From contig JAAYHH010000011.1 of NCBI GenBank assembly GCA_012735435.1, positions 14,141-78,140 of the forward strand: a DNA stretch of 64,000 nucleotides, read 5' to 3'. This document shows, piece by piece, positions 1 to 64,000 of this stretch. How positions within the stretch are numbered: position 1 is the stretch's first letter; each line of letters opens with the position of its first letter. The notes under the pieces are model-generated. The model saw only the letters and a program-made list of their open reading frames with translations. It was not told the DNA's origin and ran no database searches. The stretch is from Bacillota bacterium (GTDB taxonomy: Bacteria; Bacillota; Limnochordia; DTU087). A program made the position numbers and the translations under genes.

Positions 1-316
1 CCATGCTTGAAGTGAGGAGTGCTTTTACAGCAACGCCTCCTGTGGGTCCGGTAAGTGGTGGTGTGTCAGGAGAGGAGATCTTTTGCCCAAGCCCTCCGAA
101 GCAGCCGCTAAACAGGGTGCTGACAGCAACAATCACAAGGATAGCAGGGGTGATCTTCCGGTGAGAGAACCTGTCCTTTGGCCTACATTGTGCTAGTGAC
201 ACAAAAAATCGCCTCCTTGTCCCATCAGGGCAAGGCGGCGATTAATACAGCGGCAAACTTCCTGTGCCTTCGCCTTCAGTATAGAAGGCGGTGTCAGGGC
301 TGTCAAGTACTGCCAA

Positions 317-1453
317 TCACTCCGGACCAATGGCGGCAAAGGGGTTCTTATCCAGGGAGGCTATGAGCTTCTCCTTATCTACATGGGTATAGATAGTCGT
401 TGTTGAAATGTGCTCATGGCCAAGAAGCCGCATCAACGTCCGCAAATCCTCGCCATTGAGATAAAGGGCAGTGGCAAAGGTATGGCGCAGCTTGTGAGGT
501 GTTAGCATCAATTTCTTACTCTCCGGCAGGTCGGTGAGCCGCACGTAATCCTTTAGCTTCTGCTGAATAGCTCTAGGTGTAATCCTGGTGTACTTATTCC
601 CGAGAAAAAGCGCCATCCGGTGCCGGCCTTTAGCTTTGTGGCCGGGACGCACCTTCTTGTATTCTGCCACTGCTTCCCGCACTGCGGGAGGCACTGGGAC
701 AGGACGGTTTCTACCGCCTTTCCCGCCGGTAACCCTGTAAAACTCAGTATCCGGTCCTATGTCATCGACATTCATCTGCACGACTTCTCCAATCCGCAGG
801 CCCATACTCAGCATAATCAGAAAAATGGCATAGTCCCGCTGGCACCCGTGCTGCCGGACGGTATTTAGAAAGGTAAGGGCCTCCTGAGCAGTTAAGTGCA
901 TGGGGGCTTCATTGCGGTGAATGGTCTTGGTCTGCAGATCTCGGATTAAAGAGGGGTCTGACAAAAGCTGATGGTCAAAGAGGTAGCTGAAAAACCGCCT
1001 CACGGCCACAATCTTGCGGTTGAGAGTGGTTTGGGTATACCCCAAGGTTTCTTTGAGGAATAGGAAATATCCGACCAGATCATCGGCTGTGACAGCCTCA
1101 AGATCCACGGTAAAACTGTCCAGCAGCCGACTGGCCTCAGGTCCCAGTCTGTTATCGTTGGCTGCAAGGGCAGTTTCCAGCCTGTGATATGCTGTCTTGT
1201 CCTGGGGCGGAGTTACACAGTCGCATCGGCCCAGAACAAGATGCAGTTTAAGAAGGCGCAGGTCCGATCGGTAAGCTTTGGCCGTGTTGAGGCTCCGGTT
1301 GATGCCCAACGCGGCGATAAATCGTTCAACTTGAAGGTCAAAGTCTAACACTGAGAATACCTCCGGTATATCCTTATGTAGTGTTGATTCGCTGCAGCCT
1401 AGGGCGCTTCCTTGGTTTTGACTGATCTTGCTGGAGGGACCCGCAAGAGACAA
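317..1453 (-). CDS. tyrosine-type site-specific recombinase/integrase (XerC/XerD-phage integrase family)
   Basis: 378-aa ORF; C-terminal catalytic motifs HKLRHTFA and LGHEHISTTTIYTHV match the R-H-R-Y tyrosine recombinase signature; SAM-like N-terminal core-binding region. Confidence 0.85.
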   Translation of the reverse strand: MSLAGPSSKISQNQGSALGCSESTLHKDIPEVFSVLDFDLQVERFIAALGINRSLNTAKAYRSDLRLLKLHLVLGRCDCVTPPQDKTAYHRLETALAANDNRLGPEASRLLDSFTVDLEAVTADDLVGYFLFLKETLGYTQTTLNRKIVAVRRFFSYLFDHQLLSDPSLIRDLQTKTIHRNEAPMHLTAQEALTFLNTVRQHGCQRDYAIFLIMLSMGLRIGEVVQMNVDDIGPDTEFYRVTGGKGGRNRPVPVPPAVREAVAEYKKVRPGHKAKGRHRMALFLGNKYTRITPRAIQQKLKDYVRLTDLPESKKLMLTPHKLRHTFATALYLNGEDLRTLMRLLGHEHISTTTIYTHVDKEKLIASLDKNPFAAIGPE

Positions 1454-1553
1454 TCAGGGAAGAGCCTTATGTGAAAAGCTTGTAAGACCTTATGATGGTG
1501 TTTATCAGCAGAGCGACAGGACAGTTGGATAGTTATCAATGCCACCAGGATGC

Positions 1554-1955
1554 TTAGGTGTCAGCAGGGCACTGGCGCCTGTAAAGATGCTGATCAAGGC
1601 TGAGGCACAAGATTTTTCTTCTAGATAAATGGCAAACTTCCCTGCATTGCGCAGAAGATATATTATGCGAAGTGGCGAATGTGGTTATTCTGGGTAGTCT
1701 ATTGCCTCCGGCTATGCCTCTAGGTCTTGTCTCATGTCTTGCTAAGCGACCTATCAACTCTTTCCCTCGCATTGCTGTCAATAAGTAATCGTTAGTTTCT
1801 TCCTTTTGAAGTTTCGAATGTATTTGGATGCTAAACGTGAAGCCATGGGTTTTAAAGCGGCTGTAATCCTGTGGTCCAACGGCTTCAATGGAAAGTGTAA
1901 TATCAAATGCCCAGCGTGCCACAGAACCATCAGCTTCATTGGATGGATCGCGCAC
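1554..1955 (-). CDS. hypothetical ORF in AT-richer segment; may be partly spurious
   Basis: 133-aa ORF; only the N-terminal ~70 aa look protein-like, the C-terminus is R/C-rich; local AT content is higher than in the flanking genes. Confidence 0.2.
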   Translation of the reverse strand: MRDPSNEADGSVARWAFDITLSIEAVGPQDYSRFKTHGFTFSIQIHSKLQKEETNDYLLTAMRGKELIGRLARHETRPRGIAGGNRLPRITTFATSHNISSAQCREVCHLSRRKILCLSLDQHLYRRQCPADT

Positions 1956-1992
1956 GGATTATAGCCCAGACACTCACACATGTGTTTCATCA

Positions 1993-2373
1993 TCAGTTGC
2001 GACAGACTGCCATCGACGGAATCATCAGTATCTGTCCCGGCTGTAGATTCACTGACTCCAACTGGTTCAGCTTCCTAATCTCATAAACGGTCTTACGGGG
2101 ATCAGTCCCGGGTTTTGTTCTGCGGGCAATGTCCCAGAGTGTATCTCCTTGACGGACTACCACCGTTTTGTAGCTGGGTTCAGGCATGCTGTTGGATACT
2201 ATCCCAGCACTGACATGGAGCCCAATGAGCACAGCTGCCAGCACTACCAGAAACATACCAAAGAGTTTTGCCCGTAGAGATATGCCGGTACGCCTCTTAA
2301 GAGCCGTTTGGACGTACTTCCCGTGAGATCTAGTATTCATGCCGCCAAACCTTGGTTTTATCATATCAGCCAC
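1993..2373 (-). CDS. yneA: LysM-domain membrane protein, YneA-like SOS-induced cell-division inhibitor candidate
   Basis: 126 aa; one TM helix (LFGMFLVVLAAVLIGL) followed by a LysM motif (VVVRQGDTLWDIARR...GQIL); divergent from lexA with LexA boxes between them, as for B. subtilis yneA. Confidence 0.65.
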   Translation of the reverse strand: MADMIKPRFGGMNTRSHGKYVQTALKRRTGISLRAKLFGMFLVVLAAVLIGLHVSAGIVSNSMPEPSYKTVVVRQGDTLWDIARRTKPGTDPRKTVYEIRKLNQLESVNLQPGQILMIPSMAVCRN

Positions 2374-2410
2374 CTCCGGAACAGATGTCCTCTAGAACGG
2401 ATGTCCGTGA

Positions 2411-2424
2411 CGAACATATGTGCT
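2411..2424. promoter_or_regulatory. LexA (Cheo-type) SOS box CGAACATATGTGCT in the yneA/lexA divergent region
   Basis: matches the Gram-positive LexA consensus CGAAC-N4-GTTCG with one mismatch; lies between divergent lexA and the LysM gene. Confidence 0.55.
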
Positions 2425-2439
2425 ATCTATAGAGTAACA

Positions 2440-2454
2440 CGAACAACTGTTTCG
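2440..2454. promoter_or_regulatory. second LexA/Cheo-like box CGAACAACTGTTTCG
   Basis: GAAC-N4-GTTT imperfect palindrome ~30 bp from the first box, upstream of lexA. Confidence 0.45.
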
Positions 2455-2579
2455 GTCAAGACAAAAAATGGTATAAAGACGAACGGGCGTTTGCAAAGCC
2501 GTTAATCCCTGTGTTATAATGGAAAAGACTAACGCTGGAACGGATTTTTCAGGTAACTGCCTTGGGAGGGGGCCAGCTC

Positions 2580-3200
2580 ATGCGAGAGCTCACGGAGCGA
2601 CAGAGGGAAGTGCTGGAATTTATCAAGGAACGGGTTCGGGAAAAGGGATATCCCCCATCTGTTCGGGAAATAGGCGAGGCTGTGGGGCTGCGGAGCAGTT
2701 CTACGGTGCATGGACATCTTCGGCGCTTGGAAAGTAAAGGATATATTCGACGGGATCCCACTAAACCCCGGGCAATAGAGATTATCCATGATGATGAGCC
2801 CGCAGAGAGTCCCATGATAAAGGACCTAGTGTCTGTTCCACTTGTAGGAAGTGTTACAGCCGGGCAGCCCATCCTGGCCGTGGAGAACATAGAAGATTAC
2901 GTCCCTCTTCCCAGGGACTTTGCGTCAGATGAGGCTACCTTTATGCTGCGGATCAAGGGAGACAGCATGATCGATGCAGGAATCCTCGATGGCGACTATG
3001 TCGTGGTGCGGCAGCAGCCGGATGCCACCAACGGAGACATCGTAGTGGCACTCTTACAAGATGAAGCCACAGTGAAGCGCTTCTATCGAGAAGCCGATCA
3101 CGTACGGCTGCAGCCTGAGAATCCCCTCTATGATCCCATCATCACTACCGATGTGCAGATCTTGGGGAAAGTCATCGGAGTCCTGCGGAGGCTCCACTGA
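2580..3200 (+). CDS. lexA: LexA repressor (S24 peptidase)
   Basis: near-full-length similarity to B. subtilis LexA ([56 protein letters not shown], Ser/Lys dyad region); RBS GGGAGGGGG 7 nt upstream of the ATG at 2580; the ORF-track start at 2562 adds 6 aa. Confidence 0.95.
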
Positions 3201-3304
3201 AAACTTAGAATGCTCTCGGCACGGAAGCAAGGGGACCAAATCGGATAGTTTCCAGGTTCTCGCCGGCCCCCTGCTTCCCCGGTCGAGCGGTTTATGATAT
3301 AAAC

Positions 3305-3679
3305 CTATGAGGCCGAGTTCTCGTATTCTTCCTTAGTAATGAAAGTGCCGGATTCCAGCTGCTTGTTGACCACCCTATATGCTCCGTCGAATTCTAGGCG
3401 CAGCTGCATTCTGTTGAAACACCTATTGCCTACTATCGTCTTATTGATGAACATTTGGTATCCTTGGCTGCCTGCTTCCTCTCGCTGGATTTCCGATGAT
3501 TTGCGCAGGCGCAAAGCTAGCTTTTCCCCGCATTTGCTGCACTGAACGTAGACCCATACCGCATCCCTGGTAACCTCTACTCCCGGCTGCCTCGGGGCCT
3601 GACCCGCAGATGTCAATTTGTTCACCAGTTTCGCCAGTAAGCTCAATCTTAAACCTCCATAGCCTTTTCTGCTTGCCAT
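3305..3679 (-). CDS. hypothetical protein with CxxC motif
   Basis: 124-aa ORF; contains CSKCGEK, a possible Zn-binding motif. Confidence 0.35.
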   Translation of the reverse strand: MASRKGYGGLRLSLLAKLVNKLTSAGQAPRQPGVEVTRDAVWVYVQCSKCGEKLALRLRKSSEIQREEAGSQGYQMFINKTIVGNRCFNRMQLRLEFDGAYRVVNKQLESGTFITKEEYENSAS

Positions 3680-4068
3680 TCCTCAGACTCACTTGCCAAA
3701 GCACCCGATGTCCTCAGGACCTGCATCTGCTCCGAAGTCATTCCCAGCAGTGTGAAGAACATCTCCAGTGCCTGTTCTGTGCCCCGGAGCTGGGGATCAG
3801 CATTGTCCTGGGTACCAAAAAGAGGTAGTTTGGCATACTCCGCTGCCGCGGTCTTAAACGCCAAATCTACCCCTCTTGCTTCTACTAGCTCCATCAACTC
3901 AGTGTATTTCTGCCGTCGGCTTTCAGCTTGCACTTTCCAGAAATCGGGGTTGGATGTCAAGCTGCTGGCCAGAAGATCTTGCTTGGCTAGGCGCTTGAAC
4001 TTCTTCAACCCCCTGAGTACATCATCTTTGGCTACTTGTATCATTACGCATCCCCCCTCAATTGCCAT
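3649..4068 (-). CDS. hypothetical protein
   Basis: 139-aa ORF, no recognisable motif; co-oriented with and overlapping the next ORF. Confidence 0.4.
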   Translation of the reverse strand: MAIEGGCVMIQVAKDDVLRGLKKFKRLAKQDLLASSLTSNPDFWKVQAESRRQKYTELMELVEARGVDLAFKTAAAEYAKLPLFGTQDNADPQLRGTEQALEMFFTLLGMTSEQMQVLRTSGALASESEEWQAEKAMEV

Positions 4069-4323
4069 CGCTTACTTATTACTTCTACCCGATATTAACA
4101 AATCCTTTCAAGGTAAAGAGCGAATCCCAGCTTACTGGAGACTTTAGACAGCTCTGGGCGATGGTAACTTGCATATTCACGTGGTATAACCTATGCTGCA
4201 ACTGCGGGGAAAAGTAACCTAACATTAGCATTGGTTTGGTTTGCGGGTAATATGTACCCAGAAATCTTTCTTGGAAAACCCTATTTTTTTATAGACGGGC
4301 TGCGGTGCGGATCAGCGGCTGGT

Positions 4324-5010
4324 CTAGAAGGCACCGTGACGCTTAAGCTCACGGACTGCTTGAGGAGCTTGAAGATAGTGATAGATGGCCATGAAGTACT
4401 GCTGCTTTTCTTTATATGCAGCACTTAGGAGCAAATGGGTATACTGGTTTTCCCGGTCCAGTTCCAGTGCGTACTCTAGATGATATAGAGCACGATCAAT
4501 ATCTCCTCCCTGGGCATAGGTGAAGGCACAGAAATTCCGGGTCCAGACGTTGTTTGGGTCTAAACTAATGATCCGTTCAAAATAGCCGGTTGCTTGCTCT
4601 AGATCGCCAAAGGCGTAGCTGCCGAAGGCGGCACAATTGAGAAGCAGCACATCATCTGGAGAGTGACGCAGCTGATTTAGTTTATCCAAGACGAAGCTGG
4701 CGATTTCCTGCCGATATTCCTTATCGCCAGCAATGGACAATTCTTCCATTGCTTGTGCAAGCAACCCCATATTGGCGTAGGCGATTCCCCTTAGCAAACG
4801 GCTCTCTACTGTGTCGCTCTCCTTCTGGTCTTCAATAACTCGGGCCCAGTCTACAACCTGATTCTGAGGCTTGTCCTCGGCATAGACATAATCAGGCAGG
4901 ATGATCCCGGCTGCGGCAAAACAGCAAATAAGGACCATCAAAGATATATTTGCAATTAGCTGCTGCCAGAGATTATGATTTTTCATAACCCCACTCTCCC
5001 TATCCGCCAA
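4324..5010 (-). CDS. TPR-repeat protein with N-terminal membrane anchor
   Basis: 228 aa; N-terminal TM (LMVLICCFAAAGIIL) and repeated A/Y/L-rich 34-aa TPR-like units. Confidence 0.6.
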   Translation of the reverse strand: MADRESGVMKNHNLWQQLIANISLMVLICCFAAAGIILPDYVYAEDKPQNQVVDWARVIEDQKESDTVESRLLRGIAYANMGLLAQAMEELSIAGDKEYRQEIASFVLDKLNQLRHSPDDVLLLNCAAFGSYAFGDLEQATGYFERIISLDPNNVWTRNFCAFTYAQGGDIDRALYHLEYALELDRENQYTHLLLSAAYKEKQQYFMAIYHYLQAPQAVRELKRHGAF

Positions 5011-5248
5011 ATAACAAATCCACTCCCAAGAATGCTGTCTGCAGCACTACTGAGGCCTGAAATATCCAAATCGCCAACCTGATTAGCACTGCCAGCAGTC
5101 TCAAGCAGCGGTTCTGGTGAACTTCCTCGGACACACTAGATCCCAAAAGGCTCTCCCATGCCCAGACATATACACCAATGCCCAAGAAAACCAAAACCCC
5201 GCTTGCCAGCGCTGTGGACAGCATAACTGTACTTAGATGCATGATCAT
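5000..5248 (-). CDS. small membrane protein
   Basis: 82 aa with two hydrophobic helices; 11-nt overlap with the downstream TPR gene suggests an operon. Confidence 0.4.
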   Translation of the reverse strand: MIMHLSTVMLSTALASGVLVFLGIGVYVWAWESLLGSSVSEEVHQNRCLRLLAVLIRLAIWIFQASVVLQTAFLGVDLLFGG

Positions 5249-5295
5249 CCCCCTGGCAGCATATGCGGCTGCCGCACTAGGGGTACTGCCTCAAC

Positions 5296-6063
5296 CTAAT
5301 CCAGATTCCAACTGGCCAATTCCTTCATAAACTCCTCATGGGTCAGCTGGAAGCGGACCGGTGTGATGGAAATCCAACCATCCTTCACTGCCCTGGTGTC
5401 TGAATCGGGGCCTTCATCCATATCAACGGCTTCCCCCGTCAGCCAGTAATACGGCCGTCCCCAAGGGTCCTCCCGCTTTTCTACAAAGTCGCGGTATCTA
5501 CGGATCCCCACCCGGGTGATCTTAATTCCTTTCATCTCCTCTGCCGGCAGTCGAGGCAGATTTATATTCAATAAAGTGTCTTCCGGCAGGCCGTTTTTCA
5601 TAATAGCCCTGGCAGCTCCAGCGGCTAGCTGCGCTGCTTTATCCAATCCCAGCCACTCTTCAGAGTGATCAGATATGGATACTGCTATGGCGGGAATTCC
5701 CATGATTAACCCTTCCACTGCCGCCGATACTGTGCCGGAATACAGGACATCAGTGCCTAGGTTGGGCCCAGCATTTACTCCCGAAACCACTAACTGGGGC
5801 CGGTGTTCCAGCAGCACCTCTACCCCCAGTTTTACACAATCGGCTGGAGTACCATCCAGCTGGAAAGCCTGGACGGCACCGGGGATGCCGCTGATTTCAA
5901 CGGCCCGCAATGGTCGATGCATTGTTACAGCATGTCCCGTTCCGCTTCGCTCCTGATCCGGCGCCACTACACTTACAGTTCCCACTTCACTTAGGGCCCT
6001 GACCAATTCCCGCAGTCCCCTTGATCTAATTCCATCATCATTGGTCACGAGAATGTTCACCAT
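5296..6063 (-). CDS. surE: 5'/3'-nucleotidase SurE
   Basis: MVNILVTNDDGIRSRGL N-terminal SurE signature; start moved to MVNIL (ORF-track start 6084). Confidence 0.9.
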   Translation of the reverse strand: MVNILVTNDDGIRSRGLRELVRALSEVGTVSVVAPDQERSGTGHAVTMHRPLRAVEISGIPGAVQAFQLDGTPADCVKLGVEVLLEHRPQLVVSGVNAGPNLGTDVLYSGTVSAAVEGLIMGIPAIAVSISDHSEEWLGLDKAAQLAAGAARAIMKNGLPEDTLLNINLPRLPAEEMKGIKITRVGIRRYRDFVEKREDPWGRPYYWLTGEAVDMDEGPDSDTRAVKDGWISITPVRFQLTHEEFMKELASWNLD

Positions 6064-6074
6064 CCGGCCTCCTA

Positions 6075-6728
6075 CTACTGCCAAGTAATTTCTTTTACTT
6101 CTGGTAGAGCAGATAACTCCTGCATCAGCACCTCTAGACGAAGGTTATGGGGAGTTTCCACTTTCATTTCTACGTAGCATTCCCCATCATCGGTTGTATC
6201 TACTTTCATAGTGCGGATGTTAACCCTCTTTTGTCCCAAGAGCGTAGCTATGGCAGCCAGCTGGCCAGGTCGATCGGCAATATGCATCCGTAGAGAACGT
6301 TCCTCATGTGGGAGCAGGTACCTTTCCAGCCTGTTGACCAAGGTCAAGACTGCAAGAATGGTGGTTACAACGGCGCCTAGGTAAAATCCAGCACCAAGAG
6401 CCAGACCGATGCCAGCCACAACCCAAAGGCTGGCTGCCGTGGTAAGCCCCTTGATGCTCGTACCTTCCCTTAGAATGGTACCGGCACCAAGAAAACCGAT
6501 GCCGCTTACCACCTGGGCTGCGAGCCTGGCAGGATCCCGGGTTGTACCTATCCCAGACATCTCGAAGCCGTAGATGGAAATCAGCATAATTAAGGTTGAA
6601 CCTAGGCAAACAAGAATTTGAGTGCGAAATCCAGCGGCCCTGCCGTGGATTTCCCGCTCAAGGCCAATTAAGCCTCCGGCAGCAACGGCTAGAACCAGCC
6701 GTAGAATAATCTCCAATTGAGTCAGCAC
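6075..6728 (-). CDS. mgtC: MgtC/SapB family membrane protein
   Basis: AAGGLIGLEREIHGRAAGFRTQILVCLGS MgtC N-terminal signature; C-terminal ACT-like domain. Confidence 0.85.
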   Translation of the reverse strand: MLTQLEIILRLVLAVAAGGLIGLEREIHGRAAGFRTQILVCLGSTLIMLISIYGFEMSGIGTTRDPARLAAQVVSGIGFLGAGTILREGTSIKGLTTAASLWVVAGIGLALGAGFYLGAVVTTILAVLTLVNRLERYLLPHEERSLRMHIADRPGQLAAIATLLGQKRVNIRTMKVDTTDDGECYVEMKVETPHNLRLEVLMQELSALPEVKEITWQ

Positions 6729-6802
6729 CTAACTGTACCTCCCCCCGTTTTCAGCTCCCCAAAGGTACTCAAACCTCAGCCGGGATGAAGGAATTAGGTT
6801 TC

Positions 6803-7165
6803 TCAGCTTAGTTTGGTGTGGCAATTGGGACAAAATTCGTTCTCAGCATCTACCGCAGCGAAGCAGCGGTAGCAATCCCGCTTTAACGCACCTTTACAGT
6901 GGGGGCAAAAGGCAAGCCAGTCGAGGGCTTTCTTTTTGCAGTAGGGGCAAATGCGCATGGCACCTTTGGGGCGAACTAGAAGATATATGATTAAGACGAT
7001 AGCTGCACCAATGGGGCCTAACGGTCCGAGAAAAAAAAGGCCAACAAGCAGTGCGGTGGCGGCCCACAGGATGGGGTTGGCATCTCGTCCTTTAGCATCA
7101 CTGTAAGTCCAATAAGCAACTGGGCCTGCAAAGACCAGATTGATGGCCAGAGCTGTCCAATTCAT
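6803..7165 (-). CDS. membrane protein with C-terminal double zinc-ribbon
   Basis: 120 aa; two TM helices then CPYC..CPHC..CYRC..CPNC cysteine pairs. Confidence 0.6.
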   Translation of the reverse strand: MNWTALAINLVFAGPVAYWTYSDAKGRDANPILWAATALLVGLFFLGPLGPIGAAIVLIIYLLVRPKGAMRICPYCKKKALDWLAFCPHCKGALKRDCYRCFAAVDAENEFCPNCHTKLS

Positions 7166-7329
7166 GAATGCGGCGCTGTTTTCCAGAGCAATCCTTTAGA
7201 CGCGCCTTCTCCCCTTTCTTTGTAGACATTGGGCCTCCATCCAAAAACGAAGGAAGTCCATATTGCCAGTATTTCGTCAGACAGCCCAAAACCCCTGCCC
7301 TTGAAAGCACATGGTTTTTGCCAGTCCTG

Positions 7330-7980
7330 CTATAGCTGTCTTCCGATCTTAGCCTTAATCCGGCAAAGGGCATTATCAATAGACTTGGTATGGGTACCCA
7401 GCTCTTCGGCCATCTCTTTGTAAGATAACCCGTTGATGTAAAGCTTGAAAACTCTGTACTCAAAATCACTGAGGACTTCTTTTATGTAGCGCTGAGTATG
7501 CTGAAGCCTTTCCCGATCGATAACCAGCGCTTCTGGATCATCTACCCTGTTGTTGGAGAGCACCTCCATCAGGGTTCGGTCTCCCTCGGCATCATAAATG
7601 GGTTTGTGTAAAGATGTGTACGAGTTAAGGGGGATATGCTTCTGCCTGGTAGTGCCCTTGATGGCACTGATAATATTGCGGGTGATGCACAGCTTGGCGA
7701 AGGACCAGAAAGATGAGGAACCTGGAGTAAAATCACGGATTGCCTTGTACAGCCCGATCATCCCTTCTTGCAAGAGATCATCATCCTCAGCTCCCTGCAA
7801 GAAGTAGGGTCGGGTCCATATGTAGACTAACTTCTGATACTTGTACAACAAGTAATCAACTGCATCTTGACGACCAGCCTGGGCTTGCTTCACGATGTCT
7901 TCATCAGGCAAATCCCGGAAGGCCTTGAACCCATCGAAATGATAGTTGAGCGGCAATGCACTACCCATGGACATGACCAC
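7330..7980 (-). CDS. sigH: RNA polymerase sigma factor SigH (Spo0H)-like
   Basis: 216 aa; strong similarity to B. subtilis SigH (YLLYKYQ, LQEGMIGLYKAIRDF, TRQKHIPLNSYTSL.KPIYD..DRTL, SIDNALCRIKAKI). Confidence 0.8.
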   Translation of the reverse strand: MVMSMGSALPLNYHFDGFKAFRDLPDEDIVKQAQAGRQDAVDYLLYKYQKLVYIWTRPYFLQGAEDDDLLQEGMIGLYKAIRDFTPGSSSFWSFAKLCITRNIISAIKGTTRQKHIPLNSYTSLHKPIYDAEGDRTLMEVLSNNRVDDPEALVIDRERLQHTQRYIKEVLSDFEYRVFKLYINGLSYKEMAEELGTHTKSIDNALCRIKAKIGRQL

Positions 7981-8185
7981 TCCTTTGGCTCAAGAAAAAG
8001 AATGCTATGTTATCAATATCTACCAAATTGTACAATTCAACACAAGTACGGCAAATCCTTCAATCCAGCCGGAAAACGAAATATGCCCTTCCCGTCTCGT
8101 TCATCAGAACGCAGAACGGTAAGGGCATGTCACGGACAACTACTCTCTTTGGAGTAACACATATAACTCCAGCTTCGCCTCCTTT

Positions 8186-8569
8186 TTAGGTGGCTTGTGG
8201 ACTCTTCACCATCCCTTGCTTTATCACTCCCCTCTTTACCTCAGAGGAGTCGGTATCCTTGGCCTTAAAGTGCTCGAGCATGTAGTTCAGCGCATTCCAG
8301 GGATCAACTGTATCCCCGCAGGTGAATACGTCAATGGCAGCATACTCGTATTCCGGCCACGTATGAATAGCAAGGTGGGATTCAGAGATCACCACAACAC
8401 CACTTACTCCTTGGGGCGCAAATTTGTGAAATGCAACTTCCCGCACTTCCGCCCCAGCGTGCAGCGCCGCCTGTACCATGATGTTTTCGACCTGATCTCT
8501 GTCGTCCAATACCTTAGGATCACATCCATATGCTTCGCACAGGACGTGACGACCCAAAGCATTTTTCAT
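8186..8569 (-). CDS. speH: S-adenosylmethionine decarboxylase proenzyme (class 1, pyruvoyl)
   Basis: 127 aa; processing and active-site motif VISESHLAIHTWPE. Confidence 0.9.
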   Translation of the reverse strand: MKNALGRHVLCEAYGCDPKVLDDRDQVENIMVQAALHAGAEVREVAFHKFAPQGVSGVVVISESHLAIHTWPEYEYAAIDVFTCGDTVDPWNALNYMLEHFKAKDTDSSEVKRGVIKQGMVKSPQAT

Positions 8570-8692
8570 TCCATTCCCAGCCCCCTTCCGGTCTCTCCAC
8601 CCTTCTGTTGATGTGTGGTTTACGACTTTAACAAGAACATTTTAGCAGACCTGCCCTGCATGTCAAGCAGTGCAGGCTTAGCTTACTCCTCC

Positions 8693-9940
8693 TTATGCAG
8701 ACCCTTCGGTTTTTGACACAAGGGATTCCACTACATGCCGAAGAGCCAGCTCTACATGTTCTTTACACAGCCCTCCCTGCAGGTACGCTATATAGGGAGC
8801 CCGCAGCGGCCCATCAGCACTTAATTCTATGGAAGAGCCCTGAATGAAAGTACCCCCAGCCATAATGACGGGGTCTTCATAACCAGGCATATCCCCCGGC
8901 ACCGGCTGAACAAAGCTGTCTACAGGAGAGGCTGCCTGAATGCCCTGACAAAAGGTCAGCAGTGCTTCCTTTGTTGACATCTCCACAGCTTGAACAATAT
9001 CCCCTCTCGGCTCATTCCATCGGGGAGAAACGGGATACCCAAGATCTTCCATGACCTTTGCCGCAAGAACGGCTCCGGCAAGTGCCTCACCCACCACGTG
9101 GGGTGCCATCCACAATCCCTGCAGGATCCAGCGATTTAGCCCAAAGGTTGGTCCCAGCTTGCCCCCTAATCCCGGAGCTGTCATTCGATCAGCGACAGCC
9201 TCGAGGAGATGGGCACTACCAACTACATAGCCGCCCCCCGCCACTAGACCCCCGCCAGGATTTTTGATCAGAGAACCAGCTATTAGGTCCGCTCCCACGT
9301 GGCACGGCTCCTGGGTTTCGACAAATTCTCCGTAGCAATTATCGACGAAGATGATAGTCTTGGGGCTGATTTCTCTCACCAGGGAAACAATAGCTCCGAT
9401 TTCATCAATACTTAGGGCTGGGCGCCAGCTGTAACCCCGGGAGCGCTGAATTAGCGCCATTTTGGTTCCAGGGCTGACAGCAGCCAAAATTCCCTCTTTA
9501 CTCCATCTGCCCTCCTCATCCAGCGGTACCTCTCTATAGGAAATGCCCTGGCACACTAAACTTCGGGGCAAATCACCTTTTATGCCGATGACCTGCTGCA
9601 GGGTATCATAGGGGGCTCCAGTGAGGGAGATTAGCTCATCCCCCGGCTCCAACAAAGCCGCGAGGCAAGTGGCTATGGCGTGGGTTCCAGAAACCAGCTG
9701 AGGTCGAACCAGGGCAGCTTCTCCGCCAAAGATCTGGGCATATATAGACTCAATAGTTTCACGGCCGCTGTCGTTATAGCCGTAGCCGGTGCTGCCGGCA
9801 AAATGATACTCACTCACATGATGGTCTTGAAATGCCGCCAGTACCCGGGCTTGGTTGACCAGCTTAATCCTTTCGATCTCATCCCATTTGGGTCTAACGG
9901 CTGTCTTAGCTTCATGAATCAACTGCTGAACTGATTGCAT
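8693..9940 (-). CDS. PLP-dependent C-S lyase family protein (aluminium-resistance/YnbB-like, Met gamma-lyase fold)
   Basis: 415 aa; YnbB-family N-terminus (HVSEYHFAGSTGYGYND.GRE) and fold-type I PLP-enzyme layout. Confidence 0.7.
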   Translation of the reverse strand: MQSVQQLIHEAKTAVRPKWDEIERIKLVNQARVLAAFQDHHVSEYHFAGSTGYGYNDSGRETIESIYAQIFGGEAALVRPQLVSGTHAIATCLAALLEPGDELISLTGAPYDTLQQVIGIKGDLPRSLVCQGISYREVPLDEEGRWSKEGILAAVSPGTKMALIQRSRGYSWRPALSIDEIGAIVSLVREISPKTIIFVDNCYGEFVETQEPCHVGADLIAGSLIKNPGGGLVAGGGYVVGSAHLLEAVADRMTAPGLGGKLGPTFGLNRWILQGLWMAPHVVGEALAGAVLAAKVMEDLGYPVSPRWNEPRGDIVQAVEMSTKEALLTFCQGIQAASPVDSFVQPVPGDMPGYEDPVIMAGGTFIQGSSIELSADGPLRAPYIAYLQGGLCKEHVELALRHVVESLVSKTEGSA

Positions 9941-10072
9941 ATTATTCTCCTTATACAGTATCGATTCGATTATGAACTTGAGCTCCTGCTGCTTGCTGCT
10001 CTTGGACCAAGACTATTAACCTGCTGAACCAAGACTCTTCATGGAATCTATTGAAACTGGGCCCTTTGTTTC

Positions 10073-11239
10073 TTAAGAAAAGCGAATGCCGGCATCTTTA
10101 AGCCGCTTCAATGCTGCTTCAATCCTTTCCTTCTCGACACAAAGGGATATGCGGATATACCCCTCGCCATACTCACCATACCCATTTCCTGGTGTGACTA
10201 CAACTCCCGTCTTTTCCAAAAGCTCGGCGGCAAACTGTGTGGAGGTATATCCCTTGGGAACAGGGGCCCATACGTATATGGTACCCTTAGGTTTTTCGAT
10301 CTTCCAGCCTAGTTCCTGCAGACCCTCCACCATGAGATCCCGCCGCTCCCTGTAGACCTCTCTCATAACGTCTACAGAATCCTGGGGTCCACGTAAGGCC
10401 TCTATACCTGCCAGTTGGACAGCAGAAAAAACTCCAGAGTCGATATTGCCCTTAACCCTGGCTAAAGCTTCAATGACTTCTGCATTTCCGGCGGCCCAGC
10501 CCAGCCGCCAGCCGGTCATATTGTAGGTCTTGGAAAGGGAATGGAATTCGATGCCGACTTCCTTGGCACCATCGATCTCAAGAAAACTTAAGGGACGATA
10601 GCCGTCGAAGGCTACTTCGCTGTAAGCGGCATCATGACAGACGATGATATCATACTCCCGAGCGAAGGCAACGACATCTTCGTAAAACTCCCTGGGGGCC
10701 ACTGCTCCAGTGGGATTGTTGGGGTAATTGAGAAACATCAGCTTCGCCTGTTTGGCTATATCGGCGGGAATGGCATCAAGGTCCGGCAGGAATCCGTTCC
10801 GTTCCAAAAGGGGCATCTTATAGCTCCTGCCCCCGGCAAACAAGGTACCGGTGTTGTAAGCGGGATAACCGGGATCGGGAACTAAGTTAATATCCCCGGG
10901 ATCCACATAGCACAGGGAAATATGGGCTAGTCCCTCTTTGGAACCAATTAAGGCCACAATCTCAGAAACCGGGTCAAGTTCTACTCCCCGCCCTTCCCGA
11001 TACCAATCGGCTACCGCCTCCCGAAAAGCAAGCATCCCCTCATAGGTGGGATAGCGGTGGGTCCATGGTTCTTCTACCGCCGACTGCAGTCTCTTGATAA
11101 TGTGGGAAGGAGTTGGCCGATCGGGATCGCCTATTCCAAAGTTGATAATATCAACCCCGGCGGCCTTAGCCTTGGCAATCTTTTTGTCTATCTCAGCGAA
11201 CAAATACGGTGGCAGTTGTTGAATACGTTTAGCAGTTTG
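10073..11239 (-). CDS. dapL: LL-diaminopimelate aminotransferase (DapL-type class I aminotransferase)
   Basis: motifs [34 protein letters not shown]; probable start at [15 protein letters not shown]; the ORF extends to 11329. Confidence 0.75.
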
Positions 11240-11344
11240 CATCGAACCCGCGGCCAAGCCAAACGCCAGCTGTTCCTTCACCTTTAGTGAGGAAGGCAGG
11301 ATCGGCCGCCTCCACGCCTCCTTTATCAATTCAGTTGTATACTT

Positions 11345-11701
11345 TCAGGGCATAGAAAAAGCTCCCATAAGCAGATTCAATACTTGCCGGAAACATCCTG
11401 CAACTACAGGCCCAAATTCACCGCCTTGAGCTCCAGCTGTCCCATCTTCACTAACTGCTTCCAGGCTGCTATCGTGGTAAACATCGGGAGCACAGTCGGG
11501 CGTCTCTTGATCATGGTCGCTGCCGGCTGCAAGGGATCGGGAATCACAGATGGGACAGCAGCCCTCCTCAAGGCTTCGCCGCCTGGCATCCAAAAGGCCG
11601 TAGGCCATCCCTGCCTGAAACCCCTGGGCAAGTCCCAGCCGGCGGCCCGCCGCAAAACCAGCCAGTATACTCACAAGAATGATCAGTACTATCTTAATCA
11701 C
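11345..11701 (-). CDS. small Cys-rich membrane protein
   Basis: 118 aa; N-terminal TM helix, motifs GCCPICDS, PDCAPD, AGCF; start overlaps the upstream gene by 8 nt. Confidence 0.45.
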   Translation of the reverse strand: MIKIVLIILVSILAGFAAGRRLGLAQGFQAGMAYGLLDARRRSLEEGCCPICDSRSLAAGSDHDQETPDCAPDVYHDSSLEAVSEDGTAGAQGGEFGPVVAGCFRQVLNLLMGAFSMP

Positions 11702-12308
11702 CGGTTTGACCTCCCGTTCCTGCTCCCGATTCCTGGATGATTACAACCACCAGGCTGCCCAATAACACCAGCACCAACTTGAGCAGATCTAAATAGGCCG
11801 AGACAGCGACTGCCAACGCGGCTGCTAGGGCAGTTTCGACTACTCCCCACTTAACAGCCCAATTGCCGGCGCCGGTCAGCCGATCCTCCCGCCGATCCCG
11901 CAGATCATCGATGGCCTGTAAAGCAAAAATTGCTGTCCAAGAGGTCAGCATTTCCTGCCAGTCAAAAAAGAGGAAGGCAAGCAGTCCCAAAATTAAAGCC
12001 TCCTGCCATCCTGTCAGACCCAAGCTCAACGGTCGGGTTAAGTCCCCTCGCATTCCCATGGTATAACTAGCCCAGAAAAGGGTTACAGACCAAACCGGGT
12101 GAGCGGCGGCCCCGAGGCTTAAGGCCGCAAGGGCATAGGGTAAAGCACCTTCTTCAAGTTCAGCGGCCCAAGTCCTCTTGCCTATCATTTGATCGAAGGG
12201 AGCATCTAGATAATCATCCATCAGTTTGACAGCGGTGCCGGTAAAAAAACAGGCCAGGGCCGAGCGGATGAGGGAAAGCATGGGAAGGTCAAAGATGGCG
12301 CCAGACAA
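11694..12308 (-). CDS. integral membrane protein, uncharacterised
   Basis: 204 aa, multiple hydrophobic helices; start overlaps the GTPase gene end by 20 nt. Confidence 0.5.
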   Translation of the reverse strand: MSGAIFDLPMLSLIRSALACFFTGTAVKLMDDYLDAPFDQMIGKRTWAAELEEGALPYALAALSLGAAAHPVWSVTLFWASYTMGMRGDLTRPLSLGLTGWQEALILGLLAFLFFDWQEMLTSWTAIFALQAIDDLRDRREDRLTGAGNWAVKWGVVETALAAALAVAVSAYLDLLKLVLVLLGSLVVVIIQESGAGTGGQTGD

Positions 12309-12897
12309 ATTGTTTCACCTCGGCAAAGCCGGTTTTAAGCAGTGCAGAAATTGGGAGAATTACATGTCCGGGAAACTCCCGGCGAATCTGAACTAAACCG
12401 GCGGCGGCTTCTGGCAGGTCCATTTTGTTGGCGAGAATAGCATATCCTGTCCGCATACCGCCGAATTGAGCAACTTGCCAGTCCACGGGTCCCACAGCCT
12501 CCACTGCGCCCTCCTTACCGACGCTGCTGGCATCAATCAAGTGCAGGATGACGGCAGCTTCCCGAACTTGGGCCAGGGTCTGGGCCATGGCCCGCCTGAC
12601 CATTGATTCTTCGGGAATGCCGTCGGTGAGGCCGCTGGTATCCAGTAGGGCAAAGCGCTTTTTGCCCTTAAGTCCCGGCATCTGAATCTCCAAGCGCTGT
12701 AAACCTAAGGTATGGTGGGGATTTGGACTGGTAAGTTCCTCTACGGCCTCCTTTTGAGTTAAGGTTCGGCGATATGTTTCCCCGTTGGGGGTGGTGAAAT
12801 CTATATCGAGCCGGGAGACCCCGAGGTAGCCGGCAAAGTTGACGGCAAAAAGGGTCTTGCCCACATTAGCTTTGCCGATGATCATGCAAGCTTTCAA
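12289..12897 (-). CDS. small P-loop GTPase (TRAFAC-class G domain only)
   Basis: G1 GKANVGKT, G3 DTSG, G4 NKMD; 202 aa; 2-nt gap from the spoVK stop. Confidence 0.7.
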   Translation of the reverse strand: MKACMIIGKANVGKTLFAVNFAGYLGVSRLDIDFTTPNGETYRRTLTQKEAVEELTSPNPHHTLGLQRLEIQMPGLKGKKRFALLDTSGLTDGIPEESMVRRAMAQTLAQVREAAVILHLIDASSVGKEGAVEAVGPVDWQVAQFGGMRTGYAILANKMDLPEAAAGLVQIRREFPGHVILPISALLKTGFAEVKQFVWRHL

Positions 12898-12899
12898 GC

Positions 12900-13865
12900 T
12901 TACAATCCCTCCCCGAAATCCTCCGCTTCTATATACATCAGGTCTTCCCGGGTCACTTCGCCTGGCTTCTGCACCAACCGGACGGCCTGCCGGCGAATAG
13001 CCAGCTCAATCCAGTTGCGGACGGTGCGGGCATTACCGAAGGTATATGAATCATTACGCAAACCCCTCTGAATCAAAAGGGCCAGCCGCCGGCGCGCTCC
13101 TTCACTCAATCGGTATTGGCGTTTTTCGAGCATCAATTCTGCGATGGCAAGGAGCTCCTGGGCATTGTAATCAGGAAAATCTATATGGATAGGAAACCGA
13201 GACCGCAAACCGGGATTGCTCTGGAGGAAAAAGTTCATTTCCTCGGTGTATCCCGCCAGGATGAGGATGAACTCCTGCTTGTGGTCCTCCATAGCTTTGA
13301 CCAAGGTGTCTATGGCTTCCTTGCCAAAATCCTTTTCGCCGCCCCGGGCAAGGGAGTATGCCTCATCGATAAACAAAATGCCGCCCAGAGCCTTCCTAAT
13401 CTGTTCCCGGGTTTTCTGGGCAGTATGCCCGATATATTCCCCCACTAGGTCTGCCCGTTCCACCTCCACCAGGTGTCCCCTAGGCAGGACTCCCATATGG
13501 CGAAACATGCGGCCTAAAATTCTAGCTACGGTAGTCTTGCCGGTACCGGGATTTCCCCGGAAGATGGTATGGAGAACCAGCGGCTCGGTAACCAGCCGTT
13601 CTTCTGTCCGCCGCTTTTGAATCTGTACAAAGGCTTGAATCTCCCTAACAAGCTGCTTGACCTCTGTTAGGCCGATTAGCCCATCTAATTCAGCCAATAC
13701 ATCCTTTAGCTTCTCCTGGGTTTCCTTAGGCTGGCTGTTTGCAATTTCAACCCGCTCTCCTATAGTTCGAAAAAGGGCAAAGGCTTCGGCCGGCGAAACC
13801 CTGCCCTCCTCCAGCCAGTCCAGGACTTCTTCCACTGTCATCGGGGCTAAATTGCGGTTATGCAT
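12900..13865 (-). CDS. spoVK: stage V sporulation protein K (AAA+ ATPase, SpoVK/CbbX family)
   Basis: Walker A GNPGTGKTTVARILG, Walker B ILFIDEAYSL, SpoVK-type motif KEAIDTLVKAMEDHK..ILAGY. Confidence 0.85.
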   Translation of the reverse strand: MHNRNLAPMTVEEVLDWLEEGRVSPAEAFALFRTIGERVEIANSQPKETQEKLKDVLAELDGLIGLTEVKQLVREIQAFVQIQKRRTEERLVTEPLVLHTIFRGNPGTGKTTVARILGRMFRHMGVLPRGHLVEVERADLVGEYIGHTAQKTREQIRKALGGILFIDEAYSLARGGEKDFGKEAIDTLVKAMEDHKQEFILILAGYTEEMNFFLQSNPGLRSRFPIHIDFPDYNAQELLAIAELMLEKRQYRLSEGARRRLALLIQRGLRNDSYTFGNARTVRNWIELAIRRQAVRLVQKPGEVTREDLMYIEAEDFGEGL

Positions 13866-14011
13866 CCTCCCACCCCACGGATGCTGTGTTTTCGGTGCCT
13901 TATCATATATATGTAAATAGGCTTGTAAATGTGTTGATGATTAGGCATAAAAAAAGAAAAGAGCTCCTTCTGCAGCTCCTTTCTTTACAAAACAAAAGAG
14001 TTACGTGGGCT

Positions 14012-14251
14012 TTACTCTCCATTTGAAGGGGTGGCTAGAGTGAAGGGCTTTTGAGGTGTAATCGTTGAAATAGCGTGCTTATAAATCAAGTCATTTCTTC
14101 CGTCGCTTTCCAGCAGTACAGTAAAATTGTCGAAGGCCCGAATAAGTCCCCGCAGCTGCACTCCATTAATCAGATAGATGATGACTGGAATATGTTCCTT
14201 ACGAATCTGATTGAGATAGAAATCCTGCAATCCAATCGCTGTTTTTGCCAT
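14012..14251 (-). CDS. hfq: RNA chaperone Hfq
   Basis: Sm1/Sm2 motifs [36 protein letters not shown] and YKHAISTI; RBS GAGGAG 6 nt before the ATG at 14251; the ORF-track start 14335 is an upstream extension. Confidence 0.95.
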
Positions 14252-14313
14252 ACATGCTCCTCCTAATGCTGCCCGACTGCCGTTGATACACCCCCATGCA
14301 TTCGTATTTCCTT

Positions 14314-15249
14314 TCATATGTGAAAATTCCTCCAATAAATGGACACAATCTTGTGTACTGCGTCACGAATATTTAATCGGTCGAGGTCCAGCCATACGAT
14401 TTCCTTGTCCCGCCGGAACCAGGTTAGCTGGCGCTTGGCGTAGCGGCGGGTATCCCGCTTAAGGAGGCGAACAGCCTCCTCCAAATCATACTCTCCCCGC
14501 AGGTAGCCCACCAACTCCTTGTAGCCTAGGGCCTGCATGGCTGTGGAATCATCACTTAGGCCCTGCTGTAAAAGGCCCCTTACCTCATCCAACAGTCCAG
14601 CCTCCATCATGAGATCGACCCTGGCGTTGATGCGCTCATAGAGCCTGGCCCGATTGCGAATGAGTCCAAACTTCACCGATCTATGCCTGGGTCCCCGCTC
14701 CCTTTGCATCTTAAGGTGCTGGGAAAGGGCCTGACCTGTGGAATAGAATACTTCCAGGGCCCTGATAATCCGGCGGCGGTCATTGGGATGAAGCCTCCGG
14801 GCTGTTTCTGGATCCACCTGGGCTAGCTGCGCATGGAGCGCTTTGTTGCCCTTAATATCCGCCATCTCCTCCAACCTAGCCCGGAGCTCCGGATCCTTTC
14901 CTTCGGGGCTAAACACAAATCCCTGCAAGACAGCTTGAATGTAAAGCCCAGTACCCCCAGTCAAGATGGGAGTCTTGTCCCTTTTGGCCAGGTCTGCAAG
15001 AACTTCCTCCACCATGGCCTGGTAATCAGCGACGCTGAACTCATCTTGAGGATCAACTACGTCCAACAGGTGGTGGGGGATCCCCTGGCGTTCCTCTTCT
15101 GTGGGCTTGGCCGTGCCGATATCCAAGCCTCGATAAACCTGCATTGAATCGGCGGAGATAATCTCTCCATCTACCTCTTTTGCTACCTCAATGGCCAGCT
15201 CCGTCTTGCCTACTGCTGTAGGTCCTACAATTACCAATATGGGGCGCAT
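14314..15249 (-). CDS. miaA: tRNA dimethylallyltransferase MiaA
   Basis: P-loop [26 protein letters not shown]; start at MRPILVIVG. Confidence 0.95.
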
Positions 15250-15277
15250 GCCCTTCACTCCCACTGTCGTAATTGAT

Positions 15278-17116
15278 TTAGCGCCTGCCGAACCGCCGAT
15301 GAATATCATCTAGTGCCAGCCGCACTATCACAGGCCTGCCGTGGGGGCAAGTAAAGGGGTTCTTGGTATTTAAGAGGCTGTCGATCAGGTCTTGCATCGA
15401 TGTCGGTGATAGTTTTTCACCGGCCTTGACAGCTCCTTTGCAGGCCATGAGAATTAAGGCATTCTCCCGATAATCATTAGTCTCTCCCTTAGTGATAACT
15501 CCCAACAACAGCTCTTCCAGGTCCTTTGCTCCTATCCCGGAAAGTTGAGCAGGAACCGAACGGACCAGGCAGTCCTTTGAGCCGAACTCCTCAACCTCAA
15601 AGCCCAGCTCCTCTAGCCTAGACGACCATTCCAAGATAGCCGCTGCCGCCGCTGGTCCCAGCTCCAAGTGGATTGGTACAAGGAGGGGCTGGGTCTTAAT
15701 GCGGCTTGTCTCTAGTTCTCCTAGAAAACGTTCATAAAGGATCCGCTCATGGGCTGTGTGCTGATCGATCAGCCATAATTCCTTTTCTGCTTCAACCAAG
15801 ATATATGTTGCCTGAAACTGTCCCAGGATCCGGTGGAATGTGTGCTTAGGAGCAAGGCCAGTGTCGGCATTACCACGATGGGAAGGTGCGGCATCTGGTG
15901 TGGAAACCTTTCGCTTGCTCTCAGTGGTGATGGTGACATCACTAGAGGGCAGCCTGCAGCCAGCTTCGATCCCGGCTGCCTTCTTCGGCCGTACCGGGGG
16001 AATCACCGGGATTGCTCTTCTTTCCAGTGAAGGAGAAGGCGCATCCATGGTCTCCTGCACAAAGCTCGGCTTCCCGGCAGGTTCCGTAGTCTCATCCTGC
16101 CGGGGAAAGGCCCAGGGCTCAAAGGGTGTCGTTGCTTCCAGGGCCTGCTTTACAGCCAGCAGCACCTGCCGGTATACTTCGCTGCTCTCACTTAAGCGGA
16201 TCTCCCGCTTGGTGGGATGTACATTGACATCGACCCTGCTTGGCTCTATGGTCAGTGCCAGCACTCCGATGGGAAAACGGCGCCGGGGAAGCAGGGTTTG
16301 GTAGCCCTTTTCCATGGCACTGGCAAGCAGGGGGCTTTCAACGACCCGCCCGTTGACAAGGAATGTCTGTGCCTGCCTATTGCCCCGGTGAATTTCCGGT
16401 TTGCAAATATATCCGCTGATGGTGAGATAGCCGCTCTCCCGGTAAACAGGAACTAGATGTTTGCCGATGCGGGAGCCGTAAATACTCCACATTACCGCCT
16501 CCATGTTGCCGTCACCCGGCGTAACAAAGATCTCTTCCCCATCAGATACCAATCGAAAGCGGACATTGGGATTAGCTAAGGCCAATCGTCCCACAATATC
16601 AAAGACGTAGCGCCGCTCGCTGGCTGCTTGATTGAGGAATTTATAGCGGGCAGGAGTATTGAAAAAAAGCCTCTGTACAGTAACTGCTGTGCCAATGGGC
16701 GCCCCTACACTCTCCAGACGGATCCTTCTGCCGCCTGAGAAGGCGATCAGTGTTCCCATGGGAGCTTCTTGGGTTCTAGTTACCATCTCCAACTCCGACA
16801 CAGCCGCGATGCTGGGCAGTGCTTCACCCCGAAAGCCCAAGGTGACAATCCTAAAGAGGTCATCGGCTGAGCGGATCTTGCTGGTGGCGTGGCGTTCAAA
16901 GGCCAGGGGTACTTCTTCCGGCGGGATGCCGTGGCCGTTGTCTACGATCCTCAGATACTCCTTACCGCCCTCTCGGATTTCAATATCGATACTGGTGGCT
17001 CCAGCATCCAGGGAGTTTTCCACAATTTCCTTGACAACCGAGGCCGGCCTTTCTACAACTTCGCCGGCGGCGATCTTGTTGGCAGTATTCTCTTCCAAAA
17101 CTATAATTGGAGTCAT
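15278..17116 (-). CDS. mutL: DNA mismatch repair protein MutL
   Basis: GHKL ATPase N-terminus (KIAAGEVVERPASVVKEIVENSLDAGA, DNGHGI); C-terminal dimerisation/endonuclease region. Confidence 0.95.
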   Translation of the reverse strand: MTPIIVLEENTANKIAAGEVVERPASVVKEIVENSLDAGATSIDIEIREGGKEYLRIVDNGHGIPPEEVPLAFERHATSKIRSADDLFRIVTLGFRGEALPSIAAVSELEMVTRTQEAPMGTLIAFSGGRRIRLESVGAPIGTAVTVQRLFFNTPARYKFLNQAASERRYVFDIVGRLALANPNVRFRLVSDGEEIFVTPGDGNMEAVMWSIYGSRIGKHLVPVYRESGYLTISGYICKPEIHRGNRQAQTFLVNGRVVESPLLASAMEKGYQTLLPRRRFPIGVLALTIEPSRVDVNVHPTKREIRLSESSEVYRQVLLAVKQALEATTPFEPWAFPRQDETTEPAGKPSFVQETMDAPSPSLERRAIPVIPPVRPKKAAGIEAGCRLPSSDVTITTESKRKVSTPDAAPSHRGNADTGLAPKHTFHRILGQFQATYILVEAEKELWLIDQHTAHERILYERFLGELETSRIKTQPLLVPIHLELGPAAAAAILEWSSRLEELGFEVEEFGSKDCLVRSVPAQLSGIGAKDLEELLLGVITKGETNDYRENALILMACKGAVKAGEKLSPTSMQDLIDSLLNTKNPFTCPHGRPVIVRLALDDIHRRFGRR

Positions 17117-17119
17117 TCC

Positions 17120-19831
17120 CTATTTCTCCTTACGCAGGCGAGCTTGCCACTCAACAAGTCGATTGAGAGCTTCAAAGGGCGTCATGTGGGTTAGCTCTGC
17201 TGTTTCGATCTCCCTCAGGATCTCAGCTTCCAAGCTGCTTCCCTCCAGCACGTCCTGTGAAGCTGCCAGCTCTTCCTGAAGCTCCAAGTGGGATGAGCGG
17301 TCTGCAGCCCCCTTTGCTGCCATTTCCTTGCTATTATCAGTTCCACGGTCTTCTTGGTCCGCTCCGGTCAAAAAGAACCCATCCAGTCTCAGCTGCTTGT
17401 ACGGCTGTTCAGGCTCCAGATCCTTTAGAACCGACTTTGCCCTTTCCAAAACGCCCTTGGGAAGTCCAGCCAAGCGGGCAACATGAATACCGTAACTTCG
17501 GTCCGCTGCGCCCTCTGCTACCTTGTAGAGGAAGACGACTTCCTTCCCATCCTCCCAGACTTCCATCCTCAGATTCTTGATCCTGGGTCTAGTCAAAGCC
17601 AGTTTTGCCAGCTCGTGGTAATGGGTTGAAAAAATCGTTCTGGCCTTAGTGACATCGTGGATATATTCAGCAATGGCCTGGGCGAGGGCCATGCCGTCAT
17701 AGGTGGAAGTGCCTCTTCCAAGCTCGTCGATGATAATCAAAGAACGGGGTGTGGCTTGACTGAGAGCGATATTCACTTCACTCATTTCCACCATAAAGGT
17801 ACTTTGTCCGGTACCAAGATCATCGGCTGCCCCTACCCTGGTGAAGATCCGGTCAACAAGGCCGATTTGGGCCTTATCAGCCGGTACAAAGGAGCCCATC
17901 TGAGCCATCAAGGTGATCAAGGCCACCATGCGTAAGTAAGTGCTCTTTCCAGCCATATTGGGACCGGTTAGGATTAGCAGCTGGGCTGTTTCATCATCTA
18001 GATAAACATCATTGGGAACAAACTGACCTTGGGGAAGCATTGCTTCCACCACCGGGTGCCGGCCTGCCTTAATATCGATGGACTTATCCTCCCGGATTTC
18101 CGGCCGGCAGTAGCGGCGCCGTACAGCTACCTCTCCAAGGGCCGCCAGGACATCCAACTGGCTGAGGACCCCTGCCAGACGCAAGAGCCGGGAAGCAGCC
18201 CCGTTTACCTGATCACGGATTTCGAGGAAGAGTTCGTACTCAAGCTGAATAGCCCGTTCCTCAGCTCCCAAGATGAGATTTTCCTTCTCCTTCAGCTCCG
18301 GGGTAATATACCGCTCGGAATTGGCCAGAGTCTGCTTTCGCTGGTAATGGTCAGGGACACTGGCTAGATTAGCCTTGGTCACTTCGATGTAATAGCCGAA
18401 CACTTTATTGAAACCGACCTTTAGGCTCTTAATGCCGGTTCTTTCCCGCTCAGCCGCCTCCAAAGCCGCTATCCAATCCTTGCCTTCCCGGGCGGCGGCC
18501 CGCAGCTGATCCAGCTCCTCGCAGTATCCCGGCCGGATGAGGCCGCCATCCCGCACCACGGCTGGAGGCGAATCCACCAAACTCTTCTGTAAAAGCTCAG
18601 CAAGTTCCGGCAGTGGATCTAGACTTTGGGCTAGTTCCTTCAATCTCGGTGCCTTGGCGGCAGCCACTGTTTGGTTTAGATCGGGGATTTTCAAAAGGGA
18701 CCTGCCCAAAGCCACTAGATCTCGGGGATTGGCGCTGCCGTAGGTTATCCGGCCTACTAGTCTCTCCAGATCGTAGATCCCCGACAGCTGCTCCCTCAGT
18801 CTAGTACGCATGGGGGTATCTTTGACCAATTCTTCAACAGCATCCAGCCGCTCTGTAATCTCCTCTTTATCCAGCCTGGGCTGCAGCACCCACTGGCGAA
18901 GCAGCCTGCCCCCCATAGCGGTGACGGTTTCATCCAGGAGCCAAAGTAAAGACCCTTTGTATTCACCATCCCGCAGTGTCTGGGTCAGCTCTAGATTGCG
19001 GCGGGTGGCCGTTTCCATCAGCATGTAGCTTTCCACCGAGTAAACGTTGACGGTAGTAATATGGCTCAGTACCCGCCTCTGGGTATCATTGAGATAAGAC
19101 AGCAGGGCGCCTCCGGCTCGAACAGCAGCGGCAGCATCGTCTAGACCAAAGGAGCTGAGGGATTTGATCCCGAAATGCCGAAGCAGCACTTCACTGGCGT
19201 AGGCATACCGCCAGCCTCGCTCTTCATATGGAGACAGCGTACAGTCGAGGCGTCTAACCGCCTCAGCTTTCCAGCTGGGCTCAGCATCTAAAGAGGGATC
19301 CAAGAGGCATTCTGCCGGAGCCAAACGTTCCAGCTCGTTCCAGAGCTTGTCCTCTGCCCCTGCACCCTGTATTTCTGTCACGGCAAAGTAGCCGGTAGAA
19401 ACATCCACCACCGCTAACCCGTAATATTTCTGATGGCGGCAGACAGCGGTTAAGTAGTTGTTGGCCTTATCATCCAGGAGTTGAGGTTCAATGACGGTTC
19501 CCGGTGTAACTACTCTCACTACTTCCCGTTTCACTACACCTTTGGCCGTCTTAGGGTCTTCTACCTGTTCGCAGATGGCTACCTTGTAGCCGGCCCGCAC
19601 CAGTGCCGCCAAATATCCTTCCACAGCGTGATAAGGCACACCGCACATGGGCAGCTCTTTTCCTTTTCCCATTTCCCGACTGGTTAAGGCAATATCTAAA
19701 ACCCGGGAACCGATCTCTGCATCGGCACCGAACATTTCATAAAAGTCTCCCAGGCGAAAAAGGAGCAGCGCATCTTGATGCTGCTGCTTGATGGAATAGT
19801 ACTGCCTGAGCATCGGTGTGAGATTCTCCAT
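17120..19831 (-). CDS. mutS: DNA mismatch repair protein MutS
   Basis: TPMLRQYYSIKQQHQDALLLFRLGDFYEMF mismatch-binding domain; Walker A GPNMAGKST; start at MENLTP. Confidence 0.95.
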   Translation of the reverse strand: MENLTPMLRQYYSIKQQHQDALLLFRLGDFYEMFGADAEIGSRVLDIALTSREMGKGKELPMCGVPYHAVEGYLAALVRAGYKVAICEQVEDPKTAKGVVKREVVRVVTPGTVIEPQLLDDKANNYLTAVCRHQKYYGLAVVDVSTGYFAVTEIQGAGAEDKLWNELERLAPAECLLDPSLDAEPSWKAEAVRRLDCTLSPYEERGWRYAYASEVLLRHFGIKSLSSFGLDDAAAAVRAGGALLSYLNDTQRRVLSHITTVNVYSVESYMLMETATRRNLELTQTLRDGEYKGSLLWLLDETVTAMGGRLLRQWVLQPRLDKEEITERLDAVEELVKDTPMRTRLREQLSGIYDLERLVGRITYGSANPRDLVALGRSLLKIPDLNQTVAAAKAPRLKELAQSLDPLPELAELLQKSLVDSPPAVVRDGGLIRPGYCEELDQLRAAAREGKDWIAALEAAERERTGIKSLKVGFNKVFGYYIEVTKANLASVPDHYQRKQTLANSERYITPELKEKENLILGAEERAIQLEYELFLEIRDQVNGAASRLLRLAGVLSQLDVLAALGEVAVRRRYCRPEIREDKSIDIKAGRHPVVEAMLPQGQFVPNDVYLDDETAQLLILTGPNMAGKSTYLRMVALITLMAQMGSFVPADKAQIGLVDRIFTRVGAADDLGTGQSTFMVEMSEVNIALSQATPRSLIIIDELGRGTSTYDGMALAQAIAEYIHDVTKARTIFSTHYHELAKLALTRPRIKNLRMEVWEDGKEVVFLYKVAEGAADRSYGIHVARLAGLPKGVLERAKSVLKDLEPEQPYKQLRLDGFFLTGADQEDRGTDNSKEMAAKGAADRSSHLELQEELAASQDVLEGSSLEAEILREIETAELTHMTPFEALNRLVEWQARLRKEK

Positions 19832-20038
19832 TGTTATCGGTCCCCCTCCCAAGATAGTGCTTCTGCAACGGTTCTGACGGCTCCTGCCCCGCTGAGCCGG
19901 CTTGCAGCAAAGAAAAATGCCTTGAGAGTTAATGTCTCAAGGCCGGTTTATCACTGTATGGGCCTTTCGTGGCCTTTAAGATACTGTAATCCTTCGGTGC
20001 TCAAGAGAGGCATCGTCAGCAGTCAGGGCTGCGCCCCT

Positions 20039-20458
20039 TTAGTCGGAAATATCGGGCTCCCGGCCACTATGGATATAGGCAGCCTCCTCGATCCAGTAAG
20101 GGGTCTGTTCGATGATCCCATAAATCTCTTCCTCCTGAGCCCGGTCCAAGGGTTGGGTCAGGTTAGGCAGGGACAGGAACTTAACGGCGTCAATGCTGCA
20201 GAAAACTGCTTCACTGGTAATCTCTGTGACTGCATTGGCAGGTACCGGTACGTGGCGGCCGCTCTTGATGTCATAGACGATCAGGTAGCGGATGGTGTAC
20301 ATCTCAGGCTCTACAAGCTGGCGGACTATGCGCCCGCAGGGGATCTGATCCCGGCTTACAAGCTCCAGCTGCCATATTTCTCGATTGCCTACCTCCAACA
20401 GTGTCCCAGCCGGGACGACGCCTCCAGCTATATCCTTTGCCCCCTGCCGCTTCTCCAT
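20039..20458 (-). CDS. hypothetical protein, possible PRC-barrel domain
   Basis: 139 aa; IRYLIVYD...GRHVPVPANAV is reminiscent of PRC-barrel proteins; position between miaB and mutS. Confidence 0.35.
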   Translation of the reverse strand: MEKRQGAKDIAGGVVPAGTLLEVGNREIWQLELVSRDQIPCGRIVRQLVEPEMYTIRYLIVYDIKSGRHVPVPANAVTEITSEAVFCSIDAVKFLSLPNLTQPLDRAQEEEIYGIIEQTPYWIEEAAYIHSGREPDISD

Positions 20459-20487
20459 AGACTGTGCCTCCCTGCCTCAATACCTTC

Positions 20488-21813
20488 CTAGACCAGCTCA
20501 CCCACTAGACTCCAGGTTTGGGCTTCAGTGATCTTCACTCTAACCAGCTCCCCGGTTAAATCTTGACTGCCGGTAAACAGCACGGTTTTAGCTGTCCTGG
20601 TCTTGCCTGTCAGCATCTGGGCATCGCCCTTGCTTGTACCTTCCACCAGGACTTCCACTTCACTTCCCACCAGTGCTTGATTCCGCTCCAGGCTGATCTT
20701 GTTCTGGAGGTCTATCAGCTGGTAAATTCTCTCTTTCTTAACTTCCTCCGGCACCTGATCCGGCATATCTGTCGCCGGTGTACCCTTCCGGGGAGAATAG
20801 ATGAAGGTGAAGGCCGAATCAAATCCTACTTTCTCCACCAAGGAGAGGGTGTCGGCGAAATCGGCATCGGATTCACCGGGAAAACCAACCATGATGTCGG
20901 TAGTCAAGCTGATTCCCGGCACCTCTTGCCGTACCTTCTCTACTATTTCCAGATAATATTCCCGGGTATACCTCCTATTCATGCGCCGCAGCACATTGTT
21001 GCTTCCCGCCTGAACAGGAAGGTGAAGATGCTCGCATACCTTCTCCAAGCGGCCGAGCTGCTGGATCAGTTTGCCACTGATATCCTTGGGATGGGATGTG
21101 GTAAAGCGGATCCGTTGGATGCCTGGGACCCCATTAACCAGCTCCAAAAGATCGGCAAAATCGGTGTCGGACTGCAGATCCTTTCCATAGGAGTTCACAT
21201 TCTGACCCAACAGAGTTACCTCTTTAACGCCCCTAGCGGCCAGGCTCCGGATCTCATCCAAGATGGCCTCGGGGGTACGGCTGCGCTCCCTGCCACGGAC
21301 ATAGGGCACAATGCAGTAAGAGCAGAAGTTGTTGCATCCATGCATGATGGTGACAAAGGCCTTGAAATCGTTGTCCCGGAGCGCCGGTAGACCCTCAATT
21401 GGCTCGCCGGCGTCATCGAGAATCTCAACTACCCGTTCACCAGTTGTACATATCCTATGCAAGAGCTCCGGCAGCCGATGAATATTGTGGGTGCCAAAAA
21501 ACAGGTCCACATGGGGAAGACGCTCCAGCATCACCGGCAGTTCCTCTTTCTGCTGGGGCATGCAGCCGCAAATTCCGATGATCAGCCCAGGATTCTTATC
21601 CTTGAGCTCCTGCAGCTGGCCGACCTGTCCGTAGACCTTTCTCTCTGGGTTCTCCCTGACGCAGCAGGTATTGTATAAAATGAGATCGGCATCCTCCGGG
21701 CTGTCTGTAAAGCTGTAACCCTCTTGCTGAAGCAGCCCCCGGATGGTCTCAGTGTCCCGTTCGTTCATCTGGCAGCCAAAGGTACGAATATAGGCTAGGC
21801 GTTTTTCTACCAT
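20488..21813 (-). CDS. miaB: tRNA-2-methylthio-N6-dimethylallyladenosine synthase MiaB (radical SAM)
   Basis: N-terminal MTTase cluster YIRTFGCQMNERD, radical-SAM CxxxCxxC (HGCNNFCSYCIVP), C-terminal TRAM domain. Confidence 0.95.
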   Translation of the reverse strand: MVEKRLAYIRTFGCQMNERDTETIRGLLQQEGYSFTDSPEDADLILYNTCCVRENPERKVYGQVGQLQELKDKNPGLIIGICGCMPQQKEELPVMLERLPHVDLFFGTHNIHRLPELLHRICTTGERVVEILDDAGEPIEGLPALRDNDFKAFVTIMHGCNNFCSYCIVPYVRGRERSRTPEAILDEIRSLAARGVKEVTLLGQNVNSYGKDLQSDTDFADLLELVNGVPGIQRIRFTTSHPKDISGKLIQQLGRLEKVCEHLHLPVQAGSNNVLRRMNRRYTREYYLEIVEKVRQEVPGISLTTDIMVGFPGESDADFADTLSLVEKVGFDSAFTFIYSPRKGTPATDMPDQVPEEVKKERIYQLIDLQNKISLERNQALVGSEVEVLVEGTSKGDAQMLTGKTRTAKTVLFTGSQDLTGELVRVKITEAQTWSLVGELV

Positions 21814-21968
21814 AGGCAATCGCCGCAGGAAAGCAGCACACTCTCCTTTCCAAACAACATCATAAGACACCAAGGCAGCAGGCTAGACGAGAGGTCTTCA
21901 CCCTCAAGTCTCCAGCTGCCCTTAGCTTGTCCACTTGTCTACACAGGTATCTGAATTGCCGTTACTCC

Positions 21969-22709
21969 CTAATGATATTGATGCTTTACTTCATCTAACG
22001 CATCGTCATGGTAGGAAGTCTCAGGATCGGCATCTAAGTGATCCACCCTTTGACCCGTCACCATGAACATAACCCGTTCAGCGATGTTGGTTGCATGGTC
22101 GGCAATTCGCTCCAAGTATCTAGCCACAAGCAGCAAATTAATGGCCTGACGGGAAACCTGGTCGCTCCTTCCCTCGAGAACAATACCGATTAATTCATCA
22201 AAAAGCTGCGAGTACATTTCATCAATTGGATCGTCTGCCTGTCTTACAGCTTCCGCCAACTCGAGGTCCCGGTCTACAAAACAAGTCAGGCTGTCTCTAA
22301 CCATGGCCTTGGTCTTTTCAGCCATGATGGGAATATCGATGAGAGGCTTGATCAGAGGCTCCTCCCCAATTCGCAAAGTCAGTTCAGCAATGTTGCAGGC
22401 GTTGTCTCCAATTCTTTCCACATCGGTGGTGATCTGAAAGATTGCCACTACAGTTCGCAAGTCTGAGGCCAAAGGCTGCTGCAAAGCGATTAGGCGCATG
22501 CAGCGCTCCTCTATATCGATCTGCATTTCGTCTACAATGTCGTCCTTCTCCAGCACAGACTGAGCCCCGGCCAAATTCTGAGTACTTAGATAGTGAACAG
22601 CCTCGTGGATCTGCTTTTCTACCAAACTGCCCATCTTGAGCATTTCCGCTTGGATACTTTGTAATTCCCTATGGAAACCTTCCCTTGTCACGTCGAAAGC
22701 CCCCTCCAT
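21969..22709 (-). CDS. phoU: phosphate signalling complex protein PhoU
   Basis: two PhoU repeats (E.R.D, ERIGD.A.NIAE, ERIADHATNIAE). Confidence 0.9.
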   Translation of the reverse strand: MEGAFDVTREGFHRELQSIQAEMLKMGSLVEKQIHEAVHYLSTQNLAGAQSVLEKDDIVDEMQIDIEERCMRLIALQQPLASDLRTVVAIFQITTDVERIGDNACNIAELTLRIGEEPLIKPLIDIPIMAEKTKAMVRDSLTCFVDRDLELAEAVRQADDPIDEMYSQLFDELIGIVLEGRSDQVSRQAINLLLVARYLERIADHATNIAERVMFMVTGQRVDHLDADPETSYHDDALDEVKHQYH

Positions 22710-22723
22710 TTGCTGGAGTCAGT

Positions 22724-23491
22724 CTAACTGAATCTACCAGTGATATAGTCTTCGGTGCGTTTATCCTTGGGCCGTGCAAAAACATCTGAAGTAGGGCCGA
22801 ATTCAACTAAAAACCCTTCCGACAGAAAGGCTATGTAATCGGAAACTCTACCAGCCTGCTGCATGCTGTTGGTAGCCAAAACCAAAGTGTACTCCTGCTT
22901 TAGTTCCAGGATCAGGTCCTCAATTTTCGCTGCCGACACAGGATCGAGGTTATAAGCAGGGTCGTCGATTAGCAGGACCTCAGGCTGTACAGCGAGGGCA
23001 CGGGCAATGCACAGCCTGGCCTTTTGACCCGGGGATAGGTTGAGGGCAAATTCCTGCAGCCTGCCTTTCACCTCATTCCACAGGCCCGCCTGTTTTAGGC
23101 TCCGCTTAACTATTTCATCCAGCTCCCGTCTATCCCTAACCCCGTGGAGCCGGGGGCCATATGCTACGTTTTCGAAGATGCTCTTAGGAAACGGAGAAGG
23201 ATGGCGGGCAATTAACCCTACCCGGCGCCTTACCTCTGTCACATCAGCATCGGGTCCGTAGATGTCATGGCCATCTAGCAGCACTTGTCCTTCTGTTCTA
23301 ACATTATCCCAAAGCTCATTCATGCGGCAAAGGGATCGCAGCAAACTGGACTTGCCTGCCCCGCTGCCGCCAATGACAGCGGTGGCCGCCCCGGAGGGAA
23401 TGTTCAAACTGATGGAGGACAGGGCCTGGAAGTCGCCATAATATACACTCAGATTCCGCACTACCAGCTTAGGGTGTCGCACTAGTACCAT
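22724..23491 (-). CDS. pstB: phosphate ABC transporter ATP-binding protein PstB
   Basis: Walker A GGSGAGKSS, signature LSPGQKARLCIARA, Walker B LLIDDP; PstB-type C-terminal TGRFS. Confidence 0.9.
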   Translation of the reverse strand: MVLVRHPKLVVRNLSVYYGDFQALSSISLNIPSGAATAVIGGSGAGKSSLLRSLCRMNELWDNVRTEGQVLLDGHDIYGPDADVTEVRRRVGLIARHPSPFPKSIFENVAYGPRLHGVRDRRELDEIVKRSLKQAGLWNEVKGRLQEFALNLSPGQKARLCIARALAVQPEVLLIDDPAYNLDPVSAAKIEDLILELKQEYTLVLATNSMQQAGRVSDYIAFLSEGFLVEFGPTSDVFARPKDKRTEDYITGRFS

Positions 23492-24351
23492 CTACCTCTT
23501 TCTCGTTCATGAACACTGCCAGCCAAAGAATCTCCAGTCCTTTTCAACCTAAGGGCTGCCCCCTGAAGACAGACGGATGTCAGTACCAGCAGCAGAGCAG
23601 TCCCAAAATGGTGTGGACTGGCCACTTCACCAGATTCAACTACCGACCGATACAAGTGGTACGGCAATGTGGATAGGGATTGGCCGTGAAAGCTCGGCCA
23701 AGCAGCTGCGATCATGATCACAGGCGCTGTTTCGCCGCCTACCCGGGCCATTCCCCCCAAAGCTTCCGCGGCTAAGAAGCGTCCGGCACAGGGCATCAGT
23801 GCCCCCCAGGTGGTCTGCCAACGAGAGCCGCCGAGGGCCAGACTGTCTCTGCGAAAAGAAACCGGTACCTCCTTTAGGGCCGAGTATGTCACAGAGACCA
23901 ACTGCGGCAGCAGCCATACCGCCGATGTCAATAGAAAGATCAGTGTCTGTTTCCCTTCTCCGAAGTATGGTGCAAGGGCACCCCAGCCAAATAAACCGTA
24001 TACTATGGGGGGCATCTCTGCAAGGCCTCCGACAGCGGCGAGCATCCACTGCTTCAGACGATTTTCCCTCGCGTATTCGCTCAAGTACACTCCAGCCCCT
24101 ATTGCGAGGGGCAATGCTAAGAGGGCTCCTCCAAACAACAGGGATAAAGTGCGGAACCAGAGGGGCAGCAGTATATTATCGGTCTCAGCAAAAGCACCGT
24201 CTCTGAAAAACCTGACTAGCGGACCGAACCCCCTGAAGACTAGGTATCCTACATAAAAGATCAAAATCCCTGCTGCTAACCAAGAGATCAGTATAATTGA
24301 TGAGTAAATGATTCCACCAGTATATGTCTGGGGGCTGTGCCTGTCTCTCAT
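23482..24351 (-). CDS. pstA: phosphate ABC transporter permease PstA
   Basis: 289-aa polytopic permease directly upstream of pstB, 10-nt overlap. Confidence 0.8.
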   Translation of the reverse strand: MRDRHSPQTYTGGIIYSSIILISWLAAGILIFYVGYLVFRGFGPLVRFFRDGAFAETDNILLPLWFRTLSLLFGGALLALPLAIGAGVYLSEYARENRLKQWMLAAVGGLAEMPPIVYGLFGWGALAPYFGEGKQTLIFLLTSAVWLLPQLVSVTYSALKEVPVSFRRDSLALGGSRWQTTWGALMPCAGRFLAAEALGGMARVGGETAPVIMIAAAWPSFHGQSLSTLPYHLYRSVVESGEVASPHHFGTALLLVLTSVCLQGAALRLKRTGDSLAGSVHERERGRWY

Positions 24352-25235
24352 TCTTGTACCCTCCAGTGACTCTGCATGAAGCGGCGGCCTAGGCTGGAAA
24401 TAGCCAGGGATAAGATCATAATCAACATGGCCATGGGAAAGAGTTCGGAATGGTGCCAGCCCAGCTCTGCTCCCATTACAATCGCCGTCGGCACGGTAAA
24501 CAGCCTGTGGTCCTGACTTGCCGTTAAGCTGCTTCTGGCAGCTGCTTGCCAGAGCATCAGGACGATAGCAGTATCCCCCATGGTTCTGCCCAAACCGAAA
24601 AATCCCGCAGCAGCAATACTGGATCTAGCCGCGGGATAGACAGTATAAACTATAGTCTGCCAACGGCTTGCACCTAGTGCGTAGGATGAAGCCCTTAGAG
24701 ATGGCGAAATTCGCCTGAAATGCTCGATCAAGAAGGATGCAAGAGAGGGATAAACCATCAGTGCCAGAAGAAGGGAAGCAGCTGGATATAGCCTTAGTGG
24801 GGATGTTCCTTGAGAAGACTCATAGTAACCGAGCCAAACCAGCCCGATAAATCCAATAACCACCGAAGGAACTGCGGATAACACTTTTATGGTAGTCCAG
24901 AACATCTTCGCCGGTTTGGAAGGTGCCAATTCGGTTATATATAAAGCAGAAAGAAGGCCGACGGGTAAGGCGACTACCACCGCTCCTGCGGCAATTACTA
25001 GAGAATTAACTACTGCCGTCAAAATCAAATCCAAATCCAGGTCCACCAAGAGTACGGAGCGAACGGCTCCTATGACTACAAAAATCACCACAGCAGCCAA
25101 CACCACGAGGGTTGCTGCGGTTGCTAGCTTAAGAATCGTCTCTGGGCCAAAACGAAATGTCTGACCAGTACTTGCCAGTTTCTCCTTGGTGCTTTCAATA
25201 CCCATGCTGACTCTATTCATACTGTCAGGGCACAA
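24348..25235 (-). CDS. pstC: phosphate ABC transporter permease PstC
   Basis: 295-aa polytopic permease, 4-nt overlap with pstA; the true start may be downstream of the ORF-track Met. Confidence 0.8.
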   Translation of the reverse strand: MCPDSMNRVSMGIESTKEKLASTGQTFRFGPETILKLATAATLVVLAAVVIFVVIGAVRSVLLVDLDLDLILTAVVNSLVIAAGAVVVALPVGLLSALYITELAPSKPAKMFWTTIKVLSAVPSVVIGFIGLVWLGYYESSQGTSPLRLYPAASLLLALMVYPSLASFLIEHFRRISPSLRASSYALGASRWQTIVYTVYPAARSSIAAAGFFGLGRTMGDTAIVLMLWQAAARSSLTASQDHRLFTVPTAIVMGAELGWHHSELFPMAMLIMILSLAISSLGRRFMQSHWRVQE

Positions 25236-25404
25236 ACCCAGGGGAGGTTACTGGGTCACGCCATGCCTCCTCTCGGGCCTACAGCAGCCGGGTTGGTAAG
25301 TAATCCAGCTGATATTAGCGGTCTATTGGAACCTGGCATTAGCTGCATAACTCTCAACAGTTAAAGGTGGCCCCCTACCTCACCAAAGGCCACTTACCTA
25401 CACT

Positions 25405-25441
25405 ATTTAATTTTACCATGTTGGTGTTACCTGATTGTTAC
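25405..25441 (-). promoter_or_regulatory. candidate PhoP-type Pho box (direct repeats GTAACA-N5-GTAACA) plus TAAAAT -10 element upstream of pstC
   Basis: minus-strand sequence TGTAACAATCAGGTAACACC-N8-TAAAAT, resembling TT(A/T/C)ACA direct repeats at 11-bp periodicity. Confidence 0.3.
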
Positions 25442-25588
25442 AAGCGTGCTAACTTCTCGTAACGGGGCAGTCGCCACTTCCATTCCATTTGGTTCAGGTT
25501 CCGTAAAATACATTCGCTTCTACCCCATCAAGGACCTGCCAAGATTTCCCCGAAGCAGGACTGGAAAATGGTTAACGGGCAGGCAATA

Positions 25589-25617
25589 TTGACAATTGTG
25601 GCCAGTCATGGTATATT
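25589..25617 (+). promoter_or_regulatory. near-consensus sigma-A promoter (TTGACA-17 bp-TATATT)
   Basis: TTGACA at 25589-25594, 17-nt spacer, TATATT at 25612-25617; would drive the small plus-strand ORF. Confidence 0.55.
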
Positions 25618-25716
25618 AAAGATGAAAATAACGTGTATACAGGATACATGATGTGTAAGCGTTTGTAGGCGTTCGGATAGATGTCGGCGGGTAGATACTT
25701 TGAAAGGAGTGATCCC

Positions 25717-25887
25717 TTGATAATCTCTGTCGGCAACCGGGAGATTACTATCAAGGTCCGCGAACAGTCAAGACCGGAAATCGCGGAGAGAGTGTACCGT
25801 CAGCTCCTTAGGGAGAGAGAAGTTCAGAAGGATCGGGATGCTGCCTACGCCCGTCTGTTGTTTGGTCAGGGGATTCACTTAAACTAG
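25717..25887 (+). CDS. small hypothetical protein (~56 aa), possible swapped-hairpin/AbrB-MazE-like fold
   Basis: RBS AAAGGAG 6 nt upstream of TTG at 25717 (alternative ATG at 25681 has a poor RBS); flanked by the strong promoter and a downstream terminator; ISVGNREITIKV is weakly MazE/AbrB-like. Confidence 0.4.
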   Translation: MIISVGNREITIKVREQSRPEIAERVYRQLLREREVQKDRDAAYARLLFGQGIHLN

Positions 25888-25910
25888 ACCACTGCAAGCG
25901 TAACAGTATG

Positions 25911-25972
25911 AAAAAGCAAACTGCGATGCTATACCACTCAAGGTACAAGGCATCGCAGTTTGTTTATTCTTT
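25911..25972. terminator. bidirectional rho-independent terminator
   Basis: 12-bp stem GCAAACTGCGATGC/GCATCGCAGTTTG with T-runs on both sides; ends the small plus-strand gene and the minus-strand SLH gene. Confidence 0.6.
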
Positions 25973-26017
25973 ATGCAGCAAAAAGATTTCCAAGCTAGGT
26001 ATATGCACTCAGGCTAT

Positions 26018-27574
26018 TTAGTTTACAAACCCGATAATCAACGCCAGTACCGCTGCAATGGTTGCGATATTGGCGGCACTCTTAAGACTCTGATTCTGCT
26101 TCTCAGCATGGGTTCGGTAGCTGTCAAACTCATCCCGCAGCTCCTGCAGCTGCCGCTCCAGCCGCTGTTCCCGCATTAGGGCTGCATTGATCTGGGCAGA
26201 TGATTGTGTAATCACCCGCTCATCAACGGCTGCCAGGGCAGACTCTGTGGCGCTTACCCGCTCCTGCAGTATAGAAACAGCTGCCTGCAGCTCTTCAACG
26301 TAATCCTGCAGATCTGCAAGATCCTTGCTGTCAGCTGCTGCACCCTGCTGCAAGATATTGGTCCTCTTGTCTAAGGCAGCGATCTTCTGAGAAATATTTA
26401 CAAGGTCTGTCTGGACTGCCTCCAAACTCCTAACCAGGTCTTGACGCAGACCGCTGACATCCTTCATCAATTGCCCATCCGCGGCAGCCATAGCTTCTCC
26501 CTGTTTCAAGACTTGATCCTGGAGCGCCTGCACATCTTCGGCAAGTGCAGCCGTCTCCTCAGAGCGGGCAAGTCTTTCCTCCGCTACAGCCTGCTGCAGC
26601 TGTCCAATTTCAGCGGTTAGCTGATCATCCCTCTGGGCGGATTCTTCTTGCCAGCTGCTCAGCTCTTGCTCCATTTGGACAAGCTGCTGGACAACCTCAG
26701 ACAGGCCCTTTTCCACCCGACTGATCTCTTCTGCCAGTTCAGCATCGGCCTCTTGCATGGCGTTCTGCAGTAAGCTTAAAGCCGCATCCCGTTCCGCAAA
26801 GCTGCTCTGGACCTTTACACCCAAAGCCTCCTCCAGCGCTACTAGTGAGTCAGTGTGGAGTGCCAGCATCCGGGTGTGCTCATCTAACCTTGCTTCATTG
26901 GCTTCAACAGCGGCCTCGGTATCGGCCAGGGCTGCTGCCTGTTTGACAAGCTCATCCTCAAGGGCTTGAAGCTTACGGCCCTGGTCAGCAGCCTGCTGCC
27001 TAAGGTCTGCATCAGCAGCTTCGAGGCGCCGGGTGGTATCGGCAACCTGCTGCTGGAGGGCGGCAATTTCCGCCAATATGGCTGCTGCCTGCTCCTGTAT
27101 AGAGGTGCGGATAGCTGCATCTTCCTGCTCCATTGTGTCGATGACCTTAGTCACAGTCTCATCCATTACCTGAACACGACGCTGGGTTTCGGTAACGGAA
27201 GCTGACAGCTCTTCCCTTTGATTATACCACCGTACAAGTTCATCCCTAAACTCGGTAGAAAGTGTCCGGAGCAGTTCCAAATCCTCCTGAGTTACACCCA
27301 GCTGCCCTTTTTCGATGTCCACTAGGAGCCGGCCAACTACTGAAGCCAGCGTATACCTATCGACAGGTCTCTGACCTTGAAAAGTTCCATCGGTATAGAG
27401 AGCAAGATAACCTTCCTGGACTAACTTTTGAACACCCTCATAGGCCCAATGGTCTGCAGGCACATCGCTGATCTGCTGTGCAGTCTGCTGGGCAAAAACA
27501 AGATTCCCCTGACCTACCAACAGCAGCAAAAACAGTAGTACAACTCCTATTCTTCGAATTGTCCTCGACTCCAT
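26018..27574 (-). CDS. SLH-domain protein with long coiled-coil and C-terminal membrane anchor
   Basis: signal peptide; SLH motif DVPADHWAYEGVQKLVQEGYLALYTDGTFQGQRPVDRYTLASVVGRLL; ~380 aa of Q/A/E/L-rich heptad-like sequence; C-terminal hydrophobic helix NIATIAAVLALIIGFVN. Confidence 0.7.
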   Translation of the reverse strand: MESRTIRRIGVVLLFLLLLVGQGNLVFAQQTAQQISDVPADHWAYEGVQKLVQEGYLALYTDGTFQGQRPVDRYTLASVVGRLLVDIEKGQLGVTQEDLELLRTLSTEFRDELVRWYNQREELSASVTETQRRVQVMDETVTKVIDTMEQEDAAIRTSIQEQAAAILAEIAALQQQVADTTRRLEAADADLRQQAADQGRKLQALEDELVKQAAALADTEAAVEANEARLDEHTRMLALHTDSLVALEEALGVKVQSSFAERDAALSLLQNAMQEADAELAEEISRVEKGLSEVVQQLVQMEQELSSWQEESAQRDDQLTAEIGQLQQAVAEERLARSEETAALAEDVQALQDQVLKQGEAMAAADGQLMKDVSGLRQDLVRSLEAVQTDLVNISQKIAALDKRTNILQQGAAADSKDLADLQDYVEELQAAVSILQERVSATESALAAVDERVITQSSAQINAALMREQRLERQLQELRDEFDSYRTHAEKQNQSLKSAANIATIAAVLALIIGFVN

Positions 27575-27630
27575 TTCCTCCCGCCCCCTGTCAATCTTCT
27601 TTGCTCCTCAGTGTTTTCCCAGCACCTTTG

Positions 27631-29664
27631 TTACCTGGCAACAGTAACCGGCAGTTCCATGGGTCCCAATTCGATCACCTGTCCACTGGTGGTGGTCAGC
27701 TTGGTACCCAGCAGCTGGATGACACCGGTGCCTTCAGCGCCTGCCACAAACCGGATTGAACACAGGTTACCTGTCAATCGACTGGGTCCCAGCTGTGAAA
27801 GCCCCCGGAGTTTCACCTGGATAATGCCCTGTGACGGCTGCAGCTCCACCTCCATCGGAGCGGCATCTCCCACGGCAGCCGATAGAGGTGCCAGGACCTC
27901 GCCCCGCTCTACTCCAAGGCGGCCGCCGGCTACCCGCATCAGGTCCACTGGAAACTTAAGCAAGAACTCTGCCTCTTCGATGTTCTTCAGATTATAGCCC
28001 CTTATGGCCGTCTTCATAGGCCCTCCCACAACAGCGGGGCCTGTCCCCTCTGCGATGAGTCTGATCATTTGGGGAAGCTGCGGTATGCTGATAAATTCAT
28101 TTACAATCAGCGGTTCGGTGGCACCGGACTCCACCCTCACCGAATAGGGCAGGCTGTCACTGGCCACATCGGTTGGGGTTAAGAACCACTGAACCACAAT
28201 GGACTCCTGTGGACCGAGATCTCCGCAGAGTTTAGTCCGCCCCTCACCAGGGGCCAGCTGAAGCCCCAAGGGTGCCTGCCATTGGGCATGAACCCACGGT
28301 GCATTCATTTCACCGACATTGGTGATGGTGGCCCTAACGGCAAAGGGTACCGGCTGCAGACTTCCATCTTCAACTAAGAGACGGGGCGGTGCGGAGATTT
28401 TCACCTGCAGTTCGGCAGGTTTGGCGATCCTAACTTGCCGCCGCACCCGGTTGGGCTCACTGTTGGCAGCTTCAACCTTTACTTCGTAGCTGATTTCACC
28501 TCTAATATGGTCAGCCACTTCCACTTGCCAGGCCAGCTGTACTGACTCTCCCACTTCCAAATTACCCAGGCTGCCGCCGGCCTCCTGTCCAGGAACCAGG
28601 GACAAGCCGCTGGGCAGTTCAATGGCTATCCTAACATCCCTAGCCTCACCTTCGCCGCTGTTCTCCAGATAGGCGACAATCGGGAACCTTGTCGGTCCGT
28701 CGGGGGCGTGGGAGACTACAGCAGGTGATGTGACTCCCAAGGAAAGCTTTCCGGGAGCAATGGTTATACCGCCAAGCCCGTAGTAAGTTACCCAAGTAAC
28801 GCTCTCGCCGGGACCGAGGGTGACCGGATCCCAAAACATAGCAATCGCCGAATCCAGCTCAAATTCACCCTTCCGGAGGAAAATGCGGCCAGGGTCAAAA
28901 TCAAAATCCCAGATGCTCTCTGCCAAAGCTCCCCAGTTGCTGAAGTACACCCGATCAGGCGGGGTTACCCCTGAACCCCGCAGGGTTCCCTGGGACATAA
29001 CCTGGGGATCGGCCAGGGAGTCGAATGCCTGCCAAAACTCCGGTATAGCTCCTCCGGTAAACAATGTATCGGTAGTAACAGCCTGCTGCTCTACCCTAAA
29101 GGGGGCACCGTCATTGGCGCCCAACATAGTATCCAGCATAAGCCGCATGGCTACGCTGTGGGAAACAGAATCCTCATTGGTCAAAGTATAGGCAATCCGG
29201 GCTGTATCTTGCAGACCAGTGGTGCTGCTTCGGGTAAAGCTGAGGATCTGCTCCGCTTTCACCGGCCCTAGTTTATATACAGTGCTGATGGCATTTCCCT
29301 GGATAACTTCGGGTCCTGAGATCAGCTCCCCGAATGGTCCTTGTCTTCCAGCGGAGGTCTGTGTCGGACCGCCAAATACATAGTTGCGACCGTCTATTTG
29401 GATCGTGGTGTAAGAAGTCCAAGGATCGGCCATGCCGTAAACTAAGGGTTTGTTTTCATCACCGATCCGGTCAGGATCTCCGCCGGTGGTGTTGATGGAG
29501 AACCGGCCGGTGTTTTCTTCGCCTCCGTTGACAATGATGGAAATGTATTCATTGGCGACAATGATATTGCTGCCGACGTTACCTTCGACCATAGCCCGGG
29601 CCTTCTCTACTTCACAGCTAATCAACATGACCGCAGCCAGGGCAATTGCCAACCAGCGCCGCAT
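27631..29664 (-). CDS. large secreted protein with beta-sandwich (CARDB/DUF11-like) repeats and cohesin-like C-terminal domain
   Basis: 677 aa; signal peptide MRRWLAIALAAVMLISC; repeated G.S..L.W.VEV-type beta-sandwich segments; no catalytic motif recognised. Confidence 0.5.
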   Translation of the reverse strand: MRRWLAIALAAVMLISCEVEKARAMVEGNVGSNIIVANEYISIIVNGGEENTGRFSINTTGGDPDRIGDENKPLVYGMADPWTSYTTIQIDGRNYVFGGPTQTSAGRQGPFGELISGPEVIQGNAISTVYKLGPVKAEQILSFTRSSTTGLQDTARIAYTLTNEDSVSHSVAMRLMLDTMLGANDGAPFRVEQQAVTTDTLFTGGAIPEFWQAFDSLADPQVMSQGTLRGSGVTPPDRVYFSNWGALAESIWDFDFDPGRIFLRKGEFELDSAIAMFWDPVTLGPGESVTWVTYYGLGGITIAPGKLSLGVTSPAVVSHAPDGPTRFPIVAYLENSGEGEARDVRIAIELPSGLSLVPGQEAGGSLGNLEVGESVQLAWQVEVADHIRGEISYEVKVEAANSEPNRVRRQVRIAKPAELQVKISAPPRLLVEDGSLQPVPFAVRATITNVGEMNAPWVHAQWQAPLGLQLAPGEGRTKLCGDLGPQESIVVQWFLTPTDVASDSLPYSVRVESGATEPLIVNEFISIPQLPQMIRLIAEGTGPAVVGGPMKTAIRGYNLKNIEEAEFLLKFPVDLMRVAGGRLGVERGEVLAPLSAAVGDAAPMEVELQPSQGIIQVKLRGLSQLGPSRLTGNLCSIRFVAGAEGTGVIQLLGTKLTTTSGQVIELGPMELPVTVAR

Positions 29665-29720
29665 TAATCACCAGCCCCCTAACTGTAGTATCGTTTCATT
29701 GGCGATCTATCGAGGAGCCA

Positions 29721-30647
29721 CTACTCGTTCCGGACATACCTGACACCATCGTAAAGAATCGATACCCTAAACTCCGGCGGACCGCTGAAGGAGACAGTTA
29801 CCGTCAGAATATAATCCTCCAGCAGCGGCTCCATTCGCCATCCGTTCTGGATAGTTAAGCTTGCTACCTGGTCTAGGCTTGCTGCCCCGGAAGACTGGAT
29901 GATGTCAATCCGGGTTGCTCTAGTAGACCCCTTGGGGACATAGGCATCCAGCTTCACAGTGCCTGCCAAGCCCTCGTTAATTGCATTCTTGGGGTACTGA
30001 ATCCGGCCACCGCCTGCTACCAGAGTGCTTGCCGCCGGCAGTGGAGGCAGTGGCGGTGGCGAAGGTGGTGTCGGTTCTGCCTCTTCATCGCTTTCTGTCT
30101 CGGATGAAGAACCGCCTGGTTCGCCGGCAGGGGCAGAATCGCCTCCAGCCATGACAGCATCTTGACCTTGCTCGCTGGTCAGGATTTGCTCCCCATTGCT
30201 GTCAGGCTGCGATAGAGCCTCTTCACTGGCTGCCGGATCCGGCTCAGGTTCAGGCTCAGGCACTACCCTGGTGTCAGGAGTCTTAACTTCCTCTTGGGGA
30301 GCCGGGGTCGTCTCCTGCGGCTTTGGTGCTGGCTCCGGTTCAGTCTTGGTTACCTCGGCCTTGGCAGTTTCAACCGGTTCCGGTTCTTCCTTCGGTGGCG
30401 TGGGTTCCTGACGACGGGGAGTTTGCTGCTGCGGCTGCTGCCTGACCGCTTGGGTTCTAGGCGCTGGCTGCTGGACCTCTACGGGTACAACAGAAATAAT
30501 ACCGCCGCCAGGACCTGCAAAAAGGCCGGGTCCAACCGCAAATTCCCAGCGGGGAAAGACAAAGAACAGCATTGCGTGAAGGATAAGCGAAATCAAGACA
30601 AAGGCTCCAAAGGAGCGGTCTGACTCATCTCCTGTATACATTGCCAC
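29721..30647 (-). CDS. TonB-like energy transducer (N-terminal TM, Pro/Glu-rich linker, TonB C-terminal domain)
   Basis: TM FGAFVLISLILHAMLFFVF; PEPEPEPDP/PKPQ linker; C-terminus GGRIQYPKNAINEGLAGTVKLDAYV...IDIIQSSGAASLDQVASLTIQNGWRMEP matches the TonB-C fold. Confidence 0.75.
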   Translation of the reverse strand: MAMYTGDESDRSFGAFVLISLILHAMLFFVFPRWEFAVGPGLFAGPGGGIISVVPVEVQQPAPRTQAVRQQPQQQTPRRQEPTPPKEEPEPVETAKAEVTKTEPEPAPKPQETTPAPQEEVKTPDTRVVPEPEPEPDPAASEEALSQPDSNGEQILTSEQGQDAVMAGGDSAPAGEPGGSSSETESDEEAEPTPPSPPPLPPLPAASTLVAGGGRIQYPKNAINEGLAGTVKLDAYVPKGSTRATRIDIIQSSGAASLDQVASLTIQNGWRMEPLLEDYILTVTVSFSGPPEFRVSILYDGVRYVRNE

Positions 30648-30691
30648 ACCACCTCCCCTCGGATTTGGCTGACGCCAAAGGGTGTACCATG

Positions 30692-31105
30692 CTACCTGCC
30701 CCGGGGTTCAACTGCAAGGCCAAAGCGATATCCTCCCAGCTGCCGAACAACATCCATTACTTGAACTATATAATCATAGCGAGCCTCCCGGTCAGCTTTA
30801 ATGACGACAAAAAGGTCCGGCCTTTTCTCCAATGCTTTGCCGACCTCTGACCTTAGAGTATTACTACTGACCTGACGCTCACCCAAGAACATCCGTCCAT
30901 CTTTAGCTACAGAAATGGTGATCTGGCTGCTGGCTTGTCTGTCCCAACTTGCCGCCTTGGGCAGTTCAAGATTCAATCCTGCTGGATGGGTCTTAAAGGT
31001 CGTAGCCAGCATGAAGAACACCAAAACAGAAAAAATAATATCAACCAGCGGCACTATTTGAATCGTTGGCTTTTTGTTGCGGACAGAGCGGCGGGCTATC
31101 ATCAC
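30692..31105 (-). CDS. exbD: biopolymer transport protein ExbD/TolR
   Basis: 137 aa; IQIVPLVDIIFSVLVFFM N-terminal TM typical of ExbD/TolR; 4-nt overlap with exbB. Confidence 0.8.
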   Translation of the reverse strand: MMIARRSVRNKKPTIQIVPLVDIIFSVLVFFMLATTFKTHPAGLNLELPKAASWDRQASSQITISVAKDGRMFLGERQVSSNTLRSEVGKALEKRPDLFVVIKADREARYDYIVQVMDVVRQLGGYRFGLAVEPRGR

Positions 31106-31743
31106 ACATCACCCCTCGCCTCAAAGATGGCCAACAGCTCCGAAGAGCGTTTGTTGATATCAACCACTAGGCGGTCGATTAATCCCGAAAGGTAAGAATA
31201 AATCAGAGTACCCGGAATGGCGATTACTAAGCCGGTTGCAGTTGTAATTAGGGCTTCTGCAATTCCTGTGCTTAAGGCAAGGGTATCATCTAAGCCGCCA
31301 ACCGCTGAAATCACTTGAAAACTATTGATAATACCTGTTACTGTACCTAAGAGACCAAGCAACGGTGCAGCGGTGATGATTGCATCGAGAAGTCCCAGCC
31401 GGCGTTCCATACGGAAGACCTCTTCATAGGCCACTTCTTCCAAGCGCTCTCGGATAAACTGCTTGTCCTTATCATAATGGGCTATCCCCGCCGCCAGTAC
31501 AGCCGCAACCGGGCCTCTGGTTTTCTTTGCTATCTGGATAGCTTCCAGGATTTTGCCTTGCTGAAGAGCCAGTTTAATGTCATCCATCAAATCCTCTGTA
31601 TCTACTCGACAGCGAAGCAAGTAGACCAGCCTTTCGAGAGAGACAGCTACCATCAATACAGAGCAAAGCAGCAACGGGATCATTACCGGGCCGCCCCGAA
31701 TGATCAAATCCAGCATTCTATATACCTCCACTCCGTCCCACAT
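31102..31743 (-). CDS. exbB: MotA/TolQ/ExbB proton-channel protein
   Basis: 213 aa; three TM helices; LLGLLGTVTGIINSFQVI and TTATGLVIAIPGTLIY ExbB/TolQ signatures. Confidence 0.8.
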   Translation of the reverse strand: MWDGVEVYRMLDLIIRGGPVMIPLLLCSVLMVAVSLERLVYLLRCRVDTEDLMDDIKLALQQGKILEAIQIAKKTRGPVAAVLAAGIAHYDKDKQFIRERLEEVAYEEVFRMERRLGLLDAIITAAPLLGLLGTVTGIINSFQVISAVGGLDDTLALSTGIAEALITTATGLVIAIPGTLIYSYLSGLIDRLVVDINKRSSELLAIFEARGDV

Positions 31744-31930
31744 TCATTGGGTAAGACTATTCGACAATCAGGTACCATATCCTTCCTGGCTATTCCCTTG
31801 AGAAACTCCCACGAGAATTTCCTCTAAAGGCCTACGTGCTTCCCTGATTTTCCCCTCTTGGCATTTTCGACAAGGCAAGAGACAACTCCTGCCGTCAAAA
31901 GTCCATCTGAAACAAAGAAAGACGTGGATA

Positions 31931-31960
31931 TGAATAGGGAAATGTCCCCAGGATATGCTA
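31931..31960 (+). promoter_or_regulatory. forespore sigma-G/sigma-F-type promoter (TGAATA-17 nt-TATGCTA) upstream of the SASP gene
   Basis: -35 TGAATA at 31931-31936, -10 ATATGCTA at 31953-31960, resembling the sigG consensus TGAATA-N17/18-CATACTA. Confidence 0.5.
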
Positions 31961-31997
31961 CCATCAAGATGCTTTTCGACGGGAGATGGGATCTATA

Positions 31998-32213
31998 ATG
32001 GATAGGGAATTAGAAGCAGTTCGGGATCGAGCCATGGACCAGCTCAAGCATGATTTAATAAAAGAGATGGGCTTGTGGGACCTAGTGCAGACCGAAGGCT
32101 GGGGAGCACTGCCGGCCAAGGACTGCGGCCGTATCGGTGGGAAGATGGCAACGAGGCTCAGCCCCAACATCCTCCGGAAAATAGCTGACATGAGCCAAAC
32201 ACAGGGCAAGTAG
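31998..32213 (+). CDS. alpha/beta-type small acid-soluble spore protein
   Basis: 71 aa; SASP pattern LDQLKHDLIKEMG ... GRIGGKMATRLSPNILRKIAD (K.EIA.E.G / GG.M..RLV); RBS GGGAGATGGG. Confidence 0.75.
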   Translation: MDRELEAVRDRAMDQLKHDLIKEMGLWDLVQTEGWGALPAKDCGRIGGKMATRLSPNILRKIADMSQTQGK

Positions 32214-32240
32214 GAAGCGGGCTGTTGATGGCAACAAAAA

Positions 32241-32266
32241 AGGCGGTGACCCTGTCGTCTACCGCC
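32241..32266 (-). terminator. rho-independent terminator downstream of the GNAT gene
   Basis: hairpin GGCGGTGACCCTGTCGTCTACCGCC followed on the minus strand by UUUUUU. Confidence 0.5.
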
Positions 32267-32278
32267 CTGGGGATCTTC

Positions 32279-32845
32279 TCAGCCTGCCAAGAGCCTGTAC
32301 TGGGGATGAATTTCATAAAATTCGTCTCTTAGGATGCGCATCAAATAGATTTCCCTCAGCTCCTCGGAACTCCGTGTTCGAATGAGCTTACCCTCTTTCT
32401 TAAATCCGGCCTTCTCATAACAGCGAATCGCAGGGCGATTGGTGCTGGCGACACGCAAGTATACGCGGGAAAGCTTCATTTCACCAAAGGCATAACACAG
32501 GAGGGCTGTAACGCTCTCCAATCCATAACCTTTTCCCCGATAATCACCTTCGCCGATGCGGATTCGAAGCTCTGCATCGCCGCTGCGCCAGGCAATGTGG
32601 TCTAACTCAATATCACCGATGGGAACTCCATTTCGGGTGGTAATTACCAGCCGTCGGATATGGCGGTTGCTGCGCTGTTTTTCATACCACTCCTGACAAT
32701 CCGCCAGGGTTTCAGGATAACCATCATCCTCCATATAATGTCCTACTTCTGGGTCCTTGGTCCATTTAACTATCTCGGGAAAATCCGACGGCATAATCGG
32801 CCGGAGGATGATCCTCTCCCCTTCAATTTTCATGTCTGCTGCCAC
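32279..32845 (-). CDS. GNAT family N-acetyltransferase (RimL-like)
   Basis: 188 aa; GNAT core around IGDIELDH...RIRIGEGDYRGKGYGLESV. Confidence 0.75.
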   Translation of the reverse strand: MAADMKIEGERIILRPIMPSDFPEIVKWTKDPEVGHYMEDDGYPETLADCQEWYEKQRSNRHIRRLVITTRNGVPIGDIELDHIAWRSGDAELRIRIGEGDYRGKGYGLESVTALLCYAFGEMKLSRVYLRVASTNRPAIRCYEKAGFKKEGKLIRTRSSEELREIYLMRILRDEFYEIHPQYRLLAG

Positions 32846-33014
32846 CTCTTTGCCTACAGCATCTGCTGCGTTGTTTAAGCCGCGAAATCTGGTTCGTCTA
32901 CAGTTACTAGCGGGCGATTCCTAAGTTAAGGCTTCTACTTAGATTTCTACTTAATCAGAGCCTAACCTTTAGGCAATAGCAGCCAGTCATGCCACGTGAC
33001 AGCAAAGGTGACAA

Positions 33015-33779
33015 CTATTCCATCAGGGACTCCCGCAGTAGGCCGGTAATCCGTTTCTCCAGTCTTGATACCTGCCCTTGGGAAATCCCCAGCATTTCCG
33101 CCACTTCAGTTTGGGTTCGCTCTTGTATAAAACGCAGGACCACAATGGCCCGATCCCTGGGGGACAGCTCCTCACAAGCCTGCTTCAGGGCGTAGTTTTC
33201 TATCCACGTGTCCGATTCCGGCTCTACTCCCAGCTTGTCTTCCAGATGAAGGGCGCTTTCACTGTCTTCGTGAATGACTTCGTGGATGGATAGTATAGGA
33301 GCCACTGCCTCCAAGGCCTCAACTACTTCCTCCCGCTCCATGCCCAGTAAGTCACCGATTTCCCCTGGGGTTGGCGCTCTGCCCAAGCGCTGCTCCAAAC
33401 TATCCCTTGCCCTGATGGCTGCCGCGGCTTTCTCCCGCAAGGTACGGCCAAGCTTAATAGCCCCTTCCTCCCGGAGAAAGCGGCGGATTTCCCCCATGAT
33501 CACCGGCACCGCATAGGTGGAGAATTGAACACCGTAGGAAAGATCAAAGTTATCAATTGCTTTGACAAGTCCGATGCAGGCTACCTGGAACAAATCATCA
33601 AGTTCTCCTCTGCCGCTGAAGCGCTGAGCGATGGACATGGCCAGCCGCAGGTTGGCCTCAATCAGCTGCTCCCTTGCTTCAGCATTGCCAGCCTGTGCTT
33701 CAGCCAGCAGGCTCTGGACTTCCTCTGAGGTTAAGCTCAAAGCTGGAGGCAGTTGGATCTTGCCTGAAGGCTCTTGCAT
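33015..33779 (-). CDS. sigF: sporulation sigma factor SigF
   Basis: 254 aa; near-colinear with B. subtilis SigF (DLFQVACIGLVKAIDNFDLSYGVQFSTYAVPVIMGEIRRFLRE, SQGQVSRLEKRI); directly follows spoIIAB. Confidence 0.9.
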   Translation of the reverse strand: MQEPSGKIQLPPALSLTSEEVQSLLAEAQAGNAEAREQLIEANLRLAMSIAQRFSGRGELDDLFQVACIGLVKAIDNFDLSYGVQFSTYAVPVIMGEIRRFLREEGAIKLGRTLREKAAAAIRARDSLEQRLGRAPTPGEIGDLLGMEREEVVEALEAVAPILSIHEVIHEDSESALHLEDKLGVEPESDTWIENYALKQACEELSPRDRAIVVLRFIQERTQTEVAEMLGISQGQVSRLEKRITGLLRESLME

Positions 33780-33791
33780 AGTGCTCTCTCC

Positions 33792-34238
33792 CTAAGAATG
33801 CACTCGGGCCTGAGTCGGTGACTTGATCATGAACAAAGAGGTTCCTCTACCCGGCTCTGAATCGATCTCCAGCTTGTCCATGTATTCCCGTACAAAGACA
33901 AGACCCAGCCCCATTCGTTCTTCCGGTTCTGTGGTAAAAGCTGGTTCCAAGGCCTGTTCTACATCGGCTATACCGCGCCCCTCGTCCTTCACCGTTATTT
34001 CCAATCGATCATTGGTCAGCCGGCAGGTAACGGTGATCTCGCCCTCCGTGCCCTTATAGCCGTGGATCACCGCATTGGATACCGCTTCCGATACTGCAAT
34101 CTTGATCTCATCAAGTTCATCGAGGGTAAACTCCAGCTGTGATGCGAAGAGAGCAACAGCGGTTCGGGCAAAACCTATGTTGGCCGCCTTGCTGGGAAAC
34201 CGCATTACCACCTTGTTTTCGACAGTTTCCATCATCAT
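33792..34238 (-). CDS. spoIIAB: anti-sigma F factor SpoIIAB (GHKL kinase)
   Basis: 148 aa; AVSEAVSNAVIHGY N-box, G-box GLGLVFV; 4-nt overlap with spoIIAA. Confidence 0.9.
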   Translation of the reverse strand: MMMETVENKVVMRFPSKAANIGFARTAVALFASQLEFTLDELDEIKIAVSEAVSNAVIHGYKGTEGEITVTCRLTNDRLEITVKDEGRGIADVEQALEPAFTTEPEERMGLGLVFVREYMDKLEIDSEPGRGTSLFMIKSPTQARVHS

Positions 34239-34582
34239 CTTCCCCCAATCTGAGCCAGTGCTTGTTCTTCAGTATCGGCAAACTGCATAATCCGTTCCAT
34301 GCCGGCCATTCTCAGCACCCGCCGTACTGGATCCACAGCCTTAAGGGCTACCACTTTCCCTGCCCGGGCTTGAATCTGTTTGTACCGCCCCAAGAGAACT
34401 CCGAGACCTGAACTGTCGATAAAGTCAACATTCTCCAGATCCCAAATCAAGTGATGAACCTTGGAATTCTCCGCCAAGGCCGCGTCCACCCGTTCCTTGA
34501 CCTCAGCAGCCGTAGCTAGGTCCAGCTCGCCTCCTAAAGATACAATCAATGCCCTTCCCTTCCGCCTAATCTCTATATCCAC
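34235..34582 (-). CDS. spoIIAA: anti-sigma factor antagonist SpoIIAA (STAS)
   Basis: STAS motif DLENVDFIDSSGLGVLLGRYKQ; probable GTG start at 34582 with RBS GGAGGGG; the ORF track starts at a TTG at 34597 with no RBS. Confidence 0.85.
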   Translation of the reverse strand: MDIEIRRKGRALIVSLGGELDLATAAEVKERVDAALAENSKVHHLIWDLENVDFIDSSGLGVLLGRYKQIQARAGKVVALKAVDPVRRVLRMAGMERIMQFADTEEQALAQIGGR

Positions 34583-34825
34583 CCTCTGCCCCTCCAAAAA
34601 TTAATGCAACCAAAGCAACTGCAATAAAAGTTAGGTGTCCGTTAAATGTATTTTCACGCACATCTGATAAATTCCTGCTAGACAGCTAAACCGTTGCTGC
34701 AAGTCGCAGCAAGCAGTCCAGCCAAAAGCAGAAAGAGGAGCCTCTAAGCTCCTCTTTGCACTTAACTGCCTTATGGGCACTATTAGTTGCAGTAATTATG
34801 CCCTGTCAAGGACCTTGGTCCCAGG

Positions 34826-36091
34826 TTATCGATTAGGCGATTGGCCCGGCACGATGCTTTGCAGCAGCCGTTTGGACATTCTAAGCAGCATTTGAACTAT
34901 ATTGGCCCTTTCCACATCACTGTCAGCCACTATTTCCACTCTGGCAATCTCCATGCCGCTGCGTTTTACCACCAGCTCACCTAAAACTTCGCCTTTCCGT
35001 AAAGGCGCAACCAACTCTTTTTTCCAATCAATTTCCCGGGTCAATTCTCCTTGACTGCCCCTGGGCACGCCCACGGTAAGTTCTTCTACAGTACTGACAG
35101 ACACCTTTTCTTCTTTACCCCATGAAACCACCGCCTCCCCCAGGGGTTCCCCCGGCCGGGCAATAGTTACCGGCTCATAGGTGCGAAAACCGTAGTCCAG
35201 CAAGGTCACAGTGTCCTTTCTGCGAGCCTCCTTGGTAGGAGCACCAAGGACCACTGAAATCAGCCGCATGCCGTCTCGCTCTGCTGTGGCCGCTAAACAG
35301 AAACCCGCTTCTGATGTCATGCCGGTCTTAATGCCGTCTAAGCCCGGATACCCGTAGCGTCTACCGGACTGCAGAACCCGGTCAAGGAGCTCATTGAGGG
35401 TATATAGGTGGGGTTTGCCCGTGGTGTCGGGACGCATGGTATATTCATGGGTCGACACCAGCTCAATCAGGTGGGGAACCCGTACGGCATGGCGGGATAG
35501 CAGTGCCAAATCATAGGCAGAGGAGTGGTGCTCTGCATCCAAGCCCAGGGTCCTGGGGGGCAGTCCGCTGGCATTGCTGAAAACTGTATTCTTCATCCCC
35601 AGCTCCTGTGCCCTGCGGTTCATCTCGGCTGCAAAATTTGCTTCAGAGCCTGACAAATACTCCGCTACAGCGACAGCGGCGTCATTTGCAGAACCCACTG
35701 CAATGGCGTAGAGCATGTCTTTCATCGTCATTTGCTCTCCGACTTCCAGCCAAATCTGGGAGCCTCCCATATTGGCAGCATATTCACTGGTGGTAACTAT
35801 ATCATCGAAAGAGGCCTTGCCAGCTTCTATCGCCTCTAGTGCCAGCACTAAGGTCATTATCTTGGTGATACTTGCCATGGGAAGAGGAAGATGCATGTCT
35901 TTTTCGTATATCACCTCGCCTGATCTGGCCTCCATAAGGACAGCTGCCTTTGCCGAGATGTCGAGTTCTTGGCCCCGGACTGGCACGACACCAAGGGTGC
36001 TAAGGCAGAGTGCAGTCAGCAAGATGATAGCGGCGGTTCTCTTCTGGACAAATGGCAATTGAATCCCTCCTCTGCCATATCTCTTCTGCAT
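34826..36091 (-). CDS. dacF: D-alanyl-D-alanine carboxypeptidase (DacF-like, sporulation)
   Basis: signal peptide; SxxK active site (ASITKIMT), SGN and KTG motifs; upstream of spoIIAA as in B. subtilis. Confidence 0.85.
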   Translation of the reverse strand: MQKRYGRGGIQLPFVQKRTAAIILLTALCLSTLGVVPVRGQELDISAKAAVLMEARSGEVIYEKDMHLPLPMASITKIMTLVLALEAIEAGKASFDDIVTTSEYAANMGGSQIWLEVGEQMTMKDMLYAIAVGSANDAAVAVAEYLSGSEANFAAEMNRRAQELGMKNTVFSNASGLPPRTLGLDAEHHSSAYDLALLSRHAVRVPHLIELVSTHEYTMRPDTTGKPHLYTLNELLDRVLQSGRRYGYPGLDGIKTGMTSEAGFCLAATAERDGMRLISVVLGAPTKEARRKDTVTLLDYGFRTYEPVTIARPGEPLGEAVVSWGKEEKVSVSTVEELTVGVPRGSQGELTREIDWKKELVAPLRKGEVLGELVVKRSGMEIARVEIVADSDVERANIVQMLLRMSKRLLQSIVPGQSPNR

Positions 36092-36151
36092 TCTTTCTTC
36101 TGCTGCTACATTTTATAAGCTATGTCTTGGCGGCTGTGGTTATGCCGGGAC

Positions 36152-37468
36152 TTACCTGGAAACACGAGCCAAGATCAGAGAAAGGGGCTTAGTCGGGAGA
36201 TCCCCTATCTCAATGGAAGCCTCTACCTTTCCAACAGCAGTTTCAACTACTTCAGGGGTAGGTCCATAGACCTTTGCTATCACCTGTCCTGCTTCGATTT
36301 TATCGCCTACCTTCACCATTATTTCTAAACCTGCACTTAGGTGAATGTCGTCCTCTATCCGCTGCCTGCCAGCACCCAGCTCCATGGCAATTAAGCCGAT
36401 CTTCTTGGTGTGTATGCGGGTGACATAACCAGATTTCGGCGCAACAGCATCTGAACATACCGGTGCCTGAGGCAGAAGTCCAGGCTCTTCGATAATCGTG
36501 GGATCACCGCCCTGCGCTGCAATCATTGCCCGGAATTTTTCTATCGGCAGACCCTTCTCCATGACCTCCACCAGCAGGTGCCGGCCTTCTTCGGGGGTGT
36601 TTGCTTTCTCTGCCTGAACCAACATCTCGGCTCCCAAGGCCAAGCAGAGTTCAGTCAAATCCTCAGGACCCGCTCCCTGGAGGGTAGCGATGGCTTCCCG
36701 GACCTCCAGGGCATTGCCGACGGCATAACCCAAGGGCTGATCCATATTGGTGACTAAGGCTGTAGTGCGGCGTCCGGTCTTGGCTCCGATATCCACCATG
36801 GTCTCTGCCAAGAGCTTCGCCCTAGATAGCTCCTCCATGAAGGCTCCGCTGCCTGCTTTCACATCTAAGACGATGCGGCTTGCTCCAGCGGCTATCTTCT
36901 TGCTCATAATGGAGCTGGCAATCAAGGGGATGGAATCTACCGTGGCGGTTACATCCCGGAGAGCATACAGCTTCTTATCAGCCGGCACTAGATTGCCGGT
37001 CTGCCCCACAACGGCAAGTCCAGCTTCTTCAACAGCTCGAATAAACTCCGTTCTGGTCAAATCGAAGCGAAATCCCGGGATGGAACTCAGCTTGTCCAGG
37101 GTGCCGCCGGTATGTCCCAACCCGCGCCCCGACATCTTGGCTATTTTGACTCCGGCTGCCGCAACCCACGGAAGCAGTACTAAGGTGGTCTTATCCCCTA
37201 CTCCCCCGGTGGAGTGCTTGTCTACCAGTTCGTCTCCAAACTCCGGCCACGTCAGTAATTCTCCGGAGTCGACCATGGCCATGGTAAGTTCTGCAGTGGC
37301 TTCTGCGCTCAGTCCCTTGAAGTAAACAGCCATACACCAGGCCGCCATCTGGTAATCTGGTATGCGGCCCTCTGTATATCCATCGATCAGGAATCGAATT
37401 TCCTCCCGGGAAAGCCCAAGGCCGTCCCGGGTCTTGGTAATGATATCATACACCCTCACGGCATTCAC
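36152..37468 (-). CDS. pdp: pyrimidine-nucleoside (thymidine) phosphorylase
   Basis: 438 aa, colinear with B. subtilis Pdp (DKHSTGGVGD, KMSGRGLGHTGGT, SIPLIASSIMSKKIAAGA). Confidence 0.9.
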   Translation of the reverse strand: MNAVRVYDIITKTRDGLGLSREEIRFLIDGYTEGRIPDYQMAAWCMAVYFKGLSAEATAELTMAMVDSGELLTWPEFGDELVDKHSTGGVGDKTTLVLLPWVAAAGVKIAKMSGRGLGHTGGTLDKLSSIPGFRFDLTRTEFIRAVEEAGLAVVGQTGNLVPADKKLYALRDVTATVDSIPLIASSIMSKKIAAGASRIVLDVKAGSGAFMEELSRAKLLAETMVDIGAKTGRRTTALVTNMDQPLGYAVGNALEVREAIATLQGAGPEDLTELCLALGAEMLVQAEKANTPEEGRHLLVEVMEKGLPIEKFRAMIAAQGGDPTIIEEPGLLPQAPVCSDAVAPKSGYVTRIHTKKIGLIAMELGAGRQRIEDDIHLSAGLEIMVKVGDKIEAGQVIAKVYGPTPEVVETAVGKVEASIEIGDLPTKPLSLILARVSR

Positions 37469-37477
37469 CCTTCCCCT

Positions 37478-38674
37478 TTACTCTAGCCTGGCGGCCAAGA
37501 GATTCCAAAAACTGGTGCCTGGTCCCTCCCAAGAAAGGCCGAAGAATTCGGTGATGGATGCACCTACATCGGCAAAGGTCTGCCGGACTCCAACGGGAAT
37601 ACATCCGGTGAGGCGTTTACTGGTCACCAACAAAGGCACATACTCCCGGGAATGATCTGTACTCTCTGTTGTTGGATCGCAGCCGTGATCCGCGGTAATT
37701 ATGAGAAGATCACTGGGAGCCAGCTTTTCCAAAATAGGTTCCAGCTTGGAATCCAGCTCCTCAAGGCCCCTGGCGTAGCCTTCTGCATCGTTCCTATGTC
37801 CCCACAGTGTGTCAAAATCAACAAAGTTGGCAAAGATGAGGCCCTCATCCCGCAGCTCATCCATGGCCTCAAGCACTGCTTCCTGAACCTCATTGTTGTT
37901 GTGGGCCGGAAAAGCCTTGGTAATACCTCTGCCTGCGAAAATATCGGGAATCTTGCCGATGCCGTAAACAGCATAGCCGGCCTCCTTCAGGCGATCCAGT
38001 ACGGTGGGTCTTACCGGAGGCAAGCTGAAATCCCGGCGGCGATCGGTCCTTTGAAAGGCACCGGGTTCCCCGATAAAGGGCCTGGCTATGACCCGACCAA
38101 CTCCATGCTCACCCTGCAGCAGTCCTCTGGCTATTTCACAGAGCTCATACAGCCTGTCCAAGCTGATGACCTCCTCGTGGGCTGCAATTTGGAACACGCT
38201 GTCTGCCGAAGTGTAGACTATGGGGAAGCCTGTTGCCATATGCTGTTTCCCCAGCTCTTTAATAATTTCAGTGCCGGATGCCGGCTTGTTCCCTAGAACC
38301 CTTGTGCCGATCAGCTCTTCAAAGGCGCTGATTATTTCCTCGGGAAACCCATTGGGATAGACCGGGAAGGGCCTGTCTAGAATAACTCCCATTATCTCCC
38401 AATGACCGGTGGTTGTATCCTTGCCGGGAGACTTTTCTGCCATTTTGCCCCACGCTGCCTTGCAGGCTTTGTTGGGATTAACCCCTGTGATGGGCACGAT
38501 GTTGCCCAGTCCCAATTTCTCCAGGTTAGGCAGATGAAGCCCTCCCACTGCCTCAGCCACATTGGGCAAAGTAGCACTTCCTTCATCGCCGTATTCTGCG
38601 GCATCCGGCAGCTCGCCAACTCCTACGCTGTCTAAAATCAAGACTATGATTCTGCGCTTGTCCATACTGTCCAC
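37478..38674 (-). CDS. deoB: phosphopentomutase DeoB
   Basis: 398 aa; N-terminus [16 protein letters not shown] and metal-binding TADHGCDPT motif. Confidence 0.9.
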
Positions 38675-38891
38675 CCCTGGTCCCAGAATCCCTAGGGGCT
38701 GGTGTCCTCCTCTCTATCAACGTCTAGACACCGTTCTTCCAGCAGTACCCCTTTTGATTAATTATAGCCCCAAGGTTAGAGTCCCTTGCAGTGAATGAAG
38801 GCATCTGACTGCTTGCCATCATACCATTGACACTTCTGTAAACACTTCTAGGCCGCCGGCTGGTTACCTGCTCCAGGACCGCCCTGGATTT

Positions 38892-39146
38892 TTACCACCA
38901 AGCCGCAAAGAAAGAAGCCGCAAGTGATACCTGCGGCTTATCCAGGAGTCTGCAGCTTGAAGGCAAGAACTCCTCCGGCAAGATGGGCGGTTCGGTCTCT
39001 TCCTTGTCAACTCTGGGCCAACCGCTGATTAGCCAAAGGGCGAGGATGATAATCACCAAAATGATCAGCGGTTTGGCAACTGCCCTTAGGCGCCGGCCTA
39101 ATCCCCGCAAGGAGATCACCCAAATCACCGCTATCCCCCATTTCAC
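38892..39146 (-). CDS. small membrane protein (doubtful)
   Basis: 84-aa ORF with two hydrophobic stretches; no other support. Confidence 0.2.
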   Translation of the reverse strand: MKWGIAVIWVISLRGLGRRLRAVAKPLIILVIIILALWLISGWPRVDKEETEPPILPEEFLPSSCRLLDKPQVSLAASFFAAWW

Positions 39147-39182
39147 CCAAAAATCTTGGAGAACTACTGCCGGAGCGGTTGA

Positions 39183-39863
39183 CTAAAGGTAACGGGATGC
39201 CGTTTCAATAAGTGTCGGTGTGACGAAGGTCTCCACCAGGGTCGCTGCGCCCATTAATCCACATGCTCCAATTGTCAGCAGGGTGGTTCGGAAAAATTGC
39301 TGGTACATGTTGATGTCCCGGCGTCCCATAAGGGTTCGCAAAGCAGACCAGGAAAAACTCAAGGATGCACCGCCGGCCAAGATGATGGCCGGGACCACCA
39401 GGAGATTATGTGGAACCACCGATACAACTGCCAAGGCAATGCCTTTGAAGACCATTTCCTCCACCATGAAACCTACGGTAAATCCCAAAACAAAGCCCCG
39501 CAGGAAGAGTAGGGCCAGAACGAAGGGTGCTCCCAATACCGATAAGCCCAAAAGCCATATCAGCCCTACAGTCTTGGTAACGTTTTGAACAAAGGTCTGG
39601 CGGACAGCGGTGGGTGAGCCGGCGGCTTCAGTTTCGGGAAAGGCTTCAAAGAAGGTCTGAATATAGCCTGCCAGATCATTTCGCTGTTCGGCACTTAGGG
39701 CTTTGACGGCAAAGGCGCCGCTGATGGTACCCATGATAAATACTACAAGAACAAACATATATGCGGCAGTGCGGCGGCGAAAATAGCCTTGGAAAGCTCC
39801 CCGTACTTGTCTGGCCATGGCAGTGCCTCCTCTTTGCCCCGACTGCAATTCCCTTCTTGTCAC
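39183..39863 (-). CDS. spoIIM: stage II sporulation protein M-like membrane protein
   Basis: 226 aa; 5-6 TM helices, size and position as for SpoIIM; true start may be the internal MARQVRGAF. Confidence 0.55.
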   Translation of the reverse strand: MTRRELQSGQRGGTAMARQVRGAFQGYFRRRTAAYMFVLVVFIMGTISGAFAVKALSAEQRNDLAGYIQTFFEAFPETEAAGSPTAVRQTFVQNVTKTVGLIWLLGLSVLGAPFVLALLFLRGFVLGFTVGFMVEEMVFKGIALAVVSVVPHNLLVVPAIILAGGASLSFSWSALRTLMGRRDINMYQQFFRTTLLTIGACGLMGAATLVETFVTPTLIETASRYL

Positions 39864-39903
39864 ACCATCCTTATGCGTTTTTTGGGCGCTTTATGCTAGG
39901 GAG

Positions 39904-40503
39904 TTACAGCAGGTGGGAAACATCATTGACGCTGACCAATTCAAGATCCTCAAGATTAGTGCCTTGGACAATGCTGATGCCGCCGTTGTCCAAAATGTGC
40001 TGGGGGTGACTCTGACCTTCAATCCACGCCAAGAGCGCCCGCAGAAGCCCGCCGTGGGATACTACGATTCCCGTCTGCCCTGGATATTGGGTCAGTACCC
40101 AATCCAAGGCCTTGATGCTCCTTTCCCTCAATTCTGCCAAGGTTTCACCGCCGCCGGGGGCGGCCGACATGGGGTCTTCCCTGGTCTTCTGCCATTCTTC
40201 AGGATACAGCTCCTGAATCTCAGCTCTGGTCAGGCCCTCCCAGCGCCCGTAATTCCGCTCCCGCCAGAGGAGACAGCTGATTACCGGAAGCGCCAGTTTA
40301 CGCCCTATGGGGGCTGCTGTGTCCAGGGCCCGGGTCAGATCACTGCTGATTATGAAACTGGCCTTTACCTCAGCTAGATGCTCCGCCGTCCGCTCCGCTT
40401 GCTCGCGGCCTTTATCGGTCAGGGGGATGTCTGTCTGCCCTTGGTATCGCTTTGCTTGGTTCCACTCAGTCTCGCCATGCCTGACGAGATAGATCGTAGT
40501 CAT
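39904..40503 (-). CDS. histidine phosphatase family protein (phosphoglycerate mutase-like / alpha-ribazole phosphatase-like)
   Basis: RHG catalytic motif LVRHGETEWN; 199 aa. Confidence 0.8.
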   Translation of the reverse strand: MTTIYLVRHGETEWNQAKRYQGQTDIPLTDKGREQAERTAEHLAEVKASFIISSDLTRALDTAAPIGRKLALPVISCLLWRERNYGRWEGLTRAEIQELYPEEWQKTREDPMSAAPGGGETLAELRERSIKALDWVLTQYPGQTGIVVSHGGLLRALLAWIEGQSHPQHILDNGGISIVQGTNLEDLELVSVNDVSHLL

Positions 40504-40518
40504 TTCATCGACTCTCCT

Positions 40519-41697
40519 TCAGCATTCCTGGTGGTTCTTGACGCGGCCGTAACGCCCACCCCCGCCCTCGGCTAGAGCAAGACGCCCTTCCCTGGCAGCA
40601 GCGATGTTTTCAGCCACCTTGGTTCCAACCACATCCTCCAGCTCCCCAAGGGATGTTCCGTGGAGTATCTCCATCTCGGTGCCGAAGGCCTCCAGAAGCT
40701 TATTTAGGGTTTTCTTGCCGACACCGGGAATGAACTCCAAGGGAACTTGGTGAATATAAGGAGGACGGTTTGGGGGATGTACGGGTTCATTTTCATCGGC
40801 GATGGCGGTGATGCGATCCAGCACCCCTACAACGACCTTATCGCTGTCACACCTGCTGCATTGATAAACCGGGGGAGCACCCTCAACTACCCTTTCACAC
40901 TTAAGGCAAAAGGTCCGGTGATACTTGCCCAAGCGTGGCTCTAGACCGTAATTGGCCAGAATTATGTTTTCCGGGTCACCAGCAAGTGCTTTGCAAAAAT
41001 GGGCAAAGTCAGGTTTTATCAGCTTTAGCTTGTTGTATTCCCGGGCAATTTTGGGAAGGGAATGGGCATCTGAATTGCTCAAAAACCGTACATTGGATAA
41101 TTCATGGATTCTATCAGCCAAGTAGGTATCGGAACTTAACCCCAGCTCCAAGGCAGTAAAGTCTACGCCAATTTCAGCTAAGCGCCTTACGCAGTTGCCG
41201 TAAACGCTCTTGAAGGGGGTGAAGGCATGGGCCGGCAAGAAAATCCCTGAAAGTTCACGTACTACGAACTCATTGACTTCCTGAATCTCGAGACTAGCCC
41301 GCTGAGAGCTCAGGGAAATATTGGTAATAGCCCCAGATAAGAATTGGCTTAGCTCCTCCATGGTCTTCAAGGAAGGGGTAAAGGCGAGGAAATGGGCACT
41401 TCCTCCTTGAGGTCCCCCGAGCTCAATCTCTGCCCCTAGAAGCAGGGTGACCTTCCCCAGATAATCCAAGCCTCCACCTGGAAGAGCTGTCAAGTCGCCT
41501 CTATCAACCAATGCCCGAAGGTCAGCCAATACAGCTGGAGAAGCGCAGTCGACGATGCCGGCGATTTGTATTCCTTTGCGTTCTGAGCATTCCTTTAGTA
41601 TTCCTTCTACAGTTAAGGCGGGTGAGGCAGTAATTTTCACCGGAGCTCCGCACCCGGCCCGGCCGATATGGATGTGCAAGTCAGCAAAAAAGATCAA
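40519..41697 (-). CDS. endonuclease Q-like (TIGR00375 family) PHP-domain nuclease with Zn-ribbon and HhH
   Basis: N-terminal PHP motif IFFADLHIHIG; C4 zinc ribbon CLKCERV...CSRCDSDK; C-terminal helix-hairpin-helix IPGVGKKTLNKLLEAF; true start is TTG at 41697 with RBS AGGAGG (the ORF-track Met at 41805 lacks an RBS). Confidence 0.6.
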   Translation of the reverse strand: MIFFADLHIHIGRAGCGAPVKITASPALTVEGILKECSERKGIQIAGIVDCASPAVLADLRALVDRGDLTALPGGGLDYLGKVTLLLGAEIELGGPQGGSAHFLAFTPSLKTMEELSQFLSGAITNISLSSQRASLEIQEVNEFVVRELSGIFLPAHAFTPFKSVYGNCVRRLAEIGVDFTALELGLSSDTYLADRIHELSNVRFLSNSDAHSLPKIAREYNKLKLIKPDFAHFCKALAGDPENIILANYGLEPRLGKYHRTFCLKCERVVEGAPPVYQCSRCDSDKVVVGVLDRITAIADENEPVHPPNRPPYIHQVPLEFIPGVGKKTLNKLLEAFGTEMEILHGTSLGELEDVVGTKVAENIAAAREGRLALAEGGGGRYGRVKNHQEC

Positions 41698-41869
41698 TAA
41701 AAATACCTCCTGGTTCCAAGACAAGGCTGCAGTTGGACGAAGCCTTTGTGCTCCTTCAATTGCTACATCCACTGCAAAATACCAAAAAGGCGCCATACCT
41801 GTCAAGGCAGTGTTTAGCAGAAACCTGCCGCAACAGGATGACGCTGGTTCTCCTGTGCTGATTCGATCA

Positions 41870-42982
41870 TCACTTATTTTTGTCTAATAGCCACCGGGCT
41901 GCCAGCCACCCCGCGGCCCCGCCGGCCCGGAAAAAGGCTGGGTCATCTGACGGCCTCCTTCCCATGGAGGTGACCTCCACCTGGTATTCTTCAAGGAGCT
42001 CTAGGGTTCGGTCTTCTTGTATCCAGTAGATATGGTGGCGGCGGTCAAGACCTAGCTCCTCTATCTGCTGCTGCAGGTGCATGCCTTCATCGCCTCCTAA
42101 TTGGGGCAAAGGAAGGTGACAGGCAGTATGGCAGAGCCGCATAAGGACAGTGCAGGTGTGGTGGCTTAAACCGTAGTGGCGCGGCCGCTTGTCTGCCAAA
42201 CTAATCCTAGGCACTGCGATTGCCCTTCCCCCTAAAGAATTGACGGCATCTAGAATAGGAGCTGTTTCCAGGGCTGTTGTGCCAAAGAGTGTTCCAGTAC
42301 CCACAACCCCAGGCCCCATGGCGACGACGCAGGCGTCTGCCTTGGCAGCGTGCTTTGCTGCTAGAAGTCCTGAATAGATGTTCACGGCTTCGAGATCACC
42401 GCCAAAGGCATGCCCAACAGTAATGGCCATAGTGATCAGACCTTTTTCTTTAAGGGACGCCGTCAGTTTGCTGAAAGCCAGCGGCAAAGCAGCGCCGTCG
42501 GTCATCAGGTATGCCAAGCGGGTTGGCCCCGGGGCGAAATGGTTAAATACCACAGCTATCGGTGCGATCAGACTGTGGAGGCTTGCTACCATGACCGGCA
42601 TACCGGCCAGGGAGTCAGCTTCTTGGAGTGTTGAGTGATATGGGCTCTTTTCTTCTTCCACTGACAAAGTGGCTAGCTGCAGGGGTGTATACCGAAGTTT
42701 CATGATATGACCGTTTAATTTGGGAGAATGCTTTGCCTTAAGGGGCTCTTTAACGCGCTGTTGGGGAATAGAGCTGATGACAAAGTGTACCCCGCCGGTT
42801 CCCAAATCTAAATCAACCGCGGTGGTGTTAAGCTCCACCAAATCTCCCGGGGAAACATCTCGGCTAAGCTGCCGGTAATTAACGGCGGAGATTAACTCAC
42901 CTTCGATTTCTACTTCCAGTTCTTGAATATGTACAGTGGTTTTATTGACTTTATTCACCTTGCCCCAGGTTCGGTTGAGCAT
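41870..42982 (-). CDS. uncharacterised conserved protein (DUF3866-like)
   Basis: 370-aa ORF; no catalytic motifs; tentative family assignment from memory of the domain. Confidence 0.4.
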   Translation of the reverse strand: MLNRTWGKVNKVNKTTVHIQELEVEIEGELISAVNYRQLSRDVSPGDLVELNTTAVDLDLGTGGVHFVISSIPQQRVKEPLKAKHSPKLNGHIMKLRYTPLQLATLSVEEEKSPYHSTLQEADSLAGMPVMVASLHSLIAPIAVVFNHFAPGPTRLAYLMTDGAALPLAFSKLTASLKEKGLITMAITVGHAFGGDLEAVNIYSGLLAAKHAAKADACVVAMGPGVVGTGTLFGTTALETAPILDAVNSLGGRAIAVPRISLADKRPRHYGLSHHTCTVLMRLCHTACHLPLPQLGGDEGMHLQQQIEELGLDRRHHIYWIQEDRTLELLEEYQVEVTSMGRRPSDDPAFFRAGGAAGWLAARWLLDKNK

Positions 42983-43317
42983 AGTTATCCCTCCGAACCG
43001 CCCTAGCGGTAGTGAAAAACATTGCCTTAACTAGAATTGCCGTGAACGGCGGGAAAGATGCGGATAGCACAGCTAGAGCGTGGATATTCTCGAACATCCT
43101 ATGCCAATCTGCGGCAATGGAGAAGGGCATACCCTAGGGCCTGGAAAACTAGCCAAAAAAATAAAATTCCGCTGGGTGGGGATCCCCGCGGAAACTTGCA
43201 GTACTATTTTCCAACAGCCTCCTGCCTTATCTAACCGTTACTTACTCGTGTAGGTTCTGCATATCCAGATAACCGGATATGCAGACCTTTCCGCCGATTT
43301 TGCCGGTAATCAGCCGC

Positions 43318-45459
43318 TTAGGATCGCGGCCGCTTTCCCCGGCCGTTGCGGCCCCTCTTGTTCTCAGTTACCTCCAATGCTTCGGGACGGGCCAGATTGA
43401 TTCTACCCATACGGTCAATTTCGATTACCTTTACGGTAACAGTCTCTCCAACCTGGACCACATCTTCCACTTTGTCTACCCGGCCTTTGGCCAGCTTCGA
43501 GATATGGAGCAGCCCTTCCTTGCCTGGAAGCAGTTCCACAAAGGCACCGAAGTCCACGATTCGCTTCACCGTTCCCAAGTAAGTTTCGCCTACCTCCACA
43601 TCCTTCACCAAGAGCTCAATCATCTTTTGAGCCCGGTCCCCTGCTTCTTGGTCGGTGGCAGCTACATAAACCCTGCCGTCATCTTCTATATCAATGGTGA
43701 CACCAGTTTCGTCGATGATCTTCCTGATGGTCTTGCCCCCTGGGCCGATGACATCCCTGATCTTGTCCACAGGAATCTCCATAGTGAAAATCCGGGGAGC
43801 GTAGGGTGACAACTCCTCCCTGGGACGCTCGATGATCTCCAGCATTTTCCGGAGAATGTACATTCTCCCTTCCCTGGCTTGAGCCAAGGCCTGCTGCAGG
43901 ACGTCCCAGATAACGCCTTGGATTTTGATATCCATCTGTAAAGCGGTAATGCCCCGTTCCGTTCCAGCGACTTTGAAATCCATATCTCCCAAGGCATCCT
44001 CCATACCCTGGATGTCGGAGAGAATGGAAAACTCATCGCCGTCTTTGACCAATCCCATGGCGATGCCTGCCACTGGGCGCTCAATGGGAACACCGGCATC
44101 CATGAGGGCCAGGGTACTGCCGCAGACGCTGGCCATGGAGGAAGAGCCGTTGGATTCCAAGACCTCTGACACCAAGCGGATGGTATACGGGAATTCTTCT
44201 TCTCCAGGAATCATCGGCAGAAGCGCCCGTTCCGCCAAAGCACCATGACCGATCTCCCGGCGGCCGGGACCCCGTATGGGACGGACTTCACCGACGCTAA
44301 AGGACGGGAAATTGTAATGGTGGATATAGCGCTTGCTGTCTTCGTAACCTAGATCATCCAGGAGCTGTTCATCGGACTTGACGCCCAGTGTACAGGTTGT
44401 GAGAACCTGGGTCTGCCCCCGGGTAAAGACAGCCGATCCATGGGCCCTAGGCAAGATGCCCACTTCACAGGTTATCTGCCGAATCTCATCCAATCCTCGG
44501 CCATCGGGTCTTCGCTTTTCATGGATAATCATGTTTCGGACGATTTCCTTAATCAAGGCTGCAATCACCCGATCAAGGGCCTGTTCCTTTTCAGCAAAGA
44601 CCTCTTCTCCAAATTCCTCCAAGTACTCTGCGTGGAGGGTCAGACGGACATTGTCCACATCTTCTTCCCGACTCAGCTTATCAGCGTTGCGCAGGGCTTC
44701 CTGAAGTCGGGCTGTTCCCCTTTCCCGCACCCACTGGTCCACGTCAGCATCAATGTCCGGTAGCTCAAATTCCTTCTTGGGCTGTCCAATCTGTCTAACT
44801 ATTTCCTCTTGAAATTCCACCAGAGTTATTACATATTGGTGCCCAAACTTGATGGCCTCAAGGACAATCTCCTCAGGGACTTCATTGGCCCCTGCTTCCA
44901 CCATGGTCACCGCATCTTTGGTGCCGGCGACAACTAAGTGGAGATCGCTTTTCATCTGCTGCTCATAGGTGGGGTTGATGACAAACTCGCCGTCGACTCG
45001 GCCGACGATGACGCCGCCTACAGGTCCGTTGAAGGGAATATCGGAGATGGATAAGGCAGCGGAAGCTCCTACGAGGGCCGTAATGTCAGGAGCATTGTCT
45101 TGGTCTACGGAGAGAATTGTAGCCACAATCTGGACATCGTTGCGCATACCCTCGGGAAACAGTGGTCTCAAAGGGCGATCAATCATCCTTGCTGCGAGAA
45201 TAGCTGCTTCACCGGGACGACCTTCCCGGCGTCCCCAGCCGCCCGGCACCTTCCCAACTGCATACATTCGCTCTTCGTAGTCAACCAACAAAGGGAAAAA
45301 ATCTATACCCTCTCGAGGTTCTTTGGACATGGTAGCTGTCACTAGTACTACGGTATCCCCATAGCGCATAAGTACGCTGCCGTTGGCCTGTTTTGCCAGG
45401 GCGCCGGTCTCGACGGTTAGTGTTCTCCCTCCCAGTTCCAGCTGAAATTCCTGTTTCAT
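43318..45459 (-). CDS. pnp: polyribonucleotide nucleotidyltransferase (PNPase)
   Basis: two RNase PH domains, KH ([15 protein letters not shown]) and S1 ([21 protein letters not shown]) domains; RG-rich C-terminal tail; start at MKQEFQ. Confidence 0.95.
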
Positions 45460-45596
45460 TCTTCGTACCTCCTTAGGGTTCAATGGCCACTCTCGCCCGG
45501 CATTGACTCGTTCCTCCTGATCAAGTGTACCGGCCGTTATGATAAGTATCTTCTTGTTTTCCCACGGGCATTCCAGCCCGGGAAAGTCAGAGTGGT

Positions 45597-45627
45597 CATG
45601 TGAAGAAGGAGCGGGGTTACCGCTCCT
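45597..45627 (-). terminator. rpsO terminator / pnp leader hairpin
   Basis: stem AAGGAGCGG-GGTTA-CCGCTCCTT between rpsO and pnp, as in the known rpsO-pnp arrangement. Confidence 0.35.
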
Positions 45628-45637
45628 TCACTTACGA

Positions 45638-45916
45638 TTACCCTCGTATGCCGAGTTTGGCGATAAGGGTTCGATACCGTTCAATGTCTCGTTCCCGAAG
45701 ATAGTCAAGCAGCCCTTTTCTCTGACCAATCATTTTCAGCATGCCCCGTCGGGAATGGTAGTCCTTCTTGTGTACCTTGAGGTGCTCAGTTAGATCACTG
45801 ATCCTCTTGGTGAGAATCGCTATCTGCACCTCAGGTGATCCAGTATCAGAGTCGTGGAGCTTATACTCATCGATGATTTGACGCTTGATATCTTTGTCCA
45901 GAGCCACTAACTTCAC
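45638..45916 (-). CDS. rpsO: 30S ribosomal protein S15
   Basis: [30 protein letters not shown]15 signature. Confidence 0.95.
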
Positions 45917-46014
45917 CTCCTATACTTGAAATCCCCCCAGCCCAGAACGGCGTTGGAGGAGTTCGCCGAACCGAGTCAAGGGTTCCAAACACCGTATTCA
46001 CTATATCATAAAGC

Positions 46015-47034
46015 TTAGAGGCTGTAAATCTTTTCTGCAGGGGCAGAGCCGCTCTTGCTTTCTACGCCGGTTTGGAAGAGTCTGCGGGCATTCTGGATAT
46101 CCCAGGCAACTTGCCTTTGCAGTTCCTCGCTGCTGGCGAATTTTTGGATAGGGCGAAGATACCGGTGGAATGAAACCTCTAGCTCTTTGCCGTAATAAGC
46201 TGCCTTATGGTCCAGCACATGCACTTCTACTGCCCGGACCTTTCCATCAAAGGTTGGTTTCATGCTGATACTCAAAACACCTATCAGCTCCTGCCGGCGG
46301 GCGGCGAGCTTGCCTCCATCCTCAGCTCCTATCTCCCTCACCGTAACTGCGTAAACTCCATCTTTAGGTATCAGCCGATCTTCATTCACTTCCAGATTGG
46401 CGGTGGGAAACCCCAATTTTCTGCCCCGGCCGTCGCCTTGGATAACCGGACCGGCTAGACGGTAAGGACGGCCCAGGAGCTTGCCAGCTGTTTCTACATC
46501 TCCTTCTTGGAGCAGCCCCCTAATCCGGGTGCTGGATACTTTTTCACCATCGACAATCACAGAAGGCACTGTGGTCACCGATTGTATCCCCCAGCGGGAG
46601 CCTTCTTTCCGCAGGAACTCGGTGGTGCCTCGGCCCTTGTATCCAAAGGTAAAATCCCCTCCGGCCGCTACCGCCGCAACTCCCAGCCGGTCCACTAAAA
46701 TCTTCTTGATGAACTCTTCAGGTTCCAATCCAGCCAGCCCTTCATCGAAGATCAACTCTACAACAGCTTCGATACCAAGTTCCCACATGTATTGTCTCCG
46801 CTCATCCGCTCCTGTCAACAGCGGCGGCACTTCATCTGGCTTGACAATGGAAAGAGGATGGCGGTCAAAGGTGACTAGTGCCGGTGTCAGTCCTAGGGAA
46901 GCTCCAAGTTCCACTACTTGGGCTGCAATGGCCTGATGCCCCAGGTGCATTCCATCGAAAAAGCCCAATCCGGCTGCCATCCCTGTATTGAGCGCACTGC
47001 TGGTAATTCTGCCATCCCGCCAATAAATCTGCAA
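46015..47034 (-). CDS. ribF: bifunctional riboflavin kinase / FAD synthetase
   Basis: GFFDGMHLGHQ nucleotidyltransferase motif; C-terminal riboflavin kinase PTAN motif (GFPTANL). Confidence 0.9.
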   Translation of the reverse strand: MQIYWRDGRITSSALNTGMAAGLGFFDGMHLGHQAIAAQVVELGASLGLTPALVTFDRHPLSIVKPDEVPPLLTGADERRQYMWELGIEAVVELIFDEGLAGLEPEEFIKKILVDRLGVAAVAAGGDFTFGYKGRGTTEFLRKEGSRWGIQSVTTVPSVIVDGEKVSSTRIRGLLQEGDVETAGKLLGRPYRLAGPVIQGDGRGRKLGFPTANLEVNEDRLIPKDGVYAVTVREIGAEDGGKLAARRQELIGVLSISMKPTFDGKVRAVEVHVLDHKAAYYGKELEVSFHRYLRPIQKFASSEELQRQVAWDIQNARRLFQTGVESKSGSAPAEKIYSL

Positions 47035-47069
47035 ACCACACTCACCCCTGGTTCAGGTTCCAACTCTTG

Positions 47070-48071
47070 TTATTCCGAGGCCGAAGGAAGCAGCCTTACC
47101 GGCTGCAGCACTCCACCCGCTTTTCCCCGGGGAGTACGGCCAACCCCTAGAAATCTGCCTTGGCCGTCATATACCCGCAGCAGGCTGGTGGCCATTGGAT
47201 CTTCTTCGACACTTGCAGTCACTTCAACGTTAACGGGCTCAAGCCACTTCTTTACTTCCTTCACCGGTACAAAGCCGCCGTGACGCAGACGCCTGGCTGC
47301 TTTGCCGCTTAGCACAGCTCCAGGGAGATGACCTACTCCCCGATCCATAGGAATCAAGGCTGAGGGATTCGGAAGTGTACTTGCTTCTGTTTTTGCTTTC
47401 GTTTTCGGACCCGACTCCATTAGTTCCTCCAATGTGAGGGCATCCTGCAGCGACCAGGGGCCAACTCCTGTTCGAATCAAGAACGACATATGACTCGGCA
47501 CCTGGAGATATTCCCCCAGGTCTTGGCAGAGAGTGCGGATGTATGTGCCCTTTGAGCACGTAACATCGAAAAGGAATGTGTCTCCATACCCCCACTCTCC
47601 CCGGCGCCATTGGCCTACGGGATCAAGTCTAAGAATCTTCACCCGTCTAGCCTTTCTCTCAACTGTCTTTCCCTGCCGAGCCAATTGATAAAGGCGCTGT
47701 CCCTGATGCTTCACCGCTGAAACCATAGGCGGAATCTGCTCTATTTCTCCCCGAAAAGCATTAAGGGCCTTAAGCAGCTGTTCATCGGTAAAGGAAAACT
47801 CCCAGTCTTCTTTTACTACTTTACCGCCGGCGTCTTGGGTATCTGTGGATTTTCCAAACCAAAGCTCCGCTCGATAAGCCTTGATATGATCCTCCATGTA
47901 TGGAATCAATCTGGTTGCATTCCCTACACACACTACCAGGATGCCGGCTGCACCCGGGTCAAGGGTGCCTGTATGCCCCACTCGCCTTTCGCCGAGCTGC
48001 CGTCTAACGACATTTACCACATCATGGGATGTCATTCCCGGGGGTTTGAGAAGCACCAAAATGCCGTCCAT
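47070..48071 (-). CDS. truB: tRNA pseudouridine(55) synthase TruB
   Basis: GILVLLKPPGMTSHDVV and HTGTLDPGAAGILVVCVG catalytic Asp motif; PUA domain; start at MDGILVL. Confidence 0.9.
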   Translation of the reverse strand: MDGILVLLKPPGMTSHDVVNVVRRQLGERRVGHTGTLDPGAAGILVVCVGNATRLIPYMEDHIKAYRAELWFGKSTDTQDAGGKVVKEDWEFSFTDEQLLKALNAFRGEIEQIPPMVSAVKHQGQRLYQLARQGKTVERKARRVKILRLDPVGQWRRGEWGYGDTFLFDVTCSKGTYIRTLCQDLGEYLQVPSHMSFLIRTGVGPWSLQDALTLEELMESGPKTKAKTEASTLPNPSALIPMDRGVGHLPGAVLSGKAARRLRHGGFVPVKEVKKWLEPVNVEVTASVEEDPMATSLLRVYDGQGRFLGVGRTPRGKAGGVLQPVRLLPSASE

Positions 48072-49083
48072 CCTGGTCTTCGCCCCCCTTTCCCCCTGAC
48101 TGGTTGGAGAAGTCAGATGCCAGCAGGTTGGCGGCTGTCTCCAACACAAGGGCTTTGGCCTCCGGTAACGGCTTGTTAATTGTACACCCTGCCGCGTACA
48201 TATGGCCGCCGCCCCCAAATAAACCAGCTAGTTTGCTCGCGTCTATATTATCCCGGGAGCGAAAACTAACCTTGGTTCTTTCTGCTTCCAGCTCTCTAAA
48301 CATAATTGCCAGCTTTACCGTCTTGATCATTCGGGGATACTTAATCAGATCTTCCGACTTCTGACCGCTCCACTGTCTTTCACCGAGCATGGTTCTGGTT
48401 ACGGTAATCCAGCTCATCTCGCCCCGGGGACTGATCTCCAAGGTGTCCAGAGCTGCCCGCATGAGGTCAACTTCTTCGTAAGCCCTGTTTTCATATAGGT
48501 GTACAGCTATCTCGGCAGGGTTTGCTCCACATTTAACCAGTTCACTTGCGATGGACAGTACCCTGCTGTTGGTATTGCTGTAGCGAAAGGTTCCTGTATC
48601 CCCGGATAACGCGGCATACAGGTTGACAGCCATGGCCTCGGTCAGGGGGACATGCAGGTACTCAGTGATCAGCTCGTAGATGATTTCTCCAGTGGCTGCA
48701 GCCTTTGGGTTAATGTAAAAGGCCTGGCCAAAGCCTGGATTTGTCCCGTGGTGATCAATATTGATTACCGGCACGCCTGACCGCAGGTATGGAACTAGTC
48801 CGCCGCACCTATCCGGTTCACAGTCTGCAACAATAACTGCATCCACGGAGGGACTAAGATTCTCGCTGAAAACCTTGCATGATTCTATACCAGGCAGGAA
48901 ATCAAACCAATCTCCTAATGGGTCAGGAGAAACGCAGACGGCCCCCTTGCCTATCGCCTGCAAAGCCTGCTGGAGGGCCAACCCAGACCCGACGCTGTCG
49001 GGGTCCGGGTCGACATGCCAAGTAATTAAGAATTTCTTGTATGCTCTTATTGCTTGAGCTACTTGTTCAAGGGAACCCACCAC
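48022..49083 (-). CDS. nrnA: DHH/DHHA1 phosphoesterase NrnA (oligoribonuclease/pAp phosphatase)
   Basis: DHH motifs HVDPDPDSVGS, DHH (NIDHHGTN), DHHA1 GGGH; C-terminal ~25-aa extension overlaps the truB start by ~50 nt. Confidence 0.8.
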   Translation of the reverse strand: MVGSLEQVAQAIRAYKKFLITWHVDPDPDSVGSGLALQQALQAIGKGAVCVSPDPLGDWFDFLPGIESCKVFSENLSPSVDAVIVADCEPDRCGGLVPYLRSGVPVINIDHHGTNPGFGQAFYINPKAAATGEIIYELITEYLHVPLTEAMAVNLYAALSGDTGTFRYSNTNSRVLSIASELVKCGANPAEIAVHLYENRAYEEVDLMRAALDTLEISPRGEMSWITVTRTMLGERQWSGQKSEDLIKYPRMIKTVKLAIMFRELEAERTKVSFRSRDNIDASKLAGLFGGGGHMYAAGCTINKPLPEAKALVLETAANLLASDFSNQSGGKGGEDQDGRHFGASQTPGNDIP

Positions 49084-49478
49084 TATAAATCTTCTCCTAG
49101 AGTTGAAGCTGTATCTTGGTCCTCAGAATCAGAGCTCTCCTCCCTGAGCTCTCTGAGAAGCTGGGAGATGCGGGCGCCTCTCTCTATGGATTCATCCCAT
49201 CGGAAGACAATCTCCGGAGTATGCCGTAAGCGTATCCGTTGGCCGATTTCTGAGCGAATATAGCCAGTAGCCCGCTCAAGTCCCTCCATAGCTGCTCTCT
49301 TTGTATCATCGTCCCCTAACACACTTACAAATATCTTAACATGACGGAGATCCCGGGAAACTTCCGCATCTGTCACTGTAACAAAGGCGACCCGCGGATC
49401 CTTCATTTTCCGAATGATATCGCTTGCCTCCTGCTTAATCGCTTCCCGGACTCTTTGTACCCGCTGGTGGGTGGCCAT
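49083..49478 (-). CDS. rbfA: ribosome-binding factor A
   Basis: RVQRVREAIKQEASDIIR...VTDAEVSRDLRHVKIFVSV RbfA KH-like fold motifs. Confidence 0.9.
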   Translation of the reverse strand: MATHQRVQRVREAIKQEASDIIRKMKDPRVAFVTVTDAEVSRDLRHVKIFVSVLGDDDTKRAAMEGLERATGYIRSEIGQRIRLRHTPEIVFRWDESIERGARISQLLRELREESSDSEDQDTASTLGEDL

Positions 49479-49519
49479 ATTCCTCATCCCCTTCTTCAGC
49501 CCTTAGTGGTGATTATCGG

Positions 49520-51709
49520 CTAGAGTGTCCGCTTTACCTCCTTGAGGACAAAGACTTCAATTTCATCGCCTTCCTTGATGTCGTTGAAGCGTTCTATGCC
49601 GATTCCACACTCATAGCCTTGGGAAACTTCCCTAACGTCATCCTTAAATCGCTTGAGGGAGGAAATCTTGCCTTCATGGATCACTACATTATTGCGCAGC
49701 AGCCGCACTTGGGCATTGCGGAGGACCTTACCATCGTCAACATAGCATCCTGCTACAACTCCTACGTTGGGAACCCTAAATGTTGCCCGCACCGATGCTC
49801 TTCCCAGAACCTCTTCCACATAATCAGGTTCAAGGAGTCCCTCCATAGCTGCCTTCACATCATCAATCGCGTCATAGATGACCCGATAAGTCCGAATGTC
49901 CACCTTCTCCCGTTCTGCCACCCGGCTGGCAATAACATCGGGGCGAACGTTAAAGCCGATGATCACAGCATCGGAGGTAGCTGCCAAGAGGACATCACTT
50001 TCGGTTATGCCTCCAACGGCGTCATGGATCACCTTTACCTGCACTTCATCGGTGGACAGGCGTTCCAAAGCCTGACGAACAGCTTCTACTGAGCCCTGCA
50101 CATCAGCCTTAATGATCAAGTTGAAATCCTTAACTTCACCTTGTTTGATACGCTCAAACAGACCATCGAGGGTGATGGGTGCAGTTCTGCTTAGCTCTGC
50201 TGCCCGTTTCTCCTCTTGCTTCTGGGCTGCAATCTGTCTTGCTAGCTTCTCATCCTCAAGAGCCACAAGTTCATCTCCGGCCTCCGGCACATCGGAAAGG
50301 CCAACTACCTCCACCGGAGTTGACGGACCGGCTTCTTCCAGACGCCTGCCGGAAGCATCGTTCATGGCCCGCACTCTTCCGGAAACACTACCGGCAATTA
50401 CGGCATCGCCCACCCGCAAGGTTCCGTTGCGGATCAAGACGGTGGCCACAGGTCCCCGGCCTTTATCCAACTTGGCCTCCACAATGGTGCCCCTAGCTAA
50501 CCTGTCGGGATTTGCCTTGAGCTCCTGGAGATCTGCCACCAATAGGATCATTTCCAGCAGATCATCTATGCCTTCTTTTCGTAGTGCTGAAATATTTACG
50601 CAAACTGTATCGCCGCCCCACTCCTCTGGAACCAGACCCAGTTCAGCCAAGCTCTGTTTTACCCGGTCCGGATTTGCCTCGGGGCGATCCATTTTATTGA
50701 TGGCAACAATAATAGGCACATCGGCTGCTTGGGCATGGCTGATAGCCTCCCGGGTTTGCGGCATCACGCCATCATCAGCAGCTACGACTAAGACAGCAAT
50801 ATCGGTAACCTGTGCACCCCGGGAACGCATGGCGGTAAAGGCCTCATGGCCGGGAGTGTCTAGGAATGTGATTTTCCGCCCCTCAAGCTCCACCTGATAC
50901 GCGCCGATATGCTGGGTAATTCCACCAGCTTCCTGCTGGGTTACCCGACTCTCCCGGATGGCATCCAACAGTGTTGTCTTGCCGTGATCTACATGTCCCA
51001 TAATAGTGACGATAGGCGGGCGAGGCTGAAGCTTTTCAGGCGGGTCCTCAACATCGGCCAAAGGATCCACTGTCTCGATCTCTGGAAGTATTACCTTGAA
51101 ACCGAGGTCCTCCGCTACTGTAGCAGCAGCCTCCCAGCTGATGCTCTGGGGAACTGTTGCCATTATACCTATGCCCATCAGCTTCTTGATGATGGTGGCA
51201 GCGGGGATGCTCATGCGGCTCGCCAGTTCCTTCACAGTAATGCTTTCCGGAATCTCGATCTCCTTAGGCCTTTGCGGAGCAGACTTTGGACTGCGAGAAG
51301 AAGGCTGGCGCCTCAAATCTTTCCGGCCCTTCCGCCGATGCCGCCTGCCGGTTGAAGCATCTTCATCATCGGCCGCGATTTGAGCCTGTGCCGCAGCCTT
51401 TGAAGGACGTTTAGAGGAGGTCTTAGGCTTTTTCCCATCTGCTTCTGCCTGCATCGTCTTGCTCTGCACCGGCTCCTCTCTCTTTGCCTTTTTCTGTGCC
51501 GGTTTTTCTTTCGGTTCTGCTGCCTTGGGCTTCTTTTGCTTCTTATCTTTTTCCTGGGCGAAGTGTTCTCTGACTAGATCGGCCACGTCTTCCTCCAGAG
51601 TGCTCATGTGATTCTTGACATCTGCTCCCAGATCTTGCAGAACCTCAACAAGCTGCTTACTTTTCATTTCAAGTTCTTTAGCTAGTTCGTAAACTCGAAC
51701 CTTTCCCAT
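49520..51709 (-). CDS. infB: translation initiation factor IF-2
   Basis: G domain [27 protein letters not shown]; N-terminal Lys/Ala-rich region. Confidence 0.95.
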
Positions 51710-51738
51710 TAACCATCACCCCTACCTTGGTCCGCGAA

Positions 51739-52068
51739 TTACTCTACTCTTCCATCGTTGCCCTCTGCCTCCGTTTTCCTGGTATTCACAGCCTTCATAA
51801 TCGCCTGGGCCATTCCGGCATCCTTGACGCAGAGAACTGCCCGGGCAGGTTTGCCAATAGCCGCTCCCAACTGTTCCTTGGTCCCCATGTATATGACGGG
51901 AACTCCCTTGGCTGCCTTCTCAAAGGTCGCCTTTGTTCCGGCACTGGCATCGCAAGCCAGCACCACCAACTCTATACGCCTTCGCCGCAAAGCTGCCAGA
52001 CAGCTGTTGTACCCAGAAATCAAGTTTCCGCTTGCCTGGGCGAATCCCAGCAAACTCAGTGCCTTCAC
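51739..52068 (-). CDS. ylxQ: L7Ae-family RNA-binding protein YlxQ
   Basis: LLGFAQASGNLISG...LVVLACDASAGTKATFEKAAKGVPV L7Ae fold; GTG start overlaps the ylxR TGA (GTGA) at 52068; the ORF-track N-terminal extension is spurious. Confidence 0.75.
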   Translation of the reverse strand: MKALSLLGFAQASGNLISGYNSCLAALRRRRIELVVLACDASAGTKATFEKAAKGVPVIYMGTKEQLGAAIGKPARAVLCVKDAGMAQAIMKAVNTRKTEAEGNDGRVE

Positions 52069-52337
52069 ATGACTCTCTCCAGTTCCTCTCTGAGTCTCTC
52101 GATAGTTTCCGGGGCGATGGCCACCTCCAGGGCTCTTTCCAGCTGCTTTTTTTTCAATGCCCGTTCCATACAGGCCGTATCGGGGCACATGTAAGCACCC
52201 CTGCCGGATTGCTTCCCGGTGGGATCAAGCAAGATCTCCCCTTCGGGGGTTCTTACGACACGAATTAGATCCCGCTTAGGGCGCACGGTACGACAGCCGA
52301 TACATGTTCTCTGTGGAATCTTCCGCTGTTTCGCCAC
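52065..52337 (-). CDS. ylxR: YlxR (DUF448) RNA-binding protein
   Basis: KIPQRTCIGCR...RDLIRVV...GRGAYMCPDTAC motif; located between nusA and ylxQ. Confidence 0.85.
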   Translation of the reverse strand: MAKQRKIPQRTCIGCRTVRPKRDLIRVVRTPEGEILLDPTGKQSGRGAYMCPDTACMERALKKKQLERALEVAIAPETIERLREELERVM

Positions 52338-52375
52338 CCTGCCATCACTCCTTCACAACCCGCTGTCTGCAGTTC

Positions 52376-54139
52376 TCATTCATCGAATTCCCAACGCAAA
52401 TCGGCCAAGTCCTTGAGAGTCTTCTTGTCTTTACCCTGCTGCTTGTTGTCTTCTTCACTCTCATCCTGGAACTTAACTTTGAGGTCATCCAACCGTCCCG
52501 CAAGGGTAAAACCGCTCTCATCATCCTCAGGTCCTGCAACATACTCAGAAATTTCCACTTCGTCCTGCTGCTGATCTCCGGAAAACAAAGTGGGCAGCGG
52601 TTCTTCTTCAATTAGTTCTTCCTCAAGCAGAGATTCTAGATCCTGTTTGCGGGTCTTGCGGCTCCTTGCCTTACCCAGCCCGGCGGCCGGTTTGGGCGTC
52701 CGCCTCCGCCAGAGGGTATCTTCATCCAATTCGGTTTCTATCTCCTCGGGCTCTTCATCCAGCTCATCGACGTCATCATCTAGAGCTGCCTGCTCCAAGG
52801 GTTCTGATTCGTCATCGGCATAAACCGAGAGCTCTTCTTCGTGCTCTTCCTCCAGCGGCAGTTCCTCGAGATAGTCGGATTCATCAGCTTCCTCTGGAGC
52901 AGTTTCCTCATCCAATTCCTGCTCATCGTCAGCTGCCGTCAGCTCACCATCCTCACTGACTGTATCGCCTTCTTCAAGTTCACTATCCGCTGCAACTACT
53001 GCCGCAAGGTCTTCATCTTGAGCCGTTAGGTCTTCCTCGCCGGAGACCTCGTCAATCTCCTCGTCCTTAGGTGTTGCCCGTTCAAAGGCTTCCTTGGCCA
53101 GGATCTGGGCCATTTGCTCCTGGCTCTTGATATCTATTCTCCATCCGGTAAGCCGTGCCGCCAGCCTGGCGTTTTGTCCTTCTTTCCCGATGGCCAGGGA
53201 CAGATGATTGTCCGGCACCACGGCTCTAGCCGTTTTGGTCGATTCATCCAGGTAGGTCTTAACTACATGGGCTGGGCTCAGGGCATTGGCTACAAACTCT
53301 TCTTCTATTGGCGCCCAGGGGATAATGTCAATCTTTTCACCCCGCAGCTCCGATACAACAGCCTGGACCCGCATGCCCCTTGGACCTACACATGCGCCCA
53401 CAGGATCGACATTTGGGTCCCGAGAATAAACTGCTATCTTGGTGCGGGCGCCGGCTTCCCTGGCCACTGCCTTGATCTCCACTGTTCCATCGTAGATTTC
53501 TGGAACTTCCATTTCAAACAAGCGCAGCACCAGGCCCGGATGTGTTCGGGAGACTGCTATATGGGGTCCCTTGCCGGTTTGTCGAACTTCGCTGATGTAG
53601 ACCTTGATTCTGGTCCCCTGGGTGAGCGGTTCGCCCGGCATTTGATCAGACGGGGCCAAAACCGCCTCTGCCTTGCCCAGGTCAATAATCACATTGCGGT
53701 TTTCCCTGCGCTGAACAATGCCGGTGACGACGTCTCCTTCCCTATTCTTAAATTCATCATAGATGAGCGCCCTCTCGGCTTCCCGAATCCTCTGGATAAC
53801 CACCTGTTTGGCAGTTTGAGCAGCTATGCGGCCGAAATCCTCGGGGGTTACCTCTACATCGACGACATCATCCAGCTTGTAGTTGGGGTCCATAGCCTGG
53901 GCTTCCTGCAAACTGATCTGCAGGGAATCATCGGTTACTTCGTCAACTACAACCTTGCGGGCGTAGACATTGATTTCCCCCGTGTTTTCATCAACTTCTA
54001 CCCTCACGTTTTGGGCTGTCCCATAGTTGCGCTTATAAGCCGTAGTGATGGCAGCCTCTATGGCTTCTAATATGATTTCTTTAGTAATTCCCCGCTCTTT
54101 TTCCAACTCGTTAAGAGCGCTCATCACTTCGAAGTTCAT
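52376..54139 (-). CDS. nusA: transcription termination/antitermination factor NusA with long acidic C-terminal extension
   Basis: N-terminal domain, S1 and KH1/KH2 (IGKEGQNARLAARLTGWRIDI); ~230-aa E/D-rich low-complexity C-terminus. Confidence 0.9.
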   Translation of the reverse strand: MNFEVMSALNELEKERGITKEIILEAIEAAITTAYKRNYGTAQNVRVEVDENTGEINVYARKVVVDEVTDDSLQISLQEAQAMDPNYKLDDVVDVEVTPEDFGRIAAQTAKQVVIQRIREAERALIYDEFKNREGDVVTGIVQRRENRNVIIDLGKAEAVLAPSDQMPGEPLTQGTRIKVYISEVRQTGKGPHIAVSRTHPGLVLRLFEMEVPEIYDGTVEIKAVAREAGARTKIAVYSRDPNVDPVGACVGPRGMRVQAVVSELRGEKIDIIPWAPIEEEFVANALSPAHVVKTYLDESTKTARAVVPDNHLSLAIGKEGQNARLAARLTGWRIDIKSQEQMAQILAKEAFERATPKDEEIDEVSGEEDLTAQDEDLAAVVAADSELEEGDTVSEDGELTAADDEQELDEETAPEEADESDYLEELPLEEEHEEELSVYADDESEPLEQAALDDDVDELDEEPEEIETELDEDTLWRRRTPKPAAGLGKARSRKTRKQDLESLLEEELIEEEPLPTLFSGDQQQDEVEISEYVAGPEDDESGFTLAGRLDDLKVKFQDESEEDNKQQGKDKKTLKDLADLRWEFDE

Positions 54140-54161
54140 TTAAGTGCCCTCCTGTTTCCAG

Positions 54162-54626
54162 CTAAAACTCGATAGCCAGGTTGGCCTTTGCTACCTGGTC
54201 CCGAGGAATCCTAGTAATTTCGCCTCCGGATTCAACTACCACAGCGCCATCTTCCAATCCCACAAGCTTTCCTTCCCATACCTTCTTACCCTGATAGGGA
54301 GCATAGGTCTTGATATGTACCAATCGTCCCGCAAACCTGGTAAAGTGTTCATCACGGGTGAGAGGCCTTTCCAGACCGGGTGAAGATACCTCCAGGGAAT
54401 AGCTGCCGGGAATGGGATCGACTTCATCCAGCCGCGAGCTGAGGCGGCGGCTTACCTTCTCACAATCATCCAGCCCAACTCCGCCTTCTTTGTCGATGAA
54501 CACCCTCAAGATCCAGTCAGGGCCTTCCTTGGTATATTCAACGTCAACTAATTCCAGCTCTGGGTAGTCGGTTAAAATCTCCTCTGTCAGCTGAGTAGTT
54601 ATCCGCTCTATCTCTTGTCGAGCCAT
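54162..54626 (-). CDS. rimP: ribosome maturation factor RimP
   Basis: LELVDVEY...ILRVFIDKEGGVGLDDCEKVSR RimP signature. Confidence 0.9.
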   Translation of the reverse strand: MARQEIERITTQLTEEILTDYPELELVDVEYTKEGPDWILRVFIDKEGGVGLDDCEKVSRRLSSRLDEVDPIPGSYSLEVSSPGLERPLTRDEHFTRFAGRLVHIKTYAPYQGKKVWEGKLVGLEDGAVVVESGGEITRIPRDQVAKANLAIEF

Positions 54627-54867
54627 CTTTCAGCCTCCGTTTCTTTTCTTAACACCCCAATATATGTAAAACACGCTCACCATGAGTCTAAGCAAACTGG
54701 CGGTAGAGGCCCTCAACTATAGCCTGCCGCGTTACCCCTTTTACTACGAAAGAGTGGGACTCACCCACTCTTCCAAAAAAAACTACCGGCGCTGTGAAAA
54801 ATTCAGAGCCGCGCTTTGCTCCCCATCTTAACGGTAGTGGGGATACTCCGCGGCACTTTCCGTTGCT

Positions 54868-54896
54868 AGTATACCACTTTTCCGCATCATTGACAA
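54868..54896 (-). promoter_or_regulatory. sigma-A-type promoter of the rimP-nusA-infB operon (TTGTCA-17-TATACT)
   Basis: minus-strand -35 TTGTCA (54891-54896) and -10 TATACT (54868-54873), 17-nt spacer; ~230-nt structured leader before rimP. Confidence 0.5.
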
Positions 54897-54944
54897 GGCT
54901 TTCGGCAGCCGAAAGCGGCTAAAAAGTGCAAACAGCGGATATGT

Positions 54945-57900
54945 TTAGAAAAGTGACAGCTGGGAGGTTTTGGGAAGCCCGGCTAGTGCTCCGTGGGCAC
55001 CTAGGGTTTCAATGACCGTTCGACTGACGCCGCACCTCATCCTGATATCCTCCCATGATGCAAAGGGTCCCTCTTCCCTGCCCTGGGCCAGCATCAGGGC
55101 TGCCCCTTCCCCTACTCCCGGTACAATTGCCAGGGGCGGCCTCAGCTCTTCCCCTTCGATCACAAAGCGGTTGGGATGGGACTTGTATATGTCAACGGTA
55201 TGAAAATCTATTCCCCGGAGCATGGCCTCCATAACGACTTCAGCCACTGTCAGCAGACTTTTCTCTTTAGCAGTGGCGCTGCCGCCTTTGGCGGAAATGG
55301 AATGGATGATCTCCTTTACACCTGCAAGGCCGCCCGTGATCAGCTGAACCTCGAAGGTATTAACCCGGGTAGAAAAATAGGCAGCGTAATAGGCCAGGGG
55401 ATAATGTACCTTAAAGTACGCTATCCGGAAGGCCATGGTCACATATGCCACTGCATGGGCCTTGGGGAATAGGTAGCTGATCTTTTTGCAGGAGTCGATG
55501 TACCACTGGGGGACTCCTACTTTTTCCATGGCCTCAACGTCTTCAGGTCTTAATCCCCTTCCCTTCCGGACCCTTTCCATGATTACGAAGGCGGTCTCTG
55601 GTTCCATCCCCTTTTGAATAAGGTAATTCATGATGTCATCCCGGGTGGCGATGGCCTGGCTAAGGTCAGCAGTTCCGTTCTTGATCAACTCTTGAGCATT
55701 ATTGGTCCAGACATTGGTTCCATGGGAAAACCCGCTGATACGCACCAGTTCTCCAAAGGACTTGGGCCGGGTTTCCTCAAGCATCTGCCGGACAAAACGG
55801 GTGCCGAACTCAGGAACGCCCAAAGTCCCAACGGTAGTGCCAAGATCATCGGGGCTTATCCCTAAGGCCTCCACACTGGAGAAGATGCTCATGGTAGCAG
55901 GGTCATCAAGCGGTATATCCAGGACCGGCACTCCAGTCATATCCTCCAGCATCCGGAGCATTGTGGGATCGTCATGGCCGAGAATATCCAATTTCACCAG
56001 GTTGTCGCTGATGGCATTGTAATCAAAATGGGTAGTGATGGTGCCGCTGGCAGCATCATTGGCCGGGTACTGTACCGGTGAAAACTCGTTGATATCCCGG
56101 CCTTCGGGAACCACAATCATGCCGCCGGGGTGCTGGCCGGTGGTACGCCGCACTCCAGTACAGCCCTTGACCAGCCGGTTGATTTCAGCGGTTCTGGCAG
56201 TTTGCCCTTTGCTTTCTAAGTATTTGCACACAAAGCCGTAGCTGGTCTTCTCCGCCAGTGTGCCGATGGTGCCCGCCCGGAACACGTATTCTTTGCCGAA
56301 AAGCTCCTCTGTGTACTTATGAACACAGGCCTGATATTCCCCGGAAAAATTGAGATCTATATCAGGCACCTTTTCCCCGTGAAAGCCCATGAAAACCTCA
56401 AAGGGGATATCAAAGCCCAATTTTCGGTATTGTGTACCGCATTGACAGTGCTTGTCTGGCAGGTCGATACCAGTTTGTACTGAACCATCGGTAATAAATT
56501 CCGCATGGTGGCACTGGGGACAAACATAATGGGGCGGCAGGGGATTTACCTCGGTCACCCCGCAGAGGGTAGCCACCAGTGATGAGCCCACAGAACCCCG
56601 GGAACCTACCAGATAACCATCGCTGAGGGATTTTTTTACCAGCTTGTGGGCAATCAGATAGAGAACAGCAAATCCGTTGCCGACAATGGCATTTAGTTCC
56701 TTCTCAATCCGCTCCTTGACCAGCGGGGGCAGCGGATCACCATACAGCTTCCGGGCGTTGGCATAGGTCATCTCGGTGATCTGCTCTTCAGCTCCTTCGA
56801 TCTTGGGGGCATGCAGGCCGTCGGGGATGGGCCGCAGCTCTTCGATCATTTCCGCGATGCGATTGGGCCCGTGGATCACCACTTCCCTGGCAGTCTCTTC
56901 ATCGAGATACGCGAACTCCGCCAGCATTTCCTCAGTTGTCCGGAAAAACAAAGGTGCCTGCCTTTCAGCATCTTCATATCCTTGACCGGCCATCAGGATG
57001 CGGCGGTAGATTTCATCCCATGGATGCAGGTAGTGGACATCGCAGGTAGCCACCACCGGTTTTCCCAGACGCTCTCCTAGAGCAACAATACCCCGGTTGA
57101 TCTCCTCTAGGTCTTCTTGTGACTGGACTTTATCACCGATCATGAAGGCATTGTTGCCCAACGGCTGGATTTCCAGGTAATCATAGAAATCGGCTATTTT
57201 CATCAGCCGTTCTTCATCGCTGCCTTGCAGGAAAGCTTGGTACACTTCACCAGCTTCACATGCGGAACCGATGATGAGACCCTCTCGATACTTCTCAATC
57301 AATCGGCGGGGCAGACGGGGCCGGCGGTAGAAATACTTTAGATGGGATAGGGATACCAGTCTATACAGGTTGTGCAGGCCCTGCTGATTTCTAGCCAAAA
57401 GTACTATGTGATAGGAGGGAGCCCTGGGGTCATCCCCATCGATGAGATACCCTTCCATCCCGTAAATTATCTTGATGCCGGCCTTCTTGCCGGCGAAGTA
57501 AGCCTCGGGAAAAGCTTGGACGACGCCGTGATCCGTGATGGCAACTGCCTTGTGGCCCCAGCTTGCTGCCAATTGGATAATCTCTCCGACATCGACAGTT
57601 CCGTCCATAGCAGACATCTTGGTATGAAGATGCAGCTCAACCCGCTTTTCAGGGGCCTCATCCCGCCGAACAAATTCAGCGAGGGGCTCCTGGATCTCTA
57701 TGTCGTTGGGCAGCATAGTGAGCTCCTGGGTATAGCGATCCCACTGGACGGAGCCCCTCACCCGCAGCCAGACGCCCGGGCTGAGTTCCGGTGCCAGCCG
57801 GGGAGCATCTTCATCTTCGAAAAGCTTAAGGGTAATAGAATCGCGATAGTCGGTGAGGTCGATCATTACCAAGCGCCGACCGCTCCGGAGTTCCTTTTCC

Positions 57901-58433
57901 TCGACCTTGATGATTTCACCGGCAGTGACGTAGGAACGCTCTTCGTCGGTGATCTCAGCTATAGAACGGGGTTCCTCCCGGATAGACCGTCCCTTCAATA
58001 CGCCCCTTGAGCCTTTCTTGGCAGAGACTTCAGTTTGCTTGGGCGGGGGATCTTCGATGGCTTGGCGACTAGCCCGTTCCATTACATATGACATATAGGT
58101 AGCTTCGTCGGCAAGGAGGAGATCACTGATCGGAGGTTCAAGAGACTTGTGGTTTTCGCCAACAGCTACGTCAAAGGAAACTGACCGCACCCCTGGCAGA
58201 AATTTCACCAGGGCTTGACTTAAGGTGTCCAATTCTCGGCGACACAGTTCCCCTCCAGCTGCTAAACAGATTTTCCACTCCTGGCGTTGGCAGTGAACCA
58301 AGATTCTTTCTACAACAGCTCGGGCGGCTGTTCCTTCACAGCTTACTGGAAGTTGAGCCGCCCGCAGGAAATCTGATAGGGATTGCCCTTTGGTTCGGGG
58401 AGTTACTACATATACAGTTGCATTACCAGCCAC
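54945..58433 (-). CDS. polC: DNA polymerase III PolC-type lacking the 3'-5' exonuclease domain
   Basis: OB domain, PHP (RVELHLHTKMSAMDG), Zn-finger (CPQCHHAEF...CQCGT), palm/fingers (DIDLNFSGEY, GQHPGGMIVVP, ILGHDDPT, KAHAVAYV), C-terminal SQLSLF clamp-binding tail; PHP is continuous (IIYGMEGYLIDGDDPRAPSYHIVLLARNQ) where B. subtilis PolC carries a ~200-aa DEDDh exonuclease insert; total 1162 aa. Confidence 0.9.
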   Translation of the reverse strand: MAGNATVYVVTPRTKGQSLSDFLRAAQLPVSCEGTAARAVVERILVHCQRQEWKICLAAGGELCRRELDTLSQALVKFLPGVRSVSFDVAVGENHKSLEPPISDLLLADEATYMSYVMERASRQAIEDPPPKQTEVSAKKGSRGVLKGRSIREEPRSIAEITDEERSYVTAGEIIKVEEKELRSGRRLVMIDLTDYRDSITLKLFEDEDAPRLAPELSPGVWLRVRGSVQWDRYTQELTMLPNDIEIQEPLAEFVRRDEAPEKRVELHLHTKMSAMDGTVDVGEIIQLAASWGHKAVAITDHGVVQAFPEAYFAGKKAGIKIIYGMEGYLIDGDDPRAPSYHIVLLARNQQGLHNLYRLVSLSHLKYFYRRPRLPRRLIEKYREGLIIGSACEAGEVYQAFLQGSDEERLMKIADFYDYLEIQPLGNNAFMIGDKVQSQEDLEEINRGIVALGERLGKPVVATCDVHYLHPWDEIYRRILMAGQGYEDAERQAPLFFRTTEEMLAEFAYLDEETAREVVIHGPNRIAEMIEELRPIPDGLHAPKIEGAEEQITEMTYANARKLYGDPLPPLVKERIEKELNAIVGNGFAVLYLIAHKLVKKSLSDGYLVGSRGSVGSSLVATLCGVTEVNPLPPHYVCPQCHHAEFITDGSVQTGIDLPDKHCQCGTQYRKLGFDIPFEVFMGFHGEKVPDIDLNFSGEYQACVHKYTEELFGKEYVFRAGTIGTLAEKTSYGFVCKYLESKGQTARTAEINRLVKGCTGVRRTTGQHPGGMIVVPEGRDINEFSPVQYPANDAASGTITTHFDYNAISDNLVKLDILGHDDPTMLRMLEDMTGVPVLDIPLDDPATMSIFSSVEALGISPDDLGTTVGTLGVPEFGTRFVRQMLEETRPKSFGELVRISGFSHGTNVWTNNAQELIKNGTADLSQAIATRDDIMNYLIQKGMEPETAFVIMERVRKGRGLRPEDVEAMEKVGVPQWYIDSCKKISYLFPKAHAVAYVTMAFRIAYFKVHYPLAYYAAYFSTRVNTFEVQLITGGLAGVKEIIHSISAKGGSATAKEKSLLTVAEVVMEAMLRGIDFHTVDIYKSHPNRFVIEGEELRPPLAIVPGVGEGAALMLAQGREEGPFASWEDIRMRCGVSRTVIETLGAHGALAGLPKTSQLSLF

Positions 58434-58464
58434 TTTCAGGATCCTTTCCAGTTGCAGTAAGTTC

Positions 58465-59133
58465 TTACTTAGGTCCCAAAACTTTTATAATCTCCCAGTA
58501 CATCTTGAGACGGTTTCGTGCCCCTGGAATAAATCCTTGCTTTTCCTCTTTCATGACGTGGGACACATCTTTAAGCAGTACCTTTTCCACTCGAATGCCA
58601 TTGGCAGCCACATACTTGGAGATGGCTACTTCTACGCCGTACCGGCTATCTTCCAGCTGGGGGATGTCCTCGAGGATCTCCCGGCGGATAGCTCTCTGGC
58701 CCGAGAGAAAAGGCGTTATCTTCTGGGCTATAGTAGTCGGCGCCCGTCCGCCTGCAAATATCCCCACAGTCATATCTGTCCTGCCGGAAACCACCGGCTC
58801 CAGCAGGTCGTAACAGTGGGCTTCAGTGAGCCCAACTAAGTCTGCATCTACAAACAGCAATATGTCGGCTGAGGTTGCCTTGGCCCCAGCCTTCATCGCG
58901 CCGCCCTTGCCCCGGTTGGGATAGAGACTGATCACCCTTGCTCCGAGGCTGCTGGCCACTTGAGCAGTACGATCCGATGACCCATCATTGACCACGATCA
59001 CTTCATCGATGGCCTTGCACCTTTGCAGCACCTGGAGTATACTGCCGATGGTATATTCCTCGTTGTAAGCAGGAACCACGGCAGCAACCTTAGGCTTACT
59101 TGCTGCTATTTCTCCGCTACTGCGTGCGCACAC
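58465..59133 (-). CDS. family 2 glycosyltransferase (Dpm1/DPG-synthase-like)
   Basis: VVPAYNEE...VVNDGSSD...DAD GT2 motifs; probable GTG start at 59133 (RBS GGAG), overlapping the proS stop by 15 nt; the ORF-track start is 59175. Confidence 0.7.
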   Translation of the reverse strand: MCARSSGEIAASKPKVAAVVPAYNEEYTIGSILQVLQRCKAIDEVIVVNDGSSDRTAQVASSLGARVISLYPNRGKGGAMKAGAKATSADILLFVDADLVGLTEAHCYDLLEPVVSGRTDMTVGIFAGGRAPTTIAQKITPFLSGQRAIRREILEDIPQLEDSRYGVEVAISKYVAANGIRVEKVLLKDVSHVMKEEKQGFIPGARNRLKMYWEIIKVLGPK

Positions 59134-60847
59134 ACTCGGACTCCGCGATGGCTCTTGTGATTCGGTCTTGAACATGACTCACCACTTCATTCAATGAGAT
59201 CAAATACTCTTCACCGGTGGCCCGCCAGCGGATTTCAACTTGTCCATCCGCCAAGCCCCGGGGCCCGACGGTAATCCTAAGGGGAAATCCAATTAAGTCA
59301 GCATCCTTGAACTTCACACCTGGACGTTCATCTCTATCGTCGATAACCGCTTCTACTCCTGCTTTGGTAAGCTCCCGGTAAATCCTCTCCGCTGTGGTTC
59401 TCTGCTGTTCATCCCGATAACTAACCGGAACAATATCTACATGATAAGGTGCAACACTGATGGGCCAGCATATACCGTCATCATCATGGCACTGCTCGAT
59501 GATGGCTGCCATTGTCCGGCTGATTCCGATGCCGTAGCAGCCCATGATCAGCGGCCGCTCGACACCATCTTCGTCGGTAAATGTGGCACCCAACGGCTCG
59601 CTGTATTTGGTTCCCAATTTGAAAACCTGTCCAACCTCAATACCTCTAGCACCCTGCAGAACGCCCTTGCCGCATGGGCATGGGTCACCGGGCTGGGCCT
59701 TGCGGATATCGACAACTTTATCTGGTACAAAATCCCGTCCCGGCTTAACACCCTGGAGGTGAACATCTACTGCATTGCCGCCCGCGATGCCGCCTTCTAT
59801 GGCCATCACCGCCGGATCAGTGATAATCTTGCAGTGCTTTAAGCCTATGGGTCCGGCAAATCCCCGGGGAGCTCCAGTCACCTCTTCGATGGTCTTATCG
59901 TCGGCAAGCTCAACCTCGAGGCAGCCAATTGCCCTGGCCAGCTTGATTTCATTCACCTCATGGTCTCCCCGCAGTACTGCGGCTACCACTTGATCGCCGC
60001 CTCGATAGATCAAAGTTTTTATCATTTCGCTGGCAGGCCGGTTAAAGAACTTCTCCAAATCCTCAATGGTCCTGACATCTGGAGTTGCGACTTCAACCAA
60101 GGGTTCCTCTCGGCCTGTGGGTTCAGCAGGCGGCGTAAGGCATTCGGCCTTCTCAACATTCGCGGCATAATCGCAGCTTGAGCAGTAGACGATTTCCGCT
60201 TCGCCTGCATCGGCTAAAGCCATGAATTCGTGGGTCTGATCTCCGCCAATAGCGCCAGAATCGGCCTCAACCGGCCTGGTAGTAAGGCCGCAGCGGGCGA
60301 AAATTCGCTCATAGGCATGGAACATTGTCCAATAGCTCTTATCCAGACCCTCCTCATCCCGGTCAAAGGAGTAGAGGTCCTTCATAATGAACTCTCTTCC
60401 TCGCATGACTCCAAATCGGGGGCGAATTTCATCTCGGTATTTATTCTGGATCTGATATAACATTAGAGGCAGCTGCCTGTAGGAGCGTACCTCATTCCTG
60501 ACCAACGCAGTTGTGATTTCCTCATGGGTAGGACCTAAACAAAACTGCCGCTCATGGCGATCGATCAGTTTAAACATCTCTTCGCCGTAATCATCCCAGC
60601 GGCCTGTCTCATGCCACAATTCTGCAGGCTGGACAATAGGCAAGAGAACCTCCTGGCCTCCGGCAGCATCCATTTCTTCCCGCACGATCTGCATAATTTT
60701 CTGCAATACCCGGAATCCCAAAGGCAGATAGGAATAAATCCCAGCCGCGACCTTTCGCATCATCGCAGCCCTCAGCATTAATCGGTGGCTTGCGATTTCA
60801 GCTTCTGCAGGAACTTCCCGTAAAGTCGGCATCAACAGCTTCGACAT
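59117..60847 (-). CDS. proS: proline--tRNA ligase
   Basis: class II aaRS motifs; N-terminus LLMPTLREVPAEAEIASHRLMLRA typical of bacterial ProRS, with editing domain; start at MSKLLMP. Confidence 0.95.
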   Translation of the reverse strand: MSKLLMPTLREVPAEAEIASHRLMLRAAMMRKVAAGIYSYLPLGFRVLQKIMQIVREEMDAAGGQEVLLPIVQPAELWHETGRWDDYGEEMFKLIDRHERQFCLGPTHEEITTALVRNEVRSYRQLPLMLYQIQNKYRDEIRPRFGVMRGREFIMKDLYSFDRDEEGLDKSYWTMFHAYERIFARCGLTTRPVEADSGAIGGDQTHEFMALADAGEAEIVYCSSCDYAANVEKAECLTPPAEPTGREEPLVEVATPDVRTIEDLEKFFNRPASEMIKTLIYRGGDQVVAAVLRGDHEVNEIKLARAIGCLEVELADDKTIEEVTGAPRGFAGPIGLKHCKIITDPAVMAIEGGIAGGNAVDVHLQGVKPGRDFVPDKVVDIRKAQPGDPCPCGKGVLQGARGIEVGQVFKLGTKYSEPLGATFTDEDGVERPLIMGCYGIGISRTMAAIIEQCHDDDGICWPISVAPYHVDIVPVSYRDEQQRTTAERIYRELTKAGVEAVIDDRDERPGVKFKDADLIGFPLRITVGPRGLADGQVEIRWRATGEEYLISLNEVVSHVQDRITRAIAESECVRTQ

Positions 60848-60927
60848 TCTCAATTTCAACACCCCCGAAATCAAAACAATTGTAACAGACCGTCAGAATC
60901 CCTGTCAATATCGGGGAAACGGCCCAA

Positions 60928-62070
60928 TTACCGGTTGGAGCCCTTCATATCCTTGGCCAAGTCTTCTACGGCCTTAACCAGCACATCCACTGCATCTTCT
61001 GCCGGAAACTGTCCCATTAACTTCCCTTTTCGAAAAAGCACAACCTTATCCCTACCGCCGGCAATGCCGATATCCGCATCTTTGGCCTCACCGGGTCCAT
61101 TGACTACACAGCCCATCACCGCTACCTTGAGGGGCACCGTTAGGTTCTGGAGGCGGGATTCCACTTGCTTGGCAATCTTGATAAGGTTAATCTGACAGCG
61201 TCCGCAGGTGGGACAGGATACAATCTCAATCCCACGTTGCCGAAGGCCCAGGGACTGCAGAATACCGTATGCAACCTTCACTTCCTCCACCGGATCGCCG
61301 GTCAAGGAAACCCGGATGGTATCCCCAAGGCCCATGGCGAGAATAATACCGATTCCCACGGAAGACTTGATGGTCCCGTGGAAAGTTGTCCCTGCTTCAG
61401 TAATTCCCACATGGAGAGGGTACTCCACTCGACTGGCAATCAGTTGATACGCCTGGACAGTGGTGGCAACATCGGAGGCCTTCAAGGAAACGACGATATC
61501 GTAAAAAGATTCATTCTCCAGGATCTTGATGTGCTGCAGTGCGCTTTCCACCAAGGCCTCCGGCACCCGGCCCCCGTATTTATCCAAGAGGGGTTTAGCC
61601 AGAGAGCCGGCATTTACCCCGATGCGGATTGGTATATTTCGCTCTTTAGCGGCAGACACCACTGCTTCCACTCGCTCCCGGCTTCCTATATTGCCGGGGT
61701 TGATTCGCAGTTTGCTGACACCGGCCTCCACCGCCTGTAGTGCCAGCCTGTAGTCAAAATGAATATCAGCAACAAGGGGCAGGTCAGCCTCCCTGCAGAT
61801 CTTTGACAGCGCAGCCGCAGCCTCTTGATCGGGAACCGCAAGCCGCACCAGCTCGCAGCCTGCCTCTTTGAGGGAAGCGATCTGGGCTAGAGTGGCCTTA
61901 ACATCCCGAGTATCGGTGTTGGTCATGGATTGCACAGCTATAGGTGCACCGCCTCCAATTGGCACGTCTCTAACACGGACACATCGAGTGCTGCTGCGAA
62001 GGACAATATCCCCCTGGGAAGCGTTGAACTTAATTAAAGGCATCATTGCTTGATTCAGCTCGTCTTTCAA
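60928..62070 (-). CDS. ispG: 4-hydroxy-3-methylbut-2-en-1-yl diphosphate synthase (IspG/GcpE)
   Basis: TR.V.VG.VPIGGGAPIAVQSMTNT N-terminus; C-terminal 4Fe-4S motif SCPTCGRC; true start may be the internal Met (MMPLIK). Confidence 0.9.
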   Translation of the reverse strand: MKDELNQAMMPLIKFNASQGDIVLRSSTRCVRVRDVPIGGGAPIAVQSMTNTDTRDVKATLAQIASLKEAGCELVRLAVPDQEAAAALSKICREADLPLVADIHFDYRLALQAVEAGVSKLRINPGNIGSRERVEAVVSAAKERNIPIRIGVNAGSLAKPLLDKYGGRVPEALVESALQHIKILENESFYDIVVSLKASDVATTVQAYQLIASRVEYPLHVGITEAGTTFHGTIKSSVGIGIILAMGLGDTIRVSLTGDPVEEVKVAYGILQSLGLRQRGIEIVSCPTCGRCQINLIKIAKQVESRLQNLTVPLKVAVMGCVVNGPGEAKDADIGIAGGRDKVVLFRKGKLMGQFPAEDAVDVLVKAVEDLAKDMKGSNR

Positions 62071-62187
62071 CTGGTGCTACCCTCCCTTCCAGGAAGACTG
62101 GGGAAAGCCCCTGAAGTTAATGCAAAGCCTATTCAGAACATAGCTGTTCTACCGCTGTACTTTTTGCCGCTCTCCGCCGAGCCTGGA

Positions 62188-63240
62188 TCAAAGAATACTC
62201 AACCGGGCCAGGTCCTTATAGGTGGCAAAAAGCATTAACAAGAGCAGGAAAGCCAAGCCGATAAACTGTACCAGGCCCTTCTGCTCAGGCTCCAAGGGAC
62301 GGCCCCTCACTGCCTCCCAAAGGAGCATCACCAGCCAGCCGCCGTCTAAGACCGGAATGGGCAGGAAGTTGAATAATCCCAAGTTGATGCTGAGCACCGC
62401 TGCTATGAACAAAACAAACATTATGCCCCGGTTGGCAGATTCGCCCACTATCTGGAAAATTCCTATGGGACCGGCAATATCCGGTTCGATCCTTCCGGTG
62501 ATCATCCGCACAATGGAGATCACAATATCCCTGGATACGAAATAGGTTTGCCTAAGGCCGGTATAGAGTGACTCTCCCAGGGACTGCCTCGGTTTTTCCA
62601 CCATCCCCACGCCCAGCCGAGCCCGGTTAAGTTCCGGGTCTAGTTGCGGCGTAATTGTCAGATGCAGCGTTCTATCTTCCCTGACAATTGTAATGGGAAT
62701 CTCTTCATCGGGGTAGCGGGCAACTATTCTGTTGATTTCCCCGATGGAGGTGATTTTCTCTCCAGCTACCTCGGTAACCACATCACCGGGGAGCAGCCCA
62801 ATCTGGGCAGCCGGCGAACCAGGCTCAACTATTTGTACTGTTGGGGGGATGAAGACCAACCCCATGTACAGTGCAAAAAGGAGGACAGCCAGGATAAAGT
62901 TCATGATGGGTCCTGCAGCTATCACCGCCAGCCGCTGCCAAAGGCTCTTTTGATTGAAGCTTCCCTCATCTTCATCGGGGATTATCTCATCTTCATCCTC
63001 GGGGATATCCATACCCGCCAGCTTAACAAATCCGCCGAAGGGCAGGATCCGCAGACTGTAAACGGTATCTTGTCTTCGCCGCTTCCACACAGCAGGGCCA
63101 AAGCCCAGGGCAAATTCATAGACCTTTACTCCCACAGCCTTAGCAGCAAGAAAGTGTCCCAACTCATGGACAAATATCGTCGGACCCAAAACAAGCACAA
63201 AGGCTAAGAGCAGATTCAAGGCAACCATCCTTTCTGCCAA
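62188..63240 (-). CDS. rseP: RIP site-2 zinc metalloprotease RseP/RasP
   Basis: HELGHFLAAK HExxH motif, PDZ domain, LDGG motif (PIPVLDGGW). Confidence 0.9.
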   Translation of the reverse strand: MAERMVALNLLLAFVLVLGPTIFVHELGHFLAAKAVGVKVYEFALGFGPAVWKRRRQDTVYSLRILPFGGFVKLAGMDIPEDEDEIIPDEDEGSFNQKSLWQRLAVIAAGPIMNFILAVLLFALYMGLVFIPPTVQIVEPGSPAAQIGLLPGDVVTEVAGEKITSIGEINRIVARYPDEEIPITIVREDRTLHLTITPQLDPELNRARLGVGMVEKPRQSLGESLYTGLRQTYFVSRDIVISIVRMITGRIEPDIAGPIGIFQIVGESANRGIMFVLFIAAVLSINLGLFNFLPIPVLDGGWLVMLLWEAVRGRPLEPEQKGLVQFIGLAFLLLLMLFATYKDLARLSIL

Positions 63241-63252
63241 GTGCCGACCAGG

Positions 63253-64000
63253 CTAAACGCCCAGCATCCTAAACAGGTACTCGCGACCTTCAGCGTCTGC
63301 CTCCAGTATATCTTCAAGGTCGGGTTTCATTACCCCTTGGTGCTGTTCCAAAGCTGCTTCGATCAGACGGGGAATATCGGTAAAACCGATCCGCCCCTGC
63401 ATAAAGGCCTGCACCGCCACCTCGTTGGCAGCGTTTAACACTGTGGGAAAGGTACCTCCTGCAGCCAACGCTTCATAGGCCAAGGGGAGACAGGGAAATC
63501 GCTCAGCATCGGGAGCCTCAAAGTCTAGCCGGCCCACTTCGGTCAAGGAAAGTCTTTCCACCGGACTGCTCAGCCTCTCCGGGAATGTCAGAGCGTACTG
63601 GATAGGCAGCCGCATATCGGCAACTCCCAGCTGAGCTATGACGCTTCCGTCACTGAGCTCAACTAATGAATGGACGATGCTTTGGGGATGGATCACCACC
63701 TCAATGCGGTCCGGCGGCACTTGGAACAGCCAGTGGGCTTCAATGACCTCCAAACCCTTGTTCATGAGGGTGGCAGAATCGATGGTGATTTTCCCGCCCA
63801 TGTTCCAGGTGGGATGGGCCAGGGCTTCTTCAACGGTAACTCGCTCCAGCTCATCCTTGGTACTCTCTCGGAAAGGACCTCCGGAGGCAGTTAGAATTAC
63901 TTTATGCAAATCCCGGTCCCCTACACCCTGCAGGCACTGGAAGATGGCGCTGTGTTCGCTGTCGACTGGAAGGAGCCGAACATTGTGCTCTCTGACTGCA
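63253..64000 (-). CDS. dxr: 1-deoxy-D-xylulose 5-phosphate reductoisomerase (3' part; 5' end beyond window)
   Basis: [12 protein letters not shown]...[10 protein letters not shown] catalytic region continues in-frame to the window edge; C-terminal domain present. Confidence 0.85.

Follow-up and report, generated by a model that had tools for sequence, protein, structure and literature searches.

A PolC-type DNA polymerase without the DEDDh exonuclease insert and with a complete PHP metal site in a Limnochordia-like bacterium

The polC locus and the layout of its product

The 64-kb stretch of DNA analysed here (the window) carries polC in the gene order proS, GT2 glycosyltransferase, polC, rimP, nusA. 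A preliminary description had placed the gene at the orthologous proS-polC-rimP locus; the flanking genes were confirmed by Pfam, with the GT2 gene lying between proS and polC. The genes concerned are the following.

59117..60874, minus strand: proS, upstream neighbour (Pfam tRNA-synt_2b, tRNA_edit and HGTP_anticodon)
58465..59175, minus strand: GT2 glycosyltransferase gene, conserved at this position in the lineage (Pfam PF00535; found in about 45 related loci)
54945..58433, minus strand: polC, encoding an exonuclease-less PolC-type DNA polymerase III alpha (ORF and NCBIfam PolC equivalogs; stop codon at 54945-54947)
54162..54626, minus strand: rimP, downstream neighbour (Pfam RimP_N and RimP C-terminal domain)
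17120-19852, minus strand: mutS (Pfam MutS domains I-V)
15278-17116, minus strand: mutL (Pfam MutL_C/DNA_mis_repair)

The wider order dxr-rseP-ispG-proS-GT-polC-rimP-nusA-infB-rbfA is held in about 45 exonuclease-less (exo-less) loci. Across the window, 55 of the 59 ORFs are co-oriented and the GC skew is negative throughout; PolC-using genomes typically show such a strong strand bias. A dnaE1 gene is absent from the window, and neither the Rfam nor the tRNA scan of it gave a match.

The polC ORF begins with a GTG start codon and encodes 1162 aa with no internal stop. The public entry for this protein, NLY51446.1 (1049 aa), begins 113 codons too late. The product scored 1523 bits against the NCBIfam PolC equivalog NF001688 (cutoff 873) and 1405 bits against TIGR01405 (cutoff 1043), but just 76-258 bits against the DnaE equivalogs, whose cutoffs are 434-1806. 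Pfam domains were found in the order OB (aa 170-247), PHP (266-417), DNA_pol3_alpha (551-742), fingers (822-959) and HHH_6 (1074-1154). In the DnaE1/DnaE3 layout the PHP domain is N-terminal, and an OB and a CTD lie C-terminal to (HhH)2. Here the OB precedes PHP and Pfam detected no C-terminal OB, which is the layout of PolC and not of DnaE1 or DnaE3. The placement of the protein in PolC, and within it in the exo-less sub-architecture, rests on phylogeny, HMM score and synteny. The parts of the protein from the OB fold onwards map as follows.

57690..57941, minus strand: OB fold, aa 165-248 (Pfam PF01336 at aa 170-247; five strands in the model)
56874..57644, minus strand: PHP domain, aa ~264-520 (Pfam PF02811; complete nine-residue metal site)
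56439..56522, minus strand: Zn finger, C638 C641 C663 C665 (cysteines invariant in 121 of 121 sequences)
55224..56783, minus strand: polymerase core with palm, thumb and fingers (Pfam PF07733 and PF17657; catalytic D691, D693 and D816 invariant)
54972..55214, minus strand: (HhH)2 domain, aa 1074-1154 (Pfam PF14579)
54948..54962, minus strand: C-terminal beta-clamp-binding motif QLSLF (read directly in the sequence)

Across 77 sequences at 55-86% identity, about 190 positions are invariant, including the catalytic triad and both ends of the clamp motif (Q1158 and F1162), and the protein is therefore under strong purifying selection. The commonest C-terminus among the relatives is Q-[LMI]-x-L-F. 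Since the OB, PHP, Zn finger, catalytic triad, HhH and clamp motif are all intact, this PolC should be an active, clamp-tethered C-family polymerase. The AlphaFold model of the protein (pLDDT 88.4, pTM 0.77) superimposes on the crystal structure of Geobacillus kaustophilus (Gka) PolC, 3F2B, with a TM score of 0.95 and an rmsd of 2.5 A, at 55% sequence identity. Canonical PolCs (B. subtilis, S. aureus, G. kaustophilus; PDB 3F2B, 9QPC) share with it the OB ahead of PHP, the Zn finger, the catalytic triad and the C-terminal QLSLF, whereas the DEDDh exonuclease is missing here and the N-terminal domain (NTD) is shorter. Thus the colinearity with the B. subtilis type that had been proposed holds in the domain matches and in the NF001688 alignment, apart from the exonuclease insert and the shorter N-terminus.

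The latter difference amounts to 264 aa ahead of PHP, against 315-338 aa in exonuclease-containing (exo+) relatives, in agreement with the preliminary description. Two segments can be distinguished in this region.

58164..58421, minus strand: N-terminal module, aa 5-90, beta-alpha-alpha-beta-beta-alpha-beta (block pLDDT 78-90; conserved even among relatives at ~57% identity)
58008..58160, minus strand: low-confidence linker, aa 92-142, at the expected position of N-II (pLDDT <50; poorly conserved and variable in length)

PolC NTDs typically comprise two subdomains, N-I and N-II, and we infer that the module at aa 5-90 is N-I. The Pfam NTD models PF14480 and PF11490 gave no match on this PolC, though some relatives do match, and PolC NTDs are in general poorly conserved (PMC3919608). 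As judged from alignment and model, the Limnochordia-like lineage appears to be without a recognisable N-II subdomain, PHP beginning at aa 264.

Absence of the DEDDh insert and the form of the junction

The DEDDh exonuclease (Exo) domain is genuinely absent from this PolC, and its absence is clean and in-frame. No Pfam match to RNase_T (PF00929) was obtained on the protein even at E<=1. The match to NF001688 falls into two stretches, the second of which aligns aa 338-1162 to model positions 612-1444 and skips about 200 model positions. When the protein was aligned by MAFFT with six exo+ relatives, 211-212 of their residues, lying between YGMEGY and H342, corresponded to 12 residues here, and the segment so missing is the one that holds Exo I (DLETTG), Exo II (HNAxFD) and Exo III (HRAxDDA) in the relatives. 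The same alignment supports the junction that had been pointed out beforehand, by which the two PHP halves are joined directly:

57411..57443, minus strand: junction loop IDGDDPRAPSY, aa 331-341 (11 residues), standing where exo+ relatives carry the ~200-aa DEDDh Exo insert (alignment with these relatives)

In the AlphaFold model, the junction forms a beta-hairpin (strands 321-331 and 340-347; block pLDDT 88-98) with a tight loop of 8 residues, and a docking remnant is absent. The same PHP loop was used in the engineered deltaN/deltaExo Gka PolC (PDB 3F2B/3F2C/3F2D), where a GSGSG linker replaces Exo. That construct is man-made and derives from an exo+ organism, whereas the deletion described here arose naturally and has become fixed, being conserved throughout a large clade.

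The search was extended from the protein to its surroundings. A custom Exo HMM was run against all six-frame ORFs (>=50 aa) of the window and gave zero matches at E<=1; it reached all frames, and thus also the ORFs outside the 41, of about 59, that were run through Pfam (polC included), among which no standalone DnaQ-like gene was found. Neither the Exo HMM nor Pfam therefore detected the DEDDh signal, with its Exo I-III motifs, in the protein or in the window. With the same HMM and the same ORF threshold, no Exo remnant was found in the flanks of the exo-less polC loci (80 loci scanned), and in 62 exo-less loci no DEDDh-like ORF lies within +/-10 kb of polC.

These results bear on the possibility of trans-acting proofreading, in which a separately encoded DnaQ-like (epsilon-type) exonuclease would associate with PolC or the clamp in the manner of E. 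coli Pol III. That an inserted domain can split off as a subunit of its own is a known evolutionary route. Standalone DnaQ homologues average more than three per bacterial proteome (PMC12926913), which also speaks for such a subunit. The same 2026 survey, however, puts standalone DnaQ proofreaders mainly in DnaE1-only systems (PMC12926913). A DEDDh-like ORF was met neither in the window nor near polC at the 62 loci, and the tight hairpin of the predicted structure would offer no remnant for docking. We consider proofreading in trans distinctly improbable.

Recurrence of the exo-less form among relatives

To place the junction in a wider context, 199 PolCs were compared, of which 171 are exo-less, 4 are intermediate and 24 are exo+. 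Exo-less PolC is the majority state among the relatives. The nearest relative locus among GTDB representatives is 91% identical, and cultured exo-less relatives were found at 60-62% identity, namely Neomoorella thermoacetica (P0084), Thermanaeromonas (P0077 and P0103) and Thermosinus carboxydivorans (P0083).

The source being a metagenome-assembled genome (MAG), and the database entry for the protein being mis-started at 1049 aa, the missing domain might be thought artefactual, the result of a collapsed assembly, a pseudogene or a second copy in decay. However, the same junction is repeated in 171 independent sequences, which come from many studies and assemblers and include isolate genomes. 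The ORF is uninterrupted and all catalytic residues are present, gene order is conserved, and an Exo remnant appears in no frame. The nearest MAGs yielded one polC locus each, save one MAG with two (L004 and L006); the second copy is also syntenic, and this MAG is therefore judged to be a mixed bin. An artefact was rejected on these grounds, and its probability is practically nil. What had been described beforehand as a clean domain loss and no frameshift is thus upheld, also against an assembly error, by the intact 1162-aa frame, by the 171 sequences and by the synteny of about 45 loci.

On a neighbour-joining (NJ) tree, exo+ and exo-less PolCs interleave, and 5-9 state changes are required (mode 7, 100 bootstraps); the tree is unrooted or midpoint-rooted, and its sampling is biased toward the PolC studied here. 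Most simply, the state changes would be independent losses of Exo. The reverse order of events, in which the exo-less form is ancestral and other PolC lineages gained the DEDDh insert later, draws on the short loop that DnaE-type polymerases carry at this place (PMC5636811), like the presumed state before insertion. Against it stands the interleaving on the tree, since recurrent insertion of one domain at one loop is far less likely than recurrent deletion. The linkers of exo-less PolCs, moreover, range from 10 to 82 aa and vary in length and sequence by group, and the 82-aa low-complexity linker stretch of P0082 is possibly a decayed Exo remnant. From the tree, an ancestral exo-less form was judged very improbable.

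The exo-less architecture itself is already published and is the usual state in this group of anaerobic bacteria. Timinskas, Balvociute, Timinskas and Venclovas (NAR 2014) reported that 6% of PolCs are without the Exo insert, and that such PolCs occur only in Clostridia and Negativicutes, always alongside DnaE1 (PMC3919608). The PolC studied here has the same NTD-OB-PHP-Pol3-(HhH)2 layout as theirs, the PHP metal site and the clamp motif being conserved in both; it differs in coming from an uncultured Limnochordia-like digester lineage of the Bacillota, of a class that the survey (PMC3919608) does not name, and in that it appears to be additionally without a recognisable N-II. The novelty implied by the preliminary description is therefore not sustained, as the architecture dates from 2013/14, is the majority state among the relatives and is present in cultured Moorella, Thermanaeromonas and Thermosinus. 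The discovery value of the finding is accordingly small: exo-less PolCs have been known from publications since 2013/14 and occur in cultured acetogens.

The PHP metal site and the candidate proofreaders

The metal ligands of the PHP domain are complete, nine of nine (HHDHEHCDH: H268, H270, D301, H302, E327, H342, C392, D465 and H467), and agree with the general motif HHDHEH[C/H]DH of PHP-exonuclease proofreaders. M. tuberculosis DnaE1 uses this nine-residue site as its proofreading 3'-5' exonuclease, and T. thermophilus Pol III alpha proofreads through the same PHP trinuclear-metal site (PMC5636811). Both of these C-family polymerases bear the identical HHDHEHCDH signature, with DEDDh absent in cis; they are of the DnaE type with a C-terminal OB, whereas in the PolC described here the OB precedes PHP. 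Gka PolC carries its DEDD domain as an insertion in the loop adjoining the PHP metal site, and its PHP was reported to be without exonuclease activity (PMC5636811). In our alignment, Gka PolC carries N where D465 stands in the present protein, in contrast to the full set of nine ligands found here. PHP proofreading is plausible because these nine ligands are intact, and on this sequence evidence the earlier suggestion of PHP as a fallback proofreader may well stand.

The nine-ligand site is invariant in 199 of 199 PolCs compared, in exo-less, intermediate and exo+ proteins alike. It is kept in exo+ Clostridial PolCs too, so that its conservation is not specific to the exo-less proteins. PHP is usually "active" in both PolC and DnaE1 of Clostridia (PMC12926913). 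A biochemical test of PHP exonuclease activity was found in the literature for no PolC.

Genetic evidence comes from C. thermocellum, which has PolC and DnaE1 and in which PolC C669Y, a substitution of the PHP Cys ligand, causes a 30-178-fold mutator phenotype (bioRxiv 10.1101/2021.07.30.454558). The mutated Cys is the counterpart of C392. The mutator PolC retains its EXO domain (bioRxiv 10.1101/2021.07.30.454558), which ruled it out as an exo-less example, and it therefore supports the importance of PHP only indirectly. The phenotype could also result from structural destabilisation and not from lost PHP catalysis.

The preliminary description took this PolC to be likely the main replicase, which goes further than the window supports. 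The partner polymerase of this PolC is expected, from the literature, to be DnaE1 and not DnaE3. Such a co-resident DnaE1, with an active PHP, might carry out the bulk of copying, PolC being secondary or specialised and having lost DEDDh under relaxed selection. This possibility was raised by Timinskas et al., whose survey lends it further weight: where DnaE1 accompanies PolC, its PHP site is perfect and it bears both a clamp motif and an epsilon-binding surface; some Clostridia possess DnaE1 alone; and the exo-less PolCs are all clostridial (PMC3919608). The 5-9 recurrent losses fit a dispensable function as well, and the PolC studied here also appears, in sequence and model, to be without its second N-terminal subdomain. 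However, PolC is under strong purifying selection, as its invariant positions indicate, and polC stays at its canonical housekeeping locus; the co-orientation and uniform skew of the window likewise argue against a secondary PolC. In C. thermocellum, one mutation in the PHP of PolC increases the mutation rate across the genome by a factor of at least 30 (bioRxiv 10.1101/2021.07.30.454558), and PolC therefore synthesises a substantial share of the DNA there. Bulk replication by DnaE1 is in our view unlikely.

Proofreading in cis by PHP, backed by MutS/MutL, is the most likely mechanism. The DEDDh (DnaQ-like) domain, which normally sits in the PHP loop, would have been deleted cleanly to leave a short beta-hairpin; the PHP trinuclear-metal site would perform 3'-5' proofreading in cis; this redundant site may have permitted the repeated loss of the DEDDh insert; and MutS/MutL would contribute post-replicative correction. 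Taken as a whole, the explanation of an orthologous polC of described exo-less architecture, with PHP proofreading in cis permitting repeated Exo loss and with MutS/MutL in addition, seems to us probable, with some reserve. A more far-reaching form of it is offered tentatively, and we are inclined to doubt it somewhat: that PHP is the sole cis proofreader in exo-less PolCs and, wherever it is intact, has allowed the DEDDh insert to be dispensed with repeatedly (at least five independent losses), and that in the Limnochordia-like clade this was coupled to the loss of N-II, giving a minimal PolC whose replisome contacts would be unlike those of the B. subtilis model.

The case illustrates a question already flagged in the field, namely how labour is split in PolC+DnaE1 replisomes and which one, of as many as three candidate proofreaders, does the editing. 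To this the comparison adds two modest points: loss of the Exo insert has been a recurrent event, and none of the exo-less PolCs examined departs from the nine PHP ligands. Together they make PHP proofreading the obvious hypothesis.

Domain architecture and the Exo junction

The polC ORF (54945-58433, minus strand) begins with GTG and runs uninterrupted for 1162 codons. Its product scored far over the cutoffs of both PolC equivalog models (NF001688, 1523 bits, cutoff 873; TIGR01405, 1405 bits, cutoff 1043), and all DnaE models scored far under theirs. The following domains were assigned by Pfam:

aa 170-247: OB fold
aa 266-417: PHP
aa 551-742: Pol III alpha palm/NTPase domain
aa 822-959: fingers
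aa 1074-1154: HHH_6

No RNase_T/DEDDh domain was matched by Pfam in this protein, even at E<=1, and the equivalog match was split in two stretches, the second of which places aa 338-1162 on model positions 612-1444. The window protein was aligned across the junction with six relatives of 1415-1437 aa that carry the DEDDh insert in the PHP domain (exo+). It can be seen that, in these relatives, 211-212 residues separate the conserved YGMEGY and SYHIVLLA motifs, and that Exo I (DLETTG), Exo II (HNAxFD) and Exo III (HRAxDDA) all lie within that segment. In the window protein the two motifs are 12 residues apart, with a short loop between them:

57411-57443, minus strand: junction loop IDGDDPRAPSY, aa 331-341, from the alignment with exo+ relatives

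An HMM built from the Exo domains of exo+ relatives, which recovers 18/18 exo+ PolCs among 80 related loci, had no match at E<=1 among all six-frame ORFs of the 64-kb window. The junction alignment and this empty search, together with the Pfam and split equivalog results, confirm the absence of the Exo domain, coordinates included, as claimed in the preliminary description; the DEDDh-HMM comparison proposed there gave no Exo signal in the protein or in the window.

The top solved-structure match was G. kaustophilus PolC 3F2B, with an unbroken alignment over aa 153-1162. The chain crystallised in 3F2B is an engineered deltaN/deltaExo construct whose GSGSG linker aligned exactly at the site of the short loop. 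The alignment with full-length PolC 9QPC falls into two pieces. A structure model made from a 77-sequence alignment (mean pLDDT 88.4, pTM 0.77) superimposes on 3F2B with TM 0.95 and rmsd 2.5 A, and presents the junction as a beta-hairpin (strands 321-331 and 340-347, block pLDDT 88-98).

An identical protein in public record NLY51446.1, from a MAG labelled Firmicutes/Bacillota bacterium, has 1049 aa and starts at M114. The GTG at 58433, giving 1162 aa, is the better call, because AAGGA stands 8 nt upstream, residues 1-90 are kept in relatives down to ~57% identity, and aa 5-90 form a confident beta-alpha-alpha-beta-beta-alpha-beta module in the AlphaFold model. The M114 start omits:

58095-58433, minus strand: aa 1-113, with the conserved and confidently folded N-terminal module

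The PHP domain starts at aa 264, versus 315-338 in exo+ relatives, so that the N-terminal region is indeed shorter, as had been noted. Residues 92-142 (58008-58160, minus strand), where the second NTD subdomain (N-II) is expected, are poorly conserved with pLDDT <50. Of the two NTD subdomains, only the first seems to remain in this protein, and the clade seems to have lost N-II in addition to Exo. Neither Pfam NTD model matched the window protein, though each matches some relatives.

Orthology and probable recurrent loss of the Exo domain

The Exo insert is missing in 113 of the 120 best database matches (114/121 with the window protein), including the isolates Neomoorella thermoacetica, Moorella sp., Thermanaeromonas and Thermosinus carboxydivorans, and in 62 of the 80 best polC loci of GTDB species-representative genomes. 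The order dxr-rseP-ispG-proS-GT2-polC-rimP-nusA-L7Ae-infB-rbfA is kept in ~45 exo-less loci, in which PolC identity goes as low as ~55%; the exo-less polC is therefore the orthologous gene in its canonical place. The uninterrupted ORF and this synteny bear out the clean domain loss at the proS locus first proposed from the sequence. The nearest genomes are anaerobic-digester MAGs (L007, 91%; L001, 88%; 'Clostridiales bacterium DTU087', 86%), and the cluster of P0002, a match with 86% identity, includes a member labelled Limnochordia. Two polC loci occurred in one MAG only, DAIQRD01 (L004, with 74% identity to the query, and L006, with 71%), each in its own proS-GT-polC context; since both are syntenic, a bin in which two related genomes are mixed is a better reading than paralogy. 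A paralogue or an assembly artefact was rejected given the exo-less state of so many matches, isolates included, and the conserved synteny; that the missing domain is an artefact is hardly conceivable.

Other features of the window are:

58465-59175, minus strand: family-2 glycosyltransferase (GT2) gene between proS and polC
52376-54139, minus strand: NusA, 587 aa, with a ~240-aa extremely acidic (D/E-rich) C-terminal extension past NusA_N, S1 and KH
26018-31743, minus strand: TonB, ExbD and ExbB homologues adjoining an SLH-domain protein and a large secreted protein
317-1453, minus strand: tyrosine recombinase/integrase
2562-3200, plus strand: lexA

As called, the GT2 and proS ORFs share 59 nt, and the GT2 gene is kept at this spot in ~45 related loci, two exo+ among them (L050, L070). 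The genes at 26018-31743 suggest an outer membrane, i.e. a diderm member of the Bacillota, which agrees with the Limnochordia label on close relatives. A LysM protein lies between the recombinase and lexA, and 317-3200 may mark where a mobile element borders. The minus strand holds 55/59 called ORFs, GC skew is negative in 31/32 2-kb windows, and tRNA and Rfam scans of the 64 kb returned no tRNA genes or Rfam matches.

The Exo columns were left out to build a neighbour-joining tree of 199 PolCs, in which exo+ and exo-less proteins interleave and the window protein lies inside the largest exo-less clade (128 leaves). Fitch parsimony gave 7 state changes (5-9 over 100 bootstrap replicates). Linkers vary from 10 to 36 aa among exo-less groups. 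Intermediate inserts at the Exo site, namely an 82-aa low-complexity, Ala/Pro/Asp-rich stretch in P0082 and a conserved 35-36-aa insert in L058, L062 and L074 (Lachnospiraceae or Clostridia MAGs), may be remnants or replacements of the domain. Recurrent deletion is the economical reading, because repeated re-insertion of the same domain into the same loop is implausible; an ancestral exo-less state is accordingly given very little weight.

A separate exo-less group of ~1266 aa (L040-L043, L045, L065; Clostridiaceae, Acetivibrionales and Ruminiclostridium MAGs; ~9.0-13.5 kb per locus) does not have polC between proS and rimP. There polC follows hisS-aspS and a signal-peptidase-like gene, and it could have been relocated or be a second copy. 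Descriptions of PolC usually limit it to Firmicutes, Fusobacteria, Tenericutes and Thermotogae. Two MAGs labelled 'candidate division FCPU426' (L056, on a 1.6-Mb contig, and L073) carry an exo-less polC followed by rimP-nusA-infB-rbfA, and the Proteobacteria label of L044 probably reflects mis-binning of the contig.

The PHP metal site and a proposed source of proofreading

The polymerase aspartates D691, D693 and D816 and the Zn-finger cysteines C638, C641, C663 and C665 are present and invariant across 121 sequences. The C-terminus carries the clamp-binding motif QLSLF, and relatives most often end in Q-[LMI]-x-L-F. All nine PHP metal ligands (H268, H270, D301, H302, E327, H342, C392, D465, H467) are present in the 'active' signature HHDHEH[C/H]DH, and this nonad is invariant in 199/199 PolCs (171 exo-less, 4 with intermediate inserts, 24 exo+). 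Judged from its sequence, the gene almost certainly encodes an intact, clamp-binding C-family polymerase without DEDDh, at the orthologous locus and with a complete PHP metal site.

The PHP domain had been named beforehand as a candidate proofreader, an idea that the complete ligand set makes sound. Banos-Mateos et al. demonstrated that the nine-residue PHP site of Mtb DnaE1 is a trinuclear-zinc exonuclease (PMC5636811). In Gka PolC, the DEDD domain is inserted in a loop adjoining the PHP metal site, one PHP ligand is mutated and PHP exonuclease activity is absent (PMC5636811); in the structure-match alignment, the mutated ligand is an N that aligns with D465. C. thermocellum has an exo+ PolC plus DnaE1, and its PolC substitution C669Y, in the PHP Cys ligand equivalent to C392, raised the mutation rate 30-178-fold (bioRxiv 10.1101/2021.07.30.454558).

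We propose that the PHP site of the window PolC would edit mismatches in cis, and that its presence would have made the DEDDh insert redundant and so open to repeated loss. MutS and MutL may add post-replicative correction:

15278-19852: mutS and mutL, in the same window as polC

The whole package (PolC identity, PHP proofreading in cis and MutS/MutL correction) appears reasonably probable, and its PHP-proofreading part stands at about an even chance or slightly better. Proofreading in trans by a DnaQ-like subunit seems improbable: the Exo HMM found no standalone DnaQ-like ORF in the window or within +/-10 kb of any exo-less polC among the 80 loci. Another rival is that DnaE1 is the bulk replicase and PolC is relaxed. 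Exo-less PolCs were reported only from Clostridia and Negativicutes, with one Thermotogae exception; in these two classes PolC has DnaE1 as its partner, the paired DnaE1s have a perfect PHP site and clamp motif, and Timinskas et al. posed DnaE1 as main replicase as a question, none of these systems being characterised experimentally according to them (PMC3919608). We consider this rival unlikely, yet the most serious of those weighed. The preliminary interpretation is borne out in part, in its domain loss and its PHP idea; the main-replicase role that it gives to this PolC is a possible one. The weights given to package and rivals overlap in part and need not add up to exactly one.

The exo-less PolC of the window is of an already described kind and no surprise to specialists. 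The additions made here are small: recurrent losses are counted, the PHP nonad is shown not to vary among the exo-less PolCs compared, the start codon is corrected, and the kind is extended to a Limnochordia-like lineage whose NTD is reduced.
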